Shown here: one piece after another, positions 1-64,000 of the stretch
Numbering within the stretch: position 1 is the stretch's first letter
How the letters are laid out: the number at the start of each line of letters is the position of its first letter
Program-made: the position numbers and the translations under genes
Notes under the pieces: generated by a model
Databases searched by the model: none
The model's input: the letters and a program-made list of their open reading frames with translations, nothing else
Told to the model about the DNA's origin: nothing
DNA from: a virus
Taxonomy: Duplodnaviria; Heunggongvirae; Uroviricota; Caudoviricetes
DNA length: 64,000 nt
Virus record (IMG/VR): IMGVR_UViG_3300033068_001655
Direction: 5' to 3' (one strand)

Positions 1-114
1 GCAACCAATTCTGGTGAGATTGTAAGAGTAATCGGATATTGTGTTGATGAGCCAGTATCCACCGCAGGTACATTATATTTCTGTCCAGACACAACTTGGA
101 TTGAAATTACATAA
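1..114 (+). CDS. 3' end of a hypothetical protein (5' partial, enters from upstream of window)
   Basis: Frame 1 is open from base 1 to TAA at 112-114 (...GEIVRVIGYCVDEPVSTAGTLYFCPDTTWIEIT*). No recognisable family. Confidence 0.3.
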   Translation, partial: ATNSGEIVRVIGYCVDEPVSTAGTLYFCPDTTWIEIT

Positions 115-149
115 AAAATAAAATAATAGATGGCTTTAATTAACTTTGG

Positions 150-262
150 ATATAGAGTAGATATGGCAACACTGGAAAATCCAGTACTCTCCATATTAGC
201 AGTGAGCAAGGGAATCGAACCCTATACATTTAAACGTACGTGCTGCTTTCCAGGCAGACCCA
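150..262 (-). pseudogene. Degenerate tRNA fragments (tRNA-Ser-like 3' T-arm/acceptor piece joined to a tRNA 5'-flank/start piece)
   Basis: The minus strand reads agggttcgattccc ttgctcact (T-arm + 3' acceptor strand) with no matching 5' acceptor. It is followed by aatatggagag, which copies the 5' flank and first 6 nt of tRNA-Ser at 1263-1275. The 206-228 segment resembles the 3' end of that tRNA-Ser. Confidence 0.35.
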
Positions 263-276
263 ATCACCATCATGGC

Positions 277-1113
277 TTACTCACTATTTTTTATAATATA
301 ATTTATTGTACTTCTTGAGACATTAAAATGTTTTGCAATATCAATTTGTTTTTTACCTTCACTATACATTTTAATAACATCTTCTTTATTAACTCTATTG
401 TATTTTATACCTAATTCATTTTTATATTTTTTTATTATATCACTTATTGTACCATTTGAGGCACTAAAATGTTTTGCAATATCAATTTGTTTTTTACCTT
501 CACTATACATTTTAATAACTAAATCTCTATCAATTTTATGTTGTTTTTCTTTATAATTTATTACTTTAGAATAGATTTCATGTTTATACTTATTATAAAA
601 ACTTATATCAGAGTGTTCTAATACATGACAGTTTGCACACAAAACATCACACTTATTAATTTCATCCTTTATTAGTTTAGAAAGATCATATATAGAGTTG
701 AATCTTTCACTAATACTACCTATTGAAAATTCCTTTTCGTTAGGATCTCTATGATGAAATGTTAAACTAGCAGGACATTTATTGTAACCACATTTTATAC
801 ATTCACTTCCACCATATTCTAAGTATATTAATTTAGATCTACTTCTTTCATTATTATCCTCATTGTAATGATGTTCTCTATGACAATTTTGACACAGTAT
901 AATACATTTATCTAATTCATTTTTTATTTTTGATAATCTATAATTTTTTGATTCTCCAAACTCAAAATCTTTATTATTTTTATCAATATGATGAAATGTT
1001 AACTGAAATATATTATTGTTTTGACAATTTTGGCATACACCATCTTTATTGTTTAATAATATAATTTTTTTTGCATATTTTAGTATTTTCTGTAATTTTA
1101 ATTTTTTTTCCAT
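277..1113 (-). CDS. HNH homing endonuclease with two tandem HNH motifs and two tandem C-terminal HTH repeats
   Basis: Two copies of the C-x2-C...FHH(I/R)D...N...LC-x-NCH-x-x-H pattern (HNH fold). The C-terminus carries a duplicated DVIKMYSEGKKQIDIAKHF helix-turn-helix. Sits next to the tRNA cluster. Confidence 0.7.
   Translation of the reverse strand: MEKKLKLQKILKYAKKIILLNNKDGVCQNCQNNNIFQLTFHHIDKNNKDFEFGESKNYRLSKIKNELDKCIILCQNCHREHHYNEDNNERSRSKLIYLEYGGSECIKCGYNKCPASLTFHHRDPNEKEFSIGSISERFNSIYDLSKLIKDEINKCDVLCANCHVLEHSDISFYNKYKHEIYSKVINYKEKQHKIDRDLVIKMYSEGKKQIDIAKHFSASNGTISDIIKKYKNELGIKYNRVNKEDVIKMYSEGKKQIDIAKHFNVSRSTINYIIKNSE
323..521. repeat. Perfect 56-bp direct repeat (323-378 and 466-521) inside the HNH gene, encoding the duplicated HTH
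   Basis: aaaatgttttgcaatatcaatttgttttttaccttcactatacattttaataac occurs twice, 143 bp apart. Confidence 0.85.
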
Positions 1114-1181
1114 TATTTCGATTATTTTATTTATATATTAAATAAACTAATCGAACTTTTCCAAATATGGATTTTTTATAG

Positions 1182-1269
1182 AAGAGAGCGAGGGATTCGA
1201 ACCCTCAACCCAGATTCCTCCGAGCTACCACTTTTCAAGAGTGGCTCTTCATCCAACCAGATGCTCTCC
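1182..1269 (-). tRNA. tRNA-Ser (anticodon UGA), type II with long variable arm
   Basis: Minus strand: ggagagc-at-ctgg..., anticodon arm ccact/cttgaaa/agtgg, long variable arm, T arm gaggg ttcgaat ccctc, acceptor gctctct. No encoded CCA. Confidence 0.85.
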
Positions 1270-1275
1270 ATATTG

Positions 1276-1347
1276 TGATTCCAGAGGGATTCGAACCCCC
1301 ATCTGATCGTTCGTAGCGACCTGTCCTATCCATTGAACGATGGAACC
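1276..1347 (-). tRNA. tRNA-Arg (anticodon ACG)
   Basis: Minus strand: ggttcca..., anticodon arm ggtcg/ctacgaa/cgatc, T arm tgggg gttcgaat ccctc, acceptor tggaatc. Confidence 0.85.
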
Positions 1348-1391
1348 AATTAAAAACAAAAAACCCTTGAACTTTTTTGGTTCAAGGGTTT
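1348..1391 (-). terminator. Rho-independent terminator / strong hairpin (12-bp stem aaacccttgaac/gttcaagggttt, then T-run on minus strand)
   Basis: Perfect 12-bp inverted repeat with a 7-nt loop. The minus strand continues tttgtttttaatt. Lies between the embedded protein gene and tRNA-Arg/Ser. Confidence 0.5.
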
Positions 1392-1565
1392 CAAATAACT
1401 TTTTACTGAAAAATTATGAATACACAAGAACCTCCCTCAATTTACTTGAGCGACTAGACGAACTTGACGATGTACTGATAATTGTTTTCATATTATTTAT
1501 ATATTATATTTTATTTCTTTGTTTATACAAAATTACAAACTTTTTTTAATTTAACCTAATTTTTT

Positions 1566-2756
1566 TTAACTTCTTAATTGAAATGTACCATTTGTCTCAT
1601 TTAACAAGAAGTGTCTTTTATCTGGTTGTTGAGTATATAAAGTTGCTGTATTTCCTTTATCCTCAACATTAAACACCATAAATCTAAAACTATCTAAATA
1701 TGGAAATGGTTTATTCATATCCACTTTAATTTTAGTTGTCATTTGTTGATTATTATTACCATTATAGTGAGATAATTTATACTCATTACTCTCTGCCCAT
1801 TTCTTAAATAAGTTTTGAATATGATCATTAGCATAAACACGATCCATATATTTACCTTTATCAGTTTCCCAAAGTAAACAACGTCCTATCAATTTATCCT
1901 CTGCATTAGTAAGAATTAGCATCTTAACATTATTATCTATATTCGTATAGATGTCAAAGAAATCTTGACATTGATTTAATCTCATACAAGAATTGTTTAA
2001 TGTACCACAACCTTTTGCATAATTTGCTTCCAAATACCATTTCTTAACTTCTTCACCTTCAACAACTTTGAAGTATTCAAAAGCATTTCTATCAAATGCA
2101 TTGTTTGATTTATATAAATTGACAAAAGTTTCAATGTCTTTCGCGTTAAATTTAACGTGTTTGTTGTTTTTTTGAATTTCAGTTAAAACTTTATTAAGAA
2201 ATCTACCGAACTTAATCTCAGTTGATTTTGTAGTACTATCATCAATTGATGGTCTTAATGCACTTATTTGTCTAAGACTGTCTGCATGAAGAATAGAAAA
2301 TTCTTTCTCTTGACCAACAGAAGTTAAATGTATGATTTTATAATCACCTTCATATCTACTCCAAGCAGGATATTCTGCAACAATTTTAAATTTAACACCT
2401 TGTGTACTATCTCCTTGGTTAAACCTTCCGTTAAAAAATACGTTTTTTGAATAACGGTTTTCGTCATTTGCTTCAATTCCTTCTGCTTGTAACATTTGTT
2501 TTAATGCCACTCTATAGATTTCATGATTTAAACCAACTACGGTTGGATTAGGAAGTGTGTATAAAAAGTTATCTTTAGAGACTTTACTACTATAAAATTT
2601 TACAGTATCATCATCTTTACCTTTGTCTACTGATAAAAAATCAGTTATTTTATAAGAATCACTTAAAAAATAACTTAGAATGTCCATCTGTTCACCAGTT
2701 GTACATTGATTCTGAATTGTTCTGATTATACTATGAAGTTGTTCTCCTATTAACAT
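1566..2756 (-). CDS. Hypothetical protein embedded in the tRNA cluster; paralog of the 29036-30226 protein
   Basis: Long ORF. Track start 2861 overlaps the tRNA 3' end, so start was moved to internal ATG at 2756 (396 aa, same length as its paralog). Shared C-terminal block IGRCLLWETDKGKYMDRVY versus IGRALLWTLDDGRQLMDTIY. Function unknown. Confidence 0.6.
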   Translation of the reverse strand: MLIGEQLHSIIRTIQNQCTTGEQMDILSYFLSDSYKITDFLSVDKGKDDDTVKFYSSKVSKDNFLYTLPNPTVVGLNHEIYRVALKQMLQAEGIEANDENRYSKNVFFNGRFNQGDSTQGVKFKIVAEYPAWSRYEGDYKIIHLTSVGQEKEFSILHADSLRQISALRPSIDDSTTKSTEIKFGRFLNKVLTEIQKNNKHVKFNAKDIETFVNLYKSNNAFDRNAFEYFKVVEGEEVKKWYLEANYAKGCGTLNNSCMRLNQCQDFFDIYTNIDNNVKMLILTNAEDKLIGRCLLWETDKGKYMDRVYANDHIQNLFKKWAESNEYKLSHYNGNNNQQMTTKIKVDMNKPFPYLDSFRFMVFNVEDKGNTATLYTQQPDKRHFLLNETNGTFQLRS

Positions 2757-2830
2757 ATTTGCTTGGTTTTTATTACTCGACAAAAGTAATAATAAGTTAT
2801 GAGTTATACAAATAAAATTTGATTTTTTTG

Positions 2831-2963
2831 GTAGAAAGGTGGGACTCGAACCCACAACCACGGCTTTAAAAGAGCGAAGTAACTTATTTCATTGCTACTA
2901 AATTTCTTTAGAGAAAGACTGATTAAGTATGATTACGTGCTCTACCAATTGAGCTACTTTCTA
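2831..2963 (-). tRNA. tRNA gene with ~60-nt internal insertion (putative intron or disrupted tRNA); isotype undetermined
   Basis: The 5' half tagaaag-ta-gctc aattggta gagc and the 3' half gtggg ttcgagt cccac ctttcta are perfectly complementary acceptor halves. They are separated by ~60 extra nt, and no intact anticodon arm exists in either half. Confidence 0.5.
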
Positions 2964-2969
2964 CATTTG

Positions 2970-3044
2970 TGGAGACTCCAGTTATCGAAGCTGGGTCGCA
3001 AGGGCCCTTCCGCCCTCCGCTCTACCATTCTGAGCTAAATCTCC
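2970..3044 (-). tRNA. tRNA-like gene with non-canonical anticodon loop (6-nt ggaagg loop, or 8-nt if the closing pair is open)
   Basis: Acceptor ggagatt/agtctcc and D arm gctc agaatggta gagc are canonical, with a T arm. The anticodon region agggc ggaagg gccct lacks U33. Possible pseudogene. Confidence 0.45.
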
Positions 3045-3049
3045 ATTTG

Positions 3050-3122
3050 TGGAGCCGACGGGTTACGATCCCGTTCCTCTGGATTTTCAGTCCAGCGCAA
3101 TGACCACATCTGCCACAGCTCC
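3050..3122 (-). tRNA. tRNA-Phe (anticodon GAA)
   Basis: Acceptor ggagctg/cggctcc, anticodon arm ctgga/ctgaaaa/tccag, T arm acggg..cccgt. Confidence 0.8.
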
Positions 3123-3129
3123 AATTTTG

Positions 3130-3202
3130 GGTGTAAGACGGGACTCGAACCCGCAATACCTTGGTTCACAACCAAGTGCTTTGACCATTAAGCTACCTAC
3201 AC
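3130..3202 (-). tRNA. tRNA-His (anticodon GUG), no encoded G-1
   Basis: Acceptor gtgtagg/cttacac, discriminator C, anticodon arm cttgg/ttgtgaa/ccaag, T arm gcggg ttcgagt cccgt. Confidence 0.75.
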
Positions 3203-3204
3203 AG

Positions 3205-3279
3205 TGACCCCGGTGGGGCTCGAACCCACGACCCCCTGATTAAAAGTCAGGTGCTCTAAACCAACTGAGCTACGAAGTC
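3205..3279 (-). tRNA. tRNA-Lys (anticodon UUU)
   Basis: Acceptor gacttcg/cggggtc, D arm gctc agttggttta gagc, anticodon arm cctga/cttttaa/tcagg, T arm gtggg ttcgagc cccac. Confidence 0.85.
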
Positions 3280-3288
3280 AAATTTTTG

Positions 3289-3361
3289 TTCTCCCGGTAG
3301 GGCTCGAACCTACGATCCATGCATTAAGAGTGCGTTGCTTTACCAACTCAGCTACAAGAGA
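3289..3361 (-). tRNA. tRNA-Lys (anticodon CUU), one C·A mismatch in the anticodon stem
   Basis: Acceptor tctcttg/cgggaga, anticodon arm acgca/ctcttaa/tgcat, T arm gtagg ttcgagc cctac. Confidence 0.6.
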
Positions 3362-3370
3362 ATTTTCTTG

Positions 3371-3456
3371 TTCCCCCTACAGGACTCGAACCTGTGACCC
3401 ATCGTTTAAAAGACGATTGCTCTAAGCTTAACGCAAACCAACTGAGCTAAGAGGGA
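3371..3456 (-). tRNA. tRNA-Lys (UUU)-like with ~11-nt insertion in the D-loop
   Basis: Acceptor tccctct/aggggga; anticodon arm atcgt/cttttaa/acgat and T arm acagg ttcgagt cctgt are perfect. The D region gctc agttggtt-tgcgttaagct-ta gagc is ~11 nt too long (86 nt total). Confidence 0.55.
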
Positions 3457-3464
3457 ATATATTG

Positions 3465-3535
3465 CACGCCCAAAAGGATTCGAACCTTTATCAACGGTTT
3501 TGGAGACCGTCATGCTACCGTTGCACCATAGGCGT
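3465..3535 (-). tRNA. tRNA-Trp (anticodon CCA)
   Basis: Acceptor acgccta/tgggcgt, anticodon arm acggt/ctccaaa/accgt, T arm aaagg ttcgaat ccttt. Confidence 0.85.
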
Positions 3536-3541
3536 ATGTTG

Positions 3542-3613
3542 TGCGGACTATCGGAATCGAACCGATCTCTTAGGTGCTTCAAACCTACGCTAAACCGTCT
3601 CAGCTAAATCCGC
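3542..3613 (-). tRNA. tRNA-Phe-like (anticodon GAA; loop ttgaagc)
   Basis: Acceptor gcggatt/agtccgc, anticodon arm taggt/ttgaagc/accta, T arm atcgg ttcgatt ccgat. Confidence 0.6.
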
Positions 3614-3624
3614 ATTATATTTTG

Positions 3625-3697
3625 TGGACCCTCAGGGAATCGAGCCCTGTCCTTTGGATTTTCAGTCCAACGTACGCACCAGCTATACGAAAGGTCC
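3625..3697 (-). tRNA. tRNA-Phe (anticodon GAA), paralog of the 3050-3122 gene
   Basis: Acceptor ggacctt/agggtcc, anticodon arm ttgga/ctgaaaa/tccaa, T arm caggg ctcgatt ccctg. Confidence 0.75.
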
Positions 3698-3777
3698 ATT
3701 ATTATTTTGGGTGCCCCTTATCTAGTATTTCTACCACAGGTAATCTTATCATATTCGGATTAAACCGAACCCCCTTG

Positions 3778-3850
3778 GGTGAAAGACGGGGATCGAACCC
3801 GCGACATCCAGAACCACAATCTAGCGCTCTACCACTGAGCTACAATCACC
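3778..3850 (-). tRNA. tRNA-His (anticodon GUG) with genomically encoded G-1 opposite C73; two U·U mismatches in the acceptor stem
   Basis: g-gtgattg-ta-gctc agtggta gagc, anticodon arm ctaga/ttgtggt/tctgg, T arm gcggg ttcgatc cccgt, acceptor 3' ctttcac + C. Confidence 0.65.
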
Positions 3851-3859
3851 ATATATTCG

Positions 3860-3932
3860 CACAAGCCAAGGGAGTCGAACCCTTTCCATCCGAGGTTTTG
3901 GAGACCTGGTGCATACCATTATGCTGACCTGT
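3860..3932 (-). tRNA. Degenerate tRNA-Trp-like (anticodon CCA) gene
   Basis: Acceptor acaggtc/ggcttgt and T arm aaggg ttcgact ccctt are sound, with anticodon loop ctccaaa. However position 8 is A, the D-loop is 4 nt, there is a C·C mismatch in the anticodon stem and the variable loop is 7 nt. Likely pseudogene. Confidence 0.4.
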
Positions 3933-3941
3933 ATTTTTTTG

Positions 3942-4014
3942 TTCCCCCGATGGGCCTCGAACCCACTACTCCTTGGTTAAAAGCCAAGTGCCCGTCCACA
4001 TGAGCTTCGAAGGA
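3942..4014 (-). tRNA. tRNA-Lys (anticodon UUU), third copy
   Basis: Acceptor tccttcg/cggggga, anticodon arm cttgg/cttttaa/ccaag, T arm gtggg ttcgagg cccat. Position 8 is A. Confidence 0.65.
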
Positions 4015-4017
4015 TTA

Positions 4018-4428
4018 TTAGTATTTCATAATTTCTCTTATAAATTCATCAATTGTATTGAATTTATTTTTTTTATATAATTTTAATATTTTTATTTTAG
4101 ATATATTACCATTTTTACTTTTTCTTCTATTGATAGAATGTTTTAAATTTTCTTGTTGTGTCAGACATTCTAAATTATTAACATTATTATTTTGTCGGTC
4201 ACCATCTATATGATTAACTTGTAAATCTTCACTATAATTATTAACAAATGTCATTGCTACAATTCTGTGTACAAGAAGCGTCTTTGACTTTTTATTATTT
4301 GTTAGACTCACATCCATATATCCTCTATTATTTAATCTTACTCTCATTATTCTATTTGTCTTTGTATTTATTATGACACCATCCTCATTTATAGAATAAT
4401 TTTCAAATCCTTTAATTTTTTTAAACAT
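4018..4428 (-). CDS. HNH homing endonuclease (NUMOD4 + HNH_3 type)
   Basis: N-terminal GFENYSINEDGVI (NUMOD4-like) and LVHRIVAMTF...VNHIDGDRQNNNVNNLECLTQQENLKH (HNH_3). Bounds the 5' side of the tRNA island. Confidence 0.75.
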   Translation of the reverse strand: MFKKIKGFENYSINEDGVIINTKTNRIMRVRLNNRGYMDVSLTNNKKSKTLLVHRIVAMTFVNNYSEDLQVNHIDGDRQNNNVNNLECLTQQENLKHSINRRKSKNGNISKIKILKLYKKNKFNTIDEFIREIMKY

Positions 4429-4453
4429 AACAATTTATTTTTATTGTATATAT

Positions 4454-4480
4454 AAAAAAACCCGAACGCTTTTGTTCGGG
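4454..4480 (-). terminator. Rho-independent terminator (cccgaac/gttcggg stem, T7 run on minus strand)
   Basis: aaaaaaa cccgaac gctttt gttcggg. Downstream of the minus-strand run of small genes 5520-4727. Confidence 0.5.
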
Positions 4481-4726
4481 TTATATGTTATGTTTTTAAT
4501 CTCTATAATACTAATTTGGAGTTATACTCCATCAAAGTCTGAGAACGACATACTCATACATCCGAACTTGTGGCTAAACCACTTGAACGATTTACTAAAG
4601 CTTGTATGTTTAAAATTTGTTCTCATTATTGTATATATTAAAAGTTTATTCTTCCTTTTTGTTATTTTGTTATTTTTATAGTACAAAAGTAATAAAAGTT
4701 TACTTATCTACCAAATTTATTTTAAT

Positions 4727-4978
4727 TTATTTTAAAATTTCGTTTAATTTATCATTTCGGAGTGTACTAACACTTCTTTTTACATTAGCATATACTTTCA
4801 TGTCATTCTTAATAACTAATTCATAATCAAATTCATCATCTTCTTTAATAGGTAATAATGTTTTAATTTGACTCAAATCTAAAAATATATGAGTTAGTAA
4901 ACTATACATAGTAGTTGCAAAAACTCCATCATCATCTATGAGTGAGTAGTTATCGTTACCGTCTGTTATTAGTTTCAT
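4727..4978 (-). CDS. Hypothetical small protein
   Basis: 83-aa ORF in a minus-strand operon. TATATTTG motif lies directly upstream of the ATG. Confidence 0.4.
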   Translation of the reverse strand: MKLITDGNDNYSLIDDDGVFATTMYSLLTHIFLDLSQIKTLLPIKEDDEFDYELVIKNDMKVYANVKRSVSTLRNDKLNEILK

Positions 4979-5005
4979 ATCTTATACAAATATACAAAAT
5001 TATTT

Positions 5006-5251
5006 TTACAAACCAAGAATTTGTTCAAGTTTTTTATCTCTGTATTCTTCTAAAGTTAGAAAATCTCTTGCGTAGTATTGTCCAAGTTTATTCTTCTTAT
5101 CGTCATAAACATCATATATAGGACAGATACCATAATCACCTAGAAGTTTCTCTTCTATATAAGTACCCCAATAAGTTTCGTTTACAACTAATTTTTTATT
5201 TCTTGTATAGGAAATATCTGGTTCCTCTATACATATTATTTTTAAAACCAT
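5006..5251 (-). CDS. Hypothetical small protein
   Basis: 81-aa ORF, tightly packed with its neighbours. Confidence 0.4.
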   Translation of the reverse strand: MVLKIICIEEPDISYTRNKKLVVNETYWGTYIEEKLLGDYGICPIYDVYDDKKNKLGQYYARDFLTLEEYRDKKLEQILGL

Positions 5252-5253
5252 AT

Positions 5254-5520
5254 TTAAAGTCTTTTAATGTCAGGTAAAGTTTCACTTGAGTTTATTAAGT
5301 TACGAATAACTGCTTTTTTTAAAGGAGTAAGTTTTTTATTCTTTAAAGTTTCTTCTACAATAGTGTGATAAGTTAGTACAGACATATTGTGACTTTTGAA
5401 GTTAGTTGACTCATTTTTAATGAGTTCATCATAATCTGCACTTGGCATTGATTCTTTAAATAATTGACGATGTATATCGAGAATTATCTTTTCCTCTTTA
5501 CTAATTTTGGTCATTTCCAT
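5254..5520 (-). CDS. Hypothetical small protein
   Basis: 88-aa ORF. Confidence 0.4.
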   Translation of the reverse strand: MEMTKISKEEKIILDIHRQLFKESMPSADYDELIKNESTNFKSHNMSVLTYHTIVEETLKNKKLTPLKKAVIRNLINSSETLPDIKRL

Positions 5521-5566
5521 AATTATATTTTGTGTTTTTTATATATAAAAGAAAAAATCTGTTAAA

Positions 5567-5770
5567 ATGCCTGCTAAATCGAGACAGCAATTAAAATACA
5601 TATTTGCGATGCGTCGTAAATATAAAAATAAAAAAAGTGCTCCTAAACATATGAAGTGGGTATTTAACAAAGATTGGACCCACAATGTCAAAGCATCGGG
5701 GTTACCAACCAAAGTTAAAAATTTTCAAACCTATATATCCGAGAATTATGATGCTACTACTAAAAAGTAG
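5567..5770 (+). CDS. Small basic protein, DUF3008-like (MPAKS...KxxGLPxKV)
   Basis: MPAKSRQQLKYIF...KASGLPTKVK resembles the phage DUF3008 family from memory. Converges on and overlaps the tyrS 3' end by ~25 nt. Confidence 0.4.
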   Translation: MPAKSRQQLKYIFAMRRKYKNKKSAPKHMKWVFNKDWTHNVKASGLPTKVKNFQTYISENYDATTKK

Positions 5771-6999
5771 TTTTTCTTACCTCTCTGAACTATAATAAAT
5801 TTGTCATTTATCAAATCACCATCAGTTACGATGTAGTTATCTTCTCTTTTTATTTTATTTATTGCAACAGAGTTTTCTTTTAAGGCTCTTCTTGCTTCAC
5901 TAACAGATTTTAAGAACCCAGTTTTAAATAAAATATCAGTCATTGATATACCATTTACAATATCTTTCATTGGAATATTTGCCATTGGTAATCCACTAAA
6001 TATATCTAAAATTGTTTCATTATCAAGTGAATTTAAGTTACCGTTATTGAATAGAATGTTTGATGCTTCTACTGCTTTGTTAAACTCTTCTTCACCATGA
6101 ACCATTATAGTGATTTCTTTAGCCAATGTTTTTTGTAATAAAAACAAATGTTTGGCTTTATTGTGTTCTTCTATTAAATTATCAATAGTTTCTTTATCTA
6201 AAAATGTAAAGATTTTAATAAATCTTTCTGCATCTGCATCATCAGTACTTACCCAAAATTGGAAAAACTTGTAAACAGATGTTTTATCTTTATCTAACCA
6301 TATATTCCCACCTTCTGATTTACCAAATTTTGTACCATCAGCTTTTGTTAAAAGAGGACAAGTCATTGCAAATGCTTCTCTACCTGGGAACATCTTATGT
6401 ATCAATTCAGTACCGGTTGTTATATTACCCCATTGATCAGAACCACCCATTTGTAATAAACAGTTATGTTCTTTATTAAGGTGTAAGAAATCGTACCCTT
6501 GAATCAATTGGTAAGTAAACTCTGTGAAAGACATACCTTCACCTTCAATACGGTTTTTTACAGACTGTTTTGATAACATGTAATTTACGGTAATTCTTTT
6601 ACCAATGTCTCTTACAAAGTCTATAAAACTAAACTTTGACATCCAATCGTAGTTGTTAAGAACTGGTGTATCACCTAAAAATCTGGTTAAAGTATTTTTT
6701 ATACCTTCTACATTTTTATTAAGTATTTCTTCATCTAAAAGATTTCTTTCAGAAGATTTACCAGAAGGGTCACCGATCATACCAGTAGCACCACCGACAA
6801 CTGCGATTGGATTATGTCCAAAGTTCTTCATGTGTTTTAACAGAATTATTGGAACTAAACTACCTATATGTAGAGAATCTGACGTTGGGTCAAATCCAAT
6901 ATAAGCGGTGGTGGCTTCTTTTAAAAGTTGAGCCTCCGTTCCGGGTATCATATCATGTACTAACCCACGCCATTTTAATTCTTCTACTATATTTTTCAT
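5746..6999 (-). CDS. tyrS: Tyrosyl-tRNA synthetase, bacterial type with C-terminal S4 domain
   Basis: HIGH-class motif DPTSDSLHIGSLVP, GGSDQWGNI, KMSKS-equivalent KFGKS, C-terminal S4-like region. Confidence 0.9.
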   Translation of the reverse strand: MKNIVEELKWRGLVHDMIPGTEAQLLKEATTAYIGFDPTSDSLHIGSLVPIILLKHMKNFGHNPIAVVGGATGMIGDPSGKSSERNLLDEEILNKNVEGIKNTLTRFLGDTPVLNNYDWMSKFSFIDFVRDIGKRITVNYMLSKQSVKNRIEGEGMSFTEFTYQLIQGYDFLHLNKEHNCLLQMGGSDQWGNITTGTELIHKMFPGREAFAMTCPLLTKADGTKFGKSEGGNIWLDKDKTSVYKFFQFWVSTDDADAERFIKIFTFLDKETIDNLIEEHNKAKHLFLLQKTLAKEITIMVHGEEEFNKAVEASNILFNNGNLNSLDNETILDIFSGLPMANIPMKDIVNGISMTDILFKTGFLKSVSEARRALKENSVAINKIKREDNYIVTDGDLINDKFIIVQRGKKNYFLVVAS

Positions 7000-7403
7000 T
7001 ATGCTAATACTTCTTTAATTACTTCTGATACAACTTTTCTATCCACTTGTGCAGTAGCAAACTCTTTCATAATTCCACCAACATTGGTAATCCCTGATGC
7101 TACAAGTGCATTAACTTTTACAACAACATCTTCTCTTGTCATAGCAGCTGGAAGTAAAGCTTCAACCATTTCTAATTGAACTACAGACTCAGCATCACCA
7201 GAAGTTGCAATAACTTCTTTAAGAGATTTCGCAGTTTTATTAAGAATTTTAATTACTTCTGCATCAGAAAGACAATCTACTCCTGTATTTTTCTCAATAG
7301 TTTGGATCTCTCCTTTTACCACAGAAAGTAAGTTTTTTGCTACAGCATTTTTCTCTTTGAAAGCTGTCATGTAGTCTTTGCTAATTTGCTCTTTTAAATT
7401 CAT
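6999..7403 (-). CDS. yqeY: GatB/YqeY domain protein
   Basis: MNLKEQISKDYMTAFKEKN...LLSVVKGEI matches the YqeY family. Its stop overlaps the tyrS start (operon). Confidence 0.7.
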   Translation of the reverse strand: MNLKEQISKDYMTAFKEKNAVAKNLLSVVKGEIQTIEKNTGVDCLSDAEVIKILNKTAKSLKEVIATSGDAESVVQLEMVEALLPAAMTREDVVVKVNALVASGITNVGGIMKEFATAQVDRKVVSEVIKEVLA

Positions 7404-7660
7404 AATATTTAATTTTTAATAATTTTCTAAAAAAAATACCTTTTACATCTATTTTCTATATTTAATATCAAGGTAGTTCACTGTTTTTCATAAAAGGTAT
7501 TGAAAATTCATTTACCAGCTACTTACTACCATAAACACTAACTAAAACTATTTTGACCAAACTTTATTCTAACACGGTCGAGTTATAGTAGCTCATTATT
7601 TATTACTGCAAATATACTATAAAGTTTCAAATTAAAAAAATAAATTTAATATATAGTTGT

Positions 7661-9256
7661 ATGAAATACTTAAAATTATTTGAAGGCTTTGAATCTAATA
7701 GGATTAGTGCCATACTATCATTCTTAAATAAAAAACTAAATAAAACTAATGCTGATAGATTCTTAGGGGATCTAATTAGATTGGCAAAGAAATATGATTT
7801 TCCATTAAGTACGTTAACTGATAACGAAATACAATACCTATCTGTAAATAAAGCTTTAGAAATCAAGGAAGAAGCTATGAATCCTAGTGGTATTTATGCC
7901 ATCAAGTATTGGTTTTCATTAGAAAAAGGTTATTTATGTCAAACTGGGGTTGGTAATCAAGAAATGAATTTTGGTAACTATGAACAGTTTATGGAAACTG
8001 GTAAATCGGATTTGACTAAAGGGCATTTAGATTATTTGGTAGATACTTATAATTTAAAAGGTTTAATTGTACCTTGTAGTTTTGATACGTTGCAAAGTGG
8101 TGATAAGGTAGTAATGGCTTGTAATGATACCTTTTATGGTAATGCTAATGAATTAGCGTACGGTGTAATATATGTTGATAATAATGACGGTGAATATTAC
8201 TTTTTTAATAATAAATTTGAGGGTACAACACCTGATGATGGATATACAGAACCAGGATATAGATACTCTTGGATTTTAGGATCTCAAGAGTATGAAAGTG
8301 AGGATCACTGTATGATTCATAAAATTATTGAGGATGACAAACCATTAAGATTTAATGGTATTTCTAAGGAAGAAGAGACTTTAAAATCTGTTTGGGATTT
8401 CAATCTACCATTGAAAAATAATCCACCAATTGAATTAGAAACATGGCAAGGTAAATATAATGAAACTTTAAAGCTTGTAAAAGAAGCTAACTTTGCAATT
8501 GTTCTTTATTTAGATTATGTATTGGTTAAAGATATGAGTAAAGAAGAAATTTCTAAAGAAAGAAAGGATAGTAGAAAAGATGCCTTATTCTTAATGAAAA
8601 ATGAAGATATTAAAAAGGCAAATATTAAAAGATACTTAGAAAAACTATTTGATAAACTAGGAATTGAGAAGGATAAACAGGAATTGAAAAATCTTAACAG
8701 TGTAATTAAATCAACTATTCTTGGTGAGTATTTTCTTATTACAAGTTATAATTCTGGCTTCATGGATAGATTGACTAATTTTACAACATCTTTATATAGA
8801 GTTATGTCAAAAAATGATGAGGAATACTACTTCAATGTATTACTTGAAGTTTTTAAAAAAATTAAGAAATATCGTTTAGAAGTATCATCGAAATATATTA
8901 CTAATATTAAATATATTAAATCTTTAAAATCTGATAACAGTGATAAGGCGAATGAGGTACTTAAAATAGTTCTTAGAATAGGTAAAACTATTTCTGATTA
9001 TTTTAGTAATAAGGAGATTACTACAATTGAAGATCTTAAATATACTCAAATGAAATTAAAAATGATTTCTGGGTTATATCAAGATGATATTTTTTATTTG
9101 TCAGGATTTATGTCAAGTTTATTAGATTCAATGGATACTGATACAGTTGAAATAGAAAAAAGTTTAAAAAGAACTTATTCTGATAAAGAATATGGAAAGG
9201 ATATTAAAAAATTAGAAAAGTTAGAAAGAATTATCAATAATGATTATTTAAAATAA
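7661..9256 (+). CDS. Hypothetical 531-aa protein with CTS-like N-terminus (MKYLKLFEGFE)
   Basis: Long ORF. TAATATATAGTT motif 3 nt upstream of the ATG. Confidence 0.5.
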   Translation: MKYLKLFEGFESNRISAILSFLNKKLNKTNADRFLGDLIRLAKKYDFPLSTLTDNEIQYLSVNKALEIKEEAMNPSGIYAIKYWFSLEKGYLCQTGVGNQEMNFGNYEQFMETGKSDLTKGHLDYLVDTYNLKGLIVPCSFDTLQSGDKVVMACNDTFYGNANELAYGVIYVDNNDGEYYFFNNKFEGTTPDDGYTEPGYRYSWILGSQEYESEDHCMIHKIIEDDKPLRFNGISKEEETLKSVWDFNLPLKNNPPIELETWQGKYNETLKLVKEANFAIVLYLDYVLVKDMSKEEISKERKDSRKDALFLMKNEDIKKANIKRYLEKLFDKLGIEKDKQELKNLNSVIKSTILGEYFLITSYNSGFMDRLTNFTTSLYRVMSKNDEEYYFNVLLEVFKKIKKYRLEVSSKYITNIKYIKSLKSDNSDKANEVLKIVLRIGKTISDYFSNKEITTIEDLKYTQMKLKMISGLYQDDIFYLSGFMSSLLDSMDTDTVEIEKSLKRTYSDKEYGKDIKKLEKLERIINNDYLK

Positions 9257-9601
9257 TAAGTATAAATCATTTTGTCTAGCTTCTAATTCTGTTAAAAGAA
9301 AAACACATTCTCTTCTTAAATCTTTAAGTTTTAAAAAATCTGAGGTATTACTTACTTTAGATAATTGATCGTTAAGATTATCAATCTCAATTTTTATCAT
9401 ATCTATCATTAAGCTCATTTCTTTGATTATATCACCTTTTAAATCAAGTACTAAGGATTTAAAATAAGGATTTATCATAATAATTCCTTTATAATCACTA
9501 GAAGTAAAATTCTTCATGATTCTTTTAAGTATTTCTATGACTTCATCCTCAGTACCTGAAAGGTGTAGTTTATCGAGATATTCTAATAAGCTTAACTTCA
9601 T
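9248..9601 (-). CDS. Hypothetical protein
   Basis: 117-aa ORF. Confidence 0.4.
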   Translation of the reverse strand: MKLSLLEYLDKLHLSGTEDEVIEILKRIMKNFTSSDYKGIIMINPYFKSLVLDLKGDIIKEMSLMIDMIKIEIDNLNDQLSKVSNTSDFLKLKDLRRECVFLLTELEARQNDLYLLF

Positions 9602-10452
9602 ATCATCTTTTTACATTTATATATAAGACTGCTACTAAATCCTTTTTTTAATATATCCTTGATTGAGTAACCATCTTTTAACAAACCTTTTACCAATTCT
9701 TTTTTATCAGATTTTAATAACTTATCTTCTATTCTATCCCACTTTCTAGACATTATTGGTAGATTTAAACGAACACATTGTTCTTTAATATCTTTAAGTA
9801 TATTATACTTTGATATAAAGATAATTGAACAATTTTCATATATTTTTGCATCTTTAGTTTCCTTAGTTAAATGAGTATAGAAATATTCTAATATAGAAGA
9901 CCAAGATTCATGACATTTAATTATCAATCTACCTTTTTTATTAATAGAGCCATCACCGTCAATAAACCCTATTATTAAACTAAATAATTGTTCATCATTT
10001 AACCAATTAGGTAGTATAGGAGGTATTTTAGTTTTATTGGATTTCCAATTAAAATCTCTAGTAATTTTATCTATAGTTATTTTATCAGATAAAACTACAC
10101 TAATTCTACTTTCATTTTCATATACTTTTACATGACCCAAATGATCTGTTATTTTTAATATATGTAATCTATCCTTAGTTGATATATTTATTTGTATTCT
10201 TTTATCTTTTGTAATATGTCCATCTGCTAACATAAACCCCAACCAATAACAAGAAATATTATCATATTCTATTAATTTGGAATATTTAAAACTATTATTG
10301 TTTTCATTAAAACTTCTTTTTATTTTAAAAAAATGTGCTTTCTTTTGTATATAGTTCCAAGATAATCCTAAATCAGTAATAATAGTTTCTTTACTTGAAG
10401 ATGGATAATTTTCTTTTAAATAGTTCTCTAACTTTGTTTTAGTGTGTCTCAT
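9598..10452 (-). CDS. LAGLIDADG homing endonuclease (double-motif, free-standing)
   Basis: YWLGFMLADGHI and LIIGFIDGDGSI motifs. TAATATATAGT motif ~20 nt upstream of the ATG. Confidence 0.8.
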   Translation of the reverse strand: MRHTKTKLENYLKENYPSSSKETIITDLGLSWNYIQKKAHFFKIKRSFNENNNSFKYSKLIEYDNISCYWLGFMLADGHITKDKRIQINISTKDRLHILKITDHLGHVKVYENESRISVVLSDKITIDKITRDFNWKSNKTKIPPILPNWLNDEQLFSLIIGFIDGDGSINKKGRLIIKCHESWSSILEYFYTHLTKETKDAKIYENCSIIFISKYNILKDIKEQCVRLNLPIMSRKWDRIEDKLLKSDKKELVKGLLKDGYSIKDILKKGFSSSLIYKCKKMI

Positions 10453-10470
10453 ATTACATATAGTTTTTTA

Positions 10471-10914
10471 CTATATATTAATATTTAGATTTCTCTTTAG
10501 ATCTAATTTAATATCTCTTGCTTTAATATCTTCTTTTTTATCCCAAGTTTTCTTACCTTTAGCAACTGCTATTTTTATTTTTATACGGTTATGTTTAATA
10601 AACATACCCAGTGGAATTGCGGTCGTACCTTTATCTTCCAATTTTCTTTTGATTCGAGTAATTTCTTTTTTATTTAAAAGAAGTTTCTTATCACGATTTT
10701 CTTCGTGTTTATCTAAAGTGTGTGCTGACTTATAAGGAGCGACTTTTAGATTTTTAATCCAAACTTCATTATCCTTTATATAAATGAAAGCATCCACCAG
10801 AGTCACATTACCCATTCTAACTGACTTTACTTCACTACCAACCAATACAATACCACAATCAATCTCTTCTAAAAAGATATAATCGTATCTGGCTCTTCTA
10901 TTTAATGCTATCAT
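10471..10914 (-). CDS. smpB: SsrA-binding protein SmpB (trans-translation factor)
   Basis: ALNRRARYDY...GSEVKSVRMGNV...KKLLLNKKEI...GMFIKHNRIKIKIAVAKGKKTWDKKEDIKARD aligns along its full length to bacterial SmpB. Confidence 0.85.
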   Translation of the reverse strand: MIALNRRARYDYIFLEEIDCGIVLVGSEVKSVRMGNVTLVDAFIYIKDNEVWIKNLKVAPYKSAHTLDKHEENRDKKLLLNKKEITRIKRKLEDKGTTAIPLGMFIKHNRIKIKIAVAKGKKTWDKKEDIKARDIKLDLKRNLNINI

Positions 10915-11452
10915 ATTTTATAATTTTATAAGAATCTCCTTCCCTGTTCTTAATTACTTTTATTATATTATCTTTGTTTTGTTGAGTTATAATCACTGCT
11001 AAATCTGAGGAATATAGTGTAGATGAACCACCCATAAATGAACCATTACCAGTTGTATTTAGTGGACAAGTAAGTATCAACTTAATATCACAAATTGATT
11101 TATTATTTCTATTGTCTCTTAAATAATCTCTTACATCATAAATAGTTGACTGTATTGCTCTAGAAGCTTCCATATCACGATTAGTGAAGTTATTTCTTTC
11201 TCTAAATAAAGTTCTTATATCATTTATATCTAATACAATGTAATCAATTTTATGTTCGTTATTTAAAACTTGGTCAATCTTCATATCTCTAAAAATAGAC
11301 TTCATAGAAAAAGATGAACTTAAATCTATTTTCTTGGTTGAACCAAGATTAGAAATAATTTCATCTTTAACTCTTTCATCTAAAAATCGATAACCAATTA
11401 AGGTTGTCTCATTTTTACTAATTAGATCATATAAATAATCTATAGTTTCCAT
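10898..11452 (-). CDS. Hypothetical protein (possible degenerate RecA/KaiC-like fold)
   Basis: 184 aa; no Walker A motif seen. Confidence 0.35.
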   Translation of the reverse strand: METIDYLYDLISKNETTLIGYRFLDERVKDEIISNLGSTKKIDLSSSFSMKSIFRDMKIDQVLNNEHKIDYIVLDINDIRTLFRERNNFTNRDMEASRAIQSTIYDVRDYLRDNRNNKSICDIKLILTCPLNTTGNGSFMGGSSTLYSSDLAVIITQQNKDNIIKVIKNREGDSYKIIKYDSIK

Positions 11453-11769
11453 TATAGATATTGCTCTACAAGTTCAGACAATTTTTCTTTAGTAGTCATA
11501 CCAACACTTCTATCTACAATTTCTCCATCTTTATAGATTAAGATTGTAGGAATGTTTCTAATACCTAACTCCGCGACTTTTTCACCATTTGGGGTTGCGT
11601 CTAATTTACCAACACTAACCTTTCCTTGAAAGTCAATTGAAATTTGGTCTACAATTGGTGCTATTTGACGACATGGTCCACACCAAGTTGCCCATATATC
11701 TACTAATACTACTCCACTTTCTACAAACCCATCATAGTTTGTTTCATTTAATTCTGTTATAAATGCCAT
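11452..11769 (-). CDS. trxA: Thioredoxin
   Basis: WATWCGPCRQIAP active site, 105 aa. Confidence 0.9.
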   Translation of the reverse strand: MAFITELNETNYDGFVESGVVLVDIWATWCGPCRQIAPIVDQISIDFQGKVSVGKLDATPNGEKVAELGIRNIPTILIYKDGEIVDRSVGMTTKEKLSELVEQYL

Positions 11770-11816
11770 AATTTATTATTTAAAGTTTTTTATTATATTA
11801 TTTTTTTGTTAAAAGT

Positions 11817-13055
11817 TTAAAATTCACAAGCAACACACTCACTAACCTCTGTTTTAGATAAAATATTATCAACCATTGCATTATGTCTATCATCTACTAT
11901 TTCTTTTCTTACTGTAAGTTCATAAAGTAAAGCAGTCGCATCATCAATTTCTTGATCAGGTTCAATCATATGTTTTTCCAATACAGAAAAAGCAATTGAC
12001 TTATCGTGTTTGTACCTTTCTAATAGTGATTTTATTATTTTAATTTGTTCAGTTAGTTTATATCCTCTTAGATTAAGAATTGTCCTTGGTAAAAACTTAA
12101 TTGTATTTGATAATAGCTTCATATCTTCTATATCAACTCCACCATCTACATAATCTTCATTTATAAATAAAGGTCTCAATTGATTCCATATATTTTTCAA
12201 TTCTTGATTATTATAAATGTTTCTTAAATAAAATAGTAAATCTTCACCTTTATGAATTGCTAGAAGATTGTTATCAATGAATACTTGTTCTTTTTTAGTT
12301 TTTAAAGTCCATAGATTCACATCTTTGTTGTATGTCTTTTTGACGTGTTCTATACAATCTAAATCTTGTTCTATTGTAAAATAGTTATTAAGTATTTTAT
12401 AATTGTTAAACATATTGAAATATCTATCTTGAAATCTAACTTTATAAACGTCTTGAAGCTGACGTACTAAAACATATTGAATAATATCTAATTCAAATAA
12501 GTTTAAATCAACTTTAAGTTCTTCTGATTTTTTTACAATTCTAATTGCTGTATGACAAGGTGTTTTTAAATTAGTTATTTTAAGCTTACCAGTCTTTAGA
12601 AATTTTTCAAATTCTGGTGTCCAATAAAACCTATCTTCTTCAATTGAATAACCAACTGCAGTACAGTTTATATCAAATGATTTGATAATAATTTCTGGAT
12701 TATGAGTATTTGATTTATAACTAACGTAGTTGAACATACCGTCGGTGGTTGACTCACAAATAGAGTAATAATTTTTAGCTCTGTCAATAAATCTAAGACC
12801 AGAGTAATCATCATACCAAACGTTTTCTTCATCTTCTTTAAATGAAAAGAAATACTCTTTTCTATCTTCGTTATAATTTTCTAAAAGTCCATCAAACAAA
12901 AAAACATCAATATCATTGATGATTGCTTTTGTACCGGAGACTTCCTCCCATATAAGATTTGATATAGAACCACCTGCAATAAACCCTCTTTTGGGTAGAC
13001 CCCATTGTGATTTTATTTTATTGATAGCATTCCTTGCTAATTGTTCAACATTCAT
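11817..13055 (-). CDS. Putative nucleotidyltransferase (Pol-beta superfamily fold)
   Basis: N-terminal GFIAGGSISNLIWEEVSGTKAIINDIDVFLF carries GS...DxD. Confidence 0.4.
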   Translation of the reverse strand: MNVEQLARNAINKIKSQWGLPKRGFIAGGSISNLIWEEVSGTKAIINDIDVFLFDGLLENYNEDRKEYFFSFKEDEENVWYDDYSGLRFIDRAKNYYSICESTTDGMFNYVSYKSNTHNPEIIIKSFDINCTAVGYSIEEDRFYWTPEFEKFLKTGKLKITNLKTPCHTAIRIVKKSEELKVDLNLFELDIIQYVLVRQLQDVYKVRFQDRYFNMFNNYKILNNYFTIEQDLDCIEHVKKTYNKDVNLWTLKTKKEQVFIDNNLLAIHKGEDLLFYLRNIYNNQELKNIWNQLRPLFINEDYVDGGVDIEDMKLLSNTIKFLPRTILNLRGYKLTEQIKIIKSLLERYKHDKSIAFSVLEKHMIEPDQEIDDATALLYELTVRKEIVDDRHNAMVDNILSKTEVSECVACEF

Positions 13056-13195
13056 TATTTTTTCTTTTTGATGTTTAAAACTTGTGCTACGTGGTCATTT
13101 ATTACTCTAACAGGAGTATCAGAAGAAGTCTGATTTACATCCTTTACTTCTTCTGATTGTTCTTCTGTTGTTTTTGTTTCTTTGTCTTTATTCAT
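13055..13195 (-). CDS. Small 46-aa ORF translationally coupled on both sides (TAATG overlaps)
   Basis: MNKDKETKTTEEQSEEVKDVNQTSSDTPVRVINDHVAQVLNIKKKK. Its ATG overlaps the sigma-factor stop and its stop overlaps the next ATG. Not in the track (under 60 aa). Confidence 0.35.
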   Translation of the reverse strand: MNKDKETKTTEEQSEEVKDVNQTSSDTPVRVINDHVAQVLNIKKKK

Positions 13196-13797
13196 TAGTC
13201 TAAATACATTTCATCTATTTGATCAAACTCTTTCTTAGATTGTTCCATCAAAATCTGACGACCGTTTCTAATTTGAGATTTTATTGTAGATAAATTTTTT
13301 CCTAACTTATCCGCAATGTCTTTATATTGCATTCTTTCAATCTCTCTCATTATAATAACTGTCTTATACGGTTCTTTTAATTCAGAGATATGTTTTTTCA
13401 TTACGTCTGCTTTTTGTGAGAAAACATCATAAACTGCTTCATTACTTTCTGTTTCTTGTATAAAGTCTTTTAAAGTAGTTCCTTCATCATCAAACTCAAT
13501 GTCTAATGATATGTTTCTGTTTTCAAGTTTTTTATCTTGTAAAGATAAGTTTTTTGCGATTGTGAATAACCACGTTGAAAATTGTGATTTTTCTTTTTGA
13601 TACATTTCTATTTTTTCCAGTGCTATCATAAATGAGTCTGTTGAAATGTCTTCAGCTTTTTGTACATCATTACAAATTCTTGATGTAAAGTAGATTAGTT
13701 TTGGGTAATACTTTTGATAAAGTGTTGCGAAATCTTTACCAGTTCTTTCTTTAAAAATTTTCTCTTGTTCAGAGAATGGGGTTGTGCTTAATTCCAT
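13195..13797 (-). CDS. RNA polymerase sigma factor, sigma-70 family (ECF-like, regions 2 and 4)
   Basis: Region 2 FATLYQKYYPKLIYFTSR...AEDISTDSFMIALEKI...FSTWLFTIAKN and region 4 YKTVIIMREIERMQYKDIADKLGKNLSTIKSQIRNGRQIL. Confidence 0.8.
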   Translation of the reverse strand: MELSTTPFSEQEKIFKERTGKDFATLYQKYYPKLIYFTSRICNDVQKAEDISTDSFMIALEKIEMYQKEKSQFSTWLFTIAKNLSLQDKKLENRNISLDIEFDDEGTTLKDFIQETESNEAVYDVFSQKADVMKKHISELKEPYKTVIIMREIERMQYKDIADKLGKNLSTIKSQIRNGRQILMEQSKKEFDQIDEMYLD

Positions 13798-13907
13798 AGA
13801 TTGCTTTTGATTTTTCTAGTTGACTTGCCGTCAATTGCTTTTGATTGTGTGCTCGTAATTTTCTAATTGCCTTAATAATATTATATTATTTATATATTAA
13901 AAAGTTG

Positions 13908-14477
13908 TTATTTCCCTAGTTTTTTTATCCAATCTATAAAAGTATTTTTTACTGGTTTATCAAACTTTTTCATCCACCCAATAAAAGTATTTTTTTCTGG
14001 GTTATCAAATTTCTCAAAGTCATAACCACTCCAAATATTTATTATTGGCTTAACTGCAGGTTCTGTAGCAAAATTTTTTAATTTTATATCTCTAATATAA
14101 GATTTATCATGATATAATCTATCAATATATTCATTTAATTCAGTGCTATTACAAATACTTTCATCAAACTTTTCATATGTCCACCCTAAATTATTTACAA
14201 GATATTCAAGACACATCGGTGCCAATTCTTCTTCTGGAAGTAGATAAGACCTACCACCACTTAAATCTAAATTATACTCACATTCACCTGTTATAAGGTA
14301 TAAAAAATCTTTATCATTATCAAAATTCTCCCAAAAATTTATAATTTTTAGATACGCATTTCTACTACAATGACCATCATAATCATAGTGACTATCATTA
14401 TCCATTTCTGCAAATTCCTTTATGTTACTCTTTGGTAGTTGAGTAAGCATAAACTCTCTAATTTCTTTTAATGTCAT
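13908..14477 (-). CDS. Hypothetical protein
   Basis: 189-aa ORF. Confidence 0.4.
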   Translation of the reverse strand: MTLKEIREFMLTQLPKSNIKEFAEMDNDSHYDYDGHCSRNAYLKIINFWENFDNDKDFLYLITGECEYNLDLSGGRSYLLPEEELAPMCLEYLVNNLGWTYEKFDESICNSTELNEYIDRLYHDKSYIRDIKLKNFATEPAVKPIINIWSGYDFEKFDNPEKNTFIGWMKKFDKPVKNTFIDWIKKLGK

Positions 14478-14855
14478 TTAATTAAGTATTTGTTCAATTT
14501 TATCATTACGTCTTTTTGACAAATCATCTTCAATCCATTCAATTTTATCTGAATGTATCCAGGTATTATTAAGCATACCCTTAATTCGATCTCTAGTTAA
14601 ATCCGTATTAAATTCTGATTGATCTGCTACTAAAGAAACAACTTCTACCTTAGATCTTGCTGACGTTTTTTCTAATTCACCTAATTCAAATTGAACCTCA
14701 AATGACTTACCACCAACAGTGGTATAAGTATTTGTAAAAATACCTCTTCTTAAAAATTTCTCTTTAACATTCTTATCTTTTTTGTTAGATAGAAAATATA
14801 GAGAGGTAGAACCCACACCTAGTATGAGTCCTATAATTATCCCTAACCAAATCAT
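14478..14855 (-). CDS. Hypothetical membrane protein (N-terminal TM helix)
   Basis: MIWLGIIIGLILGVGSTSLYFL hydrophobic N-terminus. Confidence 0.4.
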   Translation of the reverse strand: MIWLGIIIGLILGVGSTSLYFLSNKKDKNVKEKFLRRGIFTNTYTTVGGKSFEVQFELGELEKTSARSKVEVVSLVADQSEFNTDLTRDRIKGMLNNTWIHSDKIEWIEDDLSKRRNDKIEQILN

Positions 14856-15457
14856 TATTTTTTATTTTTACGTTTATCCTTTTTCAATTCTAACTTTGCT
14901 TGTTTAAATGCAGAACTTAATTCAGCACTAGCTTCTTTCTTAATATATTTCCTTTGTGTTCGATCATAATATTGACCTAAATTACAATCTCTAAAATTAT
15001 GAATAGTTAAAATTGCTTTAATCCACTCTAAATCATTTGATCTTGCAAAAAAGTAATTCTTATTGTTTATAATATACTTTTTAAAATCATCAATATCAAA
15101 TTTTGCATTATTAAGATTACGTGAGTGATTTGCTCTATATCTTTCGTTATCCTCAAATTGAGGGTACATATTGATAATAGTCAATACCGCATTATCCATT
15201 GGATCTAATTGGTCCAATAAAGTTTTTAATTGTAAATCTCTCTCATTACTAACCTTAGCATGATCTGCTGCTACTTTATAATCAGCAACTGTACCAGATT
15301 CACTAATAGTATAAATCTGATAACTTAGTCTAGATGCGTAACTGTTTTCAAAATCTGCTCTTGAAATCAATCGTTTCATGTTATTCAAAAAGGTCGTCTC
15401 TGATCTATATACAGAATCTCCCAGTACATAAATCTTATCTCTTTTAATCTTCGCCAT
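14855..15457 (-). CDS. Hypothetical protein with basic C-terminus
   Basis: 200-aa ORF. Confidence 0.4.
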   Translation of the reverse strand: MAKIKRDKIYVLGDSVYRSETTFLNNMKRLISRADFENSYASRLSYQIYTISESGTVADYKVAADHAKVSNERDLQLKTLLDQLDPMDNAVLTIINMYPQFEDNERYRANHSRNLNNAKFDIDDFKKYIINNKNYFFARSNDLEWIKAILTIHNFRDCNLGQYYDRTQRKYIKKEASAELSSAFKQAKLELKKDKRKNKK

Positions 15458-15458
15458 T

Positions 15459-15620
15459 TTAATATAATTTTATAATTTTATTTTCTGGTATTGGTTCGCC
15501 ACATACCGCACATTCTGTATTATATTTCCAATCTTCTTCATTGTCAAAACCTTCACCACAATTATCACAACATCCTCTTGATACTTTTGTATCACTTAAT
15601 ATTTTTTGATTATCCTTCAT
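15459..15620 (-). CDS. Small zinc-ribbon-like protein (53 aa, CCDNCG...CAVCG)
   Basis: ATG at 15618-15620 and stop at 15459-15461 fill the gap between two genes. Two CxxC pairs. Not in the track (under 60 aa). Confidence 0.35.
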   Translation of the reverse strand: MKDNQKILSDTKVSRGCCDNCGEGFDNEEDWKYNTECAVCGEPIPENKIIKLY

Positions 15621-15636
15621 ATTTCTATTTTTATTA

Positions 15637-15930
15637 CTAAGTAAGTAGTTCTTTTAATCTGTTTTCTCTCAATTCCTTTACAATCAAATTTTTATCTTTG
15701 TTAAATTTGTGATAATAACGAAATTTATAAGCATTTAAAATCGTATGTAGTTGATGTCTATTCGCTTTATGAAGGTTATTTATAATACCTTCTTCTATAT
15801 TTTTAAATGTGGCTGCTTCTATATTAGAACTAAAATTCTTAGCTCTAATTGCAAAGTCTTGTAATTCTAAAATATCTTTCTGTAACTTTTCTAATCTATT
15901 GATTATTGCCTCTGTTATATCACCTTTCAT
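15637..15930 (-). CDS. Hypothetical protein
   Basis: 97-aa ORF whose stop overlaps the ligA start. Confidence 0.4.
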   Translation of the reverse strand: MKGDITEAIINRLEKLQKDILELQDFAIRAKNFSSNIEAATFKNIEEGIINNLHKANRHQLHTILNAYKFRYYHKFNKDKNLIVKELRENRLKELLT

Positions 15931-17762
15931 TATTTTAATAAATTTTCTAATTCTTCAACTGTTAAAATAGTTACACCTAATCCAATTGCTTTTGTTTCTT
16001 TAGATGAACCAGAACCTTTAGCTTTCATTACTAAGTAAGTAGTGTTTTTAGATACAGAACCAGCAACTTTACCACCACGTGATTCAATTACTTCTTCTAA
16101 GTCCGCTCTACGAACACCAGTAAATACAAATGATTTACCTTCTAAGTCAGAACCAACTTTTACTGCTTCTACTTTCTCAGCAATTGTTATTGGAAGACCT
16201 TTTACAAATGTAAAGAAATTATCATAGTTATCAACAAAAACTTTTGCAGAAATTTCAGCAAATCCTTCAATCTCCATAACTTGGTCAACTGTAGGTTTAG
16301 TTGTAAAGTGTTCTAACAAAGCTAACTTCTTACTACCTAATCCTCTGAACAAACCTGTAGCGTGTTGAAGTTTAGATAATTGTACATCTTTAGTAGACTT
16401 TTGAATTGAGTTGTAAACAATTTGAGCTTTACGTTTACCAAATCTATCAATTTTTTCTAATTGAGATTGAGTAACATTTAAAATATCTTCTATTGTTTTA
16501 TAACCAGCATCCCATAATTGAGTAATAATACCTTCTGACACATTGTCAGCTTCTAAGATTTCAAAGAAAGCAATGTTTTGCTTTAACTTTTGATCGTCAG
16601 TTTCGGTTAAAGTAACTAACTCAATACCATTCTCATTCCAACCAATTTCAGTACCTTCAACAGTTGGCATAACAAAGTCAACAGTTTCTAATACTTCAAC
16701 AATCAATGGAATAACCATACCACTTCTTTTAACAACAACTTTCGCACCAATTCCTAAACCCATATCTTTTACGAATTTAGCATTGTTACCAGTTACGTTA
16801 GAAACAGTTACACCGTCTAATTTAATAGGAGTTATATGTAAAACAGGTTTTAAAAGCCCGTGTTTAGAGATGTTCCAAGAAATACCTAAGACTTCAGCTT
16901 CAGCTCTTTGTTCAAAGGAGTCGTGTTTAAATGCTCTTGCATAACAAGGATTGTTAGAAGAGGTTTCACGTCCTAAACTTTTTTGTAAACCTAAATCATT
17001 TACCTCAATGATAAGTCCATCAATTTCATAATCAACTGACCATTCTTTGAATAAAGATATAAGTAATTCTTCACTAATACTTTCTATATTAGTTAAGTGA
17101 TATTTAACTTTGATTTCCTGACCTTTATTTAATTCATCTAAGATTTGACTTTTAAATTCAAATGATGCTCCTTTTGTAGGAATTGCACCATATTTAATAA
17201 ACTCACAATCTTTTAATGACTCTCTTGCATCTGGTGAATTTAATAAACCAGCCACTAAGTTACGTGGATTTGCAAAGTCAGAATATTTTTCTGTGAAATT
17301 TTTCTTTGACATCATTACTTCACCATAGGTAAAGTCAAATATGTTAGTTTTAGATGTAAAGTGATTTTTTATTAGTTTGTAGTGTTCGTCAGATTTTTGA
17401 CCATACTCACCATCGCCTCTTGTAAAGGCTTCTTTGGTTGACTCATTAACACATAATGATAAACCATCAAATTTAGGTGTAATAACAAGTTCGGCACATT
17501 TAACAATGTTTTTCAATCTAAACCAGTCAAGAATGTCTTGCATAGTTTTGATTTTATTCATTGATGCCATATCAATTGGAAGTTTAGCTTTTCTAGTTTC
17601 ATCGATAACTTCTAATCCTACTTTAGAGAAAAACTCATTCTCTGGATCATATGAGTAAAGTAAATCAACCATTTCATCATACTCTTTGTCTGACATGATT
17701 GCATTACCAGTTCTATAAGCGATATTTGCTTCTTCTAATTTAGTTACTATTTTATCTATCAT
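15930..17762 (-). CDS. ligA: NAD-dependent DNA ligase (LigA)
   Basis: N-terminal Ia domain YRTGNAIMSDKEYD, adenylation motif VITPKFDGLSL (KxDG), OB/Zn/HhH regions. C-terminal BRCT-like FVFTGVRRADLEEVIESRGGKVAGSVSKNTTYLVMK. Confidence 0.92.
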   Translation of the reverse strand: MIDKIVTKLEEANIAYRTGNAIMSDKEYDEMVDLLYSYDPENEFFSKVGLEVIDETRKAKLPIDMASMNKIKTMQDILDWFRLKNIVKCAELVITPKFDGLSLCVNESTKEAFTRGDGEYGQKSDEHYKLIKNHFTSKTNIFDFTYGEVMMSKKNFTEKYSDFANPRNLVAGLLNSPDARESLKDCEFIKYGAIPTKGASFEFKSQILDELNKGQEIKVKYHLTNIESISEELLISLFKEWSVDYEIDGLIIEVNDLGLQKSLGRETSSNNPCYARAFKHDSFEQRAEAEVLGISWNISKHGLLKPVLHITPIKLDGVTVSNVTGNNAKFVKDMGLGIGAKVVVKRSGMVIPLIVEVLETVDFVMPTVEGTEIGWNENGIELVTLTETDDQKLKQNIAFFEILEADNVSEGIITQLWDAGYKTIEDILNVTQSQLEKIDRFGKRKAQIVYNSIQKSTKDVQLSKLQHATGLFRGLGSKKLALLEHFTTKPTVDQVMEIEGFAEISAKVFVDNYDNFFTFVKGLPITIAEKVEAVKVGSDLEGKSFVFTGVRRADLEEVIESRGGKVAGSVSKNTTYLVMKAKGSGSSKETKAIGLGVTILTVEELENLLK

Positions 17763-17791
17763 AATTATTTTATTTCTACAAATATACGAAT

Positions 17792-18028
17792 TTATATTAG
17801 TTTTTCCAAATTTTTATCACGGTTGTATGATTTTTCATCATAAACTTCAATAATATATCCTTCTATTTTGAACTCAGTTGCCCAAACATCATATCCTGTT
17901 TTATAACTAGGACGTTTTTCCAATACTTTATCAATTGCTTCTTGTTTGTTTTCAGCTACTACTTGAAAACTCGGTAGCGGACCACTATGCCAACCACCAT
18001 CATTAAATGTTACATCATATATTTTCAT
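17792..18028 (-). CDS. Hypothetical protein (start moved to internal ATG; track start 18043 is TTG)
   Basis: MKIYDVTFNDGGWHSGPLP... TTGTATATTTGTG motif directly upstream. Confidence 0.35.
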   Translation of the reverse strand: MKIYDVTFNDGGWHSGPLPSFQVVAENKQEAIDKVLEKRPSYKTGYDVWATEFKIEGYIIEVYDEKSYNRDKNLEKLI

Positions 18029-18101
18029 AACACAAATATACAAAATAAAAGTTAAAGAATAAACAAAATTTAATATATACTAAAAAATCAAAAATCATAA
18101 A

Positions 18102-21100
18102 ATGGTTCAAAGTTCATTTCCAAAAGTAGCGGATCAAATAATAACGTATAATAAAAATATAGTTGAGATTTTATCAAAAATCAATTCTTTACAAACTACT
18201 CAAAATCCATCTGTAACTTTACAAGTATATGATGAGAATGGTGTGTTAAGAAATTATACACTACCATCTTTTTCATCTTTAAAAGCAGATATTGATAGAT
18301 TGAATAATAATATCAATTCTCTTTATAGTATTGATGCAGCAGGTGCTTTAATTCAAACATCAACTCAAAATAAATACAAAAAAATCATTACTGTTGATTT
18401 GAATAGAGACCCTACTCCTGTAGGAAGTTTAGGTTCTTTGACTACTTTTAAATCTGCACCTAACTGGTTCTTTGACTCTCTTATGGACCCTATGGTTTCA
18501 GTAGAGATTGATTTATCAGGTAAGATTGAGGATAATGTTAGAAAATGTTTAGTTAGAAGATATATTGTAGAGTTTGCAAAAAATGCAGACGGTACATTTA
18601 CTACACTTGGACAATCAGCGTTAAATAGTTATAACCAATTATTTAGAGGAAATGGAAATATAGTTCTATCAGAATTTGAGAACTGGTATACAACAACTAC
18701 TGGTTTAGTAAACCCTAGTAATCCTAAATATGATGAACAAATGTTTGATTTAGAACCTAATAACTTATTATATGATGGTCAGTTTAGTGTTTTAAGAATA
18801 CAAGAAGATAGATTAAATAGAAAACTTTGGTATGTTTTAGATACACTTGATTATTTAGTAGTTGATACAAACTCAACTAAAAAATTATCTATTGGTGATG
18901 AAGTTATTATAAACTCTGATAAAACATCGACAAGATATAAAATATTAGAAGTTTCTACTGCAGAGTCTAATCCAAAAATTAGAGTTGAGAGAGTTGAAGG
19001 TATTGAACCAATTCCAGTTGGAATTGGAACTTTGAAAGTTTATTCATCGGTTATTTATACTAAAAAAGTTAGAGTAAGTGTTGGTTATAATGAGAGAAAT
19101 ATTCTTTTTATCAAACCAGTAAATGCTGATAATAATTTAGTTGCAAAAAAATGGAGTTTAGGTACAGGTTACTATACAAATGATTTGAGATTGGATTCTA
19201 CATCTAGTGCAAATGGTTTATCAATGGAACAATTTTACATCGATTATGTTTATGATTATGGGGTTGTTTTACAAGATTTAGTTGCAAAGAAAACTCCTAA
19301 TTCATTGGCCGGTACACCATTATCACCAACATTGACAACTGATAACTTTAAGGTTGTTCAAATTAATAAACACCTTACAGATACACCTGATTCTAACTTA
19401 ATTAAACAAAAACATAACTATCAATTATCTTTAAAATCTGAGATACAACAAATACAAGAAGCTATATTAGCGAGAAATAAAGCTGGTAAGTTTACTAAGT
19501 TTAAGTCAGATTCTGCCAAAAAACAAGCAGACTTAGAAATACAAGATTTAACTACTAAGAAAGATAGTAAAAGTAAACTATTGGCATCCGTAACTCAAGA
19601 AATTATTGACTTATCAAAAGATCCAAAGAATAAAGTGGCTCCTAAGTTTAGTGTAAGAGGTTTCTGGACTATACCAAGTGCAGTTGTTACTACTGGTACT
19701 AAACCACAAGAGATCGTTCAATTTAGAGTACAGTATAGATATACAAGTAAAGATGGTAAAGAAGCTCCAGTAGATACATTTACTATTACTGATTCTCAAA
19801 GTAAAGCTTCCTATTCTAACTGGAATGAGTATAAGACAGATGCTAGAAAAAGAGAATATAATAGTACAACTGGTGAGTACACTTGGGCAATAGAAGATAT
19901 TACTAATGCAGATACTCCGAATATTAATCAAATAGATATTCCAGTTCAGTCTAATGAAAGAGTTGATATTAGAATTAAATCTATTTCTGAAGTTGGTTGG
20001 CCAGAATCTCCAGTTGAATCTGATTGGTCAGAAATTATCACAATTGACTTCCCAGATGATTTAAACACTATCGCAAATGAAAATGATTTCATTTTGGCTG
20101 CCGCAACTAAAGAAGATTTAAAAGTAAGTGTTAATTCAGAATTATCCGCAAAAGGATTAGATAGTCACTTAGCAGATACGGTAACTGTAAATAATGTTAC
20201 ATTTCATCATGAGGCTAAAAAGATTTTATCCGGTTTCCAAGATGAGAATGGTGTATCATTAGATTTGTATGCTTACATTCAAAAGTTGACTGATAGAATT
20301 ACTTCACTAGAAGAAAAAATCACAAGAGCTAAAGGTGAACTTCAAATTATTATTCTTAGAAATAATCAAGAGTTTATTGTTAATAATGGTTCAGAGACAA
20401 CATTCAACGTTGAATGTGAAGATTATTTAACCACATTTACTGGACAAGGTGCTCCAACAGGAAGAGTTTATGAGAATAACATTTATGTTATTAAAGACTT
20501 TGTTATAAAAGTTAAAAATAATGCAAAAGAGTCATCATTAGGTTTATTATCAAATAGAACTTACTTGGGTAATTCTGATACTGTTTATAACCCAATAACA
20601 CCACAAGTATTCTGGGTTAATAATCAGGATGAGTTGAAAACAATTGATGTGATTAGTGGTCAAACAAGAACTCAAATGGATAATCAATTTATTTGGTCAG
20701 TAAACTATGACTCGATTACTCAAACTACAGTTGCAAAACTATCTGAAAACATTGGTAATAACTTTACTAATTCAGGAGTAAACTCAAACTCTATTACAAA
20801 TGTACTTTCAACAAACGATTATAATGTTGGATATAACGAAAATACATTGTTATCATTTATTGGTAAAAATAATTCATTGTTAGATCCTTCAAAATGGATT
20901 GATACTGCAGTTTCTGTTTCTTCAACAACTAAATTCTTAACTACTATACATCCAGTTGTAAAAGACTTGGAAAATATTCAAGAGTTAAATAGTGATAAAG
21001 TTAAAACAATTGCACCAGGTGATAAAAATTCAGTTATAATACCATTAAATATTTATTTCAAATTAAACTCACTTGATACAAGCTTAACAGGTTTAAACTA

Positions 21101-21308
21101 TCAATATGTTGATTTTAATAATGCAACGAAAACTGTTAAACACGTTAAGAAGTTAAAGTTCTTCTTAGAGAATGAATCTGAAAACAGACCATTTGTATTT
21201 ACTCTTAAATTTAACTTAAATAGAAATAAAGTTATTGTTAGAAAGTTTAATTCAACTGGTGGCGGACCTGCTTATATTGATGATTGGTCAACATCAAGTA
21301 AAAAATAA
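18102..21308 (+). CDS. Large Asn/Thr-rich putative virion structural protein (1068 aa)
   Basis: Long ORF with TAATATATACT motif 22 nt upstream. No recognisable enzyme motifs. First gene of a plus-strand block of large proteins. Confidence 0.5.
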   Translation: MVQSSFPKVADQIITYNKNIVEILSKINSLQTTQNPSVTLQVYDENGVLRNYTLPSFSSLKADIDRLNNNINSLYSIDAAGALIQTSTQNKYKKIITVDLNRDPTPVGSLGSLTTFKSAPNWFFDSLMDPMVSVEIDLSGKIEDNVRKCLVRRYIVEFAKNADGTFTTLGQSALNSYNQLFRGNGNIVLSEFENWYTTTTGLVNPSNPKYDEQMFDLEPNNLLYDGQFSVLRIQEDRLNRKLWYVLDTLDYLVVDTNSTKKLSIGDEVIINSDKTSTRYKILEVSTAESNPKIRVERVEGIEPIPVGIGTLKVYSSVIYTKKVRVSVGYNERNILFIKPVNADNNLVAKKWSLGTGYYTNDLRLDSTSSANGLSMEQFYIDYVYDYGVVLQDLVAKKTPNSLAGTPLSPTLTTDNFKVVQINKHLTDTPDSNLIKQKHNYQLSLKSEIQQIQEAILARNKAGKFTKFKSDSAKKQADLEIQDLTTKKDSKSKLLASVTQEIIDLSKDPKNKVAPKFSVRGFWTIPSAVVTTGTKPQEIVQFRVQYRYTSKDGKEAPVDTFTITDSQSKASYSNWNEYKTDARKREYNSTTGEYTWAIEDITNADTPNINQIDIPVQSNERVDIRIKSISEVGWPESPVESDWSEIITIDFPDDLNTIANENDFILAAATKEDLKVSVNSELSAKGLDSHLADTVTVNNVTFHHEAKKILSGFQDENGVSLDLYAYIQKLTDRITSLEEKITRAKGELQIIILRNNQEFIVNNGSETTFNVECEDYLTTFTGQGAPTGRVYENNIYVIKDFVIKVKNNAKESSLGLLSNRTYLGNSDTVYNPITPQVFWVNNQDELKTIDVISGQTRTQMDNQFIWSVNYDSITQTTVAKLSENIGNNFTNSGVNSNSITNVLSTNDYNVGYNENTLLSFIGKNNSLLDPSKWIDTAVSVSSTTKFLTTIHPVVKDLENIQELNSDKVKTIAPGDKNSVIIPLNIYFKLNSLDTSLTGLNYQYVDFNNATKTVKHVKKLKFFLENESENRPFVFTLKFNLNRNKVIVRKFNSTGGGPAYIDDWSTSSKK

Positions 21309-21318
21309 TATTTAAAAA

Positions 21319-24300
21319 TTGAGAAGCTTTGGTTTATTAAGAACAAATGTTGGATTGACAACAAATATAAAAGTTATGGTTGATACTAATTATAAACTTA
21401 GTTTAGATAGTATTGATTCTGATGTTAATTTATCATTTGATAAATTTAAAAAAGTTTCCTTTACAAAAGATAATTACTATGATGAGTTGATTCCTTATTT
21501 CTATAAGGATTTACCAGCAGATACTGCATTCTCTATTAAATATGAGAATGATTCTGAAAGTATGTCTGATGACTTTAAAAATCAATACGATGAGTTATAT
21601 AACTATGGTGCTCGTAATATTGTTGATAATAAAAACTATTCTGAGGAATATGAGTACTTTGCACCTTTATACATTACTAAGAATGGGTTACCTAAGAAAT
21701 TTATAATTTTTAGAGTTGATGGTTCTGGTATTGGTAATCTAAGAAAAGATAACTTTAAAAGTGAGATACTTAAAAAGTTAAAAACAGTTAAGTTATTTGA
21801 CTTAACTAAGGAATCTGCATTAGGAGAATGGATTGGTAAAAACTTTACCGATAATAAATACTTTCCAGACTCACCATTGGATATTGATTTTAGAAACTTA
21901 GAGTTTTGTAGATGGAATGGTATTGATTATCAGAATGGTGGTTATACGTATAAATCATTATTCATAGATGATATATTAGACGAAGAGAAAGAAATATATG
22001 AACTTGAAAAGTTTGTATTTGACTCATATAAGAATAATAAAGTTGTTTTCCCAAACATACTAAACCTTTCATTCTTATTTGATGATACACCTTCTACACC
22101 AGAGATTAAAAGAAAATGGTCGATAAACAGGTATTATGGGTTCTATTTAGAAGATTTAGAATTTGTTACATCAATATCACCATATCTTCCGGTTGGATTA
22201 CAGTCTGATATACAAGTACTACCAGGAAATATCTTATATTCCGCAACTAGTTCTAATCCATTTCTTCAAGATTGGAGCGATAAAAAACCATTTTATGTTG
22301 AATATAATGGTACTTATTATAAAGTAGAACAGTTTACAGAAACAGTAACTAATCAATTGATTAAGATGAATAATCCATTAAGTACTGTTGAAAGTAGAAC
22401 TAAAAAAGATTTGGGATTTAGAACCTCTAAAGGTTCTTCTAGTAATGATGTAATTAAGAAGTCTGTAACTACAAATGCTAAGTCTGCAGTAGAAGAATTT
22501 GGAGATATTATTATTACTAAATATAGAATTATATCAGACTTGGATCTAAGTGGTTTAACAGCATCTAGTTTAAATCAAAATTTTGGTCAAATTGATTCTA
22601 CAAATAGATTGATTCGAGACAATAATGCTAATTTTGAAATTAGTAGTTTTGATGATCAGGATGGTAATATTGGTGCTTGGCTAATAGAGATCGATGGTGT
22701 TTATCATAATTTAATTAAAGATGGTACTGTATTAAAACTTAGTACTGATTATTCATTTACATTTAATCAAAATGACTTTTCTTATAAAGTTGCAGGAAAA
22801 TCAACAAAGGTTAGTACAGTTGTTGATTTTAATAACGTACCTAAAAAGTTTCCTATTTATAGAGTAAAGTTTACTGATATTAAAGATTTTGATACCAGAA
22901 TTGTTGATACTGAGTTTTCAAAATACGAGTATGAAGAATATGATAAGATAACTAAAACTGATGAGACAAAGATGTATTTAGAAAATATTCTAAGTAATTC
23001 TAGTCCTATAGATTTAGATGACTTTATTTATAAAGATGAGGTTGTCAATATCCCAGTTTCATCAGAATATACTGCAAATTATGAAACTTTTAAAATAGAT
23101 ACAGATTTATCAGAGATATGGAGAAAGAATTCTGTTTATTGTAGATGGGGATTTCAAAAATCTTTATCTGCAAATGATATGCCATATCTATTAAATAACT
23201 CTTTAATATTTGAAGATTTTAATAGAACTGCTAATATTATGGATCCGTTCCCTAAAAGAATGGAGAGAAATTTAGATTATTTCTATACTATAAACTCTGC
23301 AAGTGCTTCTTATTTACATCACACCTTACACGTAGAAAATGTAGATAATGGTAACATTGATAGTACTTTTAGATTTAATTTAGAGAAGTATTTAAACTTT
23401 GGAACTTTCTCACATGATTATTTCTCATATTTATTTGGTAAGAAATCAAGTTTTTTAAATGATAAGATTCAAAAAAATACTACAAAGTATTCTTACTTTA
23501 ATGTAGGAGATGAGTCGGTTCCGAATCATACCTTATTTAGAGGATTAAGATTTGATCTTTATGAGGTAAATGGAATTAGTTTAAATTCTAATAATCAAAT
23601 AGATAAAATAAATATTAAGTCTTCTAATAAGTTTGATGATTATAAATTTTCTATTTTACTATCCGATAATGATTATCAACCAATATTTGCAACTAATTCT
23701 AATCAAATCATTGGAATAACTCAGTCTATAAATGATCTTCAATGGAAGGTATTAAAAGAGTGGAGAATGGACACACAATATAGTATTGATGATATTGTTA
23801 TTTTTCATGATATGTTATTTGTTTTAAGTGGTTCACAATCTAAAAATAGTCCAGTTGCTAAAATTGGAAATACTTCAGTTTCATCAAATCCTATTACGCA
23901 AGGTTTTCAATTCTATGAAGAGCAATTGGCAAGAACTATATTTTGGAGTCCTAACTATAATAAACAATATGTTTATAATTCAGGTGAGTACTACTTTCAG
24001 AAGAATGGTGATGTAGACTTCTGGAATCCAAGTATTTCTTATGATTTGGGTAGTATAGTTTTATTTAAGAATAGTTATTATAAATCAATTATAAGTGATA
24101 ATAGATATAACCCTTTAGAGTCTAATGGTTGGGAGAAAACAGAATTGACAGAACAAACTTCTAAATGGGGTTTAATAGAAGTTTGGAATCCAAAAAAAAT
24201 ATATGTCTCAGATACTTATGTTATATTTAATGATGAGTTATATTATATTCAACCGAGTTTAACACCGGTATTAAATGAAGCAAAGAAAAAGGTTAACGAT

Positions 24301-25413
24301 GTGTTTTCTACATCACCTTTAGAAACCAACTATTGGGTAAAAAAACCATCATTGTATGCTGATACAACATCAAAATTTAATCTAAATAATGTAGTTGAAA
24401 TGAACGATTCATATTATTTATGTACTGCAAAGAGTCCTGATTCTACATTAGATAATAATATTATTATTTATATCAACAAAAAATGGAAAAACGTTTTAGT
24501 CAATATAAATATTGCAGATAATACCTATATAAATATATCAGAGACAAATAGAGATAATTTATATGATATTCTTTATAAAAAATTGACTGCACTTAATTTT
24601 ACAAATGTAGTAAATGATATTACTAATAAATATGGATTCTCTGACTATATCTCATATATAATTACTGAAGAGGATGGAACGACTAAGAAGTATGGATATC
24701 AATTCTATGATTCGATTCATAATAGAAAAATAGAGAATATTAAGGATCTACCTTATTTACTTAGATGTGAAGAAGCTGATAAATTAGATGTTAAGGTTGA
24801 TTCCTTGATAAAAAGAGCGGTTCAACTACCAAATACATTAAACCCATTCAGAAAATTGAATAATGGTAAAATAGTTGACTTAACACAATTAAACTATTAT
24901 AACAACATTCCAGTTGCTGCAAATATTATTGAGAGTCAATTTGAACCAAAGGTATTTGAAAATTATCATGGTAATAAAAATATAGTTACTAATGACATTT
25001 ATAGATATAGTGGTTACTATTCACCTATCTTCTATGATATTCAGTTATTTGAAAGAAATGAATTTGATTTAGGTAATTATAAGTTTGATCTTAGTTTAAC
25101 TGATTTTGGTTTAATGAAAGAAAGAAAAGTTAGAAAAATAAATAGAAAAGGTAGTCAGTTGAGATTAGTAAATGTAAATGATGAAAAGTCAATATATCCG
25201 ATGTTGGATGAGTTTGGTTATTCAGTTTATGATTTCTTTATATTCTCATCAACTTGGGATTTAAAGTATTATTTAGAAACAAGTCAATTAAGTAAAACAT
25301 CTAATTATTTAGAGAGATATACTATTGATGAAAATGTAGTTAATAATTTACAGGATGTTACTATACCTACTTTAATACCTACTGATATAGGACAAATACA
25401 AAATAATAATTAA
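21319..25413 (+). CDS. Large putative virion structural protein (1364 aa; apparent TTG start)
   Basis: Long ORF starting ~10 nt after the previous stop, in a different frame. Confidence 0.5.
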   Translation: MRSFGLLRTNVGLTTNIKVMVDTNYKLSLDSIDSDVNLSFDKFKKVSFTKDNYYDELIPYFYKDLPADTAFSIKYENDSESMSDDFKNQYDELYNYGARNIVDNKNYSEEYEYFAPLYITKNGLPKKFIIFRVDGSGIGNLRKDNFKSEILKKLKTVKLFDLTKESALGEWIGKNFTDNKYFPDSPLDIDFRNLEFCRWNGIDYQNGGYTYKSLFIDDILDEEKEIYELEKFVFDSYKNNKVVFPNILNLSFLFDDTPSTPEIKRKWSINRYYGFYLEDLEFVTSISPYLPVGLQSDIQVLPGNILYSATSSNPFLQDWSDKKPFYVEYNGTYYKVEQFTETVTNQLIKMNNPLSTVESRTKKDLGFRTSKGSSSNDVIKKSVTTNAKSAVEEFGDIIITKYRIISDLDLSGLTASSLNQNFGQIDSTNRLIRDNNANFEISSFDDQDGNIGAWLIEIDGVYHNLIKDGTVLKLSTDYSFTFNQNDFSYKVAGKSTKVSTVVDFNNVPKKFPIYRVKFTDIKDFDTRIVDTEFSKYEYEEYDKITKTDETKMYLENILSNSSPIDLDDFIYKDEVVNIPVSSEYTANYETFKIDTDLSEIWRKNSVYCRWGFQKSLSANDMPYLLNNSLIFEDFNRTANIMDPFPKRMERNLDYFYTINSASASYLHHTLHVENVDNGNIDSTFRFNLEKYLNFGTFSHDYFSYLFGKKSSFLNDKIQKNTTKYSYFNVGDESVPNHTLFRGLRFDLYEVNGISLNSNNQIDKINIKSSNKFDDYKFSILLSDNDYQPIFATNSNQIIGITQSINDLQWKVLKEWRMDTQYSIDDIVIFHDMLFVLSGSQSKNSPVAKIGNTSVSSNPITQGFQFYEEQLARTIFWSPNYNKQYVYNSGEYYFQKNGDVDFWNPSISYDLGSIVLFKNSYYKSIISDNRYNPLESNGWEKTELTEQTSKWGLIEVWNPKKIYVSDTYVIFNDELYYIQPSLTPVLNEAKKKVNDVFSTSPLETNYWVKKPSLYADTTSKFNLNNVVEMNDSYYLCTAKSPDSTLDNNIIIYINKKWKNVLVNINIADNTYINISETNRDNLYDILYKKLTALNFTNVVNDITNKYGFSDYISYIITEEDGTTKKYGYQFYDSIHNRKIENIKDLPYLLRCEEADKLDVKVDSLIKRAVQLPNTLNPFRKLNNGKIVDLTQLNYYNNIPVAANIIESQFEPKVFENYHGNKNIVTNDIYRYSGYYSPIFYDIQLFERNEFDLGNYKFDLSLTDFGLMKERKVRKINRKGSQLRLVNVNDEKSIYPMLDEFGYSVYDFFIFSSTWDLKYYLETSQLSKTSNYLERYTIDENVVNNLQDVTIPTLIPTDIGQIQNNN

Positions 25414-25415
25414 AC

Positions 25416-26105
25416 ATGAGAAGAACTTATATATCACCAGAGTATCAGAATAGAGCTGTATATGGTACATTAAATATGGTTGAGGAAAGTACATTTTTTG
25501 GTGCAAAGATGTTGGAGGTCGAAGATACTATTTCTATTGATAATCAAGATATTATTTATTATCAAAAGTTGAATGGTGAACAATTAGACTTTTCGGTTGA
25601 GTCTTCACTATCTTCCACTGTTTACTCATCTTCTACTAATAAATTGGATAATCATACACTAATTATTGATACAACTCAACCAAAATATCAATTAGATAAT
25701 AATACTAGATGGATACTAACAATTGATTTAAAAACAATACTTACTGAGTATCTTTATGCGACTCTTAAAAAATATAGAACTTTCGAGGGTGTTAAAAACG
25801 AGATGACCATGTTTAATGATATTAATGTTGGTATTAGAAACTATATACAGTTTAATGTTTTAAACCGATATAAGCTTAAAAATGTAGAAATTTATGTGAG
25901 ATACCAAGATTTAAGAGATCAAAGTTTACTGAGATATAAGAATAAATGGGATAATACTATTATAAACCCAACCTACAATTTGACTAAATTTCAAACTGAA
26001 ACAGAGTTTGATGATTCATCTATTAAAATTACCTTCAATCAAGAAAAGCCGAGTAATACATATAGTATGGATTATTACTTCAATATTTTATTTGAAAAAA
26101 TCTAA
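25416..26105 (+). CDS. Hypothetical structural-module protein (229 aa)
   Basis: ATG 2 nt after the previous stop. Confidence 0.45.
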   Translation: MRRTYISPEYQNRAVYGTLNMVEESTFFGAKMLEVEDTISIDNQDIIYYQKLNGEQLDFSVESSLSSTVYSSSTNKLDNHTLIIDTTQPKYQLDNNTRWILTIDLKTILTEYLYATLKKYRTFEGVKNEMTMFNDINVGIRNYIQFNVLNRYKLKNVEIYVRYQDLRDQSLLRYKNKWDNTIINPTYNLTKFQTETEFDDSSIKITFNQEKPSNTYSMDYYFNILFEKI

Positions 26106-26135
26106 ACTTATTATTTACTTATTCATAAAAATGAT

Positions 26136-26498
26136 ATGAATAATGAAGAATTGAACGAACACTTGGCTAACTTTTTAAAGATGTTTAAAAACAGACCTTA
26201 TCATCTGGCTAAATATTTAATTGATAATTCTGCACTGAATAAATCATTCATTAATAAAATTATAAAAAGTGGTAAACTAGAAGAACAAAAACCGGAAGTT
26301 TACCTAACTGATATTTCTGAAATGGAAGATTATTATAGTTCTATTTTAGACCCTATTAAAATGGGTAATAAAACTGTAGAAGAAATCACCAAGGAGATCA
26401 ATGATAAGATGGATGAACTTATCAAAAACGAGAAATTTGAAGAAGCTGCGAAACTTAGAGATTATATGAATAAAAAATCTATAAAAAGAATCAAATAA
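26136..26498 (+). CDS. UVR-domain protein
   Basis: C-terminal KNEKFEEAAKLRDYMNKK matches the UvrB/UvrC UVR motif. Confidence 0.45.
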   Translation: MNNEELNEHLANFLKMFKNRPYHLAKYLIDNSALNKSFINKIIKSGKLEEQKPEVYLTDISEMEDYYSSILDPIKMGNKTVEEITKEINDKMDELIKNEKFEEAAKLRDYMNKKSIKRIK

Positions 26499-26548
26499 AA
26501 ACAACTTTTTTAAAAATCGAACTAAAACATAAACACTAAAATAATTAT

Positions 26549-27637
26549 ATGACAAACGAAATTTTAAACCCAGAATTAGGAAACCCAGATTTCGAGCTTT
26601 TATTCGAGGAAAAAAGCTATAGAAAGGGTAAAAATATGAGTGATAAAGATCTTGATGCTCTTTATAGCTCTATTAAATTAGAAGTGCCACAAGTAGGTAA
26701 TGTGGTTAGATCTAAATACCAAGGTATTATGGCAAATCAGTTTGTATTTAGCGTTGACGGATTCAAAGATGATGTTAGAGTTGAAGACAAACCAGGTGAA
26801 GCTAAATACCTTAAAAATTGCAACACTGGAGATGAGGTTGATGTTTTAATTACCGAGATAAATCACGGTCAATATTTCATCAAAGGAAGTATAGCTTCTT
26901 TATATGAGTCAAGAGCTCACGAAAACCTTAAATCTCTAGAGGAAGGAGAATCAGTAACTGCCTACGTTAGAGCACTTAACCCAGCTGGTTATGATGTTGA
27001 GATTACAAATGGAGGAGTAACTCTTCCAGGATTTATGCCAAATACCTTAGCAGGTATCAACAAACTTTACGACCCAACTTCAATTGTTGGAGATACGTTC
27101 CAAGTTATGATTGAGTCTTTCTCAGAACATGAAGGAACTTATATCGTAAGTCGTAGAAAATACTTACAAACTTTAATTCCAGAAGAAATTAGTAATCTTG
27201 AGTTTAATGTGTTGTATAGTGGTAGAGTAACTGGAACAACACCATTTGGTATCTTTGTCGAGTTCAACGAGTGTTTAACTGGTATGATTCACAAAGCAAA
27301 TGTGACTGAAGAGTGGCAAAACAGAATCTCCGAAATTAAACCAGGACAAGAGATTGAGTTCTTTATTAAAGAAATCATTAAGGAGAAAATTATCCTTACT
27401 CAAGTTCTGAGAGAAACACTTTGGGACACCATCAAAAACGGTCAATTGATCGATGGTAAAGTAAAAGATGTTAAGCAATTTGGAGCTTTAGTTATCTTAG
27501 ATGATGAAACAGTTGGATTAGTCCACACATCAGAAATGGAGAAACTTGGTAGAAAGCTTACATCTGGACAGGACATCAAAGTAAAAGTTTTATCAGTTGA
27601 TAGACAAAGTCGTAAAATTTTTCTTACAATTGGATAA
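26549..27637 (+). CDS. Multi-S1-domain RNA-binding protein (ribosomal protein S1-like)
   Basis: Three S1 repeats recognised, including C-terminal GKVKDVKQFGALVILDDETVGLVHTSEM...GQDIKVKVLSVDRQSRKIFLT. Confidence 0.7.
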   Translation: MTNEILNPELGNPDFELLFEEKSYRKGKNMSDKDLDALYSSIKLEVPQVGNVVRSKYQGIMANQFVFSVDGFKDDVRVEDKPGEAKYLKNCNTGDEVDVLITEINHGQYFIKGSIASLYESRAHENLKSLEEGESVTAYVRALNPAGYDVEITNGGVTLPGFMPNTLAGINKLYDPTSIVGDTFQVMIESFSEHEGTYIVSRRKYLQTLIPEEISNLEFNVLYSGRVTGTTPFGIFVEFNECLTGMIHKANVTEEWQNRISEIKPGQEIEFFIKEIIKEKIILTQVLRETLWDTIKNGQLIDGKVKDVKQFGALVILDDETVGLVHTSEMEKLGRKLTSGQDIKVKVLSVDRQSRKIFLTIG

Positions 27638-27674
27638 AAATAAAAAGACCCATTTTTAAATGATAAAACAAAAG

Positions 27675-27701
27675 ACCCTAGAGAAATCTGGGGTTTTTTA
27701 T
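27675..27701 (+). terminator. Rho-independent terminator after the S1-like gene
   Basis: accctaga-gaaa-tctggggt stem-loop followed by tttttt. Confidence 0.55.
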
Positions 27702-27715
27702 TTAATATATACTTT

Positions 27716-28180
27716 ATGATTAAAAATTGGGAAACTTTTTTAGAAGCGGCTAGGTTAAGTGATATTGCAAATCTAAAGGGATTTGATTCTAAGACAAAAT
27801 CAGATTGGGGATTTGATAAGAAATTTGATTTAAGTGGTAATTTAGTTAAAATTATTTCTACCAATAAAAGAATAGGTGGTAGAAAACTTCAACTTAGAAT
27901 AACTTATTTTGATGATACTCACCATAGTATTGCTGAGAGGATAAGAGATAGAACTAATTTAAAAAGTGTTGAAGAATTTAATGTGATTTTAAAAGAAACT
28001 TTAAATAAATTAGTCGAGGAAAAAGAAGAATTTATTTTTGATAAAAAGTATGCGGTTTATTTAAAAGAGTATCGTTTTGTTATTGTATTTACATTAGATT
28101 ATGATTTAAAAGAGCTTAATATTTATACAATTTTACCAGGTTCTAACGTAAATAATGTTGGAAAAATTTTTGTATATTAG
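27716..28180 (+). CDS. Hypothetical protein
   Basis: 154-aa ORF; TAATATATACTTT directly upstream of the ATG. Confidence 0.45.
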   Translation: MIKNWETFLEAARLSDIANLKGFDSKTKSDWGFDKKFDLSGNLVKIISTNKRIGGRKLQLRITYFDDTHHSIAERIRDRTNLKSVEEFNVILKETLNKLVEEKEEFIFDKKYAVYLKEYRFVIVFTLDYDLKELNIYTILPGSNVNNVGKIFVY

Positions 28181-28202
28181 AAAAAAGTTGTATCTTTGAA
28201 GT

Positions 28203-28430
28203 ATGAAAAATATGATAGACAAGTTTGCTGGTATGTGTGAGTTAATTAGTTTTAACTCTAATAATGGTCAATTCTTTTTTGACTCTGTTGATGTAGAATT
28301 TACTGATATATATACTGATAAAGATTATCCTGTTTTAAAAGAAAAAATGGATAAACTTATCAACTTAATCAATGAAGATAATTCATTGATTGAAAAAGAT
28401 CTTCAAGATGAACTTTGGGTAATGTTATAA
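28203..28430 (+). CDS. Hypothetical small protein
   Basis: 75-aa ORF. Confidence 0.35.
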   Translation: MKNMIDKFAGMCELISFNSNNGQFFFDSVDVEFTDIYTDKDYPVLKEKMDKLINLINEDNSLIEKDLQDELWVML

Positions 28431-28431
28431 T

Positions 28432-28466
28432 AAAAAAGCTATCGATTTGATAGCTTTTCTTTTTTA
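28432..28466. terminator. Bidirectional rho-independent terminator between convergent genes
   Basis: aaaaa agctatc gattt gatagct tttctttttt. Confidence 0.55.
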
Positions 28467-28847
28467 TATAAATTCCCATTGTTTAACCTCTGATAATTTC
28501 CATTCACGTTTTTCTTTACCTAACGTTTTTCTAAATGAATTCACATATTCAACCCAAAGATATTTATCTTCATCATCATTGTATCGATATGGTGGTCTAT
28601 TACTTTCTAAATAAGCAGTATATTTATCACCATTATTTAATGTAATTTTACAAGGTATAACAAGTGGTGGTAATTTTAAATTCTCTATTTCAACACCAGC
28701 AAGTTGTGCAATGTTTAGAACTTTTTTATGAAAGCTTAGTGTATTATTTTTCATTAAGTCAACTATTCTACCAACAGTTCCACTTGAATCCGAAGATTCA
28801 AATGTTTTAAATCCTTCTATTTTCTTTTTCATTAGTATGTATTCCAA
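28464..28847 (-). CDS. Hypothetical protein
   Basis: 127-aa ORF. Confidence 0.4.
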   Translation of the reverse strand: MEYILMKKKIEGFKTFESSDSSGTVGRIVDLMKNNTLSFHKKVLNIAQLAGVEIENLKLPPLVIPCKITLNNGDKYTAYLESNRPPYRYNDDEDKYLWVEYVNSFRKTLGKEKREWKLSEVKQWEFI

Positions 28848-29017
28848 TTTTTTATATGTATAACACCATTAGAGTCTATTGTAGAACCTTTATCCTCAAC
28901 CTCTTCATCTTCTTCTTCATCATCAAAAAAACCAGGTTTAAGTACATCATCAATTGTTTTGTCTGATAACTCAGGCATTGTTTCAACAAATTGTTCAAAA
29001 AGTTTTAAATATCTCAC
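28832..29017 (-). CDS. Small acidic protein with CTS-like N-terminus (MRYLKLFEQFVE)
   Basis: 61 aa with a poly-acidic stretch DDEEEDEEVED. Confidence 0.4.
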   Translation of the reverse strand: MRYLKLFEQFVETMPELSDKTIDDVLKPGFFDDEEEDEEVEDKGSTIDSNGVIHIKNWNTY

Positions 29018-29035
29018 TTAGTATATATTATTTTT

Positions 29036-30226
29036 TTACCAATCATTATCTTGATCATCATCCCATTCTTCATCACCATCATCTTGTGACCATATAATTC
29101 TTTGTGAACCTGGGAAAGGTTTATTACTAATCTGACCAGTTTCTGGGTTCCAGTTATTCATATTATCTACTGATGGATATTGATCAAATGTACCAGGATT
29201 TATATGTGTAGTAAATGTTTGTCCATAACTCATTTGTATATATCCTTTTGAATTACCATATTCAATAAATACATTTCTATCAGAATCTTTACTTGTATAG
29301 ATGGTGTCCATTAGTTGTCTTCCATCATCTAATGTCCAAAGAAGAGCTCTACCAATTATTTTATCATCATAATTTTCAGATCTTAACATCAATAATTTTA
29401 CAGTTTGTGGATTATCAATATAAATTTGTAACCATCTAAGATTACCAACTGCTTGACAAGAACCACCTAAAGTTCCTTGATGTGGAAATTCATAGTTTCT
29501 TCTGTTATACCAGAATCCTAAGTCGTCACCTTCAACGATCTCAAATCTTGAGAACACATCATTCATAATTGCTAAAACTGCTCTAAATTCGTTTACAAAC
29601 GTTTCTATCTTAGCATCTGTAACTGGATAGTTATAAGCTTGTAATAAAACTCTAACTGCTCTACCTGTTCTTACTTCTTGACGACTTCTAGTGAAGACAA
29701 CTTTTTGTTTATCTTCTACAATAGGTCTTAGTTTTTCAATGTTATATACACCTTCACCAGTTGGAAACTTAACATAACACCAAGTTTTACCAGTTTTCTC
29801 AGATGTTACTCTACTAATAACTTCTCCAGCATCATTATTATTTGGATGGAAAACTTCTTCTGTTGTAGGTGTAAATCCTAATCTTGCAAAAATAGCACCG
29901 TTAGTTCTAAGGTTATTAGTAAGCCAACCACCTCTACGACCAACATATTTAACAAATTCTCTAGTATCACCAAGTATTTCTTGTGCAACTCTATCTGGAG
30001 TGAAAGTCAAGATATTATCATTGTCAATTTTTACATCAAAAAAGTTAGAAACAACTTCTAAATCCTTATTTTCAATCTCTAATAATTTCTGAGCAATTTC
30101 GTTGTCAGGTAATTTACTAAGTGCTCTTTTAAACTTAGCAGAATAAACTACATTAGATTCTAATAAAAGTTGTTCTAATATAAGTTTTTCTACAATAAAT
30201 TCTTCATACTTGTTTAAGCTTCTCAT
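29036..30226 (-). CDS. Hypothetical 396-aa protein, paralog of the tRNA-island gene 1566-2756; CTS-like N-terminus
   Basis: Shared conserved block with 1566-2756. N-terminal MRSLNKYEEFIVEKLILE. Confidence 0.55.
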   Translation of the reverse strand: MRSLNKYEEFIVEKLILEQLLLESNVVYSAKFKRALSKLPDNEIAQKLLEIENKDLEVVSNFFDVKIDNDNILTFTPDRVAQEILGDTREFVKYVGRRGGWLTNNLRTNGAIFARLGFTPTTEEVFHPNNNDAGEVISRVTSEKTGKTWCYVKFPTGEGVYNIEKLRPIVEDKQKVVFTRSRQEVRTGRAVRVLLQAYNYPVTDAKIETFVNEFRAVLAIMNDVFSRFEIVEGDDLGFWYNRRNYEFPHQGTLGGSCQAVGNLRWLQIYIDNPQTVKLLMLRSENYDDKIIGRALLWTLDDGRQLMDTIYTSKDSDRNVFIEYGNSKGYIQMSYGQTFTTHINPGTFDQYPSVDNMNNWNPETGQISNKPFPGSQRIIWSQDDGDEEWDDDQDNDW

Positions 30227-30973
30227 TTAATATGTTAATATTTTTAATACAACATCCTCAACAAATTCTTTCATATCTGCTGGATCAATTGTTGCAACCG
30301 TGTCTTTAGTAGAGTGACAATGAAATAACATTGAATAATCTAAATAAGTTTCATCATCCCACTTAACATTTGTTTTACCTTCTAAAACTGGAGGTAATGG
30401 ATTTATTACTACTGAATCAATTCCATTTCTTCTAAATGTCACTGAGTCGTTAAAAGGTGTTCTAACTATTGGACAATCAAATAATGTCTTTATATGATTT
30501 GTTAAAGGTCCTGGGTAATCACCAATGAAAAAGTGTCTACCACCTTTACCGCTTAATTCTAAATTAAGTACCCATTCTATATCACCAAACTTACCTTCAT
30601 TGATTTGTTCAGATGCTCTATTAGAACCAATTCCACCCACTTCTTCACCATCTAATAAGATTACATTCATCGTTGGTAATAGTTTCTTAATCATTATTGC
30701 ATTGATTACTGATGCACTATTATCATTTGCATTATCTATATTAGGGTTATTTATATCGTGATGTGCAACAACCATTCTATTTGAAGTTCCTTTTAAGATA
30801 ATGTTATATCCGGTTACATCTTTAGTAAAGAATTTATCTAATTCATACTTAATTCCCTCTGATTCTAGTAATTCCATTAAAAATTGAACTCTAGGTGGTG
30901 GAGTTTGTGAATTATTATCATAAATAGTTCCTTCGTTTCTAACTTTACAAAAGTCATATATTTTATTGTACAT
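30227..30973 (-). CDS. Putative M28/M42-family metallopeptidase-like protein
   Basis: VVAHHDI...DNSASV...LDGEEVGGIGS...HCHS matches the spacing of the M28 zinc-ligand signature H-x-D / D / EE / D / H. Confidence 0.45.
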   Translation of the reverse strand: MYNKIYDFCKVRNEGTIYDNNSQTPPPRVQFLMELLESEGIKYELDKFFTKDVTGYNIILKGTSNRMVVAHHDINNPNIDNANDNSASVINAIMIKKLLPTMNVILLDGEEVGGIGSNRASEQINEGKFGDIEWVLNLELSGKGGRHFFIGDYPGPLTNHIKTLFDCPIVRTPFNDSVTFRRNGIDSVVINPLPPVLEGKTNVKWDDETYLDYSMLFHCHSTKDTVATIDPADMKEFVEDVVLKILTY

Positions 30974-31000
30974 AAATGTATATATTAAATTTTTAAAATA

Positions 31001-31038
31001 AAAACACCCCTATTTAAAAATAGGGGTGAATTTTCTAA
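31001..31038 (-). terminator. Rho-independent terminator downstream of the flotillin gene
   Basis: cacccctat/ataggggtg 8-bp stem; the minus strand continues tttttatttt. Confidence 0.6.
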
Positions 31039-31051
31039 TCAAAAGTCTCTA

Positions 31052-32944
31052 TTATTTTTTAGAGTCTTTTTTATCTGTTGTAGTTTCAACTACTGCATCA
31101 GTATCTACTACATTTCCGGTTTTCATACCTTTACCCATCATTTCCATGATTTGCATTCCAAGTAATCCATCTAATGAACCGTTACCTTGTCCACTACCAT
31201 TGATTAGTAAATCTGGCATAATTTTCACTTTACCTTTACCAATCTCTTCTGTTACTTTGAATGTCGTAAAGTTGTCTTTACCCATTGCATCAACAGCCAA
31301 TCTATACGCTTCTGCAGTTGATTTACCCACTGATAAGATTGCATTCGCTTCTGCTTCACCAATAACGGTTTTTCTTGTAGCTTCTGCTTTAGCATTCAAT
31401 GTTGTAGCTTCTGCGTTAGCTTCTGCTGCAATTTTTACTGAACGAGCTTTACCAGTTGCGTCTTTAACCGCGGAGTCAGCTAATCTTTCAGAGATTTGAA
31501 CACCTTGGTCAGCTTTTACTAACTCACCTTGCATATCAGCAATAGCAGTTTCTTTTTCAAGAGTTTGACGTTGTACTTGAGCTTTTTTCTGAGTCTCAAA
31601 TGTTACTTGTTGCTCTTCTGCAATTTTACGGTCAGTTAATGTTTTCATCAATGACTCTGGTGGAGTAATATCTCCGATAAGTGTATCTACAGCGTGTACG
31701 TTATATTCGTCCAATACTTTAGAGATCTCTTTCTTAGCAGCATCTTGTCTTGATTGACGAGTAGATAAGAACGCGATAACGTCTGAATCTTGAGCAGAGT
31801 TACGGAAGTAGTTACCAATTGTTGGTTCTAATACTTGAGATACAAGTGCTTGTGTAGAACCGAAACGAGCAATTACTTTAGGTGCTTCATTCATTGGAAT
31901 GTGGATAATCTGTGATACATCCAAATTGAATGGGAAACCGTCTTTAGAACGTACTGTAATTGTACTTAAACCTTTATCTAAGTTGTGAGACTCTGTACGA
32001 GCATTTGCCCAGTTAAGTACAAGATTTGTTGTAGGTACAATCTCAATCTTAGTTGTATAAGGGTTGATTGCATATTTACCTGGACCCTTAGGTTCAGCCC
32101 AAACACCTTTTTGTCCTTTAGATACTAAGTTACCGTGTTTAAACCCAGCACCAGTTACGTCAACTCCTTCTTCACCAACATATGAAATAACAACACCACA
32201 ATTACCAATTGGAATATTAGTCATTTGTACTTCTTCAACTTGAACAGCCCAAGGGTTTAAGTTGTAAGAACCTGCTTGAATAACTTGACCTTGTAATCCA
32301 CGATTACCACCTGCTGCTAAGAAAGCATCAAAATCTTGGAAGTTATTGTGTCCTTCAACAGATTCTCCTGCAATTTGACCTGAACTAAGTGGTTCACCAT
32401 CTAATGTAGTAACAATACCCACCATATTTTCTTGAACGCTAACTTGTTTAACTGCAGATACTTCAAATAAGAATGTATTGATTTTATAGCTACCGTTAGT
32501 AATATAAGCGGCTTGACGACCTTTTTGACCACCATTTTGAAGGAAAGCTGTAGCATCTTGATAATTATCACATTCAACTTTACGTCCTAAGATACGTCCT
32601 GTTGGTGGAACTTTACCATCTTTAGAAGAAATTAAACCAATGTGTCCCTCAGGAATAACTATAAATCCTTGCATATCAACTGAATACTGCCATGGCCACA
32701 TAAACCAATGTAAACCAGTTTCTAACATTTTTGCTTGTAAACCTGCTTCACCATTTACTGCGATGATTCTATCACCACTTAATTGTTTGTTCTCACCAAA
32801 AAGAACGAATTTTTTCGTTACTAAACCAATCTTGTTCTCAGGAACAATAACTAGTCCAAAAAATACACGAAAAATGAACTTGTACATAAGAATACATACT
32901 AGTCCGAGAATTGCTGGCCAATAGGCCAAAATCTGTGTTACCAT
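31052..32944 (-). CDS. SPFH/band-7 (flotillin-like) membrane protein, 630 aa
   Basis: N-terminal TM helices, an SPFH core, and a long Ala/Glu/Gln-rich flotillin-type coiled coil (AEEQQVTFETQKKAQVQRQTLEKE...AEANAEATTLNAKAEATRK). GC ~40% against a ~27% background. Confidence 0.8.
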   Translation of the reverse strand: MVTQILAYWPAILGLVCILMYKFIFRVFFGLVIVPENKIGLVTKKFVLFGENKQLSGDRIIAVNGEAGLQAKMLETGLHWFMWPWQYSVDMQGFIVIPEGHIGLISSKDGKVPPTGRILGRKVECDNYQDATAFLQNGGQKGRQAAYITNGSYKINTFLFEVSAVKQVSVQENMVGIVTTLDGEPLSSGQIAGESVEGHNNFQDFDAFLAAGGNRGLQGQVIQAGSYNLNPWAVQVEEVQMTNIPIGNCGVVISYVGEEGVDVTGAGFKHGNLVSKGQKGVWAEPKGPGKYAINPYTTKIEIVPTTNLVLNWANARTESHNLDKGLSTITVRSKDGFPFNLDVSQIIHIPMNEAPKVIARFGSTQALVSQVLEPTIGNYFRNSAQDSDVIAFLSTRQSRQDAAKKEISKVLDEYNVHAVDTLIGDITPPESLMKTLTDRKIAEEQQVTFETQKKAQVQRQTLEKETAIADMQGELVKADQGVQISERLADSAVKDATGKARSVKIAAEANAEATTLNAKAEATRKTVIGEAEANAILSVGKSTAEAYRLAVDAMGKDNFTTFKVTEEIGKGKVKIMPDLLINGSGQGNGSLDGLLGMQIMEMMGKGMKTGNVVDTDAVVETTTDKKDSKK

Positions 32945-32984
32945 AATTTAATTGTTTTAATTGTTTTAGTTCTATTTTTAATTT

Positions 32985-33713
32985 TTAATTTGTTTCGATT
33001 AAATCTAAAATATCTTTTAGAGGCATTTCTAATAGGTCTTTATAATCATCAACCTTTACTTCTGTTTTTTTAGACACTTGTTGAATACCCCAATCAAGTA
33101 TTTTTAATCCATGTCTATTAGGATCTAAAATCGATTTTGAAATGATCTTTAACAATTCTAAGTTTTTGTTTTTAACTAAATCAATTTTTCTTGTATCATT
33201 AGTAGTAATCAAACCCGTTGCTTCATCAAAAAGTAACTGACTTAATGCAAGTTCTCTAGACTCTGCGGTTGTTAGTTTTCTAAAAGTCCAACCATTAAAC
33301 TTTAGTTTTCTTTTAACTCCTTGAAAATTAATGAAGTATTCTACATAAGGTGGTAACGCAATACCGTTTCTAGTTGTTCTAGGTGTTTCCTTACGAATAA
33401 TATTCTCAACACGATACATACCATCTTTAACTAAACACTTGTATCTATCTTGTGTACATACAATTATATCACCATTTGATACATCCTCACCTTTTAGTAA
33501 TTCAAATCTTTGGTAGAAATTTTGTGGTAATGGAATGTCAATCTCTGGAAGAGGTTTGCCATACATTGTAGTAAAATTCTTTACAGTGTATCTTCCGAAA
33601 TCTTTTAATTGTACTGACTTCCAATTTTGTGTAGTAGAGTTCCATAAAGCAACAACTTCATATGAATGTCCTTTTACTAACTTTGTAGTACCTTTTTTAC
33701 ATATTACATTCAT
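32985..33713 (-). CDS. Hypothetical protein
   Basis: 242-aa ORF. Confidence 0.4.
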   Translation of the reverse strand: MNVICKKGTTKLVKGHSYEVVALWNSTTQNWKSVQLKDFGRYTVKNFTTMYGKPLPEIDIPLPQNFYQRFELLKGEDVSNGDIIVCTQDRYKCLVKDGMYRVENIIRKETPRTTRNGIALPPYVEYFINFQGVKRKLKFNGWTFRKLTTAESRELALSQLLFDEATGLITTNDTRKIDLVKNKNLELLKIISKSILDPNRHGLKILDWGIQQVSKKTEVKVDDYKDLLEMPLKDILDLIETN

Positions 33714-33714
33714 A

Positions 33715-34131
33715 TTAGTCTAGTATTGCGTTAGTTGGGTCAGGTAATTTGCCAGAACTATCTCTTTGAGTTATTCTTTTAGCAGATGATGGATTATCAG
33801 CTAGTCCATTTTGCATCCACTCTTTAAAATCTAAATGTTCTAAGTAATCTTGTGCAGTTGGAATAAATCTCATTCCAAAATCTTCTAATATATGTTGTTC
33901 ACATATATCTTTTACAGATACGGTTCTATCAGCAGAGTTTGTGATAGTGTATCCAAATATAGGTATCATCACCTCGTGGATCCAAAATCCATGGTGAGTC
34001 AACGCTCGGTGTCTATTGTCAGACAGGTAAGCTTTAGAACAATCCATCTTCATGTGTATTGCTAGATAATCTTGTGGTTCTCCACCAAATTTACGAGCCG
34101 AAGAAACTGAATGTATGTGTGCGTTTGCCAT
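33715..34131 (-). CDS. Hypothetical His-rich protein with anomalously high GC (~45-48%)
   Basis: 138-aa ORF; compositional outlier. Confidence 0.4.
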   Translation of the reverse strand: MANAHIHSVSSARKFGGEPQDYLAIHMKMDCSKAYLSDNRHRALTHHGFWIHEVMIPIFGYTITNSADRTVSVKDICEQHILEDFGMRFIPTAQDYLEHLDFKEWMQNGLADNPSSAKRITQRDSSGKLPDPTNAILD

Positions 34132-34577
34132 TAATATTTTATTTTATCGATTGTTTCTTGTAATTGTTCTTGTGTTAGTTTATCGAGTACAAATGTAAGC
34201 ATTTCATCTGAATTACCAAAATTTGTTTGAATATGTTGTTTAAGAAAATCTAAATAATCTTGTCTTTCACCAACACCTAACTGTAACATTTTAATTTCTC
34301 TTTGCCATTGAGTCCCACCATTGATTTCAAAATCAGTATCATAATCACCAGAGAATGATAAATTGTATTTCATTTTGTCTTGAAATTCCTTAGTGGACAT
34401 ACCTATAGGTATTTCAAACTCAACTGGTTTATAGGGTCTCTGACAGATTCGATCCGCTATATCTTTAGAGTCTCTTAAACCCAGATCACAGGCTTCTTTT
34501 ATATTTTTAACAAGTTGTAACATATTTTGACAATCATTGTTAAATTTTACTTTTACAATATTTTTCATTATACACAA
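34131..34577 (-). CDS. Hypothetical protein
   Basis: 148-aa ORF. Confidence 0.4.
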   Translation of the reverse strand: MCIMKNIVKVKFNNDCQNMLQLVKNIKEACDLGLRDSKDIADRICQRPYKPVEFEIPIGMSTKEFQDKMKYNLSFSGDYDTDFEINGGTQWQREIKMLQLGVGERQDYLDFLKQHIQTNFGNSDEMLTFVLDKLTQEQLQETIDKIKY

Positions 34578-35218
34578 AGTATTAAACTTTCTTTATATAA
34601 GTATTCATCAATGACTTTTTGATCAATTTGATTTACTTGTTTTAATAAGTTTGGTAGTTTTGCAGGTTGTAAACCAATACTACCTACTACCTCACTACCA
34701 TTATTAAAATTGTTGATAATAAAGTCTGCCATTTCATTTTTCTCTAATGGGTCCATTTCAGTCTTTAATCTATCACGGATATTAAGTAATCCCTCATTTG
34801 TCATATAACGAGCTCTTTTTAATCTGTCTCCTTCTGGGGCAAATACACTAATAGTCATATCAACTTTTTTATCCCACTCTCTTTCAAATAAAATAGAAGA
34901 ATGAAAGATAGTATAGATTGCACCTTTTCTTTCCATTCTATCATTAAATTTTGCAAATGCATTGAAAAGGTCGTCTTGTACGATGTCAAGAATTTTATCA
35001 AATGCAGATTTCTTCAATCTACGGAAATCTAATTGATGATTGATAAAGATGTCAGAACCTAACTCTCTACGCACTTCACCTAATAATTCGTGATTGTGAT
35101 TTAAAATAAACTTTAAAATAAGATCTGCTTCAAAAACAGGAATACCTATTCTTTTGAATACTTGAATTGTAGTGTCTTTTCCTGAGTATCTGCTACCTGA
35201 TAATCCTAATGTAATCAT
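34568..35218 (-). CDS. Dephospho-CoA kinase-like P-loop kinase
   Basis: ITLGLSGSRYSGKDT...GIPVFEADLI parallels CoaE (IGLTGGIGSGKST...G.PVIDADxIA). Confidence 0.5.
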   Translation of the reverse strand: MITLGLSGSRYSGKDTTIQVFKRIGIPVFEADLILKFILNHNHELLGEVRRELGSDIFINHQLDFRRLKKSAFDKILDIVQDDLFNAFAKFNDRMERKGAIYTIFHSSILFEREWDKKVDMTISVFAPEGDRLKRARYMTNEGLLNIRDRLKTEMDPLEKNEMADFIINNFNNGSEVVGSIGLQPAKLPNLLKQVNQIDQKVIDEYLYKESLILCV

Positions 35219-35322
35219 ATATCGTTTTTATATTTTGAAATACAAATGTACGACATTATTTGATAAAAACAAAACTAAACTAATAAATTTTTATTGATAT
35301 AAATAACTAAAACAATTAAGAT

Positions 35323-36432
35323 ATGATAATAAATTTAAAAAGTCAAACAGACCTTTCGGGGTTTTATGTAGTTTATGAAGGTTCAACAAACTTAGAAAAA
35401 CCAGGATGGTATGGAATATCACACTTAATGGAACATCTTGTTTGTAAATCATTTGATCACTTACAAGAAGATTTTGATAGAGATGGTATTGATTGGAATG
35501 CTTATACTTCTTCTAATGAAATCGTATTCTATTTAACTGGATTGGATGAAAAAGTAAACAAATATAAGAATCAATTTGTAGAATTACTAACTTCTTTTAA
35601 TGTAACTAAAGAAGAATTTGAAAATGAAAGAAAAATTGTTCTTGAAGAGTATATGGATTGTTTCAACGATCAGACTCAATCACACATGTTAAACCTTTCA
35701 AGAAAGTTATTCAATGATTATGATCCAATTGGGTTGAAAAAAGATTTAGAGAATTTGAAATTTATGGATTGTCTTAACTTTTTTGAATTACAATATGCTA
35801 AACCAACTAAAATTATCAATGTTTCTAAAAACAAGGATTATAAAAATAAATCAATTGAATTTCAAGAAAGAAAAATTGTAACTAATTTGAGTTTTGGTAA
35901 TCACGATGTTGATTTGGAATTAAATAATGATTTTAAAGATAAAACCTCTATTGTAATTTTATCTCCAGTGATTGAAGAAGATTTTGCTTACGTACACTTT
36001 ATAAATGCAATGTTATCATTAGGTTTAAAATCACCTTTATATCAAGAGATTAGAGAAAAGAAAGGATTAGTTTATTACGTTCATTGTTATCAATCAAGAG
36101 TAAATGATAAAGGATTGAATTCTATTTCGACTTTAACTTCAAATAGAAACTTTAATGAGGTTGTTGACGCTGTTAAAAAAGTGATTACAAACCCAGATAA
36201 GTTTTTAACTAAAGAAAGATTTAACATTGTTAAAGATTACTATGAGGTAAGAAAACAAAAAGACGAAATCAATAGATATGGTGCAGTAAATCAATGGATA
36301 AACCCTGCAGGTTGGTCTGTGTATGACATATTAGAAGAGGTTACTTTGAAAAAGATTAGAGAAGTTTATGATAAGTATTATGACTTTGATAAGTTTTATA
36401 TTTCATCAGACAAGAAAGAATTTAAAAAATAA
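35323..36432 (+). CDS. M16-family (insulinase/pitrilysin-like) zinc peptidase
   Basis: Inverted zinc motif HLMEH near the N-terminus (ISHLMEHLVCKS); 369 aa. Confidence 0.55.
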   Translation: MIINLKSQTDLSGFYVVYEGSTNLEKPGWYGISHLMEHLVCKSFDHLQEDFDRDGIDWNAYTSSNEIVFYLTGLDEKVNKYKNQFVELLTSFNVTKEEFENERKIVLEEYMDCFNDQTQSHMLNLSRKLFNDYDPIGLKKDLENLKFMDCLNFFELQYAKPTKIINVSKNKDYKNKSIEFQERKIVTNLSFGNHDVDLELNNDFKDKTSIVILSPVIEEDFAYVHFINAMLSLGLKSPLYQEIREKKGLVYYVHCYQSRVNDKGLNSISTLTSNRNFNEVVDAVKKVITNPDKFLTKERFNIVKDYYEVRKQKDEINRYGAVNQWINPAGWSVYDILEEVTLKKIREVYDKYYDFDKFYISSDKKEFKK

Positions 36433-36462
36433 ACCCACATTACAAAATTTAATAGATTTTAA

Positions 36463-36493
36463 TAAAAAACCACTCAAATGAGTGGTTTTTTTA
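36463..36493. terminator. Bidirectional rho-independent terminator (accactc aaat gagtggt ttttttt)
   Basis: Between convergent genes; A-run before and T-run after the hairpin. Confidence 0.6.
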
Positions 36494-36494
36494 T

Positions 36495-37052
36495 TTAGTA
36501 GTTTTCTTTTACCCAGTCAACTAATTTTAATAGATTTTCTGTGTTATTTGGATATTTATCCAATAAAGATTCTAGGAATTTTAATCTTCCGTCTTTATAT
36601 AAATCACCATATGCTTTATATTCATTGAAAATTCCATTTTCCCATTCTAATAATTGTTCAAAATCTCTTTCGACAATATTCATATCGTAGTAATTAAAAG
36701 ATTCTGAAAGATTTGTAGTAGCTTGGTGAGTTTTAGTATCTAAAATCATTTTACTAATATCAATCATATCAGGATTATTTTTATCTAGACAACAGCTTTC
36801 AAAAAACTCTGCCGATTTTTCTTCATTATCTTGTTTCATAGGATCATAAACACAATCATGAAATAAAGCAGTAATCAATAACTTTTCATATTCTTTTTGA
36901 GAGTATTTTGATTTACTTTCATTGATTTGCTCGATTAAATCATTTAAGTGATTTAAAGTATGATAAGAACGATGTGATTCATTCCACATTGCTAGTAATG
37001 TATTAACATCACATTTTATATTCCATTTGTTTAATAGTTCTTGTAAGTCCAT
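36495..37052 (-). CDS. HD-domain phosphohydrolase-like protein
   Basis: H...HD motif (YHTLNHLNDL...ALFHDCVYDP). Confidence 0.45.
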   Translation of the reverse strand: MDLQELLNKWNIKCDVNTLLAMWNESHRSYHTLNHLNDLIEQINESKSKYSQKEYEKLLITALFHDCVYDPMKQDNEEKSAEFFESCCLDKNNPDMIDISKMILDTKTHQATTNLSESFNYYDMNIVERDFEQLLEWENGIFNEYKAYGDLYKDGRLKFLESLLDKYPNNTENLLKLVDWVKENY

Positions 37053-37056
37053 TTAT

Positions 37057-37461
37057 TTAATTATTTTTATAAAAATCGACTTTATATCGATTTGCAATTT
37101 CTTCTGCTTTATTTAAGAAAGGTTCAGTTACAAAAAATACCCATTTGAATCCAGGATAGTTTTTATTTATATCAATTACTGACATGAAACTACCAAATCT
37201 TTCTGTATCACCTACTTTTTCTTTTGTACCAATTAGTTCTCCATTTTTATCGACAAACTTTGGTATACTAGCAAAACCTTGTTTCCACATTAGATCATCC
37301 ATTTCTTTACGAATTTTATCTCTTGTTTGCCACCCAGTTTTTATGAAATCAACTACTACACTTGGGTAGATAATTTTTTCTTCACCTTTACTATTATTAA
37401 ATCTTATCGGTGCAACGATAAAATCATCATCTAAACTTTCATTAAATTTCTTTATACGCAT
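37057..37461 (-). CDS. Hypothetical protein (CTS-like N-terminus MRIKKFNESLDD)
   Basis: 134-aa ORF. Confidence 0.4.
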   Translation of the reverse strand: MRIKKFNESLDDDFIVAPIRFNNSKGEEKIIYPSVVVDFIKTGWQTRDKIRKEMDDLMWKQGFASIPKFVDKNGELIGTKEKVGDTERFGSFMSVIDINKNYPGFKWVFFVTEPFLNKAEEIANRYKVDFYKNN

Positions 37462-37676
37462 AAACTATATATTAAAAATCTTTTTTATACTTTCCTTTCT
37501 AAAGTGTTTTCTATGCCATTTTGACATAATTTCCATGTGTGTTTTCACATATGTACTTCCCATTCTTCTTGGTTTCCCGACTAAAAACATTTTTTATAAT
37601 TTTTTTTCTTTTTCTAGGTCGCATTGTTGAATTTATAGCGTTGTAGAAGTTTTCTAAAAGATCGTCACCTTTCATA

Positions 37677-37925
37677 TTATTTTTTTAAAATTTCATCAAT
37701 TTTTGCCTCTCGTTTTGCTGCTTTCTCTCTTAGTAAACGTTCAGCTTTCTCTTGTTCAGTTTCTTCACGTTTTGCAGACTTATCGGCTTTATAAGCCCAA
37801 AGATTATCTAATAGTTCATCAACATATCCATATTTATCTACTTTGGTATAGCTACCTAAATCGTAGTATTTATCATAACTACTTTTATAAGAGTTAAAGT
37901 CGTCAAAAATATATTTCTTTTTCAT
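37677..37925 (-). CDS. Hypothetical small protein
   Basis: 82-aa ORF whose stop abuts the Sir2 start. Confidence 0.35.
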   Translation of the reverse strand: MKKKYIFDDFNSYKSSYDKYYDLGSYTKVDKYGYVDELLDNLWAYKADKSAKREETEQEKAERLLREKAAKREAKIDEILKK

Positions 37926-37926
37926 A

Positions 37927-38670
37927 TTATTTATTTAGTTGGTTAAAAATTGTTTGCATTCCGTTTGTAGCAACATCTTCAATGTGATGAAAATACGGTA
38001 ATTTATAATCTGGTATATCATACATCAACATATCTATTTTAGAAGGTTCGATGTAATATACAGGAGTTTTAAAATCTGTTAAAAATGGAATTTCATTTGC
38101 AGGAGATACTTGTAATGATGTACCAACAATTATACAGAAGTCACATTCTTCTGCAGCTTTTACTGCAGTATTTACATCAGAACTATCTAATTCTTCACCA
38201 AACCATACAATGTGTGGTCGTAGTTGAGAACCAGTTTTCTGACATTTATCACCTATTTTTATTTCTCCGTATCCTATATCAATAATTGTATCTAATGGAC
38301 TTGTTTTATGTGTGTACATACAACCTCTTGCTTTAGTTAGTTCACCGTGTAAGTGAATAACATTGGTAGAACCTGCTCTTTCATGTAGGTCGTCAACATT
38401 CTGAGTAACTACTGTTACATCAAAATTTTCTTCTAGTTTGGCAATTAGTTCGTGTGCTAAGTTTGGCACAACATCTTTTAACTGTGCTCTTCTTTGATTA
38501 TAAAAATCTAAAACTAACTCTCGGTCTTTTCGCCATGCACCTGGTGTGGCGACATCTTCAATCCTATGGTTATTCCATAAGCTCTCGGTAGAATCTCTAA
38601 ATGTTTCGATTCCACTTTCTTTTGAAACTCCTGCTCCAGTAAATACTAATATTTTTTTTCTTTCATTCAT
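37927..38670 (-). CDS. Sir2-family NAD-dependent protein deacylase (CobB-like)
   Basis: FTGAGVSKESGIETFRD, QNVDDLHERAG, Cys zinc ribbon. Confidence 0.8.
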   Translation of the reverse strand: MNERKKILVFTGAGVSKESGIETFRDSTESLWNNHRIEDVATPGAWRKDRELVLDFYNQRRAQLKDVVPNLAHELIAKLEENFDVTVVTQNVDDLHERAGSTNVIHLHGELTKARGCMYTHKTSPLDTIIDIGYGEIKIGDKCQKTGSQLRPHIVWFGEELDSSDVNTAVKAAEECDFCIIVGTSLQVSPANEIPFLTDFKTPVYYIEPSKIDMLMYDIPDYKLPYFHHIEDVATNGMQTIFNQLNK

Positions 38671-38750
38671 ATTTAATTATATTAAAACAAGTAAAATTAG
38701 TTTAGATACTTATAAATTATTTATATATAGTTAAAAACTAAACCATCTTA

Positions 38751-41700
38751 ATGAGTTCAACAAATTTAGTGAAAAAAAATTTATTTACAAAACCATACCT
38801 ATTAACTTTAGATGAGATAAGTCAGATTGGACAGAATATGAATTTAGTAGGATATGATCCTCAATTAAATATAACTAGTGATGATACTAATATTGTATTA
38901 AAATATGGTGTTCCAAGTAGTCCAAAGATTTTAAATTGGGTTGAACCTTATAAGATTAGTGGTATTGACTATACTTTATTTTATACAGAGGTAAATTCAG
39001 GGTTAAGTATTGGTGATAGAGTTTTTATTATCAATGGTACTTATGATAGTAATTTATTGATACAAGCAGATAAATATAAAAAAGGTCATGATGGTTATAA
39101 AGTTCTTTTTATTGATAAGTGTAAAGTAGTTTTAGACATAGAATTTACTGGTTCCTTACCAAGTAATGAAACAACTGAAAATAATGATGACTTTGATGAC
39201 TTTATAAAAGTTTATTATTTAAAAGATGCAAATGATTTCTTACACGTAAATAGACAAATTACTACACGTGTTAGTGGTAATACAGTTGATTTTAAATTTA
39301 ACAACTATCAAAATAATATAGTATTTACAGATAGTAATTTTGGTCCAGTAAATGATACTTGGGGATTAAATTCTGGATTATCAGGTGCACCAGGTTTTTT
39401 TATTAAAGATGGAACTGCTGGTTGGATCGATATAAGTTCTGATTTTATGATCGGTTCTTATTCGATTGCAGCAACTAATTCAAATAATAAGATACTTATA
39501 CTAAATAATGGATTTACATATAATGGTGTTGATTTTAAAGAAAATTCAGTTTATGCGTGGGAATATGATCCTATAAAAGCAACATTTAGCTGGGTAGTTA
39601 ATGTTAAACATGAAAACAATAATGTTCCTATTCTTACTAAGTCTAATTTTAGAGACGGTACCTTTAATGGTACTTTTAATGGTGGCTTATATGGTTCAAA
39701 TGAGAAAAGAATTACGTGGGGTTCAACCACCTCTTTCTGGAATCACGGAACTTTATTAAATACTATCTGGGAAAAGGGTATAATGGAGTCAAGATATAGT
39801 CAAGTTGAAAGTTATATTGCGGAGTTTGACTCATATGGTATGCCTTATCAAAAGTCAACAAATCCTGATAATGATGGATATGGATATAATTTTGTTATAA
39901 ATTCTGAAATACGTAATGCTGTTATCAATAATGCAAATGTTAGTAATTCTACATTAGGTACATCATCAAATTTCTCAATTATTGAAGAGCATGTAAGAGG
40001 TAATTTAACAGATCAATTTATTCAAGATAATTTTAACACTACTCTTATCAATAAAGCTTATTTTGAAAGTTGTGGTATTAGTAATACTAATATAGAAAAT
40101 GCAATAATAAAAAACTCAAGAGTTAGTAACTCAAGATTATATAGTGTTAAGTCGATCAATACACATTATAAGTCATCTTTATTTAAAAACTCAAACTATA
40201 TAAGTGATAATATAATTAAAGTATTAGATTTTGATGAATTTGAATATACAACTGGTAATAGTACAACACATTTAGTTTATAAATTCTATATAAATAAAAG
40301 AAGTTATGAAAAGTTTAAATTTAAAGATAACTTCTACATTAAGGGTATTAAATTAAATACAACCAATATAGTATTTTCTGATACTGAACCGGTTGGAAAT
40401 ACTATATTAAACTTCTTTGATAAGAAATTTAAGTTAGGACCTTGGACGGAATATGTTGATAATTATGATGATAGCAGTAATACTTTTTATAAACGACCTA
40501 TAAGATTCAATTCCTTTGTATCAACCCCTAAAGAAAATCAATATGAATTTGATAGTAATGGTAATACTAATGTAACAGGTCAAGTTACTAATACTAAGGG
40601 TTATTCATTAGATATTTTTGTTGAATTGGATAGTACTAATATACCTAATTTAACAGACCAAACCATCAGTTATAAAGATATTATAGACTTTTCTAATGCT
40701 TATATTCAAAACTCAGATTTTGAAAGTGGTATTGTTGAAAATTCAAACTGGAATAGTGGTCATCACATCAATTATAGTTATTCCAATAACTTAGTTGGTA
40801 CTTCAAGTCAAAATGGTATCTATGATATAAGTTTAACACAGTCTTCACTGATTTTAAACTCAATTATATCAAATGAGGAAGTTGAGTCAGATTATTACAA
40901 AAATGGTGATATTATTTTCCTAAATGCGGTTGATTATGATTCCAGAGGTACGGTTGATGGAATTTCGATAAGTGTACCGGGTTCTGGATATGTTACATCT
41001 AACAATATATCAACTAACTATGGTGGCACTGGTTTTGGTTTACAAATTAGTATTAGTGCAAGTGTAGTAGGTGGTGTGTCATCACTAACTCATAATGGGG
41101 ATGGGGATGGATTTACTAATGATGGTATTTATAGTGTAACTGGTGGTTCTGGAACTGGTCTGACATTAAATATAACACACGATATTAGTGGTCTTATCGA
41201 TACTTACTCAATTAATAATCCAGGATCTGGATATTTAGTAAATGATATAATCAGTATTGTTGATGCAGGTTTTCCTGCTACATTTAATATAAATAGTATA
41301 ACAAATGGTGAAGTAATAAGTGCATCAGTGAGTACAAGTGGATTATTCTATGAGGTTGGTGATATTATCAATATAGGTACAGGTAATGCTAAAATTGTAA
41401 TTACTAGTGTAACTGGTTCTTTAACAAGATTACCAGATACTTATAGGATTTCGGATTTAAACACATTTACAATTGATGAAGTAGTGGCAACTGGATCAAC
41501 TAGTGTCTTAATAGATCTTTTACCAGTTGGTGTATTTAGTTCTTATGGTGCTAATAATAGATATGGATATTTACATAAAACAAAGTTCTACAAATCAAAA
41601 ATATTATCTGGATTATTCAGAAGAGCTTATTTAAAAGGTTCCTTAATTAAAAATGATACAATTGATATTAGTGATAAAGATTTTACTAATATTGCAAAAC

Positions 41701-44162
41701 TTAAAAATTTAATAATCGCAGATACAATATTTTCTAAAAATGATAATATTTTATCTAATGCTTTTTATATATTCTCATCATTTGTTGGGGGTACTGATAT
41801 ATGGGATAATGGTATTTTATTTAGATCTATTTGGAACGGAATGATATTTAATAATGGTTTAGTAAGAGAATCTACTTGGTTAGATGGTACTTTCGTAAAT
41901 GGTCTATTCTATCTTTCTACAAAACCACCTTTATATAATATATTAGGTACTGGTTTAAATTTAACAATTGATTTACCATATTACAATTCAAATAATATAT
42001 TATCATATTATAGAAGCGGTGATACTACAATTGGTAACAATGATAGATTATCTTGGCAAAATGGTACATTTATCAATGGTGAATTTTATCAAAGTAGATG
42101 GGAATCTGGAGATTTCAATGGTGGTAAATTTTACTATTCTGATTTCTATGATGGTGTAATTAATGGTGGTATAATTGGTGATAAAACACTTTCAACAACA
42201 GATACTATAGTTTATAATGGTACTATCAATTATACAACTGTTGAAAATGCACTTTTTGAAGCTAATTATACTGATTATAATAAATCCGTACAAACTAATA
42301 TAAATTGGTATGATGGTGTATTTAATGGAGGTAAGTTTAGTACTTTTGATAATAATACGGCAACTTGGTACGGTGGTGTATTTAACGGTGGTGAATTCGG
42401 AGATTTGAATATACTAAATAGTTTTGGTAAACCAAAATGGAAAAATGGTACATTTAATGGAGGTAAATTTACATCAATATATGGTGTTGCTTCGAGTACA
42501 TATTCAACTACATCAATATTAAATGATATTAGTAACTATGCTTGGGAAGATGGTGTATTCAACGGCGGTGAGTTTGGATTTGGTGATTTTATAAGTTCTA
42601 GTTCATGGGCTAACAACTCAAGTTGGTTTAATGGAACATTTAATGGAGGTAAGTTTAAAGGAAAAGTTTGGAATAATGGAATATTTACGTTCGGTGAATT
42701 TTCTGGTAGTGGAGTTTCGGCAATTGGAGGAACTGCTTCAGATATTACAAATTCAAATCCAAATAATTTTGTAAAATCATTTATTGATAATGGTAATCAA
42801 TATTATGGATTATGGAGAAATGGATTTGTAACAGATACTAAGAGTAAATACTTAGATGAGGAAATTTTTACAGAATTAAAAAGAAATGACTTTAGTAAAA
42901 ATCAACAATTTGCATTATTGAAAAATATTCTTTGGTTAAATGGTACATTTAGTCATCCTAGTGCAACTATTCAAAATTCAGTTTGGTTAGATGGAGAATT
43001 TGGAAATGGTAGATTTGAAACTAGTTCTTTTAATCCATATGCAATAAGAGCAACTGGTTCCAGTGCGACATTTAACTTTAGTGATACTTGTAAATGGAGT
43101 AATGGTATTTTTGATTCAGGTGAATTTTCTATATCAAATTGGGAGAATGGTAGATTTATTATGGGTACTTCAACTGGTATGATTTGGAAAAATGGTATCG
43201 TAAATTATATGAATGCTTATAATGTATTCTGGGAAGATGGACTATGGAGAAATGGAAACTGGCAAGGTTCTTTCTATAATATAAATTCAGATGGAACTGT
43301 TACGGATCCTTATGTTCAACAAGTTTTAGATAGAGGTATGTCTTGGAGTGGAACTTCTTCTTGTCACATTTGGAGTTTGTTTTATAAAGAAAGTTTAACA
43401 GAATTTAGTGTACCACCAGTAAATGAAATGGCAACAACTGTTACTCAACAATTAGATTCAAGTGAGCCACTACCACCACTACCACCTACTCAATTTGGAT
43501 TGGTAAATTCTAGTACAAGTCCTGTACTGCCTAATCCATCTAATAAACAGTTAGGTTCAATTACTTGGACTGTTGATGGTGGTTCTACTAGTAAAGTAGG
43601 TACGGATTCAACCATTAGTGTTACTTTCACGGGAATTGATCAATTCAATCAAGTTAAGTGGGGAGTGGGTGGCCAAGATATAATTTTAATCAGTGGAATA
43701 TCTGATATAAGAACATTTACTCTACAACCTGGTGAAAATTATTTTGTAGTTAAGGCGACAAACCCGGATAATAATCAGGTTACTTATACTAATACTTTAA
43801 TTTATACTAAAATAGTACCATCATATGTTATAAATGATCCAATTAATCAAACAATAACACCTACTTTTAACAATAAAACAGGAACAATTGTTGTAAATAC
43901 AGCACCTGTGACATTAACACTTACTGCAAACGCGGCCGGTTCAAGTAGTACATTTGGTCTTTGTACAACAAAAGGTATTGCAACAATAAGTCTTTTTGGT
44001 AATCCTATTAACGGAAGTCCATTTAATACATCACTTGCATTAAATACTGGTACATCAGTAAGAACCACAACTATAACATTGACATCAGCAGGTACTTATA
44101 ATGTTACTTTATCAGGTACATTTAATGGATCTTCAGGTCTTGGAACTGTTACACTAACATAA
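38751..44162 (+). CDS. Giant (1803 aa) fibre/adhesin-like protein with W-x-N-G-x-F-x-G-G-x-F solenoid repeats and C-terminal Ig/FN3-like region
   Basis: Dozens of ~20-aa repeats (WYDGVFNGGKF, WKNGTFNGGKF, WEDGVFNGGEFG...). Pro-rich linker (PLPPLPPTQ) precedes Ig-like C-terminal domains. TTATATATAGTT motif upstream. Confidence 0.6.
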   Translation: MSSTNLVKKNLFTKPYLLTLDEISQIGQNMNLVGYDPQLNITSDDTNIVLKYGVPSSPKILNWVEPYKISGIDYTLFYTEVNSGLSIGDRVFIINGTYDSNLLIQADKYKKGHDGYKVLFIDKCKVVLDIEFTGSLPSNETTENNDDFDDFIKVYYLKDANDFLHVNRQITTRVSGNTVDFKFNNYQNNIVFTDSNFGPVNDTWGLNSGLSGAPGFFIKDGTAGWIDISSDFMIGSYSIAATNSNNKILILNNGFTYNGVDFKENSVYAWEYDPIKATFSWVVNVKHENNNVPILTKSNFRDGTFNGTFNGGLYGSNEKRITWGSTTSFWNHGTLLNTIWEKGIMESRYSQVESYIAEFDSYGMPYQKSTNPDNDGYGYNFVINSEIRNAVINNANVSNSTLGTSSNFSIIEEHVRGNLTDQFIQDNFNTTLINKAYFESCGISNTNIENAIIKNSRVSNSRLYSVKSINTHYKSSLFKNSNYISDNIIKVLDFDEFEYTTGNSTTHLVYKFYINKRSYEKFKFKDNFYIKGIKLNTTNIVFSDTEPVGNTILNFFDKKFKLGPWTEYVDNYDDSSNTFYKRPIRFNSFVSTPKENQYEFDSNGNTNVTGQVTNTKGYSLDIFVELDSTNIPNLTDQTISYKDIIDFSNAYIQNSDFESGIVENSNWNSGHHINYSYSNNLVGTSSQNGIYDISLTQSSLILNSIISNEEVESDYYKNGDIIFLNAVDYDSRGTVDGISISVPGSGYVTSNNISTNYGGTGFGLQISISASVVGGVSSLTHNGDGDGFTNDGIYSVTGGSGTGLTLNITHDISGLIDTYSINNPGSGYLVNDIISIVDAGFPATFNINSITNGEVISASVSTSGLFYEVGDIINIGTGNAKIVITSVTGSLTRLPDTYRISDLNTFTIDEVVATGSTSVLIDLLPVGVFSSYGANNRYGYLHKTKFYKSKILSGLFRRAYLKGSLIKNDTIDISDKDFTNIAKLKNLIIADTIFSKNDNILSNAFYIFSSFVGGTDIWDNGILFRSIWNGMIFNNGLVRESTWLDGTFVNGLFYLSTKPPLYNILGTGLNLTIDLPYYNSNNILSYYRSGDTTIGNNDRLSWQNGTFINGEFYQSRWESGDFNGGKFYYSDFYDGVINGGIIGDKTLSTTDTIVYNGTINYTTVENALFEANYTDYNKSVQTNINWYDGVFNGGKFSTFDNNTATWYGGVFNGGEFGDLNILNSFGKPKWKNGTFNGGKFTSIYGVASSTYSTTSILNDISNYAWEDGVFNGGEFGFGDFISSSSWANNSSWFNGTFNGGKFKGKVWNNGIFTFGEFSGSGVSAIGGTASDITNSNPNNFVKSFIDNGNQYYGLWRNGFVTDTKSKYLDEEIFTELKRNDFSKNQQFALLKNILWLNGTFSHPSATIQNSVWLDGEFGNGRFETSSFNPYAIRATGSSATFNFSDTCKWSNGIFDSGEFSISNWENGRFIMGTSTGMIWKNGIVNYMNAYNVFWEDGLWRNGNWQGSFYNINSDGTVTDPYVQQVLDRGMSWSGTSSCHIWSLFYKESLTEFSVPPVNEMATTVTQQLDSSEPLPPLPPTQFGLVNSSTSPVLPNPSNKQLGSITWTVDGGSTSKVGTDSTISVTFTGIDQFNQVKWGVGGQDIILISGISDIRTFTLQPGENYFVVKATNPDNNQVTYTNTLIYTKIVPSYVINDPINQTITPTFNNKTGTIVVNTAPVTLTLTANAAGSSSTFGLCTTKGIATISLFGNPINGSPFNTSLALNTGTSVRTTTITLTSAGTYNVTLSGTFNGSSGLGTVTLT

Positions 44163-44177
44163 AAATAAAATATAAAA

Positions 44178-45842
44178 ATGGGTAAGAAAGCAACAATACA
44201 ATTTACAAGTATACCACAATCATCGGACTTTTTTGGAATAACTATGTCAGGTGCTAGTGCATCATTTGAACTAAGTGAGATTCCTTGGGATGGTAGTGTT
44301 CTTCAACCAGGTGCAACTAAAGAATATTCTGCAACTAGTCTATATAACTATATAAACTCAGTTTTACCTATTGGTACTGATATTACTACAACAATAAATA
44401 GTAATACGATTAACTTATTTAGTGAGAGTGCAACAAGTGTTAAGTTTTTTTCTGACCCTGCAATACTTATTACTAGTGGTATTTTGGATGGTTATTCAAA
44501 TGTGTCTTCACAATCCTGGTCTGCAAATTATAATGTTGGAAGTAATATCTTAAACTTAACCTGGAGTGGAGCATCAGATCCAGAAGAATCTATCAGAGGG
44601 TATCACCTATCATATAAAAAAGGAAATAGTAATTCTTGGATTTCTTTAGGTTTAATTGAGACAAGTGATGGTGGTGCAAGTTATGATTTTACTATACAAC
44701 AACAAGTAACTCATGTTTTTAGAGTAATCACAGTAGATACAACAAATTTAACTAGTGAACCTGCTTATTTTACTTATTCTATAACTCCAATATATCAAAT
44801 AACATCAACTTCTAATTTACAATCTCAGTCAGCTTGTTCATTAGGGATTCCAAATAATGTTATTTATTTAACAACTACAATACCTACCATAAATGAATAT
44901 GTTTATACTGATGCTGCGTGTACTATTGGTTTTAATGGTACTAGAACAACAATATTGGGTAGTCCTGGGCCACAACCTAGAAACTGGAAAATTGGAACTC
45001 CAACAAATGTATATTATAGTTGTACTATAAATTCTGTTGGTATGATCACTACTAATCCTATTTTATGTGAAGGTGGGCCTAACAGTGGACTCATATCTAA
45101 TAATGCATCCACTGAAACGGGTGCTTGTAATTATTTAGTTAATGTAAATAATACTATATATTGGACTGGTACTTTGGCAGTGGGTACTATTCTATACCGA
45201 ACTAATACAAATGGTACTTTAACTAACACTGTTGTATTAGGTTATTATCATATTCTATCAACAGATTCAAATGGTTTAGAATTAGAGTATATTATTAAAG
45301 TAAGTAGTACGGGTGTAATACTTACTATGAAGTTATATTCACAATTTTGTAATATTAGTGGTGGTGGTAGCACTGGCGGTGGCGGTGGTGGTTGTGTTGA
45401 TCCTTTTGTATCAATATTATTACCAAATGGTGTTACTAAATTTGCAGGGGAATTAAAATCAAATGATATTATTCTAACTATACATGAAAAAACTAAAGAA
45501 TTAGGTGAGTTTAAAATACTTAATGCAGAAAAAATTATTCAAGAAAAAGTAATTGTTAAATTTACTGATGATACTGAAATTAAAGTTTCTGACACACACA
45601 AGTTTTTAATGAGTGATGATACTTGGAAACAAATATTTATGTTAAAAGGTAATGAAACTATTAAAGGTCTTGAAGTGGATAAAACTATAAAAGAAATTAT
45701 AAAAATCGGTACTGGTGAAGTAGTTGTACTTGAAGTAGAAGATGCACATACTTATATTAGTGATGGTTTAATATCACATAATGTTAAATTGGCAATCTTC
45801 GAAGACAATTCATTTTCAAATTTTGATGGATTATTTCCATAA
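44178..45842 (+). CDS. FN3-containing protein with C-terminal Hint (Hedgehog/intein-like) autoprocessing domain
   Basis: FN3-like segment (GYHLSYKKGNSNSW...VFRVITVD), then poly-Gly GGGSTGGGGGG|CVDPF (Hint block A Cys), SDTHKFL (block B), EVVVLEVEDAHTYISDGLISHN (terminal HN), then a 19-aa tail. Confidence 0.7.
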   Translation: MGKKATIQFTSIPQSSDFFGITMSGASASFELSEIPWDGSVLQPGATKEYSATSLYNYINSVLPIGTDITTTINSNTINLFSESATSVKFFSDPAILITSGILDGYSNVSSQSWSANYNVGSNILNLTWSGASDPEESIRGYHLSYKKGNSNSWISLGLIETSDGGASYDFTIQQQVTHVFRVITVDTTNLTSEPAYFTYSITPIYQITSTSNLQSQSACSLGIPNNVIYLTTTIPTINEYVYTDAACTIGFNGTRTTILGSPGPQPRNWKIGTPTNVYYSCTINSVGMITTNPILCEGGPNSGLISNNASTETGACNYLVNVNNTIYWTGTLAVGTILYRTNTNGTLTNTVVLGYYHILSTDSNGLELEYIIKVSSTGVILTMKLYSQFCNISGGGSTGGGGGGCVDPFVSILLPNGVTKFAGELKSNDIILTIHEKTKELGEFKILNAEKIIQEKVIVKFTDDTEIKVSDTHKFLMSDDTWKQIFMLKGNETIKGLEVDKTIKEIIKIGTGEVVVLEVEDAHTYISDGLISHNVKLAIFEDNSFSNFDGLFP

Positions 45843-45870
45843 GTAGTATTGAAAAAGTAATATATAGTTT

Positions 45871-48800
45871 ATGCCATTTATAGATACAAACATAGCACCA
45901 TCTTGGACATATGATGCCAATTTAGGAGGAATTAAAAGAATAGTTCTTAATGATACAAATATTAAATTTATTAAGAATACTGTCAATTCTACTTATAATT
46001 TTACTCAATTAAAAAACTATCAATTTGTTACAGGTATTACAGGTTCTGTTGCATTAGGAACGTTCTCTGTTAGATTTAGACCACCATTTACTACAAATAC
46101 TATTAATTTAAGAAGTAGTGTTTTAACTAATGGGGGAGTAGAATTCTATACATACAATAGTCCTAATAATACTCTAGCATCCAATACACTATTATCATAT
46201 GGCTCTGATAATTCTTTTACACAGTCAGTTATAAAATCTACTAAAGTAAATGAACTTAGTTTTCTTATAAATGGATTTAGAGAGTTTAGTTATTTAGATA
46301 GAGATATTGCAACATCATCTCAACCTAGTGGTTGGTTTTATGGTATTGCACCTGGTGATTTTGATCCTTCCTATAATTTCTTTTTATCTTCATCTACGAG
46401 TTCTATATCACCATCTTACTCTACATTGGGTTCAGGTTTAAACACAGTATCAAATAAGAACTTTATAGCAAAATATATTGAATATGATACATTTAACTTA
46501 GAATATAGTTTTTACACATCAACACCAGTGAATATGAGTATGTATTTACTGACTTTAGATAATTTAGGTACACCAGCAAATTGGGCATCACATATAGTAG
46601 CAACATTTTCAACAACTGGGACTTATAGTAATTTAGGATTAGTGGGTACTAACTATGATGGTACTAAAAATTATTTAGTTTTCTCTTGTGAAGCAGTTTT
46701 TAACACAGGTGTAAATTATACTTTAAATAGTAATGGTGATTCAGTACTAACTGATATTTACTCAAAATTATCTAATATAGAAATCTATGGTACTTATCAT
46801 CCAACTTCTAATAATAGATTGTCATTGACTGATACTACTACAAGTCCAATAGGTCTAAGTATTTCTAATGCTGCTTATTCATATACTTTATTAAACAATG
46901 GTGGAACATTCTCAATTCCATCTAGAATTGGTAACGGCGCATTTAGATCGGGTATATGGGAAAATGGAGTTTGGAATAATGGATGGAGAGATGATACCAA
47001 TACAAAGGATTTTGACGATGTTTATATTTCAGTTTTAACTGCATCTGATGTTTCTTGGAAAATAGAGATTAGAGGGGCAACCACTGCAATTGATGGATTT
47101 GCGACTGGTTCAAATGTTTCAATAGGAAATATCGTTGCAATTGATATAAATGATAATAGAAAACTTTTAAAAGATTATTATCAAATCGAATCACTTGGAG
47201 TTGATGCAGGTGATCCACAAAATGGTGTTGCACCGTATGGTTGGATTAGAGTTAATTTAGATACTTCATTTCCTTATAGAAGAATTGAAAAAGATTCACC
47301 TAATCATAAAATCAAAGTAACTAAGAATATTTGGTTATCAGGTGGTTTCTTTAATGGATATTTCTCTGGTGTTTGGAATAATGGTTTGTTTAAAGGCTAT
47401 CCATTATTGACAGAGATGTTTGATTCACATTGGATTGATGGATTATTTGATGGTGGACATTTTAATTCTACCTATTCTAATAACTATGATTTTATAGGAA
47501 TTGGTCCTAAAGTTGCTTGTAGTAATAATTTTATGGACTTAATTTTTGCATCATCATCCACAACACCTTTTTTACAAGGAGATTATATATTCCTTACCTT
47601 ATATGATATTGGTGAAGTATTTTTAACAGGTTCAGATCTTTATTCAGGGGTATGTCAAATTGTTGATGTTAAAGTAGATACGGAACCTTTAATGTCTGAT
47701 AATAACGGAGGGTTTATTCCAAATCCAAACTTTATGTATCAAACAATAACTATTAATAAAAGATCAATTGGTTTACCAAAATATTTTGATACTAATGCAC
47801 CCGCTGGTTATGCATATAGATATACTGCAACTTCTGTTATTCAAAATTTTAAATTTTATGATAATAATAGATCTAAAATAAAGTCATCTGATAGTCAATT
47901 ATCCAATGCAGTATTTAGTTTTAACTCTTGGATAGATGTAAATTATGATGATACAAGATCAGTAACATTAGGAAGAGATTTTAGAGTATATGAACCACTG
48001 ACAAAAAAGTCTGTTAGTAGAAATAATTTATTTGGTTATCCTACTTATGATATTTTATCAAGTGCTTCTCGTTTCAGAGATAGTAACTCACTAGATACTA
48101 AATTATATAAATTGGGGACAAAATATAAGGTGTTTAATGATTTTATTGGAGATTACTCAAAATTCAATGAACCATTTAGTGATTTAGACTTTGGTAGTTT
48201 TATCAGTGCAGGATGGACATATTCGTATGCAAACACATCTGACTTTAAAATTAAAAGAACTGAAAGTTTAATAACATTAAATGATAGTCAATCAACTGCA
48301 CTTTTAAACTCTGGTGTTACTGGTGACGAATTATATATCACTGCAAGTAATACTGGAATTATTTTAAATAATAGTAATGTAAATATAGAGAAATCTAGAT
48401 ATTCAGTAGTAGAGTTTGATGTAGTAACATATAGTGTTCCCAATACAATTTATACTTATGATAATCCAGATATTTATCAAAAAAGAAGTATTAGTAATGT
48501 AGGACTTTCTTTTAGTGAAACAACTAATACTGTAGATGCTTACATAACAAGTAGTTATAACTTAGTTGGTTCTCCAACATTCTCAGTAGGTGACATTGTA
48601 GTAATGGTTGATATATATGGTGATGTACCAGGAACTACAATTAATTTAAAGGCACCTAATGGTAAAATTGTGAATCTTAAAAAAGTAGGTACTGGTTTAG
48701 GTAGTAGAATGAATCAAACTAGATTTAGTTTTAGAGATATTTATGATAGATTTTCTTATATTACTACTCCATATAGTTTAAATAACACAACAATAGCATA

Positions 48801-51096
48801 TTCTGATACTTATCAAATGGATAAAGAAATCGGACAGGGAAATATAGCACCATTTTTATCTAATACTACTTTATTATCAGACTTAGTTTATACTAATGGA
48901 GTTCCTACTATTTATGGTACATGGACTTTATTTATAAAGTATAATCCACTTGCAGTAAATGTTTGTGATTTAGTTAATTGGTCTATTGATATACAATATA
49001 AACACTTAATTATTGAGGATAATGAACCAACTGTGTCATTCCCTATATTGAATTTTAACAATCTTAATTATGATATAACAACTCAATTGTCATGGTATGA
49101 TGATGTACAAATTTATAAAAGAATGAACTATCTACCTATACAAAATAATGTTAATCATTTATTGACACAAAATACATTTAGATTAGACTCTGTTGAATTA
49201 GCAACTCCTGCTAGATGGGGTGGCTTTGGTAAAAATCAAAAAACTAAAAAGTATGAGTATTTCTATAATAAAACTGATATGATGTTAAGTATCAATGGAA
49301 ATGGTGCAACTGGTGGTAGTACATCAATGGTTATATTAGATAATCTTAATATGTATGAGGTTGATATGATTCCATTCTTTAAATACTTTGATACACCTAA
49401 TATTTATAAAGGTGTTGTATTTCCTTATATTGGAATATCACCTGAAATAGATTACACAAATTCAGACTTTGTATTTATTGACAATATTACAATTGGTTTA
49501 GATAGTATTAACCCAGTGGCAGTTGATACTACATTTATTGATTGTGGGACTGCATCATCTGCAACTCTACAACTTAGTGCAAGTATAAATGGATTAGTCA
49601 CACCACCACTTTCTTGGACTACATCATCATACCAGTTTGTAAATATGTCAAATAGTAATACACCTGGTTCAGTAACTTGTTCTACAACATTTGATTCGAT
49701 CAGTTGGACTATTACCCCGTTATTATCTGGATTACCTCCAGTTACAATTTCTAATGCAAATAGTTTATATCCATCAGTATTAGGGTTGACTGCAAGTGGT
49801 GAATATAGTGTAGAGATTACAAGTCTAATTAAAAATGGACCACCATCTCAAGCAATTGGTTTACTTAATAATGGTGTATCAATTAAAGCAACTATTAAAG
49901 TGAATCCTAAACCGACTACAATAATTAATATTCAACCATTGGCACTACAATTTGATTTTGTACCTGGTGATGCAGTATCTCATATTATAGATGAGACTAA
50001 CTTATTGAATAATTACTCAAATAGTAATAATAATAATCCAAGTGCATTTGTTATAGAAAGTTTACCAATTGGAAGTTTATTTTATAATGGTGTGTCAATC
50101 ACATCAGTTCCTTTTGGACCTATCGCAATTGTAAGTGGTTCTATACCTGGTTTATTGTATTACCCAGAGGGTAATCCGCCATTAGTTCCACAAGCAGCTT
50201 CTTTTAGTACATCATTCGACTATACAATTATTGATAATGAGAATAATCCTTATACTACAACAATGCTAATTGTTGCTACAATACTACCTTCTACTATAAT
50301 AGTAGATACACCATTATCTAAATCGATAAATTATAGTTTTAATGAAAGTAATTTACAAGCAACAAAATACTTTAATGAGGTTGATTTAGTTCAAAATTAC
50401 ATTAATACTCCTAATGGTACACCTGCGAATCATATTAAAATTTATAGTGTACCATCAACAGGTGAGTTATCATATAATGGTACCCTAGTGTCTGTAAATG
50501 ATGTAATACCTTATATTGATCTAATTAGTGGTGCTCACTTTGCTTATCATCCACAAGGAATAAACCGTTTAGATACTACAGGTGGTAATTTTAATACAAC
50601 ATTCACATATACTGTATTAGATCCTCAGTCTAATGAAAGTAACTTAGTTACTTTTACTTTAAACTGTACTCAAATTTTAGTAATAAATGGATTTACATTA
50701 GGTCCATATGGTACTATGTATAATCCAGGAGGATTATCAGGAGGTAATACAAGTCATGACTTACTTTTAGGATATCCTTCAAATACGGCAATACTAAAAT
50801 GGAAGGCAACATATACATTAGTTGCTGAAACATATACAGATGCAAGAGTTGCATTTTCTACAAATGATTCTACACCTGCAGTGGTAACGTTGTGGTATGA
50901 TTTTAATGAGGTTAATGGACAAACACCAGGTATTCATTATACAGCTTGGAGAACACTAATACCTTCTTCTGCGGTATATGGTAATCCTATTTCTTGTTTA
51001 TTAAGAAGTAACAATGGACATACTATAACAATTACTGTACAAGCATTAGATTCAAGTAATAATATCCTAGGAACTTATACATTTACATCACCATAA
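45871..51096 (+). CDS. Giant (1741 aa) fibre/adhesin-like protein sharing the W-x-N-G repeats
   Basis: IWENGVWNNGW, WLSGGFFNGYFSGVWNNGLFKG, WIDGLFDGGHF repeats; TAATATATAGTTT directly upstream of the ATG. Confidence 0.6.
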   Translation: MPFIDTNIAPSWTYDANLGGIKRIVLNDTNIKFIKNTVNSTYNFTQLKNYQFVTGITGSVALGTFSVRFRPPFTTNTINLRSSVLTNGGVEFYTYNSPNNTLASNTLLSYGSDNSFTQSVIKSTKVNELSFLINGFREFSYLDRDIATSSQPSGWFYGIAPGDFDPSYNFFLSSSTSSISPSYSTLGSGLNTVSNKNFIAKYIEYDTFNLEYSFYTSTPVNMSMYLLTLDNLGTPANWASHIVATFSTTGTYSNLGLVGTNYDGTKNYLVFSCEAVFNTGVNYTLNSNGDSVLTDIYSKLSNIEIYGTYHPTSNNRLSLTDTTTSPIGLSISNAAYSYTLLNNGGTFSIPSRIGNGAFRSGIWENGVWNNGWRDDTNTKDFDDVYISVLTASDVSWKIEIRGATTAIDGFATGSNVSIGNIVAIDINDNRKLLKDYYQIESLGVDAGDPQNGVAPYGWIRVNLDTSFPYRRIEKDSPNHKIKVTKNIWLSGGFFNGYFSGVWNNGLFKGYPLLTEMFDSHWIDGLFDGGHFNSTYSNNYDFIGIGPKVACSNNFMDLIFASSSTTPFLQGDYIFLTLYDIGEVFLTGSDLYSGVCQIVDVKVDTEPLMSDNNGGFIPNPNFMYQTITINKRSIGLPKYFDTNAPAGYAYRYTATSVIQNFKFYDNNRSKIKSSDSQLSNAVFSFNSWIDVNYDDTRSVTLGRDFRVYEPLTKKSVSRNNLFGYPTYDILSSASRFRDSNSLDTKLYKLGTKYKVFNDFIGDYSKFNEPFSDLDFGSFISAGWTYSYANTSDFKIKRTESLITLNDSQSTALLNSGVTGDELYITASNTGIILNNSNVNIEKSRYSVVEFDVVTYSVPNTIYTYDNPDIYQKRSISNVGLSFSETTNTVDAYITSSYNLVGSPTFSVGDIVVMVDIYGDVPGTTINLKAPNGKIVNLKKVGTGLGSRMNQTRFSFRDIYDRFSYITTPYSLNNTTIAYSDTYQMDKEIGQGNIAPFLSNTTLLSDLVYTNGVPTIYGTWTLFIKYNPLAVNVCDLVNWSIDIQYKHLIIEDNEPTVSFPILNFNNLNYDITTQLSWYDDVQIYKRMNYLPIQNNVNHLLTQNTFRLDSVELATPARWGGFGKNQKTKKYEYFYNKTDMMLSINGNGATGGSTSMVILDNLNMYEVDMIPFFKYFDTPNIYKGVVFPYIGISPEIDYTNSDFVFIDNITIGLDSINPVAVDTTFIDCGTASSATLQLSASINGLVTPPLSWTTSSYQFVNMSNSNTPGSVTCSTTFDSISWTITPLLSGLPPVTISNANSLYPSVLGLTASGEYSVEITSLIKNGPPSQAIGLLNNGVSIKATIKVNPKPTTIINIQPLALQFDFVPGDAVSHIIDETNLLNNYSNSNNNNPSAFVIESLPIGSLFYNGVSITSVPFGPIAIVSGSIPGLLYYPEGNPPLVPQAASFSTSFDYTIIDNENNPYTTTMLIVATILPSTIIVDTPLSKSINYSFNESNLQATKYFNEVDLVQNYINTPNGTPANHIKIYSVPSTGELSYNGTLVSVNDVIPYIDLISGAHFAYHPQGINRLDTTGGNFNTTFTYTVLDPQSNESNLVTFTLNCTQILVINGFTLGPYGTMYNPGGLSGGNTSHDLLLGYPSNTAILKWKATYTLVAETYTDARVAFSTNDSTPAVVTLWYDFNEVNGQTPGIHYTAWRTLIPSSAVYGNPISCLLRSNNGHTITITVQALDSSNNILGTYTFTSP

Positions 51097-51809
51097 TCTC
51101 TAATTAGAAGTAGATATCCAACTTTACCTGGCTCTGTTTTAGAACAGTGACCCATTGCATCAATCTTGGTTTCATCACCAGTTAGTTTGATCTTAGTAAG
51201 TTTTTGTTTCCCTAAAATACGTCTTTCTCCTTTACAAGTTGTACAAGGGTTTAAGCCTACTTTTCCTTTACCAAAACAGAATGGACAATCTTGATCTCTA
51301 TATTTTCCAGTACCTTCACATAAATCACATCCATCTTCTGAATCAAATATCTTTAATATGTTACCATCATTATCTTTAATTAAGATTTTAGAAGAAAGAT
51401 CTTTTCCAGTACCATCACAAGGTTTACAACGAACCCATCTTTCATACTCTACTGTTCCATCAAAAGTATCATCTACCTTTAGATAGATATTATAGATTTC
51501 GTTTTTCTTAAATTGTTCATATTTATCTTTAGTATCATCATGTGAATAATCAAAGTTTGTTTCAAAAAGTTCATAGTATTCGTTATAACAATTACCAAAT
51601 TTACTTTTTTTATCATAATCTTCTCTTTCTTCTCCACAAAGGACATCATATGCTTCTGTCATTTCACCAAAAATAACTGCATCAGACTCTTTATTATTTT
51701 TATCAGGATGTAGTATCTTGGCATTGTTATAGTATGCTTTTTTAATTTCTTTTAATGTTGAATCTTTTGAAATTCCAAGTATTAGGTAATAATTTTTATT
51801 TAGGTTCAT
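51075..51809 (-). CDS. DnaJ-like co-chaperone (J domain + CxxCxGxG zinc finger)
   Basis: YYLILGISKDSTLKEIKKAY...LHPDKN (HPD motif); CKPCDGTGK, CDLCEGTGK, CPFCFGKGK, CTTCKGE repeats. Confidence 0.7.
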   Translation of the reverse strand: MNLNKNYYLILGISKDSTLKEIKKAYYNNAKILHPDKNNKESDAVIFGEMTEAYDVLCGEEREDYDKKSKFGNCYNEYYELFETNFDYSHDDTKDKYEQFKKNEIYNIYLKVDDTFDGTVEYERWVRCKPCDGTGKDLSSKILIKDNDGNILKIFDSEDGCDLCEGTGKYRDQDCPFCFGKGKVGLNPCTTCKGERRILGKQKLTKIKLTGDETKIDAMGHCSKTEPGKVGYLLLIRDYGDVNV

Positions 51810-52440
51810 ATTTTATATATTTTTTTAGATTATCTAGAGCCCATAATGCTTGAAAATTGGTGTAGTGATTTAACTCAATTGCCTCTTCATAAGTTTTTGC
51901 CATAGATATTGGTTTTATATGATCGAAATGCCATTCTCCATGGTTTTCTAATGTCATACCTTCAGTAAAAGTTGATTTAATATGAATTATAAATTCTTCT
52001 ATTGAACATCCTATTATAATTGAAGTTTTTGTTTTCTTTTTATAATTTAGACTTTTTATAGATGATCTTATAGTGTTTCTAATTAGTCTAGTCATTCTAT
52101 AAACCTCATCTTTTGATCTTTTTTTCTCTGACTTTCTTTTTATTTCATTAGACCTCTCTCTATTATTAGAGACCCATTCTTTCAAATAATTAGGATTTTC
52201 TTCAAAGAATTTATCTCTTGCTCTTTTTGTTATTTCTGGATTTTGTAATTTATAAATTTTACTTTTTTCTCTTAAAATATCTCTATTTTTTTCTCTATAT
52301 TTCCTAGAAGATTCTTTTTTTCTACATTTTTTACAAATAAATCCATTCTTTGTAAAAAATTCTTCATCTAATTCAACGATACAAGTAATGCAGGTTTTCA
52401 TAAAGCTAATATTTTTATAATATATATTAATATATGGCAA
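51796..52440 (-). CDS. HNH-family nuclease with N-terminal zinc ribbon
   Basis: CITC...CKKC N-terminus; C-terminal EWHFDHIKPIS...NFQALWALDNLKK HNH-like motif. Confidence 0.45.
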   Translation of the reverse strand: MPYINIYYKNISFMKTCITCIVELDEEFFTKNGFICKKCRKKESSRKYREKNRDILREKSKIYKLQNPEITKRARDKFFEENPNYLKEWVSNNRERSNEIKRKSEKKRSKDEVYRMTRLIRNTIRSSIKSLNYKKKTKTSIIIGCSIEEFIIHIKSTFTEGMTLENHGEWHFDHIKPISMAKTYEEAIELNHYTNFQALWALDNLKKYIKYEPK

Positions 52441-52456
52441 CCACCTTTATCATATT

Positions 52457-52663
52457 TTATTTAGATTCATCTATTAGTTCATTTATTTTTTCTTGTAGAA
52501 TTGGAAAATCATAATTTAAAACTATATCTGATATTTCTTCTGAAAAATCATCCTCAAATACTAAGCAATCTGTGTTTTCAATAAATTGAATTAAGCTTGG
52601 TAATCCTTTTTGATATACGTTTAAAATTTTTTCCTTACTTAAATAACGTTTATTACTTCCCAT
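52457..52663 (-). CDS. Hypothetical small protein
   Basis: 68-aa ORF. Confidence 0.35.
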   Translation of the reverse strand: MGSNKRYLSKEKILNVYQKGLPSLIQFIENTDCLVFEDDFSEEISDIVLNYDFPILQEKINELIDESK

Positions 52664-52809
52664 ATTTTTTCTAATTTATTTATTTTTTTAATTCTTCTAA
52701 GTTTTCTATACTCTATATTATTCATTCCTCTTGGACCTGGCCAGCCTTGTGGTCCGGTTACACCTATTGGACCAACCAAGCCAGTTGGTCCAGATATACT
52801 ATTATTCAT
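52639..52809 (-). CDS. Small ORF (56 aa) with a collagen-like (G-X-Y)7 run
   Basis: MNNSISGPTGLVGPIGVTGPQGWPGPRGMNNIEY... Hand-translated; overlaps the previous ORF by ~23 nt in another frame; not in the track. Confidence 0.3.
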   Translation of the reverse strand: MNNSISGPTGLVGPIGVTGPQGWPGPRGMNNIEYRKLRRIKKINKLEKIWEVINVI

Positions 52810-52823
52810 ATTTTTAAAAAAGT

Positions 52824-54521
52824 TTAGTGTTCATATTGTACTTCTTCGATAGAAGAAAATACTTCTTTATTTATCTTGATAATTCTATCAAACATCTCTT
52901 GATTCAAAATAGCATGATGTACAACAAATATATTGATGTTATAATCATTTGCAAACGATTTAAGAAGTAATAATATAGAATCTATACCTTCGATGTCAAT
53001 AGAGGAAAATACCTCGTCTAAGAACAATATATTGATATGTTTCTTAGTTCTAATCAATTTTAAGTAAGCAATTAAAATAGCAATGTTTACTTTTTTAGAT
53101 TCACCAGTACTTAATGAATCATGTTCAACTACTGAACCTAATGATCTAATCTCTGAACTAAATGTTTCATCTAATTTTACTTCAAATGGTAACCCCATTT
53201 TCTTAATATTTTCTGAAATAAAGTGATTGATAGGTTTAATAATACCTGCAATAATAGACTTCTTGGCACCATCTTCACTGAATACTCTAGTAAGCTCTTT
53301 ATAGTAAAGTTCTTTTTCTTTACAAATAGTTACATTATCATGACTCACTGTTTTTTTAGAACTTAAATCGTCAATAGTTTTTTGAAACTCTTGAATATTT
53401 ACTGACTCACCAGTCTCTTTTGATTTCTTAATATTAAGATTATCAATTTGTGTTTTGTAACTTCTAAGTAAATAGTTTAAATCATTAAAAGAATTATTTG
53501 TACTTTCTGCAATCGTTTTTAATTTGGTTTGTTTTTCTTTAATAGATTTAATATTATCTTCAATTTCTTTTTGAACCGCTTCAAAACCTTCTTTTTTCTC
53601 TACTAAACTAGCTCTTAATGAAATAAAGTGATCAGAATTAAAGTCAGTACTGCATGTTGGACATTTTCCAGAGTCGTATAATCTAATTTCTCTTTGAACA
53701 TTTGTAACCTCATTTTGTGTACTACTTAGTTGTCTTCTCTCAACATCAAGTTCGTCTGTAAGTATTTTCTCTTTTTCTTTAATCTTATCTACTTTTTCTT
53801 TAAGAAGTTTATAATCTTCTTTTTTAGAGTTCATTTCTTCGGTAAGTGAATCAATTTCTTGTTGAATATTCTCTTTTTCTTTCTCAATCGCTTTTTCAAT
53901 TGACTTTTGAATAGAACTAATAGAGTCTTCTAATGTTCTTATTTCAGAATCTAATGAGGTCATTCTTAATTTATTATTCTTATTTATATCTTTAAGAATT
54001 CCATTTAAAATATTGATAACTTCTAAATTAAATAACTTATCTAATAACAATTGTTTTTCCTCGTTTGTCAAGGAAATAAAGTTTTTAAAGTCATTGATTG
54101 ACATTGAGATAAATGATTTAAAAGTTTCTATATCTAACCCGATATACTTTTCGATTTTATCATCAATATTGGCTTTACCTGCTCTTTCATTTGGAATACC
54201 ATTTTCAATCAATTCTAATACTGCTGGAGAAATTCCTCTTTTGATTTCTACATCTGTTCCATTTGAGATAAATTTTATACGATTTAATAGTTCACCGTTG
54301 ATTCGGTTAGGCAACGAAGATAGTTTGTGCCATTTTTTTGCTTTCCCAGATTTTACTTTTCCGTAAATAGCATATTCAAAGGATTCAAGTAATGAAGACT
54401 TACCATTACCGTTGTTTCCTACAAGAAGTACTAATTCTCCTTTTTCTGTGTTTAATTTTAATACTTGTTCATTGTTTCCAAAAGATTTATAACCTCTGAT
54501 TCCTATTTCACTAATTAACAT
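52824..54521 (-). CDS. SbcC/Rad50-like recombination ATPase (T4 gp46-like), 565 aa
   Basis: Walker A LLVGNNGNGKSSLLE, long coiled coil with CPTC zinc hook, Walker B/D-loop ILFLDEVFSSID. Confidence 0.7.
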   Translation of the reverse strand: MLISEIGIRGYKSFGNNEQVLKLNTEKGELVLLVGNNGNGKSSLLESFEYAIYGKVKSGKAKKWHKLSSLPNRINGELLNRIKFISNGTDVEIKRGISPAVLELIENGIPNERAGKANIDDKIEKYIGLDIETFKSFISMSINDFKNFISLTNEEKQLLLDKLFNLEVINILNGILKDINKNNKLRMTSLDSEIRTLEDSISSIQKSIEKAIEKEKENIQQEIDSLTEEMNSKKEDYKLLKEKVDKIKEKEKILTDELDVERRQLSSTQNEVTNVQREIRLYDSGKCPTCSTDFNSDHFISLRASLVEKKEGFEAVQKEIEDNIKSIKEKQTKLKTIAESTNNSFNDLNYLLRSYKTQIDNLNIKKSKETGESVNIQEFQKTIDDLSSKKTVSHDNVTICKEKELYYKELTRVFSEDGAKKSIIAGIIKPINHFISENIKKMGLPFEVKLDETFSSEIRSLGSVVEHDSLSTGESKKVNIAILIAYLKLIRTKKHINILFLDEVFSSIDIEGIDSILLLLKSFANDYNINIFVVHHAILNQEMFDRIIKINKEVFSSIEEVQYEH

Positions 54522-54653
54522 TTAATAAATAATATTTCTTATTTATATGAAAAAAGACTATATTGTTTATATAGTCTTTTTAAATAATCTTTGTATTTTA
54601 ATAATACGTTTGTATTTTTTTTGGAAATTTACATAATGTGGCAGTGGCATAGT

Positions 54654-54941
54654 TTATTCTTCATTTTTTAAATATTCAGATACATCTACTGGATCTAACC
54701 TTGTTATCATTTCATCGTAAGGTACAACTTTGTTCATTAGTTCTAAAACTAAATTGTTATATCCAAACCATTCTTCTATTTCTCCGATTATCTCTTCAAG
54801 TTTTTCGTCAATAGTTAAAGTGACAAAATTTTCTTTATAGAAAAAAGTGGCATCGTAATACTCATCTTCATAATTCAATGAAATAAGTACTAAAACACCA
54901 TCTTCAAATTTTCCTAAATATTCAATTATATCAAAGGTCAT
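54654..54941 (-). CDS. Hypothetical small protein
   Basis: 95-aa ORF. Confidence 0.35.
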   Translation of the reverse strand: MTFDIIEYLGKFEDGVLVLISLNYEDEYYDATFFYKENFVTLTIDEKLEEIIGEIEEWFGYNNLVLELMNKVVPYDEMITRLDPVDVSEYLKNEE

Positions 54942-55237
54942 TATCCTAATATACTCACAATTTTTTCTTCTCTTTCTTCTTGAGTCACATGTTTTAAGAA
55001 GTCACCTTTAATTAAAGTATTCATAAGTGATTGTGCTTCTTTTTTATTATTCAACGAAACAGCAGTAACAAGATCTCTATAGTATTTATGTATGTTTTGT
55101 CTTTCATCTTCATTTATTAAAAATGATACCTTTTTAAGGTCTAAGTAATAATCTTCTATATTCATAATTCTATTATAATTTTTGTCCAACAACAAATTCA
55201 ATTTTTTTGAATTTATCATCAGTATCGGTAAAAACAA
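54941..55237 (-). CDS. Hypothetical small protein
   Basis: 98-aa ORF. Confidence 0.35.
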   Translation of the reverse strand: MFLPILMINSKKLNLLLDKNYNRIMNIEDYYLDLKKVSFLINEDERQNIHKYYRDLVTAVSLNNKKEAQSLMNTLIKGDFLKHVTQEEREEKIVSILG

Positions 55238-55445
55238 TTTGTATTTTTTCTACATCAACAAACTCTTTTGCTTCTCCAGAAAATTCATTTACCATTACAT
55301 CTTTTTTGTAGATTACATCAATTCCAGGCTCTTCTCCTAAAAATCTACGCATATCTTCTTTAATTTGTGAGATTTTCCAATCATCATTCACAAAATCAAT
55401 CTTTGAAATATATTCTCTAATTGAAAATTCTTTAAGTGAACTCAT
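55173..55445 (-). CDS. Hypothetical small protein
   Basis: 90-aa ORF that overlaps its neighbour; true start uncertain. Confidence 0.3.
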   Translation of the reverse strand: MSSLKEFSIREYISKIDFVNDDWKISQIKEDMRRFLGEEPGIDVIYKKDVMVNEFSGEAKEFVDVEKIQIVFTDTDDKFKKIEFVVGQKL

Positions 55446-55477
55446 ATATTCTTTTTTATTTTATATCTTATTTAACC

Positions 55478-55810
55478 TTAAAAGTTTGGATTATCTAGGT
55501 AATAAGTATTATGTTCTGTAATGAACTCGAAGTTATCGTGTAAAGTCTTACAATAACCTTTAAAAGCATGTACATCTTCTTCGTTTAGTTTAAACCATTC
55601 ACCTCTTACTTTTTTAGTTTTAAAAATTCGGTGTAAACTACTTTCTATTTTAGTCCCCCATTTTGATTTAAACGAGTCAACTAAGTAAAGGTCCGCGGCA
55701 TTTCCAGTTCTAAATTCTTTCAGCCTTGTTTCAATTTTTCTTTTAGTGAAGCCTATCTTATGTAGTTTTTCACCATCTATATCAGCACAAATTAAGTAAA
55801 TGTTCGTCAT
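55478..55810 (-). CDS. T5orf172-domain (GIY-YIG-like) protein
   Basis: IYLICADIDGEKLHKIGFTKRKIETRLKEF...GEWFKL matches the T5orf172/MUG113 pattern. Confidence 0.5.
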   Translation of the reverse strand: MTNIYLICADIDGEKLHKIGFTKRKIETRLKEFRTGNAADLYLVDSFKSKWGTKIESSLHRIFKTKKVRGEWFKLNEEDVHAFKGYCKTLHDNFEFITEHNTYYLDNPNF

Positions 55811-55821
55811 AGAAGTATATA

Positions 55822-56244
55822 TTACTTCTTCTTGACTCTCTTTTTTACTTTTTTAATAGGTTTAACGACTGGTTTTTTATAGATCTCAACTAAAGTATCA
55901 CCATAATTGACTTTTTCATAGTAATATTTAACAGATACAAAATTATTTTTTCTGTCTATTTCTAATCTACCGGTTACTTTAATATTTCTTATATCTACTA
56001 TATAAGGTCCATTTTTAAGTTTTTTATAGTTTTTTAGAATAAAGTCACAAACCTCTGCTCTTATAAGAGGTCTTGATTTATAGTTAGAGTAGACAATCAT
56101 TGAATCACCAATTCTACTTACGTATTCCATACCATCATAACCATAGTTATAGTATTCTATCTTTTGTTGTGAATAGGTAAAAGTGGTAATAAATAATAGT
56201 AATAATATTTTAATTTTTTCTAACATAGTATCAATCATTTTCAA
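55822..56244 (-). CDS. Hypothetical secreted/membrane-anchored protein
   Basis: N-terminal hydrophobic signal-like segment ILLLLFITTFTYSQQ and a basic C-terminal tail. Confidence 0.4.
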   Translation of the reverse strand: MKMIDTMLEKIKILLLLFITTFTYSQQKIEYYNYGYDGMEYVSRIGDSMIVYSNYKSRPLIRAEVCDFILKNYKKLKNGPYIVDIRNIKVTGRLEIDRKNNFVSVKYYYEKVNYGDTLVEIYKKPVVKPIKKVKKRVKKK

Positions 56245-56381
56245 ATAAATAAACTCCAGGGCTAATATACTTATTCTTTTCGGGAAGACCTAATAATCTT
56301 CTTAGTTTTTTTAAACGAAGATACTTTCGAGTTCTATCTTTTTCATATAAATTTACACCAGGTGGTGTAAATCGATTCATT

Positions 56382-56693
56382 CTATTCATTGACCTTAAAT
56401 ATGTTATTGATTTTTTTCTTTCTTGTTATGTGTTTTGTATCACCATATTGATAATCAACATAATTTAATATACCTTTAGGTGCTGACATTGGTTTAACTG
56501 ATACTAAATCTAAACCAATTGTTTGTGCAGCAATTTTCATTGCAATTGGAAACATATTAAGGTTTGATTGTGTATTTGTTTGTGATTGTTGTAGACCGGC
56601 ATATTGAGACATCCAATCTGATTTAGAACCGGTTAGTCCTATATTACCGATTATATTTTTCCATTTATCCTCGGTTTTTTTTCTTTGATCCAT
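56382..56693 (-). CDS. Hypothetical protein
   Basis: 103-aa ORF. Confidence 0.35.
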   Translation of the reverse strand: MDQRKKTEDKWKNIIGNIGLTGSKSDWMSQYAGLQQSQTNTQSNLNMFPIAMKIAAQTIGLDLVSVKPMSAPKGILNYVDYQYGDTKHITRKKKINNIFKVNE

Positions 56694-56709
56694 AAAAAAA
56701 CTTTTATTT

Positions 56710-56994
56710 TTATAGAAAAGTTTTGTATATTTGTTTGATTTCTTTTTCCAACTCTTTTTGTTGTTGTTCGTTTAGTTTTTTAAACTCTTTTTCATACCAG
56801 GAAATCAATTGATAGATAACCATTTCTTCTGCTTCACCATTACTAACAGATTTATAGTTGTCTTCATCTGACCACTCTTTAATTTCATCTGCTAACATTT
56901 CTGATACAATTTCTTCTGTAAAGTGTTCTTTAATCTTTACAATAGCATGATGTATATCTGAATTATTTTCGTTATATCTTTTTAAGTATTTCAT
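56710..56994 (-). CDS. Hypothetical protein (CTS-like N-terminus MKYLKRYNE)
   Basis: 94-aa ORF. Confidence 0.4.
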   Translation of the reverse strand: MKYLKRYNENNSDIHHAIVKIKEHFTEEIVSEMLADEIKEWSDEDNYKSVSNGEAEEMVIYQLISWYEKEFKKLNEQQQKELEKEIKQIYKTFL

Positions 56995-57947
56995 TATTTC
57001 AATTTAATCTGTATGTATAACCAAAATGAGTGTGGTTTAACACTTATAAGGACTTTTTCACCCCATTTCTTAGTGATGATCCAATTATTAAAGTTTATCT
57101 TAATGTTTGATAATTCTCCTTCATCTAATTTACCATTATCCCATTTACCAACACCATAATAAGCAAATGTTATTACTTTGTCAGTAATAGTTGGTTTCAT
57201 TTCTTTTTCAAAATAACCTGGTTTAAACTCTTTCATATCATTCTTAATCTTACCTAGCATAAGTATATCTGAATATGATAAGTTTACAATTTCCTTTTTC
57301 AAAGAAGTTGCTGATTTAGACTCAATAGTTACTAACCATCTTACTATTGAAGGAGTTAGTTTAAATTGTCCAATAGGATTTAATTTATCATATGCAATTC
57401 CATATTCAAATGTACCATCACATTTAATACCAAAATATAATGCACAATCATTTTTACCATAATCAATCATTTCAATATATCTAGTCAATGATTTGAATCT
57501 ACTAAATACTGATTTTACATCAGTTGTAGATAAGTCTGTGTAATGCCAAAGTAATAAGAAATGTGAAGGACATTTTTCACTGTTTGGTCCTTTTTCTTTT
57601 TGACCTAATGCAGTTAAAACTTTTAAGAATGAATTAAAAATAGATTTTCCAGCAACTGTAATATCAGTTGATTCGTTTATCTCTGTTGATACAATAACTT
57701 CGGCATCTTTATCTTCTATACCATTTTGAAGGTAAGTATCAATTTGTGCTTTGATGTCATCTTGTTCAGATTTTTCTAATGTATTGATTGCATTAGATAA
57801 TCTAATATCCGGTGAGACATCTTCTAAGAAACGGTTTACTATGTTTTTAACATATTCATCATCATACAAAGACTCAACCCACTCTCCAAGTGAATTGAAG
57901 TCTTGTAATTCAGATTCTTTAATAAACTCTAAATACTTTTTTATCAT
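56994..57947 (-). CDS. Hypothetical protein (MIKKYLEFIKESE N-terminus)
   Basis: 317-aa ORF; TAATATATACTC directly upstream of the ATG. Confidence 0.45.
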   Translation of the reverse strand: MIKKYLEFIKESELQDFNSLGEWVESLYDDEYVKNIVNRFLEDVSPDIRLSNAINTLEKSEQDDIKAQIDTYLQNGIEDKDAEVIVSTEINESTDITVAGKSIFNSFLKVLTALGQKEKGPNSEKCPSHFLLLWHYTDLSTTDVKSVFSRFKSLTRYIEMIDYGKNDCALYFGIKCDGTFEYGIAYDKLNPIGQFKLTPSIVRWLVTIESKSATSLKKEIVNLSYSDILMLGKIKNDMKEFKPGYFEKEMKPTITDKVITFAYYGVGKWDNGKLDEGELSNIKINFNNWIITKKWGEKVLISVKPHSFWLYIQIKLK

Positions 57948-57975
57948 AGAGTATATATTAAATTTTATTTTACTT

Positions 57976-60900
57976 TTATTTAATTTTTCTATTTACTAAT
58001 ATACCTAATCCATATGATTCCTTATAATTGTAAAATTCTAATTCAAAATTATTTGCAAGTTCTTGACAAGCTCTTTTTACCTCAGAGAAAGATTCAGTAT
58101 CATGGAAAATAGTAACTTTTGAGTGTTGTACTGCCCATTCACCACATTCATAAGTGTGTTCAAAATCGTGTACTATATCAATATGTGTTAGACCATAATA
58201 ATCAGAATTATCTTTAATAAAGTCTTTATAGTCAGATTTTATTAAATTTATATTCTTATATGATTCTAAGTAACCTTTAGTTTGTTCTAAATGTTCATCT
58301 TTTAAGGTACTATGTATATCACCAGTGAAGGTATCTACCCCAATTACATTAGTAAAATAGTTTGCTAATGCTGAAGTTGAATAACCATATTCTACACCAA
58401 ATTCTAATGCGTTAGTTGTATCAACTTCAAATCTTTCGATAATATCTTTTAAGATAGTTGGTATATTTCCCCAAGCTGAAGGATGTGGTTGTTCGGCTAA
58501 TCTAGGAAAATCTCTACAATTTGGAATAAATTCTACTTCATTGTTACTTCTATAATATGGAGTTTTTCCTGAATCTATCGTAGATATAACTTGTTTTGAC
58601 GTAATTGACTTACTACATTCAAATTGCTTATCAGTTCCTTTATTTATTGGACACCAATTCCAATCTCCTGGATCTAATTTGTGAGAGTTAAAACACCCAT
58701 TACAAACTGATTCATTGAATATTCTAATAACATTATCATCTAATGGTTCTGTTACTGGTTTACTAAATCCCGATATGATTACAGTCTTTTTGTTTAATGC
58801 CCAGGATAACCAACTGATACCAGAACTTATACCAATAAACATTTCACAGTTATATAAATAAGTCATCAAAGTATCCATAGAACTATCCGTCATATAAATA
58901 ACACCATTTGGATTCTTATTACCCATATAGCCATCTTCTTCTGAACTTACAATAACAACTTCATAACCATTTAATTTATAATGATCTACAATCTCTTGCC
59001 ATCCGGTTGGATTATTCCAATATTTTGCTTGTGCCGTTGAGTGTATTGCAATACAAATATATTTAGTATCTAATGGTGATTCGGTATTTTTAACTTTAAT
59101 AAACGGTTTTATTGAACTTTCTTTTAATCCTAAAATATCTGATGTTGTTGATTGTAAAGGAATATTTTTGAAGTCTCTAGGATTTGTAAAAAGATTTACC
59201 TTATTATTATCATAGAACCATCCTATCGAATAATTACAATAAGTATTTTGATAGGTTGTTCCTGGATTTACAAAATTTAACCTAGGGTATTTTTCAATGT
59301 CAAATAAAAAGTTTTTAAATGTACTAAGTATTACAGTACAGTTATTTTTCTCTGCAAACTCATTTACATGTGGCATCCACGCTAGTGTATCTCCTAAAGA
59401 TGATGATTCTAAACTAACTCTAACAATTTTATTATCTAGGTTAAATTTATCAATAGTTATCTCTTTGGTAGATAGATTTTCAATTTCAATTCTCCAGTTC
59501 ACAAAATATTTAATAGAGCATTTAGTCCATTGATTTGCAGATATAGCACATTCATATAATGTTTTATTCTTATCTGAGTCAATAAATTTAACAAAATAAT
59601 TATAATCTGACTCACCAAGTATTTCAACAAATGGTCCATCTAAATAATTTATTGTTATTTTATCTTCTTTCTTATTGATAAACGGTATATTATCTAGTAT
59701 ACCAGGTGTTTTAATAATAATATTGGCATTTGCGTCGTCGATAGTAAATAAATCATCATTTACATTTATTCCTTTTACTAAGTCGGATTTATTGACTTTT
59801 ATAAATTTACAATAAGTGTCTGCAATAACATTATATTGTTTATTATCTATCTTTAAGTGATATTTCTCATTGTTATTTTGTAGAAAAATGATATAATAGT
59901 TATTATCATGTTCAGAAATCATACATCCTGAACTATATACCCAACGAATATTAACTGAAACTGCATTTACAATATTATTATCTTTTATTGAATCAATATC
60001 TATTAAATGATATTTAATATTATTTTTAAGTACTGCGGAACCAATAACATTCTCTAGTATTACAGAACCCGGATATTTAAAGTAATTTTTCTTTGAATTT
60101 AGATCTTTTACAATATTATTAAAAACTGAGATATTAGTAGAGAAAAATCCAGTATTTAAAGCAAATTTATCATTATAAGTTTCCCATTTATAACTAACTA
60201 TATCATTACTATTTAATAACAGTGAGTTATTTTCTAATGTATTATCATTTATAATATAATCATAGTTTACAAAGTGAACCTTCTCAAAACCATTAAGTTC
60301 TGCTAATATGGCACCATTTTTTATTAGTTTAAGTGCGGCATAACTATGATTAAATTTGAATGGTTGTGTAATATCAAAATCTTTAAAACTCCAAAATGAA
60401 AATATTTTATCATTAGTATATTCATTTGACTCTTTAAGTGTTATTATAGGATTATCTCTGTCAATTATAATATAATCCACCAAACTAGAAATGTGTTGAG
60501 GTACATCTATATGTGATGATAAGATTACCGTATATCCGTTTCTCTTGTTTGCCAATACACACTTTTCTAGTAAATCTTGTTTATGTTCATCGTCTGCATG
60601 TGACATTACAACAACAGCATCTTTTTTATTTACTTCAAATTTTATGTTCATATCAATAATATTTTTTAAGGTTTTATAACCATCAATACCTATTTTAGTC
60701 CAATTGAACCTCTCCTTAATTATTTCAGCGTCTTTTAAAGCACATTCTTTCTTTGTTTGATAATTATCATAACAATCAATTAAAACTCTCTGTAAGTCAT
60801 TATAATCAGGTTCTGCATATAGTCCTGGTGTATCACCTGCAAAACCTAAGTCTTTACCAATATTTGCAGGTAGTTCGGTTCTAATTTCAACTGGATTACC

Positions 60901-61803
60901 TAATCCTTTTGCAAATTCCAATTGAGCACCCCAGTTAGAATATATGGTCGGTGTCCCTGCAGCCATTGCTTCTATTAGAGGAATATTCCATCCTTCACTA
61001 CGAGCACAAGTAATTAAAACATTACCTGTTTTAATATAGTTTACATACTCTTCGTATTTTGGAAAGTGAAGAACTTTTATTCTATCATCATTAAAGTTAT
61101 AGTGTTTTAATCTTTCTTCGGTAGAATTAAACCCATCAATTGAATATGGATTATCTGCACTTAGTATAAGTTCAACATTGTCATTATTAGGAAATGATTT
61201 TAAGAATGTATCAATAATCTCAGGTACTGCTTTTCTATAGTCCCATCTACCAAAAAACATAAATTTGAATTTATCATTATTAGTTTCGGTATGATGTTCA
61301 AAGAATATAGAATTTACTCCTTCATTTACAATGAAAACTTTATCTGCTGGATATCCTTGTTTAATGATCATATCTTTATGCCATTGAGTAACAACCCAAA
61401 GATAATCAAACTTTAGAAGTTGATTAAAAAAACCTTGTTCGAGTTCAGTACTTTCCCAAACCGTGTAAGCAATTTTAATGGGTGCAGTATATTCTTGGTA
61501 GAAATATAAATGATGCATATCCATAAGTACAATATCAACATCTTGTTTAAAATCTTCTTTATTTTTCCAAGGTAAATTTGGAAATGAATATGATATAGGA
61601 TAATCAGAGTATGTATTATCGGAATTACTTAATGTGATTCTATCTAAAATTGAATAATCAATTTCATCTAATTGTGGATTGGACTCCCAGGTATAATTTC
61701 GTACTCTTAGATCGACGTGTTTAGATAGTTCTCTAAAGAAGTTTCTTGCGTGTGCTGCAAATCCGGTATGACCTAGATAGCAGGTATGTGCTCTTACATT
61801 CAT
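57976..61803 (-). CDS. Multi-domain glycosyltransferase (GT4-like N-terminal domain, GT9/heptosyltransferase-like domain, C-terminal methyltransferase-like domain), 1275 aa
   Basis: GT4 motif EGWNIPLIEAMAAGTPTIYSNWGAQLEF; GT9-like motif CEMFIGISSGISWLSWALNKKTVIISGFS; C-terminal LEFGVEYGYSTSALANYFTNVIGVDTF (Rossmann/SAM-MTase-like). Confidence 0.7.
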   Translation of the reverse strand: MNVRAHTCYLGHTGFAAHARNFFRELSKHVDLRVRNYTWESNPQLDEIDYSILDRITLSNSDNTYSDYPISYSFPNLPWKNKEDFKQDVDIVLMDMHHLYFYQEYTAPIKIAYTVWESTELEQGFFNQLLKFDYLWVVTQWHKDMIIKQGYPADKVFIVNEGVNSIFFEHHTETNNDKFKFMFFGRWDYRKAVPEIIDTFLKSFPNNDNVELILSADNPYSIDGFNSTEERLKHYNFNDDRIKVLHFPKYEEYVNYIKTGNVLITCARSEGWNIPLIEAMAAGTPTIYSNWGAQLEFAKGLGNPVEIRTELPANIGKDLGFAGDTPGLYAEPDYNDLQRVLIDCYDNYQTKKECALKDAEIIKERFNWTKIGIDGYKTLKNIIDMNIKFEVNKKDAVVVMSHADDEHKQDLLEKCVLANKRNGYTVILSSHIDVPQHISSLVDYIIIDRDNPIITLKESNEYTNDKIFSFWSFKDFDITQPFKFNHSYAALKLIKNGAILAELNGFEKVHFVNYDYIINDNTLENNSLLLNSNDIVSYKWETYNDKFALNTGFFSTNISVFNNIVKDLNSKKNYFKYPGSVILENVIGSAVLKNNIKYHLIDIDSIKDNNIVNAVSVNIRWVYSSGCMISEHDNNYYIIFLQNNNEKYHLKIDNKQYNVIADTYCKFIKVNKSDLVKGINVNDDLFTIDDANANIIIKTPGILDNIPFINKKEDKITINYLDGPFVEILGESDYNYFVKFIDSDKNKTLYECAISANQWTKCSIKYFVNWRIEIENLSTKEITIDKFNLDNKIVRVSLESSSLGDTLAWMPHVNEFAEKNNCTVILSTFKNFLFDIEKYPRLNFVNPGTTYQNTYCNYSIGWFYDNNKVNLFTNPRDFKNIPLQSTTSDILGLKESSIKPFIKVKNTESPLDTKYICIAIHSTAQAKYWNNPTGWQEIVDHYKLNGYEVVIVSSEEDGYMGNKNPNGVIYMTDSSMDTLMTYLYNCEMFIGISSGISWLSWALNKKTVIISGFSKPVTEPLDDNVIRIFNESVCNGCFNSHKLDPGDWNWCPINKGTDKQFECSKSITSKQVISTIDSGKTPYYRSNNEVEFIPNCRDFPRLAEQPHPSAWGNIPTILKDIIERFEVDTTNALEFGVEYGYSTSALANYFTNVIGVDTFTGDIHSTLKDEHLEQTKGYLESYKNINLIKSDYKDFIKDNSDYYGLTHIDIVHDFEHTYECGEWAVQHSKVTIFHDTESFSEVKRACQELANNFELEFYNYKESYGLGILVNRKIK

Positions 61804-61843
61804 TAAAATATTTTATTATTTATATGTAAATAAAATATTTTGT

Positions 61844-64000
61844 TTATATTAGATAATCATATGGACGTATTAGTGGAAATTCTTCAAATAGACCATACCC
61901 TGATACGGATAAATCTGGAGCTGAAACTGCAGGACCACTAAGCTCAGTAAAAGAACCATCATATGGGTTACCACCACCAACATCATAATTATGTACATTT
62001 CTTGAAACATACCATATTGGTATGCCAGTACTAAGATTCTTTAATGGAGTTCCTTTTCTTATAATAGGATCAGGAGCTACTTCTATTGCCATATTTCCTC
62101 TAAAAATAACACAGTTATCTATCCACATACCTATTGCACCATTATCTATAACTGATAAGTGATAATCACCATCTAAACTATTATTGGTATCCGCATTTAC
62201 AAAACGACTATTTCTAAATCTAAGTTCTGTGGATATTCCATGTCCTTCTCTTTGTGTTGCATATGTATAAGTATGTGTATAGATTGCACCAAGATTATCA
62301 TCATAATTTAGTAATGTAATTTGACTATTATATATTTCTACAATAGCCCCTATACCATCTGCTTCTTTATCTTTTAGAAATCCCATTGCTATATTTGATA
62401 ATATTTCTGGTGGGGCACCCTTATCTACACTAAATTTATCATTTGTCATAAGATTACAATTTCTTAGGGTAAGTCTTGAATAAGAATCCATTAAAAATGA
62501 TGAGTATTGTGTTGTCACAGTGTTAAATGGTGAGTCAAAAATACTAACATTTTCAAAAAGCATCTCTACATTTTGATCAATATAAGCAATATATCCAGAG
62601 ATTGGACTATCATAACCGTTAACATTACCAATATTTTCTATTGAATTTGTACTATCTTCAGATGTTACCGTTACGGTGAACTTTTTGCCACTCTCTATAA
62701 GACTAGCATGTGTTTGAAAAATTGGTGAATCATATAATCCTAAATCATCTTTGTTATATGTGTATAAAATACGTACACCTGGTTTCAAATGTAATTTCCA
62801 ACTTTTCTTTGCGATCAGTGGTGAATTGATAAAATGATCATATGAACTACTTGGAAGTGTATTATAAATACCACCTACTGTTATTGCATTTGTGTTCATA
62901 CTTCCATTTTCACCTGGCCAAACTTCAATAACTCCATTTTCAAATGGACCTGATCCATTACCATCCATGTCAAGACCGTTTACCTCATAGAATGCACCAT
63001 TTATAGTTGCAAATGGTTTATTAAAGTCACCACGCATACCAGTTGAATCATCACCATTAGGATGAACAAAACAAACATTTGTATATGGAAAACTGGAACC
63101 TCCACCACCTGGAATATCTACCGTTACAGCACCAGATCCAGATGCAACAACACCAGCACCGGTAAAGTCAATTGATACAACATTTGTTGTAACTAAACTT
63201 CCTTCATCATATATTGTTATAGGACTACCTGTACCTGAAGTACCAGATGATCCAGAACTTCCAGATGAACCACTTGAACCGGATGAACCAGATGTACCTC
63301 TTGTACCAGAACTTCCGGATGAGCCACTAGAACCAGATGTTCCGCTACTACCAGATGAACCACTTGAACCGGAACTTCCAGATGAACCACTTGAACCAGC
63401 CGTTCCACTACTACCAGACGTTCCACTACTACCAGACGTTCCACTACTACCAGATGAACCACTTGAACCGGATGTACCGGAACTTCCAGATGTACCTCTT
63501 GTACCAGAAGAACCGGATGTACCAGAAGAACCGGATGTACCAGAAGAACCGGATGAACCACTTGAACCGGATGTACCAGATGAACCACTTGAACCGGATG
63601 TACCAGATGAACCACTTGAACCGGATGTACCAGATGAACCGGATGAACCACTTGAACCGGATGTACCAGATGAACCAGAAGAACCACTACTACCGGATGA
63701 TCCACTTGAGCCTGATGAACCACTAGTTCCACTAGAACCTGAGTTTCCACTAATACCAGAAGTACCCGAAGAACCTGAAGTTCCGGTACTTACACTTAAA
63801 TTATATTCTATATCATCAGAATTTATTAAAAATGGATTTGTAATAGATAATACAAAAGTACTATTTATATTAGTTGAACCAGATGTTATGTAAACTAATG
63901 TTCCGTTAATAAAGTCATCTGATGTTGATGCATCTAAAGATCTTACCCAAGTAGATGAACTAACAACATATATCCCATTTTCTGATAATGTTGATTGGTC
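61844..64000 (-). CDS. Collagen-like (Gly-Ser/Thr-Ser)n stalk fused to a C-terminal beta-helix (pectate-lyase-fold, tailspike/depolymerase-like) domain; 5' partial
   Basis: Hand translation shows the frame of the listed 61844-63037 ORF stays open upstream through 64000. Residues encoded by 63230-63790 are ~62 consecutive G-X-Y triplets (GSSGSSGTSG...). The C-terminal 397 aa show beta-solenoid periodicity. Confidence 0.7.
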   Translation of the reverse strand, partial: DQSTLSENGIYVVSSSTWVRSLDASTSDDFINGTLVYITSGSTNINSTFVLSITNPFLINSDDIEYNLSVSTGTSGSSGTSGISGNSGSSGTSGSSGSSGSSGSSGSSGSSGTSGSSGSSGSSGTSGSSGSSGTSGSSGSSGTSGSSGSSGSSGTSGSSGTSGSSGTRGTSGSSGTSGSSGSSGSSGTSGSSGTSGSSGTAGSSGSSGSSGSSGSSGSSGTSGSSGSSGSSGTRGTSGSSGSSGSSGSSGSSGTSGTGSPITIYDEGSLVTTNVVSIDFTGAGVVASGSGAVTVDIPGGGGSSFPYTNVCFVHPNGDDSTGMRGDFNKPFATINGAFYEVNGLDMDGNGSGPFENGVIEVWPGENGSMNTNAITVGGIYNTLPSSSYDHFINSPLIAKKSWKLHLKPGVRILYTYNKDDLGLYDSPIFQTHASLIESGKKFTVTVTSEDSTNSIENIGNVNGYDSPISGYIAYIDQNVEMLFENVSIFDSPFNTVTTQYSSFLMDSYSRLTLRNCNLMTNDKFSVDKGAPPEILSNIAMGFLKDKEADGIGAIVEIYNSQITLLNYDDNLGAIYTHTYTYATQREGHGISTELRFRNSRFVNADTNNSLDGDYHLSVIDNGAIGMWIDNCVIFRGNMAIEVAPDPIIRKGTPLKNLSTGIPIWYVSRNVHNYDVGGGNPYDGSFTELSGPAVSAPDLSVSGYGLFEEFPLIRPYDYLI
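63230..63790. repeat. Coding tandem repeat array (9-bp GXY units; higher-order 27-bp units gaaccacttgaaccggatgtaccagat) inside the collagen-like gene
   Basis: Near-perfect tandem repeats visible directly in the sequence. The track's ORFs 63217-63750(-) and 63337-63726(+) are wrong-frame artefacts of this array. Confidence 0.85.

What the first reader, a model, noticed from the sequence alone, without database searches (positions are those of the whole stretch)
150..4428. tRNA island bounded by homing endonucleases, with an embedded protein gene and multi-copy plus decaying tRNAs
At least 16 minus-strand tRNA genes lie between 1182 and 4014, spaced only 5-11 nt apart. Read anticodons are Ser-UGA, Arg-ACG, Phe-GAA x3, His-GUG x2, Lys-UUU x3, Lys-CUU and Trp-CCA x2, plus two unassignable genes. 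Within the clustered part (2831-4014) the His and Trp copies recur in the same order, with Phe and Lys copies interleaved, suggesting segmental tandem duplication. The bias toward Lys, Phe, His and Trp would complement an AT-rich codon usage. The island is flanked by a double-HNH gene (277-1113) and a NUMOD4/HNH gene (4018-4428). tRNA fragments next to the double-HNH gene copy parts of tRNA-Ser. A 396-aa protein gene and a 12-bp-stem terminator sit inside the island. This looks like a tRNA array remodelled by homing endonucleases. None of the tRNA genes encodes CCA.
Basis: seen in the sequence. Interest (0 to 1): 0.7.

Follow-up and report, generated by a model that had tools for sequence, protein, structure and literature searches.

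The report
Self-regulating tRNA operons in huge phage
This stretch of a huge phage genome holds two tRNA gene clusters, each preceded by a tiny "sensor" gene and a transcription stop signal, an arrangement that looks built to switch the phage's own tRNA genes on when exactly those tRNAs run short, a control not found described for tRNA genes in the full-text searches run here.

Summary
The tRNA island is real. There are 13 canonical minus-strand tRNAs, 2 conserved non-canonical ones, and an intact tRNA-Ser(GGA). There are also two HNH genes, a 396-aa gene and strong terminators. No tRNA gene encodes CCA.

The same-anticodon copies are 58-74% identical and have closer orthologues in related phages, so they are old paralogues, not recent duplicates. 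The "decaying" genes are conserved. The HNH genes are polymorphic insertions in intergenic spacers, a known habit of homing endonucleases.

The main finding was missed. Each tRNA block follows a promoter-like box, a short leader ORF and an intrinsic terminator.
- Leader 1 (4626->4522) reads F-K-H..F.K.F-K-W-F.H-K-F and precedes only Lys/Trp/His/Phe tRNAs.
- Leader 2 (1491->1414) carries a run of ten Ser plus one Arg codon (STSSSSSSRSS) and precedes only Arg/Ser tRNAs.

The units recur in 14 related loci. Three further units in the 635-kb phage LR745206 have Glu/Tyr, Ile/Gly/Ala/Met and Asn/Leu/Thr/Met/Val/Ile/Arg leaders that match their tRNAs.

Leader 1 has a covarying antiterminator. The best explanation is ribosome-mediated attenuation that induces phage tRNA operons when cognate charged tRNAs are scarce. 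All evidence is computational.

The parts
4682..4691 (-). Promoter-like box TACTTTTGTA (contains TAnnTTTG), about 57 nt upstream of leader ORF 1
   Evidence: Exact match. Invariant in 8 aligned relatives. Similar boxes precede every leader unit. That it resembles a Bacteroidota -7 box is from my own knowledge, not tested here.
4522..4626 (-). Leader ORF 1, 34 codons: MRTNFKHTSFSKSFKWFSHKFGCMSMSFSDFDGV*. The candidate regulatory codons 5-21 lie at 4564-4614.
   Evidence: 12 of 17 codons are Phe, Lys, His or Trp. It ranks 1 of 384 small ORFs in the window, binomial P = 6e-7. It is conserved in 13 distinct sequences, including deep lineages.
4547..4568 (-). Antiterminator 5' strand (segment 2), inside leader ORF 1 at codons 20-27: AGUUCGGAUGUAUGAGUAUGUC
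   Evidence: It pairs with 4474-4494. This is the minimum-energy fold when the terminator 3' arm is left out: -23.7 kcal/mol, z = -3.5. Across 5 deep lineages the cognate pairing is the best of 120 permutations.
4474..4494 (-). Antiterminator 3' strand (segment 3); it includes the terminator's 5' arm AACCCGAAC
4452..4482 (-). Intrinsic terminator 1: AACCCGAAC-AAAAGC-GUUCGGGUU followed by U7
   Evidence: Found by the terminator scan. Folds at -13.7 kcal/mol, z = -4.9. A compensatory C-G to G-C change occurs in L020, L011 and L013.
4018..4428 (-). NUMOD4 + HNH_3 free-standing homing endonuclease gene. The inserted cassette spans about 4019-4446, between terminator 1 and the first tRNA.
   Evidence: Pfam and PHROG hits. 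Absent from all relatives, and the alignment shows a clean insertion. L103 and L105 carry a different HNH gene at the same site.
3941..4014 (-). tRNA-Lys(UUU)
3859..3932 (-). tRNA-Trp(CCA), sequence type 1; the same sequence occurs in L003, L013 and L017
3777..3849 (-). tRNA-His(GUG), type 2; a G at position -1 is encoded
3698..3776 (-). Conserved 74-nt element that is not a recognisable tRNA; it also directly follows His type 2 in L020 and L011
   Evidence: 93% identical in L020 and 92% in L011. No ARAGORN or Rfam call.
3624..3697 (-). tRNA-Phe(GAA), type 3
3541..3613 (-). tRNA-Phe(GAA), type 1; an orthologue is present in every related array that contains this region
3464..3535 (-). tRNA-Trp(CCA), type 4
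3370..3456 (-). Non-canonical tRNA-Lys(UUU), 87 nt, with an 11-nt insertion in the D loop
   Evidence: ARAGORN relaxed mode. Rfam tRNA model, 35.7 bits. 92-97% identical in 6 relatives and 79% in L020.
3288..3361 (-). tRNA-Lys(CUU)
3204..3279 (-). tRNA-Lys(UUU), type 2 (canonical)
3129..3202 (-). tRNA-His(GUG), type 1
3049..3122 (-). tRNA-Phe(GAA), type 2
2969..3044 (-). Phe-like tRNA with an 8-nt anticodon loop, cGGAAGGg, and no U33
   Evidence: ARAGORN reports anticodon 'gaag'. Conserved in L013 (tGGAAGGa, a closing-pair covariation) and in the deep lineage L104 (acGGAAaa).
2830..2963 (-). 'Interrupted' tRNA-like gene of 134 nt. Acceptor stem, D arm and T arm are intact, and a 62-nt structured insert follows the D arm. 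The anticodon-like loop is CUUUUAA (Lys) here and CUGUUAA (Asn) in the relatives aligned.
   Evidence: 92-97% identical in 8 full-length relatives. Compensatory acceptor-stem changes occur. It is the last tRNA-type gene of block 1 in the relatives examined.
2779..2788 (-). Promoter-like box TACTTTTGTC upstream of the 396-aa gene
1566..2756 (-). 396-aa protein of unknown function; the C-terminal half has a GNAT-like fold
1526..1535 (-). Promoter-like box TAATTTTGTA (TACTTTTGTA in relatives) upstream of leader ORF 2
1414..1491 (-). Leader ORF 2, 25 codons: MKTIISTSSSSSSRSSKLREVLVYS*. The Ser/Arg codon run lies at 1444-1476 and uses AGU, UCG, UCA, UCU and CGC.
   Evidence: It ranks 1 of 384 small ORFs for Ser+Arg, P = 2e-7. 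Conserved in 11 aligned relatives, with an in-frame 27-nt insertion in L013. Also present in the deep lineages L001 and L002.
1434..1452 (-). Hairpin inside leader 2: CGCUCAA-GUAAA-UUGAGGG, a candidate 1:2 or pause hairpin
   Evidence: Predicted in all homologues, with changes on both sides in L001 (CGCUCGA..UCGGGUG) and L002 (CGCUCAU..AUGAGUG).
1350..1392 (-). Intrinsic terminator 2: 13-bp stem GAAACCCUUGAAC..GUUCAAGGGUUUU followed by a U-run
   Evidence: Found by the scan. Folds at -17.5 kcal/mol, z = -4.9. Three covarying stem variants occur among relatives.
1275..1347 (-). tRNA-Arg(ACG)
1181..1269 (-). tRNA-Ser(UGA)
277..1113 (-). Free-standing homing endonuclease gene with two HNH modules and two helix-turn-helix repeats, inserted between tRNA-Ser(UGA) and tRNA-Ser(GGA)
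   Evidence: Pfam and PHROG hits. Present/absent polymorphism among relatives, with a remnant in L013.
199..285 (-). tRNA-Ser(GGA), intact. Its first 9 nt overlap the last codons of the double-HNH ORF.
   Evidence: Rfam tRNA model, 35.5 bits. ARAGORN relaxed mode. Orthologues in L003, L004, L011, L013, L016 and L019.
185..192 (-). 8-nt stub (GGAGAGTA) of tRNA-Ser(GCU) at a deletion junction
   Evidence: Comparison with the L016 tRNA-Ser(GCU). The sequence downstream matches a distant part of L009.

Best explanation
The region is a pair of tRNA operons from a huge phage of the Mahaphage type. Published relatives are predicted to infect Bacteroidota.

Each operon has the same layout: a promoter-like box, a short leader ORF, an intrinsic terminator, and then the tRNA genes. 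The leader's codons are dominated by the amino acids whose tRNAs lie downstream. Leader 1 (Phe/Lys/His/Trp) precedes the Lys-Trp-His-Phe block at 4014-2830. Leader 2 (Ser/Arg) precedes Arg-ACG, Ser-UGA and Ser-GGA at 1347-199.

Proposed mechanism: ribosome-mediated transcription attenuation of the trp/his/pheST type.
- When the cognate charged tRNAs are plentiful, the ribosome runs through the leader. It occupies or passes the ORF-internal segment 2, so the terminator hairpin forms and transcription stops before the tRNA genes.
- When those tRNAs are scarce, the ribosome stalls on the regulatory codons. Scarcity could come from host tRNA-cleaving defences, host shut-off or phage codon demand. 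Segment 2 then pairs with the terminator's 5' arm, the polymerase reads through, and the phage tRNA block is made.
- The phage tRNAs relieve the stall, which closes a negative feedback loop.

Within the operons the tRNA genes are old, diverged paralogues and structurally odd variants. They are exchanged as cassettes between related phages. Free-standing HNH homing endonuclease genes have inserted into spacers as selfish passengers.

Shown here: the anatomy, the match between leader composition and downstream tRNAs, conservation, covariation in both terminators, covariation in the leader-1 antiterminator, and the endonuclease polymorphism.

Inferred: that the leaders are translated, that stalling causes read-through, and what the physiological trigger is.
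For: 1. Composition. Leaders 1 and 2 are the top-ranked of 384 small ORFs in the 64-kb window for Phe/Lys/His/Trp (12 of 17 codons, P = 6e-7) and Ser/Arg (11 of 17, P = 2e-7). Each sits directly upstream of the matching tRNA block.
2. Block content. Across 14 related loci, block 1 holds 98 canonical tRNAs, all Lys, Trp, His or Phe. The only other calls are 6 genes that are non-canonical or mis-called. Block 2 holds 27 tRNAs, all Arg or Ser.
3. Deep conservation. Both leaders and their terminators are present in the distant 635- and 642-kb phages LR745206 and LR756502. The regulatory residues are kept while other positions and the terminator sequences differ.
4. Pattern scan. All 7 IMG/VR hits to a leader-1 core pattern fall on related phage contigs (45-508 kb). 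The 5 new ones, and the 2 already in hand, all lie just upstream of Lys/Trp/Phe/His tRNA blocks.
5. Independent replicates. Three more units in LR745206 have leaders rich in Glu/Tyr, Ile/Gly/Ala/Met and Asn/Leu/Thr/Met/Val/Ile/Arg. Each is followed by a terminator and by tRNAs drawn from that same amino-acid set. Glu/Tyr and Ile/Gly/Ala units also occur on other metagenome contigs.
6. Cognate matching. Each of the five LR745206 leaders matches its own block best. The cognate assignment is the single best of 120 permutations.
7. Terminators. Both are found by the scan tool, have z about -4.9, and show compensatory stem changes among relatives.
8. Antiterminator of leader 1. It is the minimum-energy fold of the transcript lacking the terminator 3' arm in 5 of 6 homologues. 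It is always formed by codons 19/21-27/29 in 13 distinct sequences. It folds at -23.7 kcal/mol, z = -3.5, and is more stable than the terminator. Across five deep lineages the cognate pairing is the best of 120 permutations.
9. Other antiterminators. The Glu/Tyr leader (z = -2.7) and the Asn/Leu/Thr leader (z = -4.8) also have significant ORF-internal antiterminators.
10. Signs of translation. L013 has an in-frame 27-nt insertion in leader 2, and a synonymous TCG-to-TCA change occurs inside its otherwise invariant Ser run.
11. Geometry. In relatives the U-run ends about 10 nt before the first tRNA, so read-through enters the array directly.
Against: - Everything is computational. There is no expression, ribosome-profiling or termination data, and no cultured host.
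- Leader 2 and the Ile/Gly/Ala leader lack a statistically supported antiterminator. Duplex energies are no better than shuffles. For the window's second unit, how a stall would be passed on to the terminator is therefore unclear.
- In leader 1 a ribosome at the stop codon would not physically cover segment 2. Termination in the unstalled state therefore depends on timing or on local refolding, which I infer only.
- Naked-RNA folding favours the antiterminator. Without translation the default could be read-through.
- Ser codons are also conserved inside leader 1, although the Ser tRNAs are in block 2.
- Making more tRNA would not help if the amino acid, rather than the tRNA, were limiting.
- No analogous leaders were seen at the tRNA arrays of three other phage contigs, L006-L008.
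Confidence: 0.75

Rival explanations
1. The island is a tRNA array expanded by segmental tandem duplication and remodelled by the flanking homing endonucleases. It contains decaying copies and has no special regulation. The small ORFs and terminators are incidental.
For: - Two HNH genes are real and polymorphic among relatives.
- tRNA cassette order is shuffled between genomes.
- Identical tRNA alleles are shared by genomes whose neighbouring proteins are only 56-67% identical.
- Endonuclease-driven inheritance and amplification of tRNA regions is documented for T4/T6 SegB (PMC2330249, PMC13096335).
Against: - Paralogues within the window are 58-74% identical, so they are not recent duplicates.
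- The odd tRNAs are 92-97% conserved and show compensatory change, so they are not decaying.
- Relatives keep the same junctions without the HNH genes.
- This view does not explain why block 1 holds only Lys/Trp/His/Phe and block 2 only Arg/Ser in 14 loci.
- It does not explain why leader composition tracks tRNA content in at least 7 unit types.
Confidence: 0.15
2. The leader ORFs encode small functional peptides, or are chance ORFs, and the hairpins are ordinary operon-end terminators. The tRNA blocks are transcribed from their own promoters, or by constitutive read-through, and serve codon-usage compensation.
For: - The FSK..KWFS motif, including its Ser residues, is conserved in leader 1. 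That could mean selection on the peptide itself.
- Leader 2 and the Ile/Gly/Ala leader lack a significant antiterminator.
- Lys and Phe codons are common in this AT-rich genome.
Against: - The composition match to downstream tRNAs is repeated in five unit types within one genome (cognate assignment best of 120) and again on other contigs.
- The ORF-internal segment co-varies with the terminator arm.
- His and Trp are the rarest residues, yet their tRNAs are multi-copy.
- In relatives there is no room for a promoter between the U-run and the first tRNA, a gap of about 10 nt.
Confidence: 0.1
3. Counter-defence. This reading complements the best explanation rather than excluding it. The island's main value would be a stock of diverged and structurally altered tRNAs for the isotypes that host tRNA-cleaving defences attack: Lys, His, Trp, Phe, Arg and Ser. 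The alterations include extra D-loop, variable-arm or internal hairpins and changed anticodon loops. These tRNAs would either resist the nucleases or act as decoys.
For: - There are 14 Lys, 8 Phe, 9 His and 6 Trp sequence types in 9 loci.
- Extra arms recur: an 11-nt D-loop insert in Lys, and long covarying variable arms on Lys, His, Trp and Arg in relatives.
- An 8-nt-loop tRNA and an interrupted tRNA are conserved.
- Published precedents exist: phage tRNAs evade or replenish against PrrC, VapC, colicins, PARIS, retron effectors and Septu (PMC10264068, PMC11464382, PMC11555353, PMC13096335).
- An attenuator that responds to tRNA shortage makes most sense if the tRNA, not the amino acid, is limiting.
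Against: - The host and its defences are unknown, so no comparison with host tRNAs was possible.
- The anticodon loops of the Lys and Trp copies are canonical.
- The variants are not shown to be charged, nuclease-resistant, or even expressed.
Confidence: 0.4

Closest known systems
Leader-peptide (ribosome-mediated) transcription attenuators of amino-acid operons and of pheST (trpL, hisL, pheL, pheM, thrL, leuL)
   Same: A short leader ORF carries clustered regulatory codons and is followed by an intrinsic terminator. An alternative antiterminator pairing uses the terminator's 5' arm and a segment at or after the end of the regulatory codons. The regulatory codons are cognate to what the operon supplies.
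   Different: - The regulated genes are tRNA genes, not biosynthetic enzymes or synthetases. The loop therefore controls tRNA supply rather than amino-acid supply.
- The leaders are multi-amino-acid: four to seven specificities interleaved rather than a run of one.
- They are encoded by a virus.
- No Rfam leader family matches. The best is His_leader at 25 bits against a threshold of 49.
- For leader 2 the antiterminator is not established.
Free-standing homing endonucleases in phage tRNA clusters (T4/T6 SegB; the T4 Mob HNH genes)
   Same: Endonuclease genes sit in the spacers of a phage tRNA cluster. They are present or absent among close relatives, and the flanking tRNA alleles are mosaic.
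   Different: The genes here are HNH and NUMOD4-HNH, not GIY-YIG. No near-identical tandem amplification of the SegB type is present. Cleavage and homing were not tested.
tRNA arrays and translation genes of huge phages (Al-Shayeb et al. 2020, PMC7162821)
   Same: - The nearest GenBank records are two of that study's largest genomes, LR745206 and LR756502.
- The region shares many tRNAs, a neighbouring TyrRS and an S1-domain protein.
- Related contigs are 400-640 kb long.
   Different: Searches of that paper's tRNA passages found counts of tRNAs and synthetases. They found no mention of introns or homing endonucleases, and nothing on leader ORFs, attenuators, grouping of tRNAs by leader composition, or non-canonical tRNA variants.
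Phage tRNAs that counter tRNA-targeting defences (T5 tRNA-Lys against PARIS; T5 tRNA-Tyr against a retron effector; the anticodon-loop variant hypothesis)
   Same: The phage encodes its own copies of tRNAs that are known nuclease targets, notably Lys, and the variants differ from canonical tRNAs.
   Different: Here the variation is in overall architecture (extra arms, 8-nt loops, a 62-nt insert) and in many paralogues. Expression appears to be conditional on tRNA shortage. No defence system or host is identified.

Membership tests
Ribosome-mediated leader-peptide transcription attenuator | A short leader ORF with clustered regulatory codons cognate to the product of the regulated genes | tested here: met
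   Leader 1 has 12 of 17 Phe/Lys/His/Trp codons. Leader 2 has 11 of 17 Ser/Arg codons. Each ranks 1 of 384 small ORFs. The cognate assignment is the best of 120 permutations for five units in LR745206.
Ribosome-mediated leader-peptide transcription attenuator | An intrinsic terminator (GC-rich hairpin plus U-run) between the leader and the regulated genes | tested here: met
   Scan hits at (-)4482-4459 and (-)1392-1360. z about -4.9 for both. Compensatory stem changes among relatives.
Ribosome-mediated leader-peptide transcription attenuator | A mutually exclusive antiterminator that pairs the terminator's 5' arm with a leader segment whose availability depends on ribosome position | tested here: met
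   Leader 1 meets it. The Glu/Tyr and Asn/Leu/Thr leaders also meet it. For leader 2 and the Ile/Gly/Ala leader the test is inconclusive: the pairing appears in the minimum-energy fold in 5 of 6 leader-2 homologues, but its energy is no better than shuffles.
Ribosome-mediated leader-peptide transcription attenuator | The leader is translated, and stalling at the regulatory codons increases read-through | not testable with these tools
   Only indirect signs exist: an in-frame 27-nt insertion and a synonymous change inside the codon run.
Ribosome-mediated leader-peptide transcription attenuator | The regulated genes are amino-acid biosynthesis or aminoacyl-tRNA synthetase genes (the classical members) | tested here: not met
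   The downstream genes are tRNAs. This is what makes the units a new variant rather than members of a described leader family. No Rfam leader model reaches its threshold.
Free-standing homing endonuclease gene in a phage tRNA cluster (SegB/Mob-like) | A recognisable homing-endonuclease nuclease domain | tested here: met
   HNH_3 plus NUMOD4 in 4018-4428. Two HNH modules plus helix-turn-helix repeats in 277-1113.
Free-standing homing endonuclease gene in a phage tRNA cluster (SegB/Mob-like) | Intergenic insertion that is present or absent among close relatives at the same site | tested here: met
   A different HNH gene occupies the same site in L103 and L105.
Free-standing homing endonuclease gene in a phage tRNA cluster (SegB/Mob-like) | Site-specific cleavage of the endonuclease-free allele, and biased inheritance | not testable with these tools
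   This needs enzyme assays or mixed infections.
Recent segmental (SegB-type) tandem amplification of tRNA genes | Near-identical repeated units | tested here: not met
   Same-anticodon copies are 58-74% identical, and their order is not repeated.
tRNA intron (group I, or archaeal bulge-helix-bulge) for the 62-nt insert at 2830-2963 | A group I ribozyme core, or a bulge-helix-bulge motif with splice sites that yield a canonical tRNA | tested here: not met
   No Rfam hit at E <= 1. By my knowledge 62 nt is far shorter than any group I intron. By manual inspection, the only boundaries that give a perfect anticodon stem (ACG|...|GCU) do not fall in bulges of the predicted fold. Splicing by some other route is not excluded.
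Nuclease-evading phage tRNA (PARIS/PrrC/VapC counter-defence type) | The phage isoacceptor differs from the host tRNA at the nuclease's determinants and rescues infection | not testable with these tools
   The host is unknown. Only the presence of many variant Lys/His/Trp/Phe tRNAs is shown.

The most novel reading that the evidence does not exclude
Huge phages run a tRNA 'homeostat'. Their tRNA genes, or at least many of them, are sorted into operons. Each operon is gated by a leader peptide that reads out, codon by codon, whether the cell can still supply those charged tRNAs. The operon fires only when it cannot. This would act as an inducible counter-measure to tRNA-cleaving host immunity.

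On this reading the conserved aberrant tRNAs in the operons are purpose-built nuclease-resistant substitutes, decoys or recoding tRNAs rather than decay products. These are the tRNAs with extra D-loop or variable arms, the 8-nt GGAA anticodon loop, and the 62-nt insert.
Probability: 0.35. Interest if true: 0.9.

Novelty: new variant of a known kind. Interest (0 to 1): 0.82.

Why it matters
If the leaders work as inferred, a virus monitors the availability of specific charged tRNAs and switches on its own tRNA genes in response.

- **Known mechanism, new purpose.** The attenuation mechanism is well known, but here it would feed back on tRNA supply rather than amino-acid supply. I know of no described example of this, and five full-text searches found none.
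- **Explains the grouping.** It would explain why huge-phage tRNA genes fall into particular sets such as Lys/Trp/His/Phe, Arg/Ser, Glu/Tyr and Ile/Gly/Ala. Each set corresponds to one leader.
- **Sharpens an open question.** Why phages carry tRNAs becomes testable. The leader sequence states which tRNAs the phage 'expects' to become limiting, which points to the targets of host tRNA-directed defences in uncultured hosts.
- **Useful parts.** The units are compact natural sensors of tRNA levels that could be reused.
- **Odd tRNAs.** The conserved non-canonical tRNAs are candidates for new tRNA biology.

Tried and rejected
- **Recent tandem duplication:** rejected by the pairwise identities.
- **Pseudogene decay of the odd tRNAs:** rejected by their conservation and by compensatory change.
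- **Group I or bulge-helix-bulge intron for the 62-nt insert:** no Rfam hit, and no consistent motif on inspection.
- **The 412-aa nucleotidyltransferase-like ORF (11817-13055) as a CCA-adding enzyme:** no solved-structure relative was found, and the Pfam hit is weak.
- **Finding relatives through the 396-aa protein in viral contigs:** nothing found.
- **A pattern for the 8-nt-loop tRNA in viral contigs:** nothing found.
- **Similar leaders at the tRNA arrays of three other phage contigs (L006-L008):** none found.
- **A cognate versus non-cognate duplex test using only 6 nt upstream of the terminator arm:** uninformative. With 22 nt it was decisive for leader 1 but not for leader 2.
- **The conserved 74-nt element at 3698-3776:** it could not be assigned to any RNA class.
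- **Sigma-70-type promoter scan:** no enrichment, 26 hits against 26.8 expected. This is consistent with a different promoter type.

Full report
**What the window is.** The region is AT-rich. Its nearest GenBank records are two uncultured huge phages, LR745206 (635 kb) and LR756502 (642 kb). They match only over the tRNAs and the neighbouring tyrosyl-tRNA synthetase gene, at about 72-77% identity. Both belong to the 'Mahaphage' genomes of Al-Shayeb et al. 2020, whose largest members are predicted to infect Bacteroidetes (PMC7162821). Closer relatives were fetched from IMG/VR and from metagenome assemblies, some on contigs of 400-640 kb. These are L003, L004, L009-L013, L016-L022 and L100-L106. 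Neighbouring genes fit a huge phage:
- TyrRS, 5746-6999
- a YqeY-like protein
- a LAGLIDADG endonuclease
- an NAD-dependent ligase
- an S1-domain protein
- Sir2, an SbcC-like protein and DnaJ.

**Checking the observation.**
Rfam agrees.
- Relaxed and intron modes add two genes. One is an 87-nt tRNA-Lys(UUU) with an 11-nt D-loop insertion (3370-3456). The other is a 134-nt gene (2830-2963) with a perfect acceptor stem, D arm and T arm, a 62-nt insert after the D arm, and an anticodon-like loop CUUUUAA.
- The gene at 2969-3044 has an 8-nt anticodon loop.
- The supposed fragment next to the double-HNH gene is an intact tRNA-Ser(GGA) at 199-285. It scores 35.5 bits with the Rfam tRNA model and has orthologues in relatives. 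The HNH ORF's last 9 nt overlap its 5' end. Only an 8-nt stub of tRNA-Ser(GCU) at 185-192 is a real fragment.
- No gene encodes CCA, and spacers are 1-10 nt.
- Both flanking ORFs are HNH endonucleases.

**Duplication and decay.** The same-anticodon copies within the window are only 58-74% identical. Each has a closer orthologue (>=82% by clustering) in other phages. Nine loci together contain 14 Lys, 8 Phe, 9 His and 6 Trp sequence types, in different orders. The flanks are collinear at 85-92% identity, but the tRNA block is rearranged cassette by cassette. So these are old paralogues that are exchanged between phages, not recent tandem copies.

The odd genes are not decaying.
- The interrupted gene is 92-97% identical in 8 full-length relatives, insert included. 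It shows compensatory acceptor-stem changes. By inspection of the alignment, the insert contains a hairpin whose length varies through indels that appear to keep the pairing.
- The D-loop-expanded Lys is found in 7 relatives.
- The 8-nt-loop tRNA recurs in L013 and in the deep lineage L104.

**Homing endonucleases.**
- The NUMOD4-HNH cassette is a clean insertion of about 430 nt between a terminator and the first tRNA. It is absent from all seven aligned relatives. L103 and L105 carry a different HNH gene at the same site.
- The double-HNH gene is present at the same site in L017 (93% nt), L016 (83%) and L009. It is reduced to its last 116 nt in L013 and absent in L011, L003, L004 and L020.
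- L003 and L004 carry two different nuclease domains fused to the same C-terminal DNA-binding domain, at one array position.

This is the known behaviour of free-standing homing endonucleases in phage tRNA clusters (SegB: PMC2330249, PMC13096335). The endonucleases are passengers in the spacers, not boundaries of the island.

**The leader units.** The 216-nt 'non-coding' stretch between the 396-aa gene and tRNA-Arg is 97% conserved, more than the protein gene itself.
- Leader 2: the stretch holds a 25-codon ORF (1491->1414), MKTIISTSSSSSSRSSKLREVLVYS. It carries ten Ser codons (AGU, UCG, UCA and UCU) and one CGC in its central run. A 13-bp terminator follows, and then tRNA-Arg(ACG), tRNA-Ser(UGA) and tRNA-Ser(GGA).
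- Leader 1: upstream of the other block lies a 34-codon ORF (4626->4522), MRTNFKHTSFSKSFKWFSHKFGCMSMSFSDFDGV. Its codons 5-21 read F K H.. F. K. F K W F. H K F. A terminator at 4482-4452 follows, and then the Lys/Trp/His/Phe tRNAs.

Of 384 small ATG ORFs in the 64-kb window, these two rank first for Phe/Lys/His/Trp (P = 6e-7) and for Ser/Arg (P = 2e-7). In 14 related loci, block 1 contains 98 canonical tRNAs that are all Lys, Trp, His or Phe. Its only other calls are six genes that are non-canonical or mis-called. Block 2 contains 27 tRNAs that are all Arg or Ser.

**Conservation and covariation.**
- Both leaders and terminators occur in the distant genomes LR745206 and LR756502. The regulatory residues are kept while the rest differs.
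- All 7 IMG/VR matches to a leader-1 core pattern fall on related phage contigs. The five new ones, and the two already in hand, lie just upstream of a Lys/Trp/Phe/His block.
- Both terminators are found by the scan tool, have z about -4.9, and show compensatory stem variants.
- L013 has an in-frame 27-nt insertion in leader 2, and there is a synonymous change inside its Ser run.

For leader 1 an antiterminator is well supported.
- The ORF-internal segment AGUUCGGAUGUAUGAGUAUGUC (codons 20-27) pairs with ACAUAACAUAUAACCCGAAC, which includes the terminator's 5' arm.
- This is the minimum-energy fold when the terminator 3' arm is omitted, in 5 of 6 homologues.
- It lies at codons 19/21-27/29 in all 13 distinct sequences.
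- It folds at -23.7 kcal/mol, z = -3.5, against -13.7 for the terminator.
- Across five deep lineages the cognate ORF/terminator combination has the lowest total energy of all 120 permutations.

For leader 2 a covarying hairpin lies in the Ser/Arg run. The antiterminator, however, is no better than shuffled controls.

**Independent replicates.** A 50-kb stretch of LR745206 holds three more tRNA clusters with the same layout.
- MNTITNIASYESYYEEGNLVRRNNYVVM, then a terminator, then Glu, Glu, Glu, Tyr, Glu, Tyr.
- MKNLNNISIAVIGNGAGAIREWLSYGI, then a terminator, then Ile, Gly, Met, Gly, with Gly and Ala further downstream.
- MTTMNLNMTMNLTLNVVNITLCNIRPTEGSDLFREIVM, then a terminator, then Asn, Arg, Leu, Val, Ile, Thr and Met tRNAs.

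Each of the five LR745206 leaders matches its own block best, and the cognate assignment is the single best of 120. The Glu/Tyr and Asn/Leu/Thr leaders have significant ORF-internal antiterminators, z = -2.7 and -4.8. Glu/Tyr and Ile/Gly/Ala units also occur on unrelated metagenome contigs L051 and L076. Most units are preceded by an exact TAnnTTTG box and one (L051) by a near match. From my own knowledge this resembles the Bacteroidota -7 promoter element.

**Mechanism proposed.** I propose ribosome-mediated transcription attenuation of the trp/his/pheST type, applied to tRNA operons. A shortage of the cognate charged tRNAs stalls the ribosome on the regulatory codons. The antiterminator then forms, the polymerase reads into the tRNA block, and the new tRNAs relieve the stall.
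- Shown: the anatomy, the composition match, conservation, and covariation.
- Inferred: translation of the leaders, stall-dependent read-through, and the trigger.

Such a loop is useful only if the tRNA, rather than the amino acid, is limiting. That fits tRNA-depleting host defences (PMC10264068, PMC11464382, PMC11555353, PMC13096335) or the phage's own codon demand. It also fits the many diverged and structurally altered tRNAs in the block. Relatives even carry Lys, His, Trp and Arg tRNAs with long, covarying variable arms.

**Weaknesses.**
- There are no expression data.
- Leader 2 and the Ile/Gly/Ala leader have no convincing antiterminator.
- In leader 1 the stop codon lies 22 nt beyond segment 2, so termination in the unstalled state depends on kinetics.
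- Three other phage arrays showed no such leaders.

**Comparison with what is known, and novelty.** The device meets the structural criteria of a leader-peptide attenuator, but it matches no Rfam leader family. It regulates tRNA genes, uses mixed multi-amino-acid leaders, and is viral. Five full-text searches found no description of attenuation-controlled tRNA operons. The passages on tRNAs in the huge-phage paper do not mention it. I therefore rate it a new variant of a known kind. The endonuclease component is a new member of a known kind.

**Verdict.** The most important feature is a pair of attenuator-like leader units that appear to make the phage's tRNA supply demand-controlled, and it had been overlooked.

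Noticed in passing
window 2830-2963 (-): A 134-nt tRNA-like gene with a 62-nt structured insert after the D arm. Removing the 62 nt between ACG and GCU would give a perfect anticodon stem, with loop CUUUUAA (Lys) here and CUGUUAA (Asn) in the relatives aligned. It is 92-97% conserved and is the last tRNA-type gene of block 1 in the relatives examined. Whether it is an intron, an extra arm or a decoy is unresolved.
   Followed up: partly
window 2969-3044 (-); L013 5716-5790; L104 8747-8821: A Phe-like tRNA with an 8-nt anticodon loop containing GGAA and no U33, conserved across deep lineages. It could be a +1 frameshift suppressor at UUCC, a decoy, or a non-decoding RNA.
   Followed up: partly
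L001 7697-7966; L002 6290-6555; L003 12716-12804; L009 1624-1710; L016 3528-3614; L019 3-89 and 846-934: Related phages encode Lys, His, Trp and Arg tRNAs of 82-89 nt with long variable arms. The stems covary, for example GGAT/ATCC, TACC/GGTA and GAGA/TCTC. This class-II-like architecture is normally confined to Leu, Ser, Tyr and Sec tRNAs.
   Followed up: partly
window 3698-3776 (-): A conserved 74-nt element (92-93% identical in L011 and L020) that directly follows the type-2 tRNA-His there too. Neither ARAGORN nor Rfam recognises it as a tRNA.
   Followed up: partly
[not shown]
   Followed up: yes
L003 12955-13992 and L004 13012-13860: Two relatives carry different nuclease domains at the same array position: zinc-finger plus a Vsr/DUF559-like domain in one, and HNH in the other. 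Both are fused to a nearly identical C-terminal helix-turn-helix domain. This is a natural domain swap in homing endonucleases. Both ORFs overlap the 5' end of the next tRNA-Phe.
   Followed up: partly
L108 (LR745206 349001-399000) 16029-16115, 17081-17164, 38700-38816; L051 742-837; L076 994-1065: Further leader-ORF/terminator units whose peptides (Glu/Tyr-rich, Ile/Gly/Ala-rich, Asn/Leu/Thr/Met/Val/Ile-rich) match the tRNA genes that follow. The device therefore appears general in this phage clade.
   Followed up: yes
window 5567-5770 (+): A conserved 67-aa, very basic ORF lies antisense to, and overlaps, the 3' end of the TyrRS gene. It is called as a gene in all relatives that have gene calls for this region. 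Its function is unknown.
   Followed up: no
window 5746-7403 (-): A tyrosyl-tRNA synthetase and a YqeY-like protein sit beside the island, yet the window has no tRNA-Tyr. In LR745206 the Tyr tRNAs are in the Glu/Tyr operon elsewhere, and in LR756502 a TrpRS-like ORF lies inside the array (L001 6651-7370).
   Followed up: no
window 9598-10452 (-), 26549-27637 (+), 37927-38670 (-): Other features of the window: a LAGLIDADG endonuclease gene, an S1-domain (ribosomal protein S1-like) protein and a Sir2-family protein.
   Followed up: no
window 3777-3849 vs 3129-3202 (-): The two tRNA-His genes differ in their 5' context. One has an encoded G at position -1 opposite C73 and the other has a U. That may imply different maturation or different recognition by the histidyl-tRNA synthetase.
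   Followed up: no

What the first reader, a model, noticed from the sequence alone, without database searches (positions are those of the whole stretch)
2831..2963. tRNA gene split by a ~60-nt insertion (putative intron or mobile-element scar)
Canonical 5' elements (acceptor tagaaag, U8, D arm gctc aattggta gagc) and 3' elements (T arm gtggg ttcgagt cccac, perfectly complementary acceptor ctttcta) are separated by ~60 nt. No anticodon arm can be formed from either half alone. The insert is too short for a group I intron, the type known in bacterial and phage tRNA genes, and is nearer the size of archaeal/eukaryal tRNA introns. That would be unusual in a phage. Alternatively this is a tRNA pseudogene hit by an insertion.
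Basis: partly seen in the sequence, partly recalled or inferred. Interest (0 to 1): 0.65.

Follow-up and report, generated by a model that had tools for sequence, protein, structure and literature searches.

The report
tRNA-Lys carrying a Y-RNA module
A phage tRNA-Lys gene is interrupted, in the stem just above its anticodon, by a 60-base hairpin of the kind found in RNAs encoded next to Ro60-family protein genes, so it is most likely a tRNA-shaped 'Y RNA' rather than a gene with an ordinary intron or a dead gene.

Summary
On the minus strand (2963→2831) lies a complete tRNA body: 7-bp acceptor stem, D arm, T arm and an intact Lys(UUU) anticodon loop. Exactly 60 nt are inserted between tRNA positions 28 and 29, in the 5' strand of the anticodon stem. 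It is not a scar. The same architecture recurs in about 70 non-redundant genes from cultured jumbo phages (GAP32, BF, XbC2), crAss-like phages, many viral contigs and bacterial chromosomes, with compensatory changes in the split stem and in the insert's helices. It matches no known intron or ribozyme family. The inserts fall into classes, and each class sits beside its own large protein gene. The window's class, with the invariant tail AGUUACUUC, goes with Ro60 (TROVE+vWA). In 80 Ro60 loci retrieved by protein alone, all 88 such RNAs lie on the Ro60 strand, and most have anticodon hairpins that cannot decode. Bacterial Y RNAs (YrlA) are known Ro60-bound tRNA mimics with motifs GNCGAA…YUAY. These RNAs share those motifs but are not circularly permuted. 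Best reading: an unpermuted, tRNA-embedded Y RNA. Caveats: the window has no Ro60 gene, its Ro-binding motif is degenerate, and splicing cannot be excluded.

The parts
2936..2963 (-). 5' part of the tRNA body, nt 1-28: acceptor 5' strand UAGAAAG (2963-2957), U8 A9, D arm GCUCAAUUGGUAGAGC (2954-2939), A26, C27 G28 (2937-2936)
   Evidence: Direct reading. D arm and acceptor recovered by RNAfold and RNAalifold.
2876..2935 (-). 60-nt insert between tRNA nt 28 and 29 (Y-RNA-type module)
   Evidence: Unique excision giving a 5/5 anticodon stem. Same position in homologues.
2929..2935 (-). Insert lead UAAUCAU (unpaired). UA start shared with most family members.
   Evidence: Alignment A2.
2924..2928 (-). 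Insert outer helix P1, 5' strand ACUUA (pairs with 2886-2882)
   Evidence: RNAfold of the insert. P1 columns 47-53/90-96 with compensatory changes in RNAalifold. Only 5 bp in the window's copy.
2898..2911 (-). Insert inner hairpin P2, CUAAA-GAAA-UUUAG. Length and sequence vary between close relatives while pairing is kept.
   Evidence: Window vs L001/L002: CUAAGA-AACUC-UCUUAG and CUAA-GAAA-UUAG. P2 covariation.
2887..2897 (-). Junction UAGCAAUGAAA, at the position of the GNCGAA(N)G Ro60-binding motif of YrlA-type RNAs. Degenerate in this copy.
   Evidence: Comparison with L028 GCCGAAUAG and L079/L101 GCCGAAG, L249 GUAGCGAAAUG, and the motif definition in PMC4201824.
2882..2886 (-). P1 3' strand UAAGU
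2876..2883 (-). Tail motif GUUACUUC (contains YUAY = UUAC). AGUUACUUC is invariant in 13/13 window-type family members.
   Evidence: YUAY definition in PMC4201824.
2861..2875 (-). Anticodon hairpin: G29 C30 U31, loop CUUUUAA (2872-2866, anticodon UUU = Lys), A39 G40 C41, then C42 G43, which pair with G28 C27 across the insert
   Evidence: Split helix 27-28/42-43 conserved in 28/29 loop-unbiased relatives.
2831..2860 (-). Variable loop UGGUU, T arm GUGGG-UUCGAGU-CCCAC (2855-2839), acceptor 3' strand CUUUCUA (2838-2832), discriminator C (2831). CCA is not encoded.
   Evidence: Direct reading. RNAfold and RNAalifold.

Best explanation
The locus encodes a tRNA-shaped noncoding RNA of the Y-RNA kind. 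It is a complete tRNA-Lys(UUU) body with a 60-nt stem-loop module grafted into the 5' strand of the anticodon stem between nt 28 and 29. The mature RNA is therefore a cloverleaf with a fifth arm emerging from a three-way junction.

The module has an outer helix P1, an internal loop, a hairpin P2, and a tail ending AGUUACUUC. It is the counterpart of the Ro60-binding stem of bacterial YrlA Y RNAs (GNCGAA...YUAY).

Inferred mechanism:
1. The RNA is transcribed with the tRNA array.
2. Its ends are matured like a tRNA's (RNase P, 3' trimming, CCA addition).
3. The insert is bound by a phage-encoded Ro60-family protein encoded elsewhere in this very large genome.
4. The tRNA body gives stability and presents a tRNA-Lys-like surface, including a bona fide Lys anticodon loop, to tRNA-interacting factors.

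By analogy with Ro60/Y RNA tethering of PNPase and the rsr-yrlBA-rtcBA RNA-repair operon, the factors engaged could be nucleases, repair enzymes or anticodon nucleases.

Shown here: the anatomy, its conservation and covariation, and the class-specific genomic linkage of such RNAs to Ro60-family genes. Inferred: protein binding, absence of splicing, and the downstream function.
For: (1) Anatomy. There is a unique 28/29 break with a perfect split stem. The same holds in 12/13 homologues with six stem sequences and in 74 genes overall.

(2) Selection. The insert is 91-94% identical to L001/L002, with changes only in the P2 hairpin, against about 84-87% in the flanks. AGUUACUUC is invariant in 13 diverse members, and P1 and P2 show compensatory changes.

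(3) Linkage. ORF clustering of 65 loci gives three proteins that track insert class. Ro60 (Pfam TROVE + vWA_Ro60) goes with the GNCGAA/UUACUU class in 15 loci and never with ACAGCAA. DUF2828+DUF7788 goes with ACAGCAA in 14 loci. A 764-aa Bacteroidota protein goes with GGUCAA.

(4) Loop-unbiased test. In 80 viral Ro60 loci fetched by protein alone, 88 tRNA-shaped RNAs carry GUUACUU. They occur in 53 loci, all 88 lie on the Ro60 strand, and the median start is about 300 nt after the Ro60 stop. This meets the published YrlA criterion of within 4 kb on the same strand (PMC4201824).

(5) Of the 65 unique RNAs, 36 lack a D arm, 17 have unusable 'anticodon' hairpins and only 12 have canonical loops. 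Phage crAss001's copy has a 9-nt loop. Yet nt 27-28 pair with 42-43 in 28/29 (shuffled mean 9.2, maximum 16). So the split helix is a feature of the unspliced RNA.

(6) Motifs. Bacterial copies carry GCCGAAG followed 8-10 nt later by UUAC or UUAU, matching YrlA's GNCGAAN0-1G and YUAY.

(7) Redundancy. The window has two ordinary tRNA-Lys(UUU) genes and one Lys(CUU). GAP32 has one normal and two interrupted copies.

(8) Large phages can hold the two partners far apart. A 376-kb contig has both Ro60 and the interrupted tRNA-Lys, unlinked. Megaphage-type Ro60 genes occur on contigs of up to 483 kb with GC like the window's. L249 has a tRNA-shaped RNA with GUAGCGAAAUGUGAGUUACUUCG just upstream of such a Ro60, which resembles the window's GUAGCAAUGAAAUAAGUUACUUCG.
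Against: - No Ro60, DUF2828 or related gene is detectable in the 64-kb window by tblastn with crAss-type, bacterial and megaphage-type queries, nor by Pfam or PHROGs on the unannotated ORFs.
- The window's GNCGAA-equivalent is degenerate (AGCAAUG) and its P1 has only 5 bp.
- The proposed junction fold scores -19.6 kcal/mol against an MFE of -27.1.
- The window's copy keeps a flawless Lys anticodon arm, and its relatives L001/L002 keep a flawless Asn arm. That is what one would expect if the RNA still had to decode after removal of the insert.
- Rfam's Y-RNA-type families do not hit these RNAs, although a permuted topology would prevent a hit.
- No binding or expression data exist.
Confidence: 0.58

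Rival explanations
1. It is a genuine tRNA intron of a new, protein-dependent kind. The 60 nt are excised at 28|29 by an endonuclease and the halves are joined by an RNA ligase (RtcB or a phage Rnl), giving a functional tRNA-Lys(UUU). The neighbouring Ro60-family proteins would be cofactors or chaperones of this process, or be unrelated to it.
For: Excision restores a perfect 5-bp anticodon stem and the canonical loop CUUUUAA. The spliced product folds as a textbook cloverleaf at -25.6 kcal/mol. The break position is fixed across lineages and the stem covaries. Annotation pipelines call several homologues tRNA-Lys(UUU). In Salmonella, Ro60 and Y RNAs share an operon with the RtcB ligase (PMC4201824, and PMC7790460 as listed).
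Against: The split helix is kept in 28/29 Ro60-linked copies whether or not the loop could decode, so stem conservation does not require splicing. 53 of 65 unique Ro60-linked RNAs could not serve as tRNAs even if spliced. There is no bulge-helix-bulge motif, and no splicing endonuclease is known in bacteria (my knowledge). No RNA ligase was found among the window ORFs scanned. Ordinary Lys tRNAs are present alongside. The distance from the AGUUACUUC motif to the junction varies from -1 to +3 nt between members, which is odd for a sequence-defined splice site.
Confidence: 0.2
2. It is a decoy or sensor for anticodon nucleases. The unspliced RNA presents an authentic tRNA-Lys(UUU) anticodon stem-loop as bait for host tRNA-Lys-cleaving defence nucleases. 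The inserted arm recruits a Ro60-family protein that protects it, sequesters the nuclease or couples to repair. This is a functional refinement of the best explanation, not an alternative anatomy.
For: Among loop-unbiased Ro60-linked copies with a canonical loop, 9 of 12 are CUUUUAA. All enterobacterial jumbo-phage copies are Lys(UUU). The window's relatives switch only to Asn(GUU) by one base. tRNA-Lys(UUU) is the classic target of PrrC and PARIS (my knowledge). A Ro60-like phage protein, Bas63 gp130, was reported to counter a defence system and to sit upstream of tRNA genes (PMC11482910). crAss001's TROVE gene is an early gene (PMC10136315).
Against: Most Ro60-linked copies have lost a canonical loop. 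Cyanobacterial arrays carry many anticodons. My pattern-based retrieval was biased towards CUNUUAA loops. No defence or nuclease gene association was tested.
Confidence: 0.15
3. It is a dead tRNA gene disrupted by a mobile-element scar or a small insertion, with no function.
For: Homing-endonuclease-like ORFs (HNH, LAGLIDADG) and recent insertions lie in and near the array. One homologue, Pectobacterium phage CBB, has a degenerate anticodon loop, and Serratia phage BF's copy is annotated tRNA-Pseudo.
Against: The insert is conserved above flank level. Motifs are invariant and helices covary across distant taxa. About 70 independent genes share the same break position. Linkage to protein genes is class-specific. 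There are no target-site duplications or terminal repeats around the insert (direct reading).
Confidence: 0.03
4. It is a self-splicing or self-cleaving mini-ribozyme intron.
For: The size (38-65 nt) is in the range of small self-cleaving ribozymes, and unpaired nucleotides flanking the junction are conserved (UA......UUACUUC).
Against: No Rfam ribozyme or intron family matches, even at E<=10. Three insert classes with unrelated sequences occupy the same site and each tracks a different protein, which points to protein recognition, not a shared catalytic core. The 5' exon ends in G or U, not in a group-I-type U·G context.
Confidence: 0.04

Closest known systems
Bacterial/phage YrlA-type Y RNAs (Chen et al. 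2014, PMC4201824; Ro60/Rsr-bound tRNA mimics)
   Same: Both have a tRNA-like D arm, T arm and acceptor helix joined to a Ro60-binding stem at the place of the anticodon stem. Both carry the motifs GNCGAA(N)G and, about 8-10 nt later, YUAY on the strand leading into the variable loop and T arm. Both are encoded beside and on the same strand as Ro60, often with two or more such RNAs per locus. [quoted passage not shown]
   Different: YrlA is circularly permuted: its 5'/3' ends are in the Ro-binding stem, its acceptor-like stem is closed by a loop, and it has no anticodon hairpin. Here the ends are in a normal 7-bp acceptor stem, the Ro-type stem is capped by a loop, and a full anticodon hairpin is retained beside it, giving a three-way junction at 28/29. 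The window's copy has a degenerate GNCGAA and no Ro60 gene within 64 kb.
Lak megaphage tRNA 'enigmatic introns' (Devoto et al. 2019, PMC6784885)
   Same: Over-long tRNA genes in AT-rich huge phages, with inserts highly conserved between cohorts, no Rfam match and an unknown mechanism.
   Different: The Lak inserts are 79-114 nt, lie in the anticodon loop at 37/38, occur in Tyr, Phe, Thr and Gly tRNAs, and contain an internal T-arm-like GGTTCGAWTCC. The insert here is 60 nt, lies at 28/29 in the stem, is of Y-RNA type and has no internal T arm.
Archaeal non-canonical tRNA introns (bulge-helix-bulge, EndA-dependent)
   Same: Short introns (tens of nt) that can sit in the anticodon stem at positions such as 29/30 and need protein enzymes.
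   Different: No bulge-helix-bulge can be drawn at the junctions. The carriers are bacteria and their phages, which lack the splicing endonuclease (my knowledge). The inserts are conserved structured modules linked to Ro60-family genes.
Bacterial group I introns in tRNA genes (tRNA-Leu UAA, fMet, Arg, Ile; Patescibacteria Asn/Asp)
   Same: An interruption of a bacterial-type tRNA gene in the anticodon arm region.
   Different: Group I introns are at least ~200 nt, have a P1-P9 core, sit in the anticodon loop and self-splice. This insert is 60 nt with no such core.
Phage Bas63 gp130 (Ro60-like) and adjacent 'tRNAs' (PhageMaP preprint, PMC11482910)
   Same: A phage Ro60-like protein encoded directly upstream of annotated tRNA genes. 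The authors speculate that some of those tRNAs are Y RNAs.
   Different: That was speculation only, with no RNA architecture described. Bas63 is probably of the DUF2828 class (an inference from Felixounavirus hits) rather than the Ro60 class relevant to the window.

Membership tests
Y RNA, bacterial YrlA type | Encoded within ~4 kb of, and on the same strand as, a Ro60 (TROVE) gene | tested here: not met
   There is no Ro60-family gene in the 64-kb window. The feature is met by relatives of the same insert class: 88/88 on the same strand and adjacent in 53/80 Ro60 loci, plus crAss001, L009, L016, L067, L074, L079, L107 and L127. Large phages can separate the two.
Y RNA, bacterial YrlA type | GNCGAAN0-1G motif (presumed Ro60 contact) | tested here: inconclusive
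   The window has UAGCAAUGAAA at the equivalent place, which is not a match. Bacterial class members have GCCGAAG, crAss-type members have intermediate forms (GUGUAGAAUAG), and L249 has GUAGCGAAAUG.
Y RNA, bacterial YrlA type | Conserved YUAY following the motif, leading into the V loop/T arm side | tested here: met
   The tail GUUACUUC contains UUAC. AGUUACUUC is invariant in alignment A2.
Y RNA, bacterial YrlA type | tRNA-like D arm, T arm and acceptor-like helix | tested here: met
   Direct reading and folds.
Y RNA, bacterial YrlA type | Topology: RNA termini in the Ro-binding stem, acceptor-like stem closed by a loop, anticodon arm replaced | tested here: not met
   The termini are in the acceptor stem, the Ro-type stem is closed by the P2 loop, and the anticodon hairpin is retained. 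It is therefore an unpermuted variant, not a YrlA member in the strict sense.
Y RNA, bacterial YrlA type | Physically bound by Ro60 | not testable with these tools
   Needs RIP or EMSA.
Canonical tRNA (Rfam RF00005) | Contiguous cloverleaf scoring above the gathering threshold | tested here: not met
   There is no hit at gathering threshold. The only hit is a 26.9-bit alternative alignment, below the 29-bit threshold. Several homologues do pass as tRNA with a long insertion.
Group I intron in tRNA | At least ~200 nt with a P1-P9 catalytic core, located in the anticodon loop | tested here: not met
   The insert is 60 nt, lies at 28/29, and has no Rfam intron hit at E<=10.
Archaeal/eukaryal protein-spliced tRNA intron | Bulge-helix-bulge motif (two 3-nt bulges around a 4-bp helix) at the splice sites | tested here: not met
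   By direct inspection the junctions are CG|UAAUCAU and UACUUC|GCU. The only candidate helix, UAAU/GUUA, competes with the covarying P1 and leaves no symmetric bulges. No dedicated BHB-search tool was run.
Small self-cleaving ribozymes (hammerhead, twister, pistol, hatchet) | Match to the family covariance model | tested here: not met
   No such hits at E<=10 in the window locus, nor at gathering threshold in 14 related loci.
Lak-phage tRNA introns | 79-114 nt at position 37/38 with an internal T-arm-like sequence | tested here: not met
   Searches compared.

The most novel reading that the evidence does not exclude
The 28/29 inserts are a previously unrecognised class of bacterial and phage tRNA introns whose removal depends on a Ro60-family ribonucleoprotein. 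The Ro60, DUF2828 or 764-aa protein would recognise its cognate insert and license cleavage and religation by RtcB or Rnl. That would give phages a conditionally activated, nuclease-immune reserve of tRNA-Lys/Asn, and it would mean protein-guided tRNA splicing exists in Bacteria.
Probability: 0.12. Interest if true: 0.92.

Novelty: new variant of a known kind. Interest (0 to 1): 0.66.

Why it matters
1. Over-long or 'pseudo' phage tRNA genes of this 28/29 type get an explanation. They are annotated inconsistently as tRNA-Lys, tRNA-Ser, tRNA-Pseudo or even as a membrane protein. They are tRNA-embedded Y-RNA-like RNAs, not broken genes.
2. Y RNAs gain a new, unpermuted topology in which a complete, potentially chargeable tRNA carries the Ro-type arm. 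This bears on how Y RNAs arose from tRNAs.
3. RNA partners are predicted for three protein families: Ro60, and by linkage DUF2828/DUF7788 (about 700 cultured phages) and a 764-aa Bacteroidota protein. The tractable systems include crAss001, GAP32 and Felix-O1-like phages.
4. The frequent retention of a tRNA-Lys(UUU) anticodon arm suggests a testable link to anticodon-nuclease defence and RNA repair.

Tried and rejected
- **ARAGORN intron mode.** It forces the break into the anticodon loop and yields a spurious suppressor tRNA(UUA). Rejected in favour of exhaustive enumeration.
- **Rfam at a permissive threshold and on 14 related loci.** No intron, ribozyme or Y-RNA family matched. There was only a sub-threshold alternative tRNA alignment using part of the insert as a pseudo-5' half, which is not conserved in other lineages.
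- **Target-site duplication or mobile-element scar.** The flanking CG...CG does not restore a stem if treated as a duplication (reading).
- **Pairing of the insert lead with the tail (UAAU/GUUA) as a bulge-helix-bulge.** It conflicts with the covarying P1.
- **Pairing of the GAACC in the enterobacterial insert lead with the T loop GGUUC.** Not general across classes.
- **T4 species 1/2 RNAs as homologues.** The 3' end is tRNA-like but the architecture differs.
- **Lak-phage introns as the same thing.** Different position, size and content.
- **Megaphage LR745206.1 hit H45 as an interrupted tRNA.** It was two ordinary tRNAs.
- **Insert-only covariance model.** MAFFT register errors in the variable lead made a clean model impractical, so I relied on the invariant 9-mer, RNAalifold and explicit pair counts instead.
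- **Search for Ro60/DUF2828 in the window and within 40 kb of GAP32's copies.** Nothing was found.
- **The 431-aa ORF next to the element.** No Pfam or PHROG hit, and it is absent from relatives, so it is not a conserved partner.
- **Literature searches for phage tRNA introns at 28/29, DUF2828-RNA links and crAss TROVE RNAs.** No description was found in the held library. Two key reviews (PMC10870794, PMC5062991) were not held.
Full report
**Observation**

The feature lies on the minus strand, from 2963 (5' end) to 2831 (discriminator). It sits at the 3' end of a minus-strand array of 11 further tRNA genes, and two more lie downstream.
- acceptor UAGAAAG/CUUUCUA;
- U8;
- D arm GCUC-AAUUGGUA-GAGC;
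- T arm GUGGG-UUCGAGU-CCCAC.

Default ARAGORN and Rfam at gathering threshold skip the locus.

I enumerated all 92 ways of deleting a block so as to leave a standard anticodon arm. One solution has five Watson-Crick pairs. It removes 60 nt (2935-2876) between tRNA positions 28 and 29 and leaves CGGCU-CUUUUAA-AGCCG, the canonical tRNA-Lys(UUU) arm. So the insert lies in the 5' strand of the anticodon stem, not in the loop. The 3' 'half' already holds the whole anticodon loop and three of the five stem pairs.

**It is not chance and not a scar**

BLAST with the locus found single-piece matches of about 119 nt in the cultured jumbo phages Kaldavass, XbC2 and GAP32. It then found Serratia phage BF, the Erwinia pEa_SNUABM phages and Pectobacterium CBB. 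Exact-pattern scans found near-identical copies in two IMG/VR contigs and more distant ones elsewhere.

In 12 of 13 copies the same 28/29 excision gives a 5/5 stem, with six different stem sequences: CGGCU, GGCCA, CGAGG, CUGGU, CGACA and GGGCA. Annotators have called these genes tRNA-Lys, tRNA-Ser, tRNA-Pseudo, or have laid a 'membrane protein' CDS over them.

Against its closest relatives L001 and L002, the window's element is 91-94% identical, and the differences are confined to the inner hairpin. The neighbouring tRNA and intergenic DNA are about 84-87% identical. In those relatives a single base change turns the anticodon from UUU to GUU.

A pattern that does not depend on the insert sequence was run against viral and prokaryotic genome collections and followed by strict structural filtering. 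It gave 74 interrupted tRNA genes with a well-defined break. Inserts are 34-87 nt (median 50), and the break peaks at 28/29 (about 38 genes) and 29/30 (about 18). They occur in phage contigs and in bacterial assemblies, including Lachnospiraceae, Bacteroidota, cyanobacteria and a complete Deinococcus chromosome. The window holds only this one.

**Not a known intron or ribozyme**

The insert is far below group I size, and no bulge-helix-bulge can be drawn at its junctions. Rfam finds no intron or ribozyme family, either at E<=10 in the window locus or at gathering threshold in 14 related loci.

The 'enigmatic introns' of Lak megaphage tRNAs (PMC6784885) are a different thing. They are 79-114 nt, lie at 37/38 in the loop, and carry an internal T-arm-like sequence.

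**The turn: class-specific protein neighbours**

The inserts fall into sequence and structure classes:

| Class | Insert features | Examples |
|---|---|---|
| A | A-rich lead, hairpin, then ACAGCAA | GAP32/BF phages, Lachnospiraceae |
| B | Outer helix P1, internal loop CUUGCC...GNCGAA, hairpin P2, tail UUACUU or UUAU | the window, crAss-like phages, cyanobacteria, Deinococcus, Chryseobacterium |
| C | AUUAUC...GGUCAA...AUUUACUUC | Bacteroidota |

Clustering all ORFs from 65 loci gave three large proteins that each track one class:
- Class B sits next to Ro60 (Pfam TROVE + vWA_Ro60).
- Class A sits next to DUF2828+DUF7788 proteins, which some phage records annotate as 'Ro-like RNA binding protein'.
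- Class C sits next to a 764-aa protein.

No mixed cases were seen. The Ro60 beside L009's interrupted tRNA-Lys, whose insert looks like the window's, is 78% identical to gp96 of the cultured phage crAss001. In crAss001 the unannotated 900 nt after gp96 contain a full tRNA-shaped RNA. Its 66-nt insert ends GAGUUACUUCAAA, but its 'anticodon' loop has 9 nt. A second tRNA-shaped RNA follows it.

**Comparison with published Y RNAs**

Chen et al. 2014 (PMC4201824) showed that bacterial Ro60 binds Y RNAs encoded within about 4 kb on the same strand. They also showed that YrlA-type Y RNAs mimic tRNA (D arm, T arm, acceptor-like stem) and carry GNCGAAN0-1G followed by a conserved YUAY.

Class B inserts carry these motifs in the same order and spacing: GCCGAAG, then 8-10 nt, then UUAC or UUAU. 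The topology differs, however. YrlA has its ends in the Ro-binding stem and a closed acceptor-like stem. These RNAs have normal tRNA ends, a capped Ro-type stem and a retained anticodon hairpin.

**Loop-unbiased test**

My pattern scans required a CUNUUAA loop. To remove that bias I retrieved 80 viral Ro60 loci by protein alone. They contain 88 tRNA-shaped RNAs with GUUACUU, in 53 loci. All 88 are on the Ro60 strand, and the median start is about 300 nt after the Ro60 stop.

Of 65 unique sequences:
- 36 lack a normal D arm;
- 17 have a full tRNA body but an unusable anticodon hairpin;
- 12 keep a canonical loop, 9 of them Lys UUU.

Even so, nt 27-28 pair with 42-43 in 28 of 29 full-body copies, through at least six dinucleotide combinations. 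Shuffled partners average 9.2 and never exceed 16. The helix that spans the insert is therefore maintained regardless of decoding capacity. That is what a three-way junction in the unspliced RNA predicts.

**Placing the window's copy**

In a 13-sequence alignment of window-type members, AGUUACUUC is invariant. RNAalifold recovers the acceptor, D and T arms plus insert helices P1 and P2, with compensatory changes. The 8-mer GUUACUUC occurs in the window at chance frequency overall (3 matches against 2.3 expected). Only the copy at 2876-2883 abuts the 28/29 junction.

The weak points are these:
- The window's P1 has only 5 bp.
- Its GNCGAA-equivalent is degenerate (AGCAAUG).
- The proposed fold is not the predicted minimum: -19.6 against -27.1 kcal/mol.
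- The 64 kb contain no Ro60-family gene.

The last point is softened by three observations:
- A 376-kb jumbo-phage contig has Ro60 and an interrupted tRNA-Lys far apart.
- The 635-kb megaphage that best matches the window's tRNA array encodes a Ro60 that is not next to any tRNA.
- Megaphage-type Ro60 genes are common on AT-rich contigs of up to 483 kb. One is from the same metagenome as L002. In L249, one is preceded by a tRNA-shaped RNA whose GUAGCGAAAUGUGAGUUACUUCG resembles the window's GUAGCAAUGAAAUAAGUUACUUCG.

**Mechanism**

I think the most likely reading (confidence about 0.58) is that the RNA is not an intron-containing pre-tRNA. It is a stable tRNA-shaped Y RNA:
1. Its ends are matured as for a tRNA.
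2. Its extra arm is bound by a Ro60-family protein.
3. Its tRNA-Lys body provides stability and a handle for tRNA-binding factors.

Two observations suggest a decoy or sensor role towards anticodon nucleases, or a link to RNA repair. Lys(UUU) loops are frequently retained. And a Ro60-like phage protein has been reported to counter a defence system (PMC11482910). This is inference.

True splicing remains possible (about 0.2), and it is the most exciting reading. A pseudogene or a ribozyme is unlikely.

**Novelty**

Three ideas already exist in the literature:
- tRNA-mimicking Y RNAs (PMC4201824);
- TROVE proteins with a 'tRNA-like partner' in some jumbo phages (PMC7824862);
- a speculation that some phage 'tRNAs' near a Ro60-like gene are Y RNAs (PMC11482910).

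I found no description of the following: the unpermuted architecture with the module inserted at 28/29; the three insert classes with their cognate proteins; or the crAss001 and GAP32 RNAs. Two key reviews were not available to me. I therefore rate it a new variant of a known kind.

Noticed in passing
window 2969-3044 (-): The tRNA next to the split gene has an 8-nt anticodon loop CGGAAGGG. ARAGORN reports 'tRNA-??? anticodon (gaag)', Phe|Leu. It could be a four-base-anticodon (frameshift-type) tRNA or a defective tRNA-Phe. Rfam does not call it at gathering threshold.
   Followed up: no
window 3371-3436 (-): An Rfam tRNA hit (35.7 bits) is missed by default ARAGORN. ARAGORN's intron mode calls tRNA-Leu(UAG) at 3370-3456 with a 9-nt 'intron'. 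The array is also highly redundant: 3 Phe(GAA), 2 His, 2 Trp, 2 Lys(UUU) and 1 Lys(CUU).
   Followed up: no
window 277-1113 (-) and 1566-2861 (-): An HNH+HTH homing-endonuclease-like ORF and a 431-aa ORF with no Pfam or PHROG match flank the tRNAs. Both are absent from the otherwise collinear relatives L001 and L002, so they are recent insertions into the array. A LAGLIDADG-like ORF lies at 9598-10452 (-).
   Followed up: partly
window 5746-6999 (-), 26549-27637 (+), 37927-38670 (-), 31052-32944 (-): The window encodes a tyrosyl-tRNA synthetase, an S1-domain protein, a Sir2-like protein and an SPFH/band-7 protein. An SPFH protein also lies near the TROVE locus of crAss001 (gp91) and in several Ro60-linked loci.
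   Followed up: no
L228 (GAP32, JN882285.1) 13211-13337, about 20000-20121, and 31338-31413; L003; L011; L012: GAP32 has two interrupted tRNA-Lys genes plus one normal one. GAP32_431A ('putative membrane protein') and Kaldavass CDS0183 overlie the RNA and are probably spurious CDSs. The same element is annotated tRNA-Ser(AGA) in CBB and tRNA-Pseudo in Serratia phage BF. CBB's copy has a degenerate 10-nt loop.
   Followed up: partly
L145 (crAss001, MH675552.1) 4420-5325: The unannotated ~900-nt gap after TROVE gene gp96 holds two tRNA-shaped RNAs (4693-4836 and about 4948-5089). It also has two further ACUUACUUCAA motifs in the spacers. None is annotated in the record.
   Followed up: partly
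L052, L059, L076, L116, L128, L139, L020, L042, L065, L111 and others: Arrays of several interrupted tRNAs (Lys, Asn, Gly, Pro, Met and others), all carrying the hairpin+ACAGCAA insert, lie next to DUF2828+DUF7788 genes in Lachnospiraceae-type assemblies and phage contigs. DUF2828 homologues occur in about 700 cultured phages, including Felixounavirus, Listeria, Staphylococcus, Campylobacter and mycobacteriophages.
   Followed up: partly
L007, L031, L048, L088, L100, L117: A third insert class (AUUAUC...GGUCAA...AUUUACUUC) sits beside a 590-764-aa Bacteroidota/phage protein that has only a weak prokaryotic RING-finger match. Its fold and any relation to Ro60 are unknown.
   Followed up: no
L144 (phage T4, NC_000866) 1909-2047 (-): T4 'species 1' stable RNA (rnaC) ends in a tRNA-like T arm and acceptor strand and contains a CUUUUAAAAA stretch. 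It lacks the D arm and the split-stem architecture described here.
   Followed up: partly
L222 1366-2400 (+); L249 1240-1358 (+): L222 has five tandem units ending (A)GUUACUUC upstream of a Ro60 gene. L249 has a 119-nt tRNA-shaped RNA without a D arm immediately upstream of a megaphage-type Ro60.
   Followed up: no

Follow-up and report, generated by a model that had tools for sequence, protein, structure and literature searches.

A tRNA array in the phage record IMGVR_UViG_3300033068_001655 contains two genes that depart from the canonical tRNA form, one in its anticodon arm and the other in its D-loop, and the question is whether they are decaying remnants, altered decoding tRNAs or RNAs with another role. 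The window, i.e. the whole stretch of 64,000 nt that was analysed, belongs to a huge AT-rich phage whose host is probably a member of the Bacteroidota. Both genes, placed at 2970-3044 and 3371-3456 by an earlier note made from the sequence alone, were recovered as non-canonical tRNAs at these positions, on the minus strand.

Organization of the tRNA array and reliability of its sequence

The array (2830..4014, minus strand) was delimited with ARAGORN and Rfam. According to ARAGORN, it comprises two genes for tRNA-Lys(UUU), one for Lys(CUU), three for Phe(GAA), two each for His(GUG) and Trp(CCA), and the tRNA-like gene at 2969-3044, referred to below as the GGAAGG gene after its loop. The hairpin-bearing gene at 3371-3456, overlooked by ARAGORN, is the third Lys(UUU) gene. 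A further tRNA-like gene of 134 nt (2830-2963, minus strand) showed covariation in its acceptor stem only (RNAalifold). A small set of tRNAs (Lys, Phe, His, Trp) is represented in the array repeatedly, by gene copies that differ in structure. It occupies the same position in all relatives, between a gene for TyrRS and one for a 396-aa protein, and is mosaic and polymorphic, with one relative (L002) carrying a swapped tRNA block and no HNH gene. T stems in these arrays diverge about three times more slowly than anticodon stems, in which changes are always compensating. The phage's own translation proteins include TyrRS, YqeY, SmpB and an S1-domain protein.

Sequencing error, which the earlier note had considered, was excluded because the same gene sequences are present in independent assemblies: the Logan contigs L001 and L003, which stem from other samples, match both odd genes at 100% identity, and a third Logan contig (L002), 99.7% identical overall, carries the GGAAGG gene unchanged in sequence. 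When close relatives were sought among GenBank phages by blastn with the array, only generic tRNA matches were obtained. The best matches of the protein encoded next to the array, at 30-34% identity, were in uncultured phages of 634-735 kb and in Cellulophaga phages. Scans of IMG/VR with the neighbouring 396-aa gene returned no relatives, or paralogues only (at most 37% identity), and a scan of JGI metagenomes yielded only 5 loci.

A tRNA-Lys(UUU) with a mini-hairpin in its D-loop

The gene at 3371..3456 (minus strand, 86 nt) matched the Rfam tRNA model over its full length with 53.3 bits and reads TCCCTCT TA GCTC AGTTGG TTT[GCGTTAAGCTT]A GAGC A ATCGT CTTTTAA ACGAT GGGTC ACAGG TTCGAGT CCTGT AGGGGGA A. 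It has the cloverleaf of a canonical elongator tRNA, with a 7-bp acceptor stem, a 4-bp D stem and 5-bp anticodon and T stems, a 7-nt anticodon loop (CTTTTAA) containing U33 and the anticodon UUU (3408-3410), a T-loop (TTCGAGT) with T54/A58 and the G53-C61 pair, and the discriminator A73; CCA is not encoded. The D-loop comprises 21 nt, compared with about 7-11 nt in canonical tRNAs (Rfam RF00005), and 14 of its nucleotides align where the model has 1. Comparison with the canonical tRNA-Lys(UUU) gene of the same array (3204..3279, minus strand; ARAGORN; Rfam, 70 bits; D-loop AGTTGGTTTA) identified a clean insert of 11 nt, GCGTTAAGCTT (3424..3434, minus strand), between U20b and A21. The earlier note had likewise recognized a Lys-UUU tRNA with an 11-nt D-loop insertion; the palindrome that it reported there is present, but its extent, given as ttaagctta, has to be corrected to the 8-mer TAAGCTTA. 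The insert forms a GC/GC stem, possibly extended by a G.A pair, that closes a GTTAA loop and is flanked on either side by U-rich linkers. Within the class described below, no hairpin is as weak as this one, which has 2 bp and a non-GNRA loop. A different ARAGORN model of the gene, tRNA-Leu(tag) with a 9-nt intron, was rejected, because the cloverleaf of a Lys tRNA is perfectly paired and shows covariation.

Orthologues with the insertion were found in nearly all related arrays fetched (L007, L009-L012, L016, L018-L020, L022, L023, L055 and L078). Their anticodon stems differ in a compensating manner (ATCGT/ACGAT, ACCGT/ACGGT, ACCGA/TCGGT and CCTAG/CTAGG). Across 15 hairpin-bearing homologues, the acceptor, D, anticodon and T stems were 100% paired and 18 pairs were altered on both sides, values that none of 500 shuffles reached. 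The hairpin columns were not aligned in a consistent register by MAFFT (68.9% paired), and the hairpin stems were therefore read sequence by sequence. In a single lineage (L021), the Lys gene copy is broken by an 11-nt deletion, so that the gene must be dispensable there. To judge from its sequence, the gene at 3371-3456 is a tRNA-Lys(UUU) of working type.

A recurrent class of hairpin-bearing tRNA-Lys genes in large phages

Further members were sought with the pattern TAGCTCAGTTGG-N10-16-TAGAGC, which fixes the D-stem sequence and thus samples the class through a narrow slit. The contigs with matches were of 54-411 kb in IMG/VR, and two more came from Bacteroidota metagenome-assembled genomes. 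The 12 distinct D-loop inserts, from unrelated large-phage contigs, have stems of 2-4 bp that differ in sequence and always keep their pairing; they include GC-GTAA-GC, GCA-TTA-TGC, GC-GAAA-GC, GAC-GAAA-GTC, GGA-GAAA-TCC, GGC-GAAA-GCC, GTC-GAAA-GAC and GATG-GCAA-CATC. Because stems of 2-3 bp are common by chance, shuffling individual hairpins gave no useful information, and a test for GNRA hairpins across the inserts was used instead. Such hairpins were present in 9 of the 12, compared with 0.15 expected by chance (P below about 1e-5).

The hairpin is closely tied to one specificity: Lys(UUU) accounts for 13 of the 14 hairpin tRNAs, whereas the same D-arm words occur together with a normal loop in tRNAs of at least 12 other specificities. 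Canonical Lys(UUU) genes share arrays with the hairpin-bearing ones. Recognition by bacterial class II LysRS depends on the anticodon UUU, especially U35, and on the discriminator A73. Both elements are kept in all hairpin-bearing Lys tRNAs (13/13); charging by lysyl-tRNA synthetase should therefore still be possible, and AAA and AAG would be read. These genes form a recurrent class of phage Lys tRNAs with a mini-hairpin of 2-4 bp placed after G18 G19 U20 and before A21, usually capped by a GNRA tetraloop and flanked by U-rich linkers.

An exact 18-mer of the Lys insert had no match in IMG/VR, and blastn searches of GenBank phages for hairpin variants, using a 34-nt D arm and two whole tRNAs as queries, returned only ordinary tRNA-Lys genes of 71-74 nt. 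In the limited collection of literature searched, no account of phage tRNA-Lys with a hairpin in the D-loop was found; the class is widespread and apparently undescribed. ARAGORN either skipped the hairpin Lys genes or labelled them Leu, Gly, Ser, Glu or '???', and Lys tRNAs of phages are therefore underestimated in number. In one contig (L102), a gene for a T4 Rnl1-type RNA ligase adjoins the hairpin tRNA-Lys gene; when the linkage was followed by tblastn with this ligase, it was found in L102 only.

A conserved tRNA-like gene with a closed anticodon arm

The second gene (2969..3044, also delimited as 2970-3044, minus strand; ARAGORN, Rfam and RNAfold) reads GGAGATT TA GCTC AGAATGGTA GAGC G GAGGG-C-GGAAGG-G-CCCTT GCGAC CCAG-C-TTCGATA-A-CTGG AGTCTCC A. 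Searched alone, it scored 40.9 bits against the Rfam tRNA model (gathering score, 29); in Rfam tRNA searches of the 6-kb and 64-kb stretches it was not detected. ARAGORN reported it as tRNA-??? with the 4-base anticodon 'gaag'. Its anticodon arm (3000..3017, minus strand) consists of GAGGGC (3012-3017), the loop GGAAGG (3006-3011) and GCCCTT (3000-3005), so that the loop has 6 nt with the C:G pair closed and 8 nt (CGGAAGGG) with it open. Position 33 is a G, and the canonical 7-nt loop with U33 (Rfam RF00005) is missing, in agreement with the earlier note. Acceptor and D arms, G18 G19 and T54-A58 are present, and both ARAGORN and RNAfold returned a cloverleaf; in that of minimum free energy, an anticodon stem of 6 bp closes a 6-nt loop. 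The earlier note had taken the acceptor, D and T arms to be normal, which holds for the acceptor and D arms but not for the T arm: the G53-C61 pair is replaced by a C.A mismatch in the window, and the folded arm has a 4-bp stem and a 9-nt loop.

Both variants recur in related phages, where the earlier note had suggested looking for them, the Lys insertion as described above and the GGAAGG gene in only two sequence versions, distributed over at least five phage lineages. Version B (L009, L013, L014, L022 and L142) differs from that of the window by a change of the loop-closing pair from C:G to T:A and of the stem base from G.T to A:T, with an identical loop, and has A.A at 53:61. The change of the closing pair (C:G to U:A in the RNA) favours a closed 6-bp stem with a 6-nt loop over an open 8-nt loop; the chance of one compensating pair was estimated at about 0.04 from the comparison of just these two versions. 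Between lineages, the gene keeps 92% identity, whereas the protein gene next to it is at about 75%. On the other side, the upstream promoter spacer is conserved as well (85-88%), and identical copies in several lineages could stem from recent cassette exchange rather than from selection. The slot of the gene is constant, directly 5' of a tRNA-like gene of 131-135 nt, and several close relatives, whose flanking genes are the same, do not carry it. Looser GGAAGG patterns gave no match in IMG/VR, from which the gene is absent; the exact 18-mer of the arm gave one match there (L004), which was rejected as a chance hit with no tRNA at the site.

The gene at 2969-3044 is thus best read as a conserved tRNA-like gene with a closed anticodon arm and an invariant 6-nt purine loop, GGAAGG. 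Its RNA would probably be processed by RNase P and the CCA-adding enzyme. It is unlikely to decode, and could instead serve as a decoy or as a binding RNA.

Proposed functions and alternative explanations

Taking the two genes together, we favour, with a probability of about 0.6, a reading in which the hairpin-bearing tRNA-Lys is a decoding tRNA shielded from nucleases and the GGAAGG gene encodes a non-decoding tRNA-like RNA. The hairpin is predicted to project from the outer corner of the L-shaped molecule, where it would hinder, or misfit, nucleases of the host defence that cleave tRNA-Lys(UUU) and recognize the D-loop as well; translation could then continue by means of this tRNA once the host tRNA-Lys is destroyed. 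The shield function is purely an inference. The AriB nuclease of PARIS cleaves tRNA-Lys(UUU), with a second AriB monomer modelled on U16-U17 of the D-loop, and its cleavage is impaired by the substitution U16C, a position at which the tRNA-Lys of phage T5 has C (PMC12409363). This T5 tRNA-Lys(UUU) neutralises AriB (PMC11464382, PMC12409363), and PrrC is likewise overcome by a phage tRNA-Lys (PMC11555353). The U16-U17 contact lies across the D-loop from the hairpin (20b/21), which counts against a shield; listed on the supporting side are the ligase gene beside the hairpin tRNA-Lys in L102 and the fast compensating divergence of the anticodon stems. A more specific proposal, in which the D-loop GNRA hairpin serves as armour or a self-mark against nucleases that read the elbow and D-loop, with the GGAAGG RNA as a non-decoding decoy that binds or titrates a defence protein directed at tRNAs, is tentative and rather doubtful. 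If it were true, phages would remodel the architecture of tRNAs, beyond loop sequence, in the tRNA arms race.

Two alternatives concern the hairpin as a module and the genes as remnants. The hairpin could be a handle recognized by a phage-encoded factor, for instance an enzyme for modification or repair or a synthetase, or its GNRA loop could dock onto a second RNA and so mark the phage tRNA-Lys. GNRA loops are classical docking modules, and the translation proteins of the phage and the ligase in L102 would fit such a role. Across loci, the tRNA shows no linkage to any candidate partner, the ligase being confined to L102 in the tblastn search, and the class spans very different phages, so that a common phage-encoded partner would need an equal spread; we consider a handle unlikely. 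That both genes are pseudogenes decaying in a fast-shuffling array, as the earlier note had suspected, agrees with the mosaic, polymorphic array (including the altered block in L002), the truncated Lys copy in L021 and, for the GGAAGG gene, the lack of U33 and of the 53:61 pair and its absence from many relatives. This explanation fails, however, for the Lys gene, in which pairing of the stems is complete and has been maintained by many compensating changes, and whose hairpin recurs and covaries across unrelated phages. The GGAAGG gene is better conserved than the neighbouring coding gene and its stem changes preserve pairing, yet decay may still apply to it; as an account of both genes, decay is quite improbable.

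The remaining alternatives treat one of the odd structures as a known type of anomaly. The D-loop insert might be a short spliced intron that leaves an ordinary mature tRNA-Lys, given that D-loop introns are reported in archaea (PMC4090602, PMC3241643) and that the hairpin, with about 3 unpaired nucleotides on each side, loosely resembles a bulge-helix-bulge motif. Its central helix, however, varies between 2 and 4 bp instead of the fixed 4 bp of that motif, the U-rich flanks lack outer helices that would pair them, and GNRA caps with U linkers suit a stable structural module. Among the 45 ORFs scanned (PHROGs/Pfam), which cover part of the window, neither a splicing endonuclease nor an RNA ligase was recognized. 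A splicing pathway for tRNA introns of the archaeal type is not known in bacteria, and splicing of the insert is very unlikely. A link to frameshift suppressors was raised in the earlier note on account of the 8-nt loop. In the form considered here, the gene at 2969-3044 would encode a +1 frameshift suppressor or quadruplet-decoding tRNA whose anticodon GAAG reads CUUC. ARAGORN reads an 8-nt loop with a 4-base anticodon, the Rfam alignment likewise leaves 8 nt unpaired, and the suppressors sufD, sufJ and sufA6 have one extra loop nucleotide (PMC4238358). The covariation of the loop-end bases as a Watson-Crick pair, the closed pair in the minimum-free-energy structure, the G in place of the U-turn nucleotide at position 33 and the broken 53:61 pair all speak against an open U33-turn loop or a suppressor, as do relatives with the same flanking gene order that lack the gene. 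In a non-exhaustive check within the 64 kb, adjacent listed ORFs overlapped only briefly, and the two downstream genes that were checked, SmpB and DnaJ, agreed with their families from the very start of the protein. Suppression is hence a highly improbable function of this gene.

Under the favoured reading, a shielded decoding tRNA-Lys beside a non-decoding RNA, the locus would bear on a major arm of anti-phage defence. Phage tRNAs are regarded as the answer to systems that cut tRNAs (PrrC, RloC, PARIS, retron effectors, Cas13 and Schlafen-like nucleases). Escape is known to occur by base substitutions, either in the anticodon arm or in the D-loop; a covarying, GNRA-capped D-loop hairpin found almost only in tRNA-Lys(UUU), and in many large phages that are unrelated, would represent a novel type of escape. 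A position (20b/21) that tolerates a hairpin would also be of interest to tRNA engineers as an attachment point.

Comparison with known systems

The tRNA cluster of phage T4 encodes two tRNA-like small stable RNAs, 'species 1 and 2' (rnaC and rnaD), whose function is unassigned. The GGAAGG gene and the 134-nt gene at 2830-2963, though not the Lys gene, resemble them as tRNA-like RNAs of a phage cluster that are presumably co-processed with tRNAs, but have no sequence relation to them. With sufD, sufJ and sufA6, the GGAAGG gene shares an anticodon arm that is longer by one nucleotide (18 versus 17); these suppressors have U33, an open loop and a non-Watson-Crick 32-38 contact, whereas the GGAAGG gene has G33, loop ends that covary as a Watson-Crick pair and a T arm that is also defective (PMC4238358).

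The hairpin-bearing tRNA-Lys is like the class II tRNAs (Leu, Ser, Tyr) in carrying a covarying extra stem-loop on a solvent-exposed part of the L-shape with the core undisturbed. Their arm lies in the variable region, whereas the hairpin lies in the D-loop, is far smaller than that arm, with 2-4 bp, and goes with Lys(UUU), a tRNA normally of class I. The non-canonical tRNA introns of archaea (PMC4090602, PMC3241643) are likewise short inserts (about 11-20 nt) at positions other than the anticodon, but depend on a bulge-helix-bulge whose central helix has 4 bp, and on a splicing endonuclease; no such motif was seen here, and no such enzyme among the 45 ORFs scanned. The tRNA-Lys of T5 and of phages that overcome PrrC is similar in that a phage tRNA-Lys(UUU) is provided alongside that of the host, from a tRNA-rich region, with its body altered at places, including the D-loop, that a nuclease may read. 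The alteration in T5 consists of base substitutions such as C16, whereas here it is a whole hairpin at 20b/21.

Properties and genomic context of the two tRNA genes

All tRNA genes of the window are located on the minus strand within positions 199-4014. The GGAAGG gene (2969-3044, -) was labelled tRNA-???(gaag) by ARAGORN and scored 40.9 bits with the Rfam tRNA model when searched alone; it was not picked up by larger Rfam searches. It comprises the acceptor stem GGAGATT/AGTCTCC, a normal D arm, the anticodon arm GAGGG-C-GGAAGG-G-CCCTT and the T arm CCAG-C-TTCGATA-A-CTGG, which contains a C.A mismatch at 53:61. The second gene, an 86-nt tRNA-Lys(UUU) at 3371-3456 (-), was not called in the default ARAGORN run; it matched the Rfam tRNA model over its full length (53.3 bits), with a D-loop stretch of 14 nt versus 1 in the model. 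Its D-loop reads AGTTGG-TTT-GCGTTAAGC-TT-A and, relative to the D-loop AGTTGGTTTA of the ordinary neighbouring tRNA-Lys(UUU) (3204-3279) used as a reference, carries a clean 11-nt insertion between U20b and A21 (3424-3434). The same DNA was present in three Logan contigs from other runs, two of them 100% identical across both genes, so that sequencing error is excluded; the non-canonical nature of both genes, claimed in the earlier note, was borne out by direct reading, ARAGORN and Rfam.

The window derives from a huge phage, probably one with a Bacteroidota host, because the 396-aa protein encoded beside the array (1566-2756, -) has its best matches in 'uncultured phage' records of 634-735 kb and in Cellulophaga phages (30-34% identity). 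One related contig has a size of 400 kb, and one relative is labelled as activated-sludge metagenome. The window is AT-rich (31% G+C in its first 6 kb) and encodes a tyrosyl-tRNA synthetase (TyrRS), an NAD-dependent DNA ligase, an SbcC-like protein, HNH endonucleases, YqeY, SmpB, a sigma-70-type factor, a LAGLIDADG protein, an S1-domain protein, CoaE, Sir2 and DnaJ. Many of these are translation or host-takeover genes (TyrRS, YqeY, SmpB, the sigma-70-like factor, the S1-domain protein, Sir2 and DnaJ; coordinates 5746-7403, 10471-10914, 13195-13797, 26549-27637, 37927-38670 and 51075-51809). No tmRNA was found within the window, although SmpB is encoded.

The arrays of relatives were compared on fetched contigs (L-numbers) carrying orthologues of the 396-aa gene, which form a graded series from 83% to 56% identity. 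Their conserved gene order is Gad2-like nucleotidyltransferase, thioredoxin, SmpB, YqeY, TyrRS, small ORFs, the tRNA array with homing endonucleases, the 396-aa gene and then Arg and Ser tRNAs. Each array is a mosaic assembled from a small repertoire of tRNA 'cassettes', chiefly Lys, Phe, His and Trp, in which several structurally different genes have the same anticodon. In the window, two HNH genes adjoin tRNAs (277-1113 and 4018-4428, both -), and the LAGLIDADG gene (9598-10452, -) lies between SmpB and the ORF beside TyrRS. The near-identical contig L002 lacks window positions 288-1326 (one HNH gene with Arg and Ser tRNAs) and has five other tRNAs in their place, so that members of a single phage species differ in their array.

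A recurrent D-loop hairpin in phage tRNA-Lys(UUU)

The 11-nt insertion is one instance of a D-loop hairpin that recurs, covaries and is confined almost entirely to phage tRNA-Lys(UUU). Its conservation in related phages, a check proposed in the earlier note, was confirmed in the tRNA-Lys orthologues of L007 (insert GCGTAAGC), L016, L022 and L023 (GCGTTAAGC), L055 (GCGAAAGC) as well as L009, L010-L012, L018-L020 and the IMG/VR contig L078 (GCATTATGC). The anticodon stems of the orthologues vary with compensation (ATCGT/ACGAT, ACCGT/ACGGT, ACCGA/TCGGT, CCTAG/CTAGG); the loop CTTTTAA, the D arm, the T arm and the acceptor stem are unchanged. The gene can be lost, since the L021 copy has lost the 3' side of its anticodon stem to an 11-nt deletion, but this loss is an exception.

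To cover sequences beyond these relatives, the pattern TAGCTCAGTTGG-N10-16-TAGAGC was scanned over IMG/VR and one genome per prokaryotic species. The viral matches folding as tRNAs were almost all tRNA-Lys(UUU), each with a D-loop hairpin (GC-GAAA-GC, GAC-GAAA-GTC, GGA-GAAA-TCC, GGC-GAAA-GCC, GTC-GAAA-GAC or GATG-GCAA-CATC), and differed widely in their acceptor, anticodon and T stems; one tRNA-His has the hairpin GCC-GAAA-GGC. Two matches in Bacteroidota MAG contigs, both Lys(UUU), were found in L102 (GC-GTTA-GC) and, within a 13-tRNA array, in L107 (TC-GTAA-GA); both loci look like phage DNA. In an alignment of 15 distinct hairpin tRNAs, all four cloverleaf stems were 100% paired and 18 pairs had changed on both sides, with the invariance of the D stem imposed by the search pattern. 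The observed pairing values were reached by 0/500 shuffles, and slid registers were only ~45% paired. Of the 12 distinct inserts, nine contain a GNRA tetraloop on a stem of two or more Watson-Crick pairs; the expected number was 0.15 (composition-preserving shuffles), and nine were reached in none of 200,000 simulations. The suggestion that the Lys gene is a pseudogene was rejected on the basis of the fully paired cloverleaf, the compensating changes and the recurrence of a covarying hairpin.

Lys(UUU) accounted for 13/14 hairpin tRNAs, a bias that is not an artefact of the pattern because, among the fetched loci, tRNAs of at least 12 other specificities combine the pattern's D-arm words with an ordinary loop. 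Canonical Lys(UUU) genes share arrays with the hairpin versions. ARAGORN either missed the hairpin genes or called them Leu, Gly, Ser, Glu or '???'. Queries of the hairpin versions against GenBank phages gave no match, no description of such a tRNA was found in the full-text literature searched, and the class is apparently undescribed. The 286-kb contig L102, labelled as a Bacteroidales MAG, additionally carries a T4 Rnl1-type RNA ligase gene (824-1960, -; PF09511, E = 1.8e-16) ~240 nt from its hairpin tRNA, without a homologue in the other fetched loci; T4 Rnl1 is the repair enzyme for PrrC-cut tRNA-Lys.

Possible function of the hairpin

The tRNA-Lys(UUU) body is conserved and covarying; at 20b/21 it bears a structured hairpin joined by U-rich linkers. 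The principal identity elements for LysRS (the UUU anticodon and A73) are retained, and the tRNA is predicted to be charged and to decode AAA/AAG. Because positions 20a/20b lie at the outer corner of the L-shape, in its variable pocket, a short hairpin at 20b/21 would project into solvent and leave the contacts of G18/G19 with the T-loop intact. tRNA-Lys(UUU) is the classic target of PrrC and PARIS AriB; for this reason and for those that follow, the favoured proposal is that the hairpin would protect the phage tRNA-Lys(UUU) from host nucleases cutting this tRNA. Both systems are overcome by phage tRNA-Lys genes (PMC11464382, PMC11555353). The second AriB monomer has been modelled on D-loop residues U16-U17, and U16C, the base found in T5, impairs AriB cleavage (PMC12409363). 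Within tRNA families of orthologous arrays (window, L006-L022, L055, L056), anticodon stems diverge ~3 times faster than T stems (0.27 versus 0.10 differences per site), always with compensation, only these two stems being fairly comparable in families defined on acceptor and D stems; this divergence fits pressure from enzymes reading the anticodon arm. As an alternative to protection, a role of the hairpin as a handle for a phage factor still stands. Splicing of the insert as a mini-intron is a weak explanation, given a helix length varying from 2 to 4 bp, unpaired flanks of the helix and no splicing enzymes among the 45 window ORFs scanned.

Other tRNA-like genes in the arrays

A 134-nt tRNA-like gene (2830-2963, -) adjoins the GGAAGG gene, and every relative has a counterpart of 131-135 nt. 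Covariation is seen in its acceptor stem (TAGAAAG/CTTTCTA, TAGAAGG/CCTTCTA, TAGAGAG/CTCTCTA), and ~60 nt of conserved extra sequence separate its canonical D and T arms. Two loops are candidates for the anticodon loop (CAU/UAU and UUU/GUU). ARAGORN read the gene as Stop(tta), Met(cat) or Ile(tat) interrupted by an 'intron' of 51-62 nt. tRNA-like RNAs recur in phage tRNA clusters, since shortened anticodon loops were seen in other phage or Bacteroidota MAG arrays (L054 7373-7446, L107 5500-5571, L063 7410-7494, L077 3528-3614, L129 275-360); examples are a loop of 6 nt (GTAACG), a UGGC tetraloop on a 6-bp stem, and the 6-nt loops CTGTTC/ATGTTA/CTGTTT in genes that also have part of the D arm (12 nt) duplicated.

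Several Phe, His and Lys families (window 3049-3122, -; L006, L007, L013, L055, L056) have the T-loop ATCGTNN instead of TTCGANN. T54/A58 jointly became A54/T58, sister copies of the same family retaining TTCGA; the swap looks like covariation of a tertiary pair and would also remove the usual m5U54 site. A conserved ~70-nt element (3698-3776, -; also in L007, L021 and L055) directly follows tRNA-His (3777-3849) and was called by neither ARAGORN nor Rfam; it contains the hairpin TTCGG-TTTAAT-CCGAA, and its end GGGGCACCC resembles the His acceptor end. Variable-region inserts of 12-19 nt extend other tRNAs of the phage group to 87 nt (Arg(ACG), Trp(CCA)) or 89 nt (His(GUG), Gly(UCC)), all normally short class I tRNAs (L002 1846-1932, L013 7552-7638, L016 846-934, L018 9769-9857, L010 8528-8614, L015 10244-10332). 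Weak scores were obtained for a Ser(GGA)-like gene (199-284, -; 35.5 bits), whose 5' end is overlapped by the stop of an HNH ORF, for a Trp(CCA) gene (3859-3932, -), which falls below the Rfam tRNA threshold yet is 100% conserved in L009, L018, L021 and L055, and for a Lys(UUU) gene with a poor D arm (3941-4014, -; 41.2 bits).

Conservation and decoding potential of the GGAAGG gene

Only two versions of the GGAAGG gene occur among all sequences reached: version A (window, L001-L003; ...GAGC G GAGGG C GGAAGG G CCCTT GCGAC CCAG C TTCGATA A CTGG...) and version B (L009, L013, L014, L022, L142; ...GAGC A AAGGG T GGAAGG A CCCTT GGAC CCAG A TTCGATA A CTGG...). From A to B, the loop-closing pair changes from C:G to T:A and the stem-base pair from G.T to A:T, with no change in the 6-nt loop sequence. 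For either version, RNAfold predicted six stem pairs and a loop of 6 nt, and 53:61 is unpaired in both (C.A and A.A, respectively). The compensating change at the closing pair is no more than suggestive; the chance of one such double change among six random substitutions is ~0.04 by rough estimate.

The gene is likely under selection, because the two versions are 92% identical, compared with 74-76% nucleotide identity for the adjacent protein gene. Identity in the upstream spacer likewise amounts to 85-88%, and a recent cassette exchange may also account for the similarity. The slot of the gene is constant, immediately 5' of the 131-135-nt tRNA-like gene. Conservation in related phages held for the version B contigs and failed for many relatives: the slot is empty in L006, L010-L012, L015-L017, L021, L023, L055 and L056, whose long tRNA-like gene instead follows directly on a normal tRNA-Phe, and IMG/VR contained no copies. 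A pseudogene, as the earlier note had considered, is possible, though less likely than not; the gene is best read, with modest confidence, as a processed, non-decoding tRNA-like RNA.

An 8-nt anticodon loop had also been likened to that of frameshift-suppressor tRNAs. A partial search for frameshift sites gave no support to this idea: the listed adjacent window ORFs have short overlaps only, and the family matches of the downstream genes checked, SmpB and DnaJ, begin at the first residues. Decoding of quadruplets by the GGAAGG gene is highly improbable, because U33 is absent, the loop ends covary, the T arm is defective and the gene is missing from close relatives in which the flanking genes are the same. 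Known +1 suppressors have one extra nucleotide, keep the U-turn and show an open loop whose 32-38 contact is not of the Watson-Crick type (PMC4238358), whereas the GGAAGG gene has a G at position 33 and loop ends that covary as Watson-Crick pairs.
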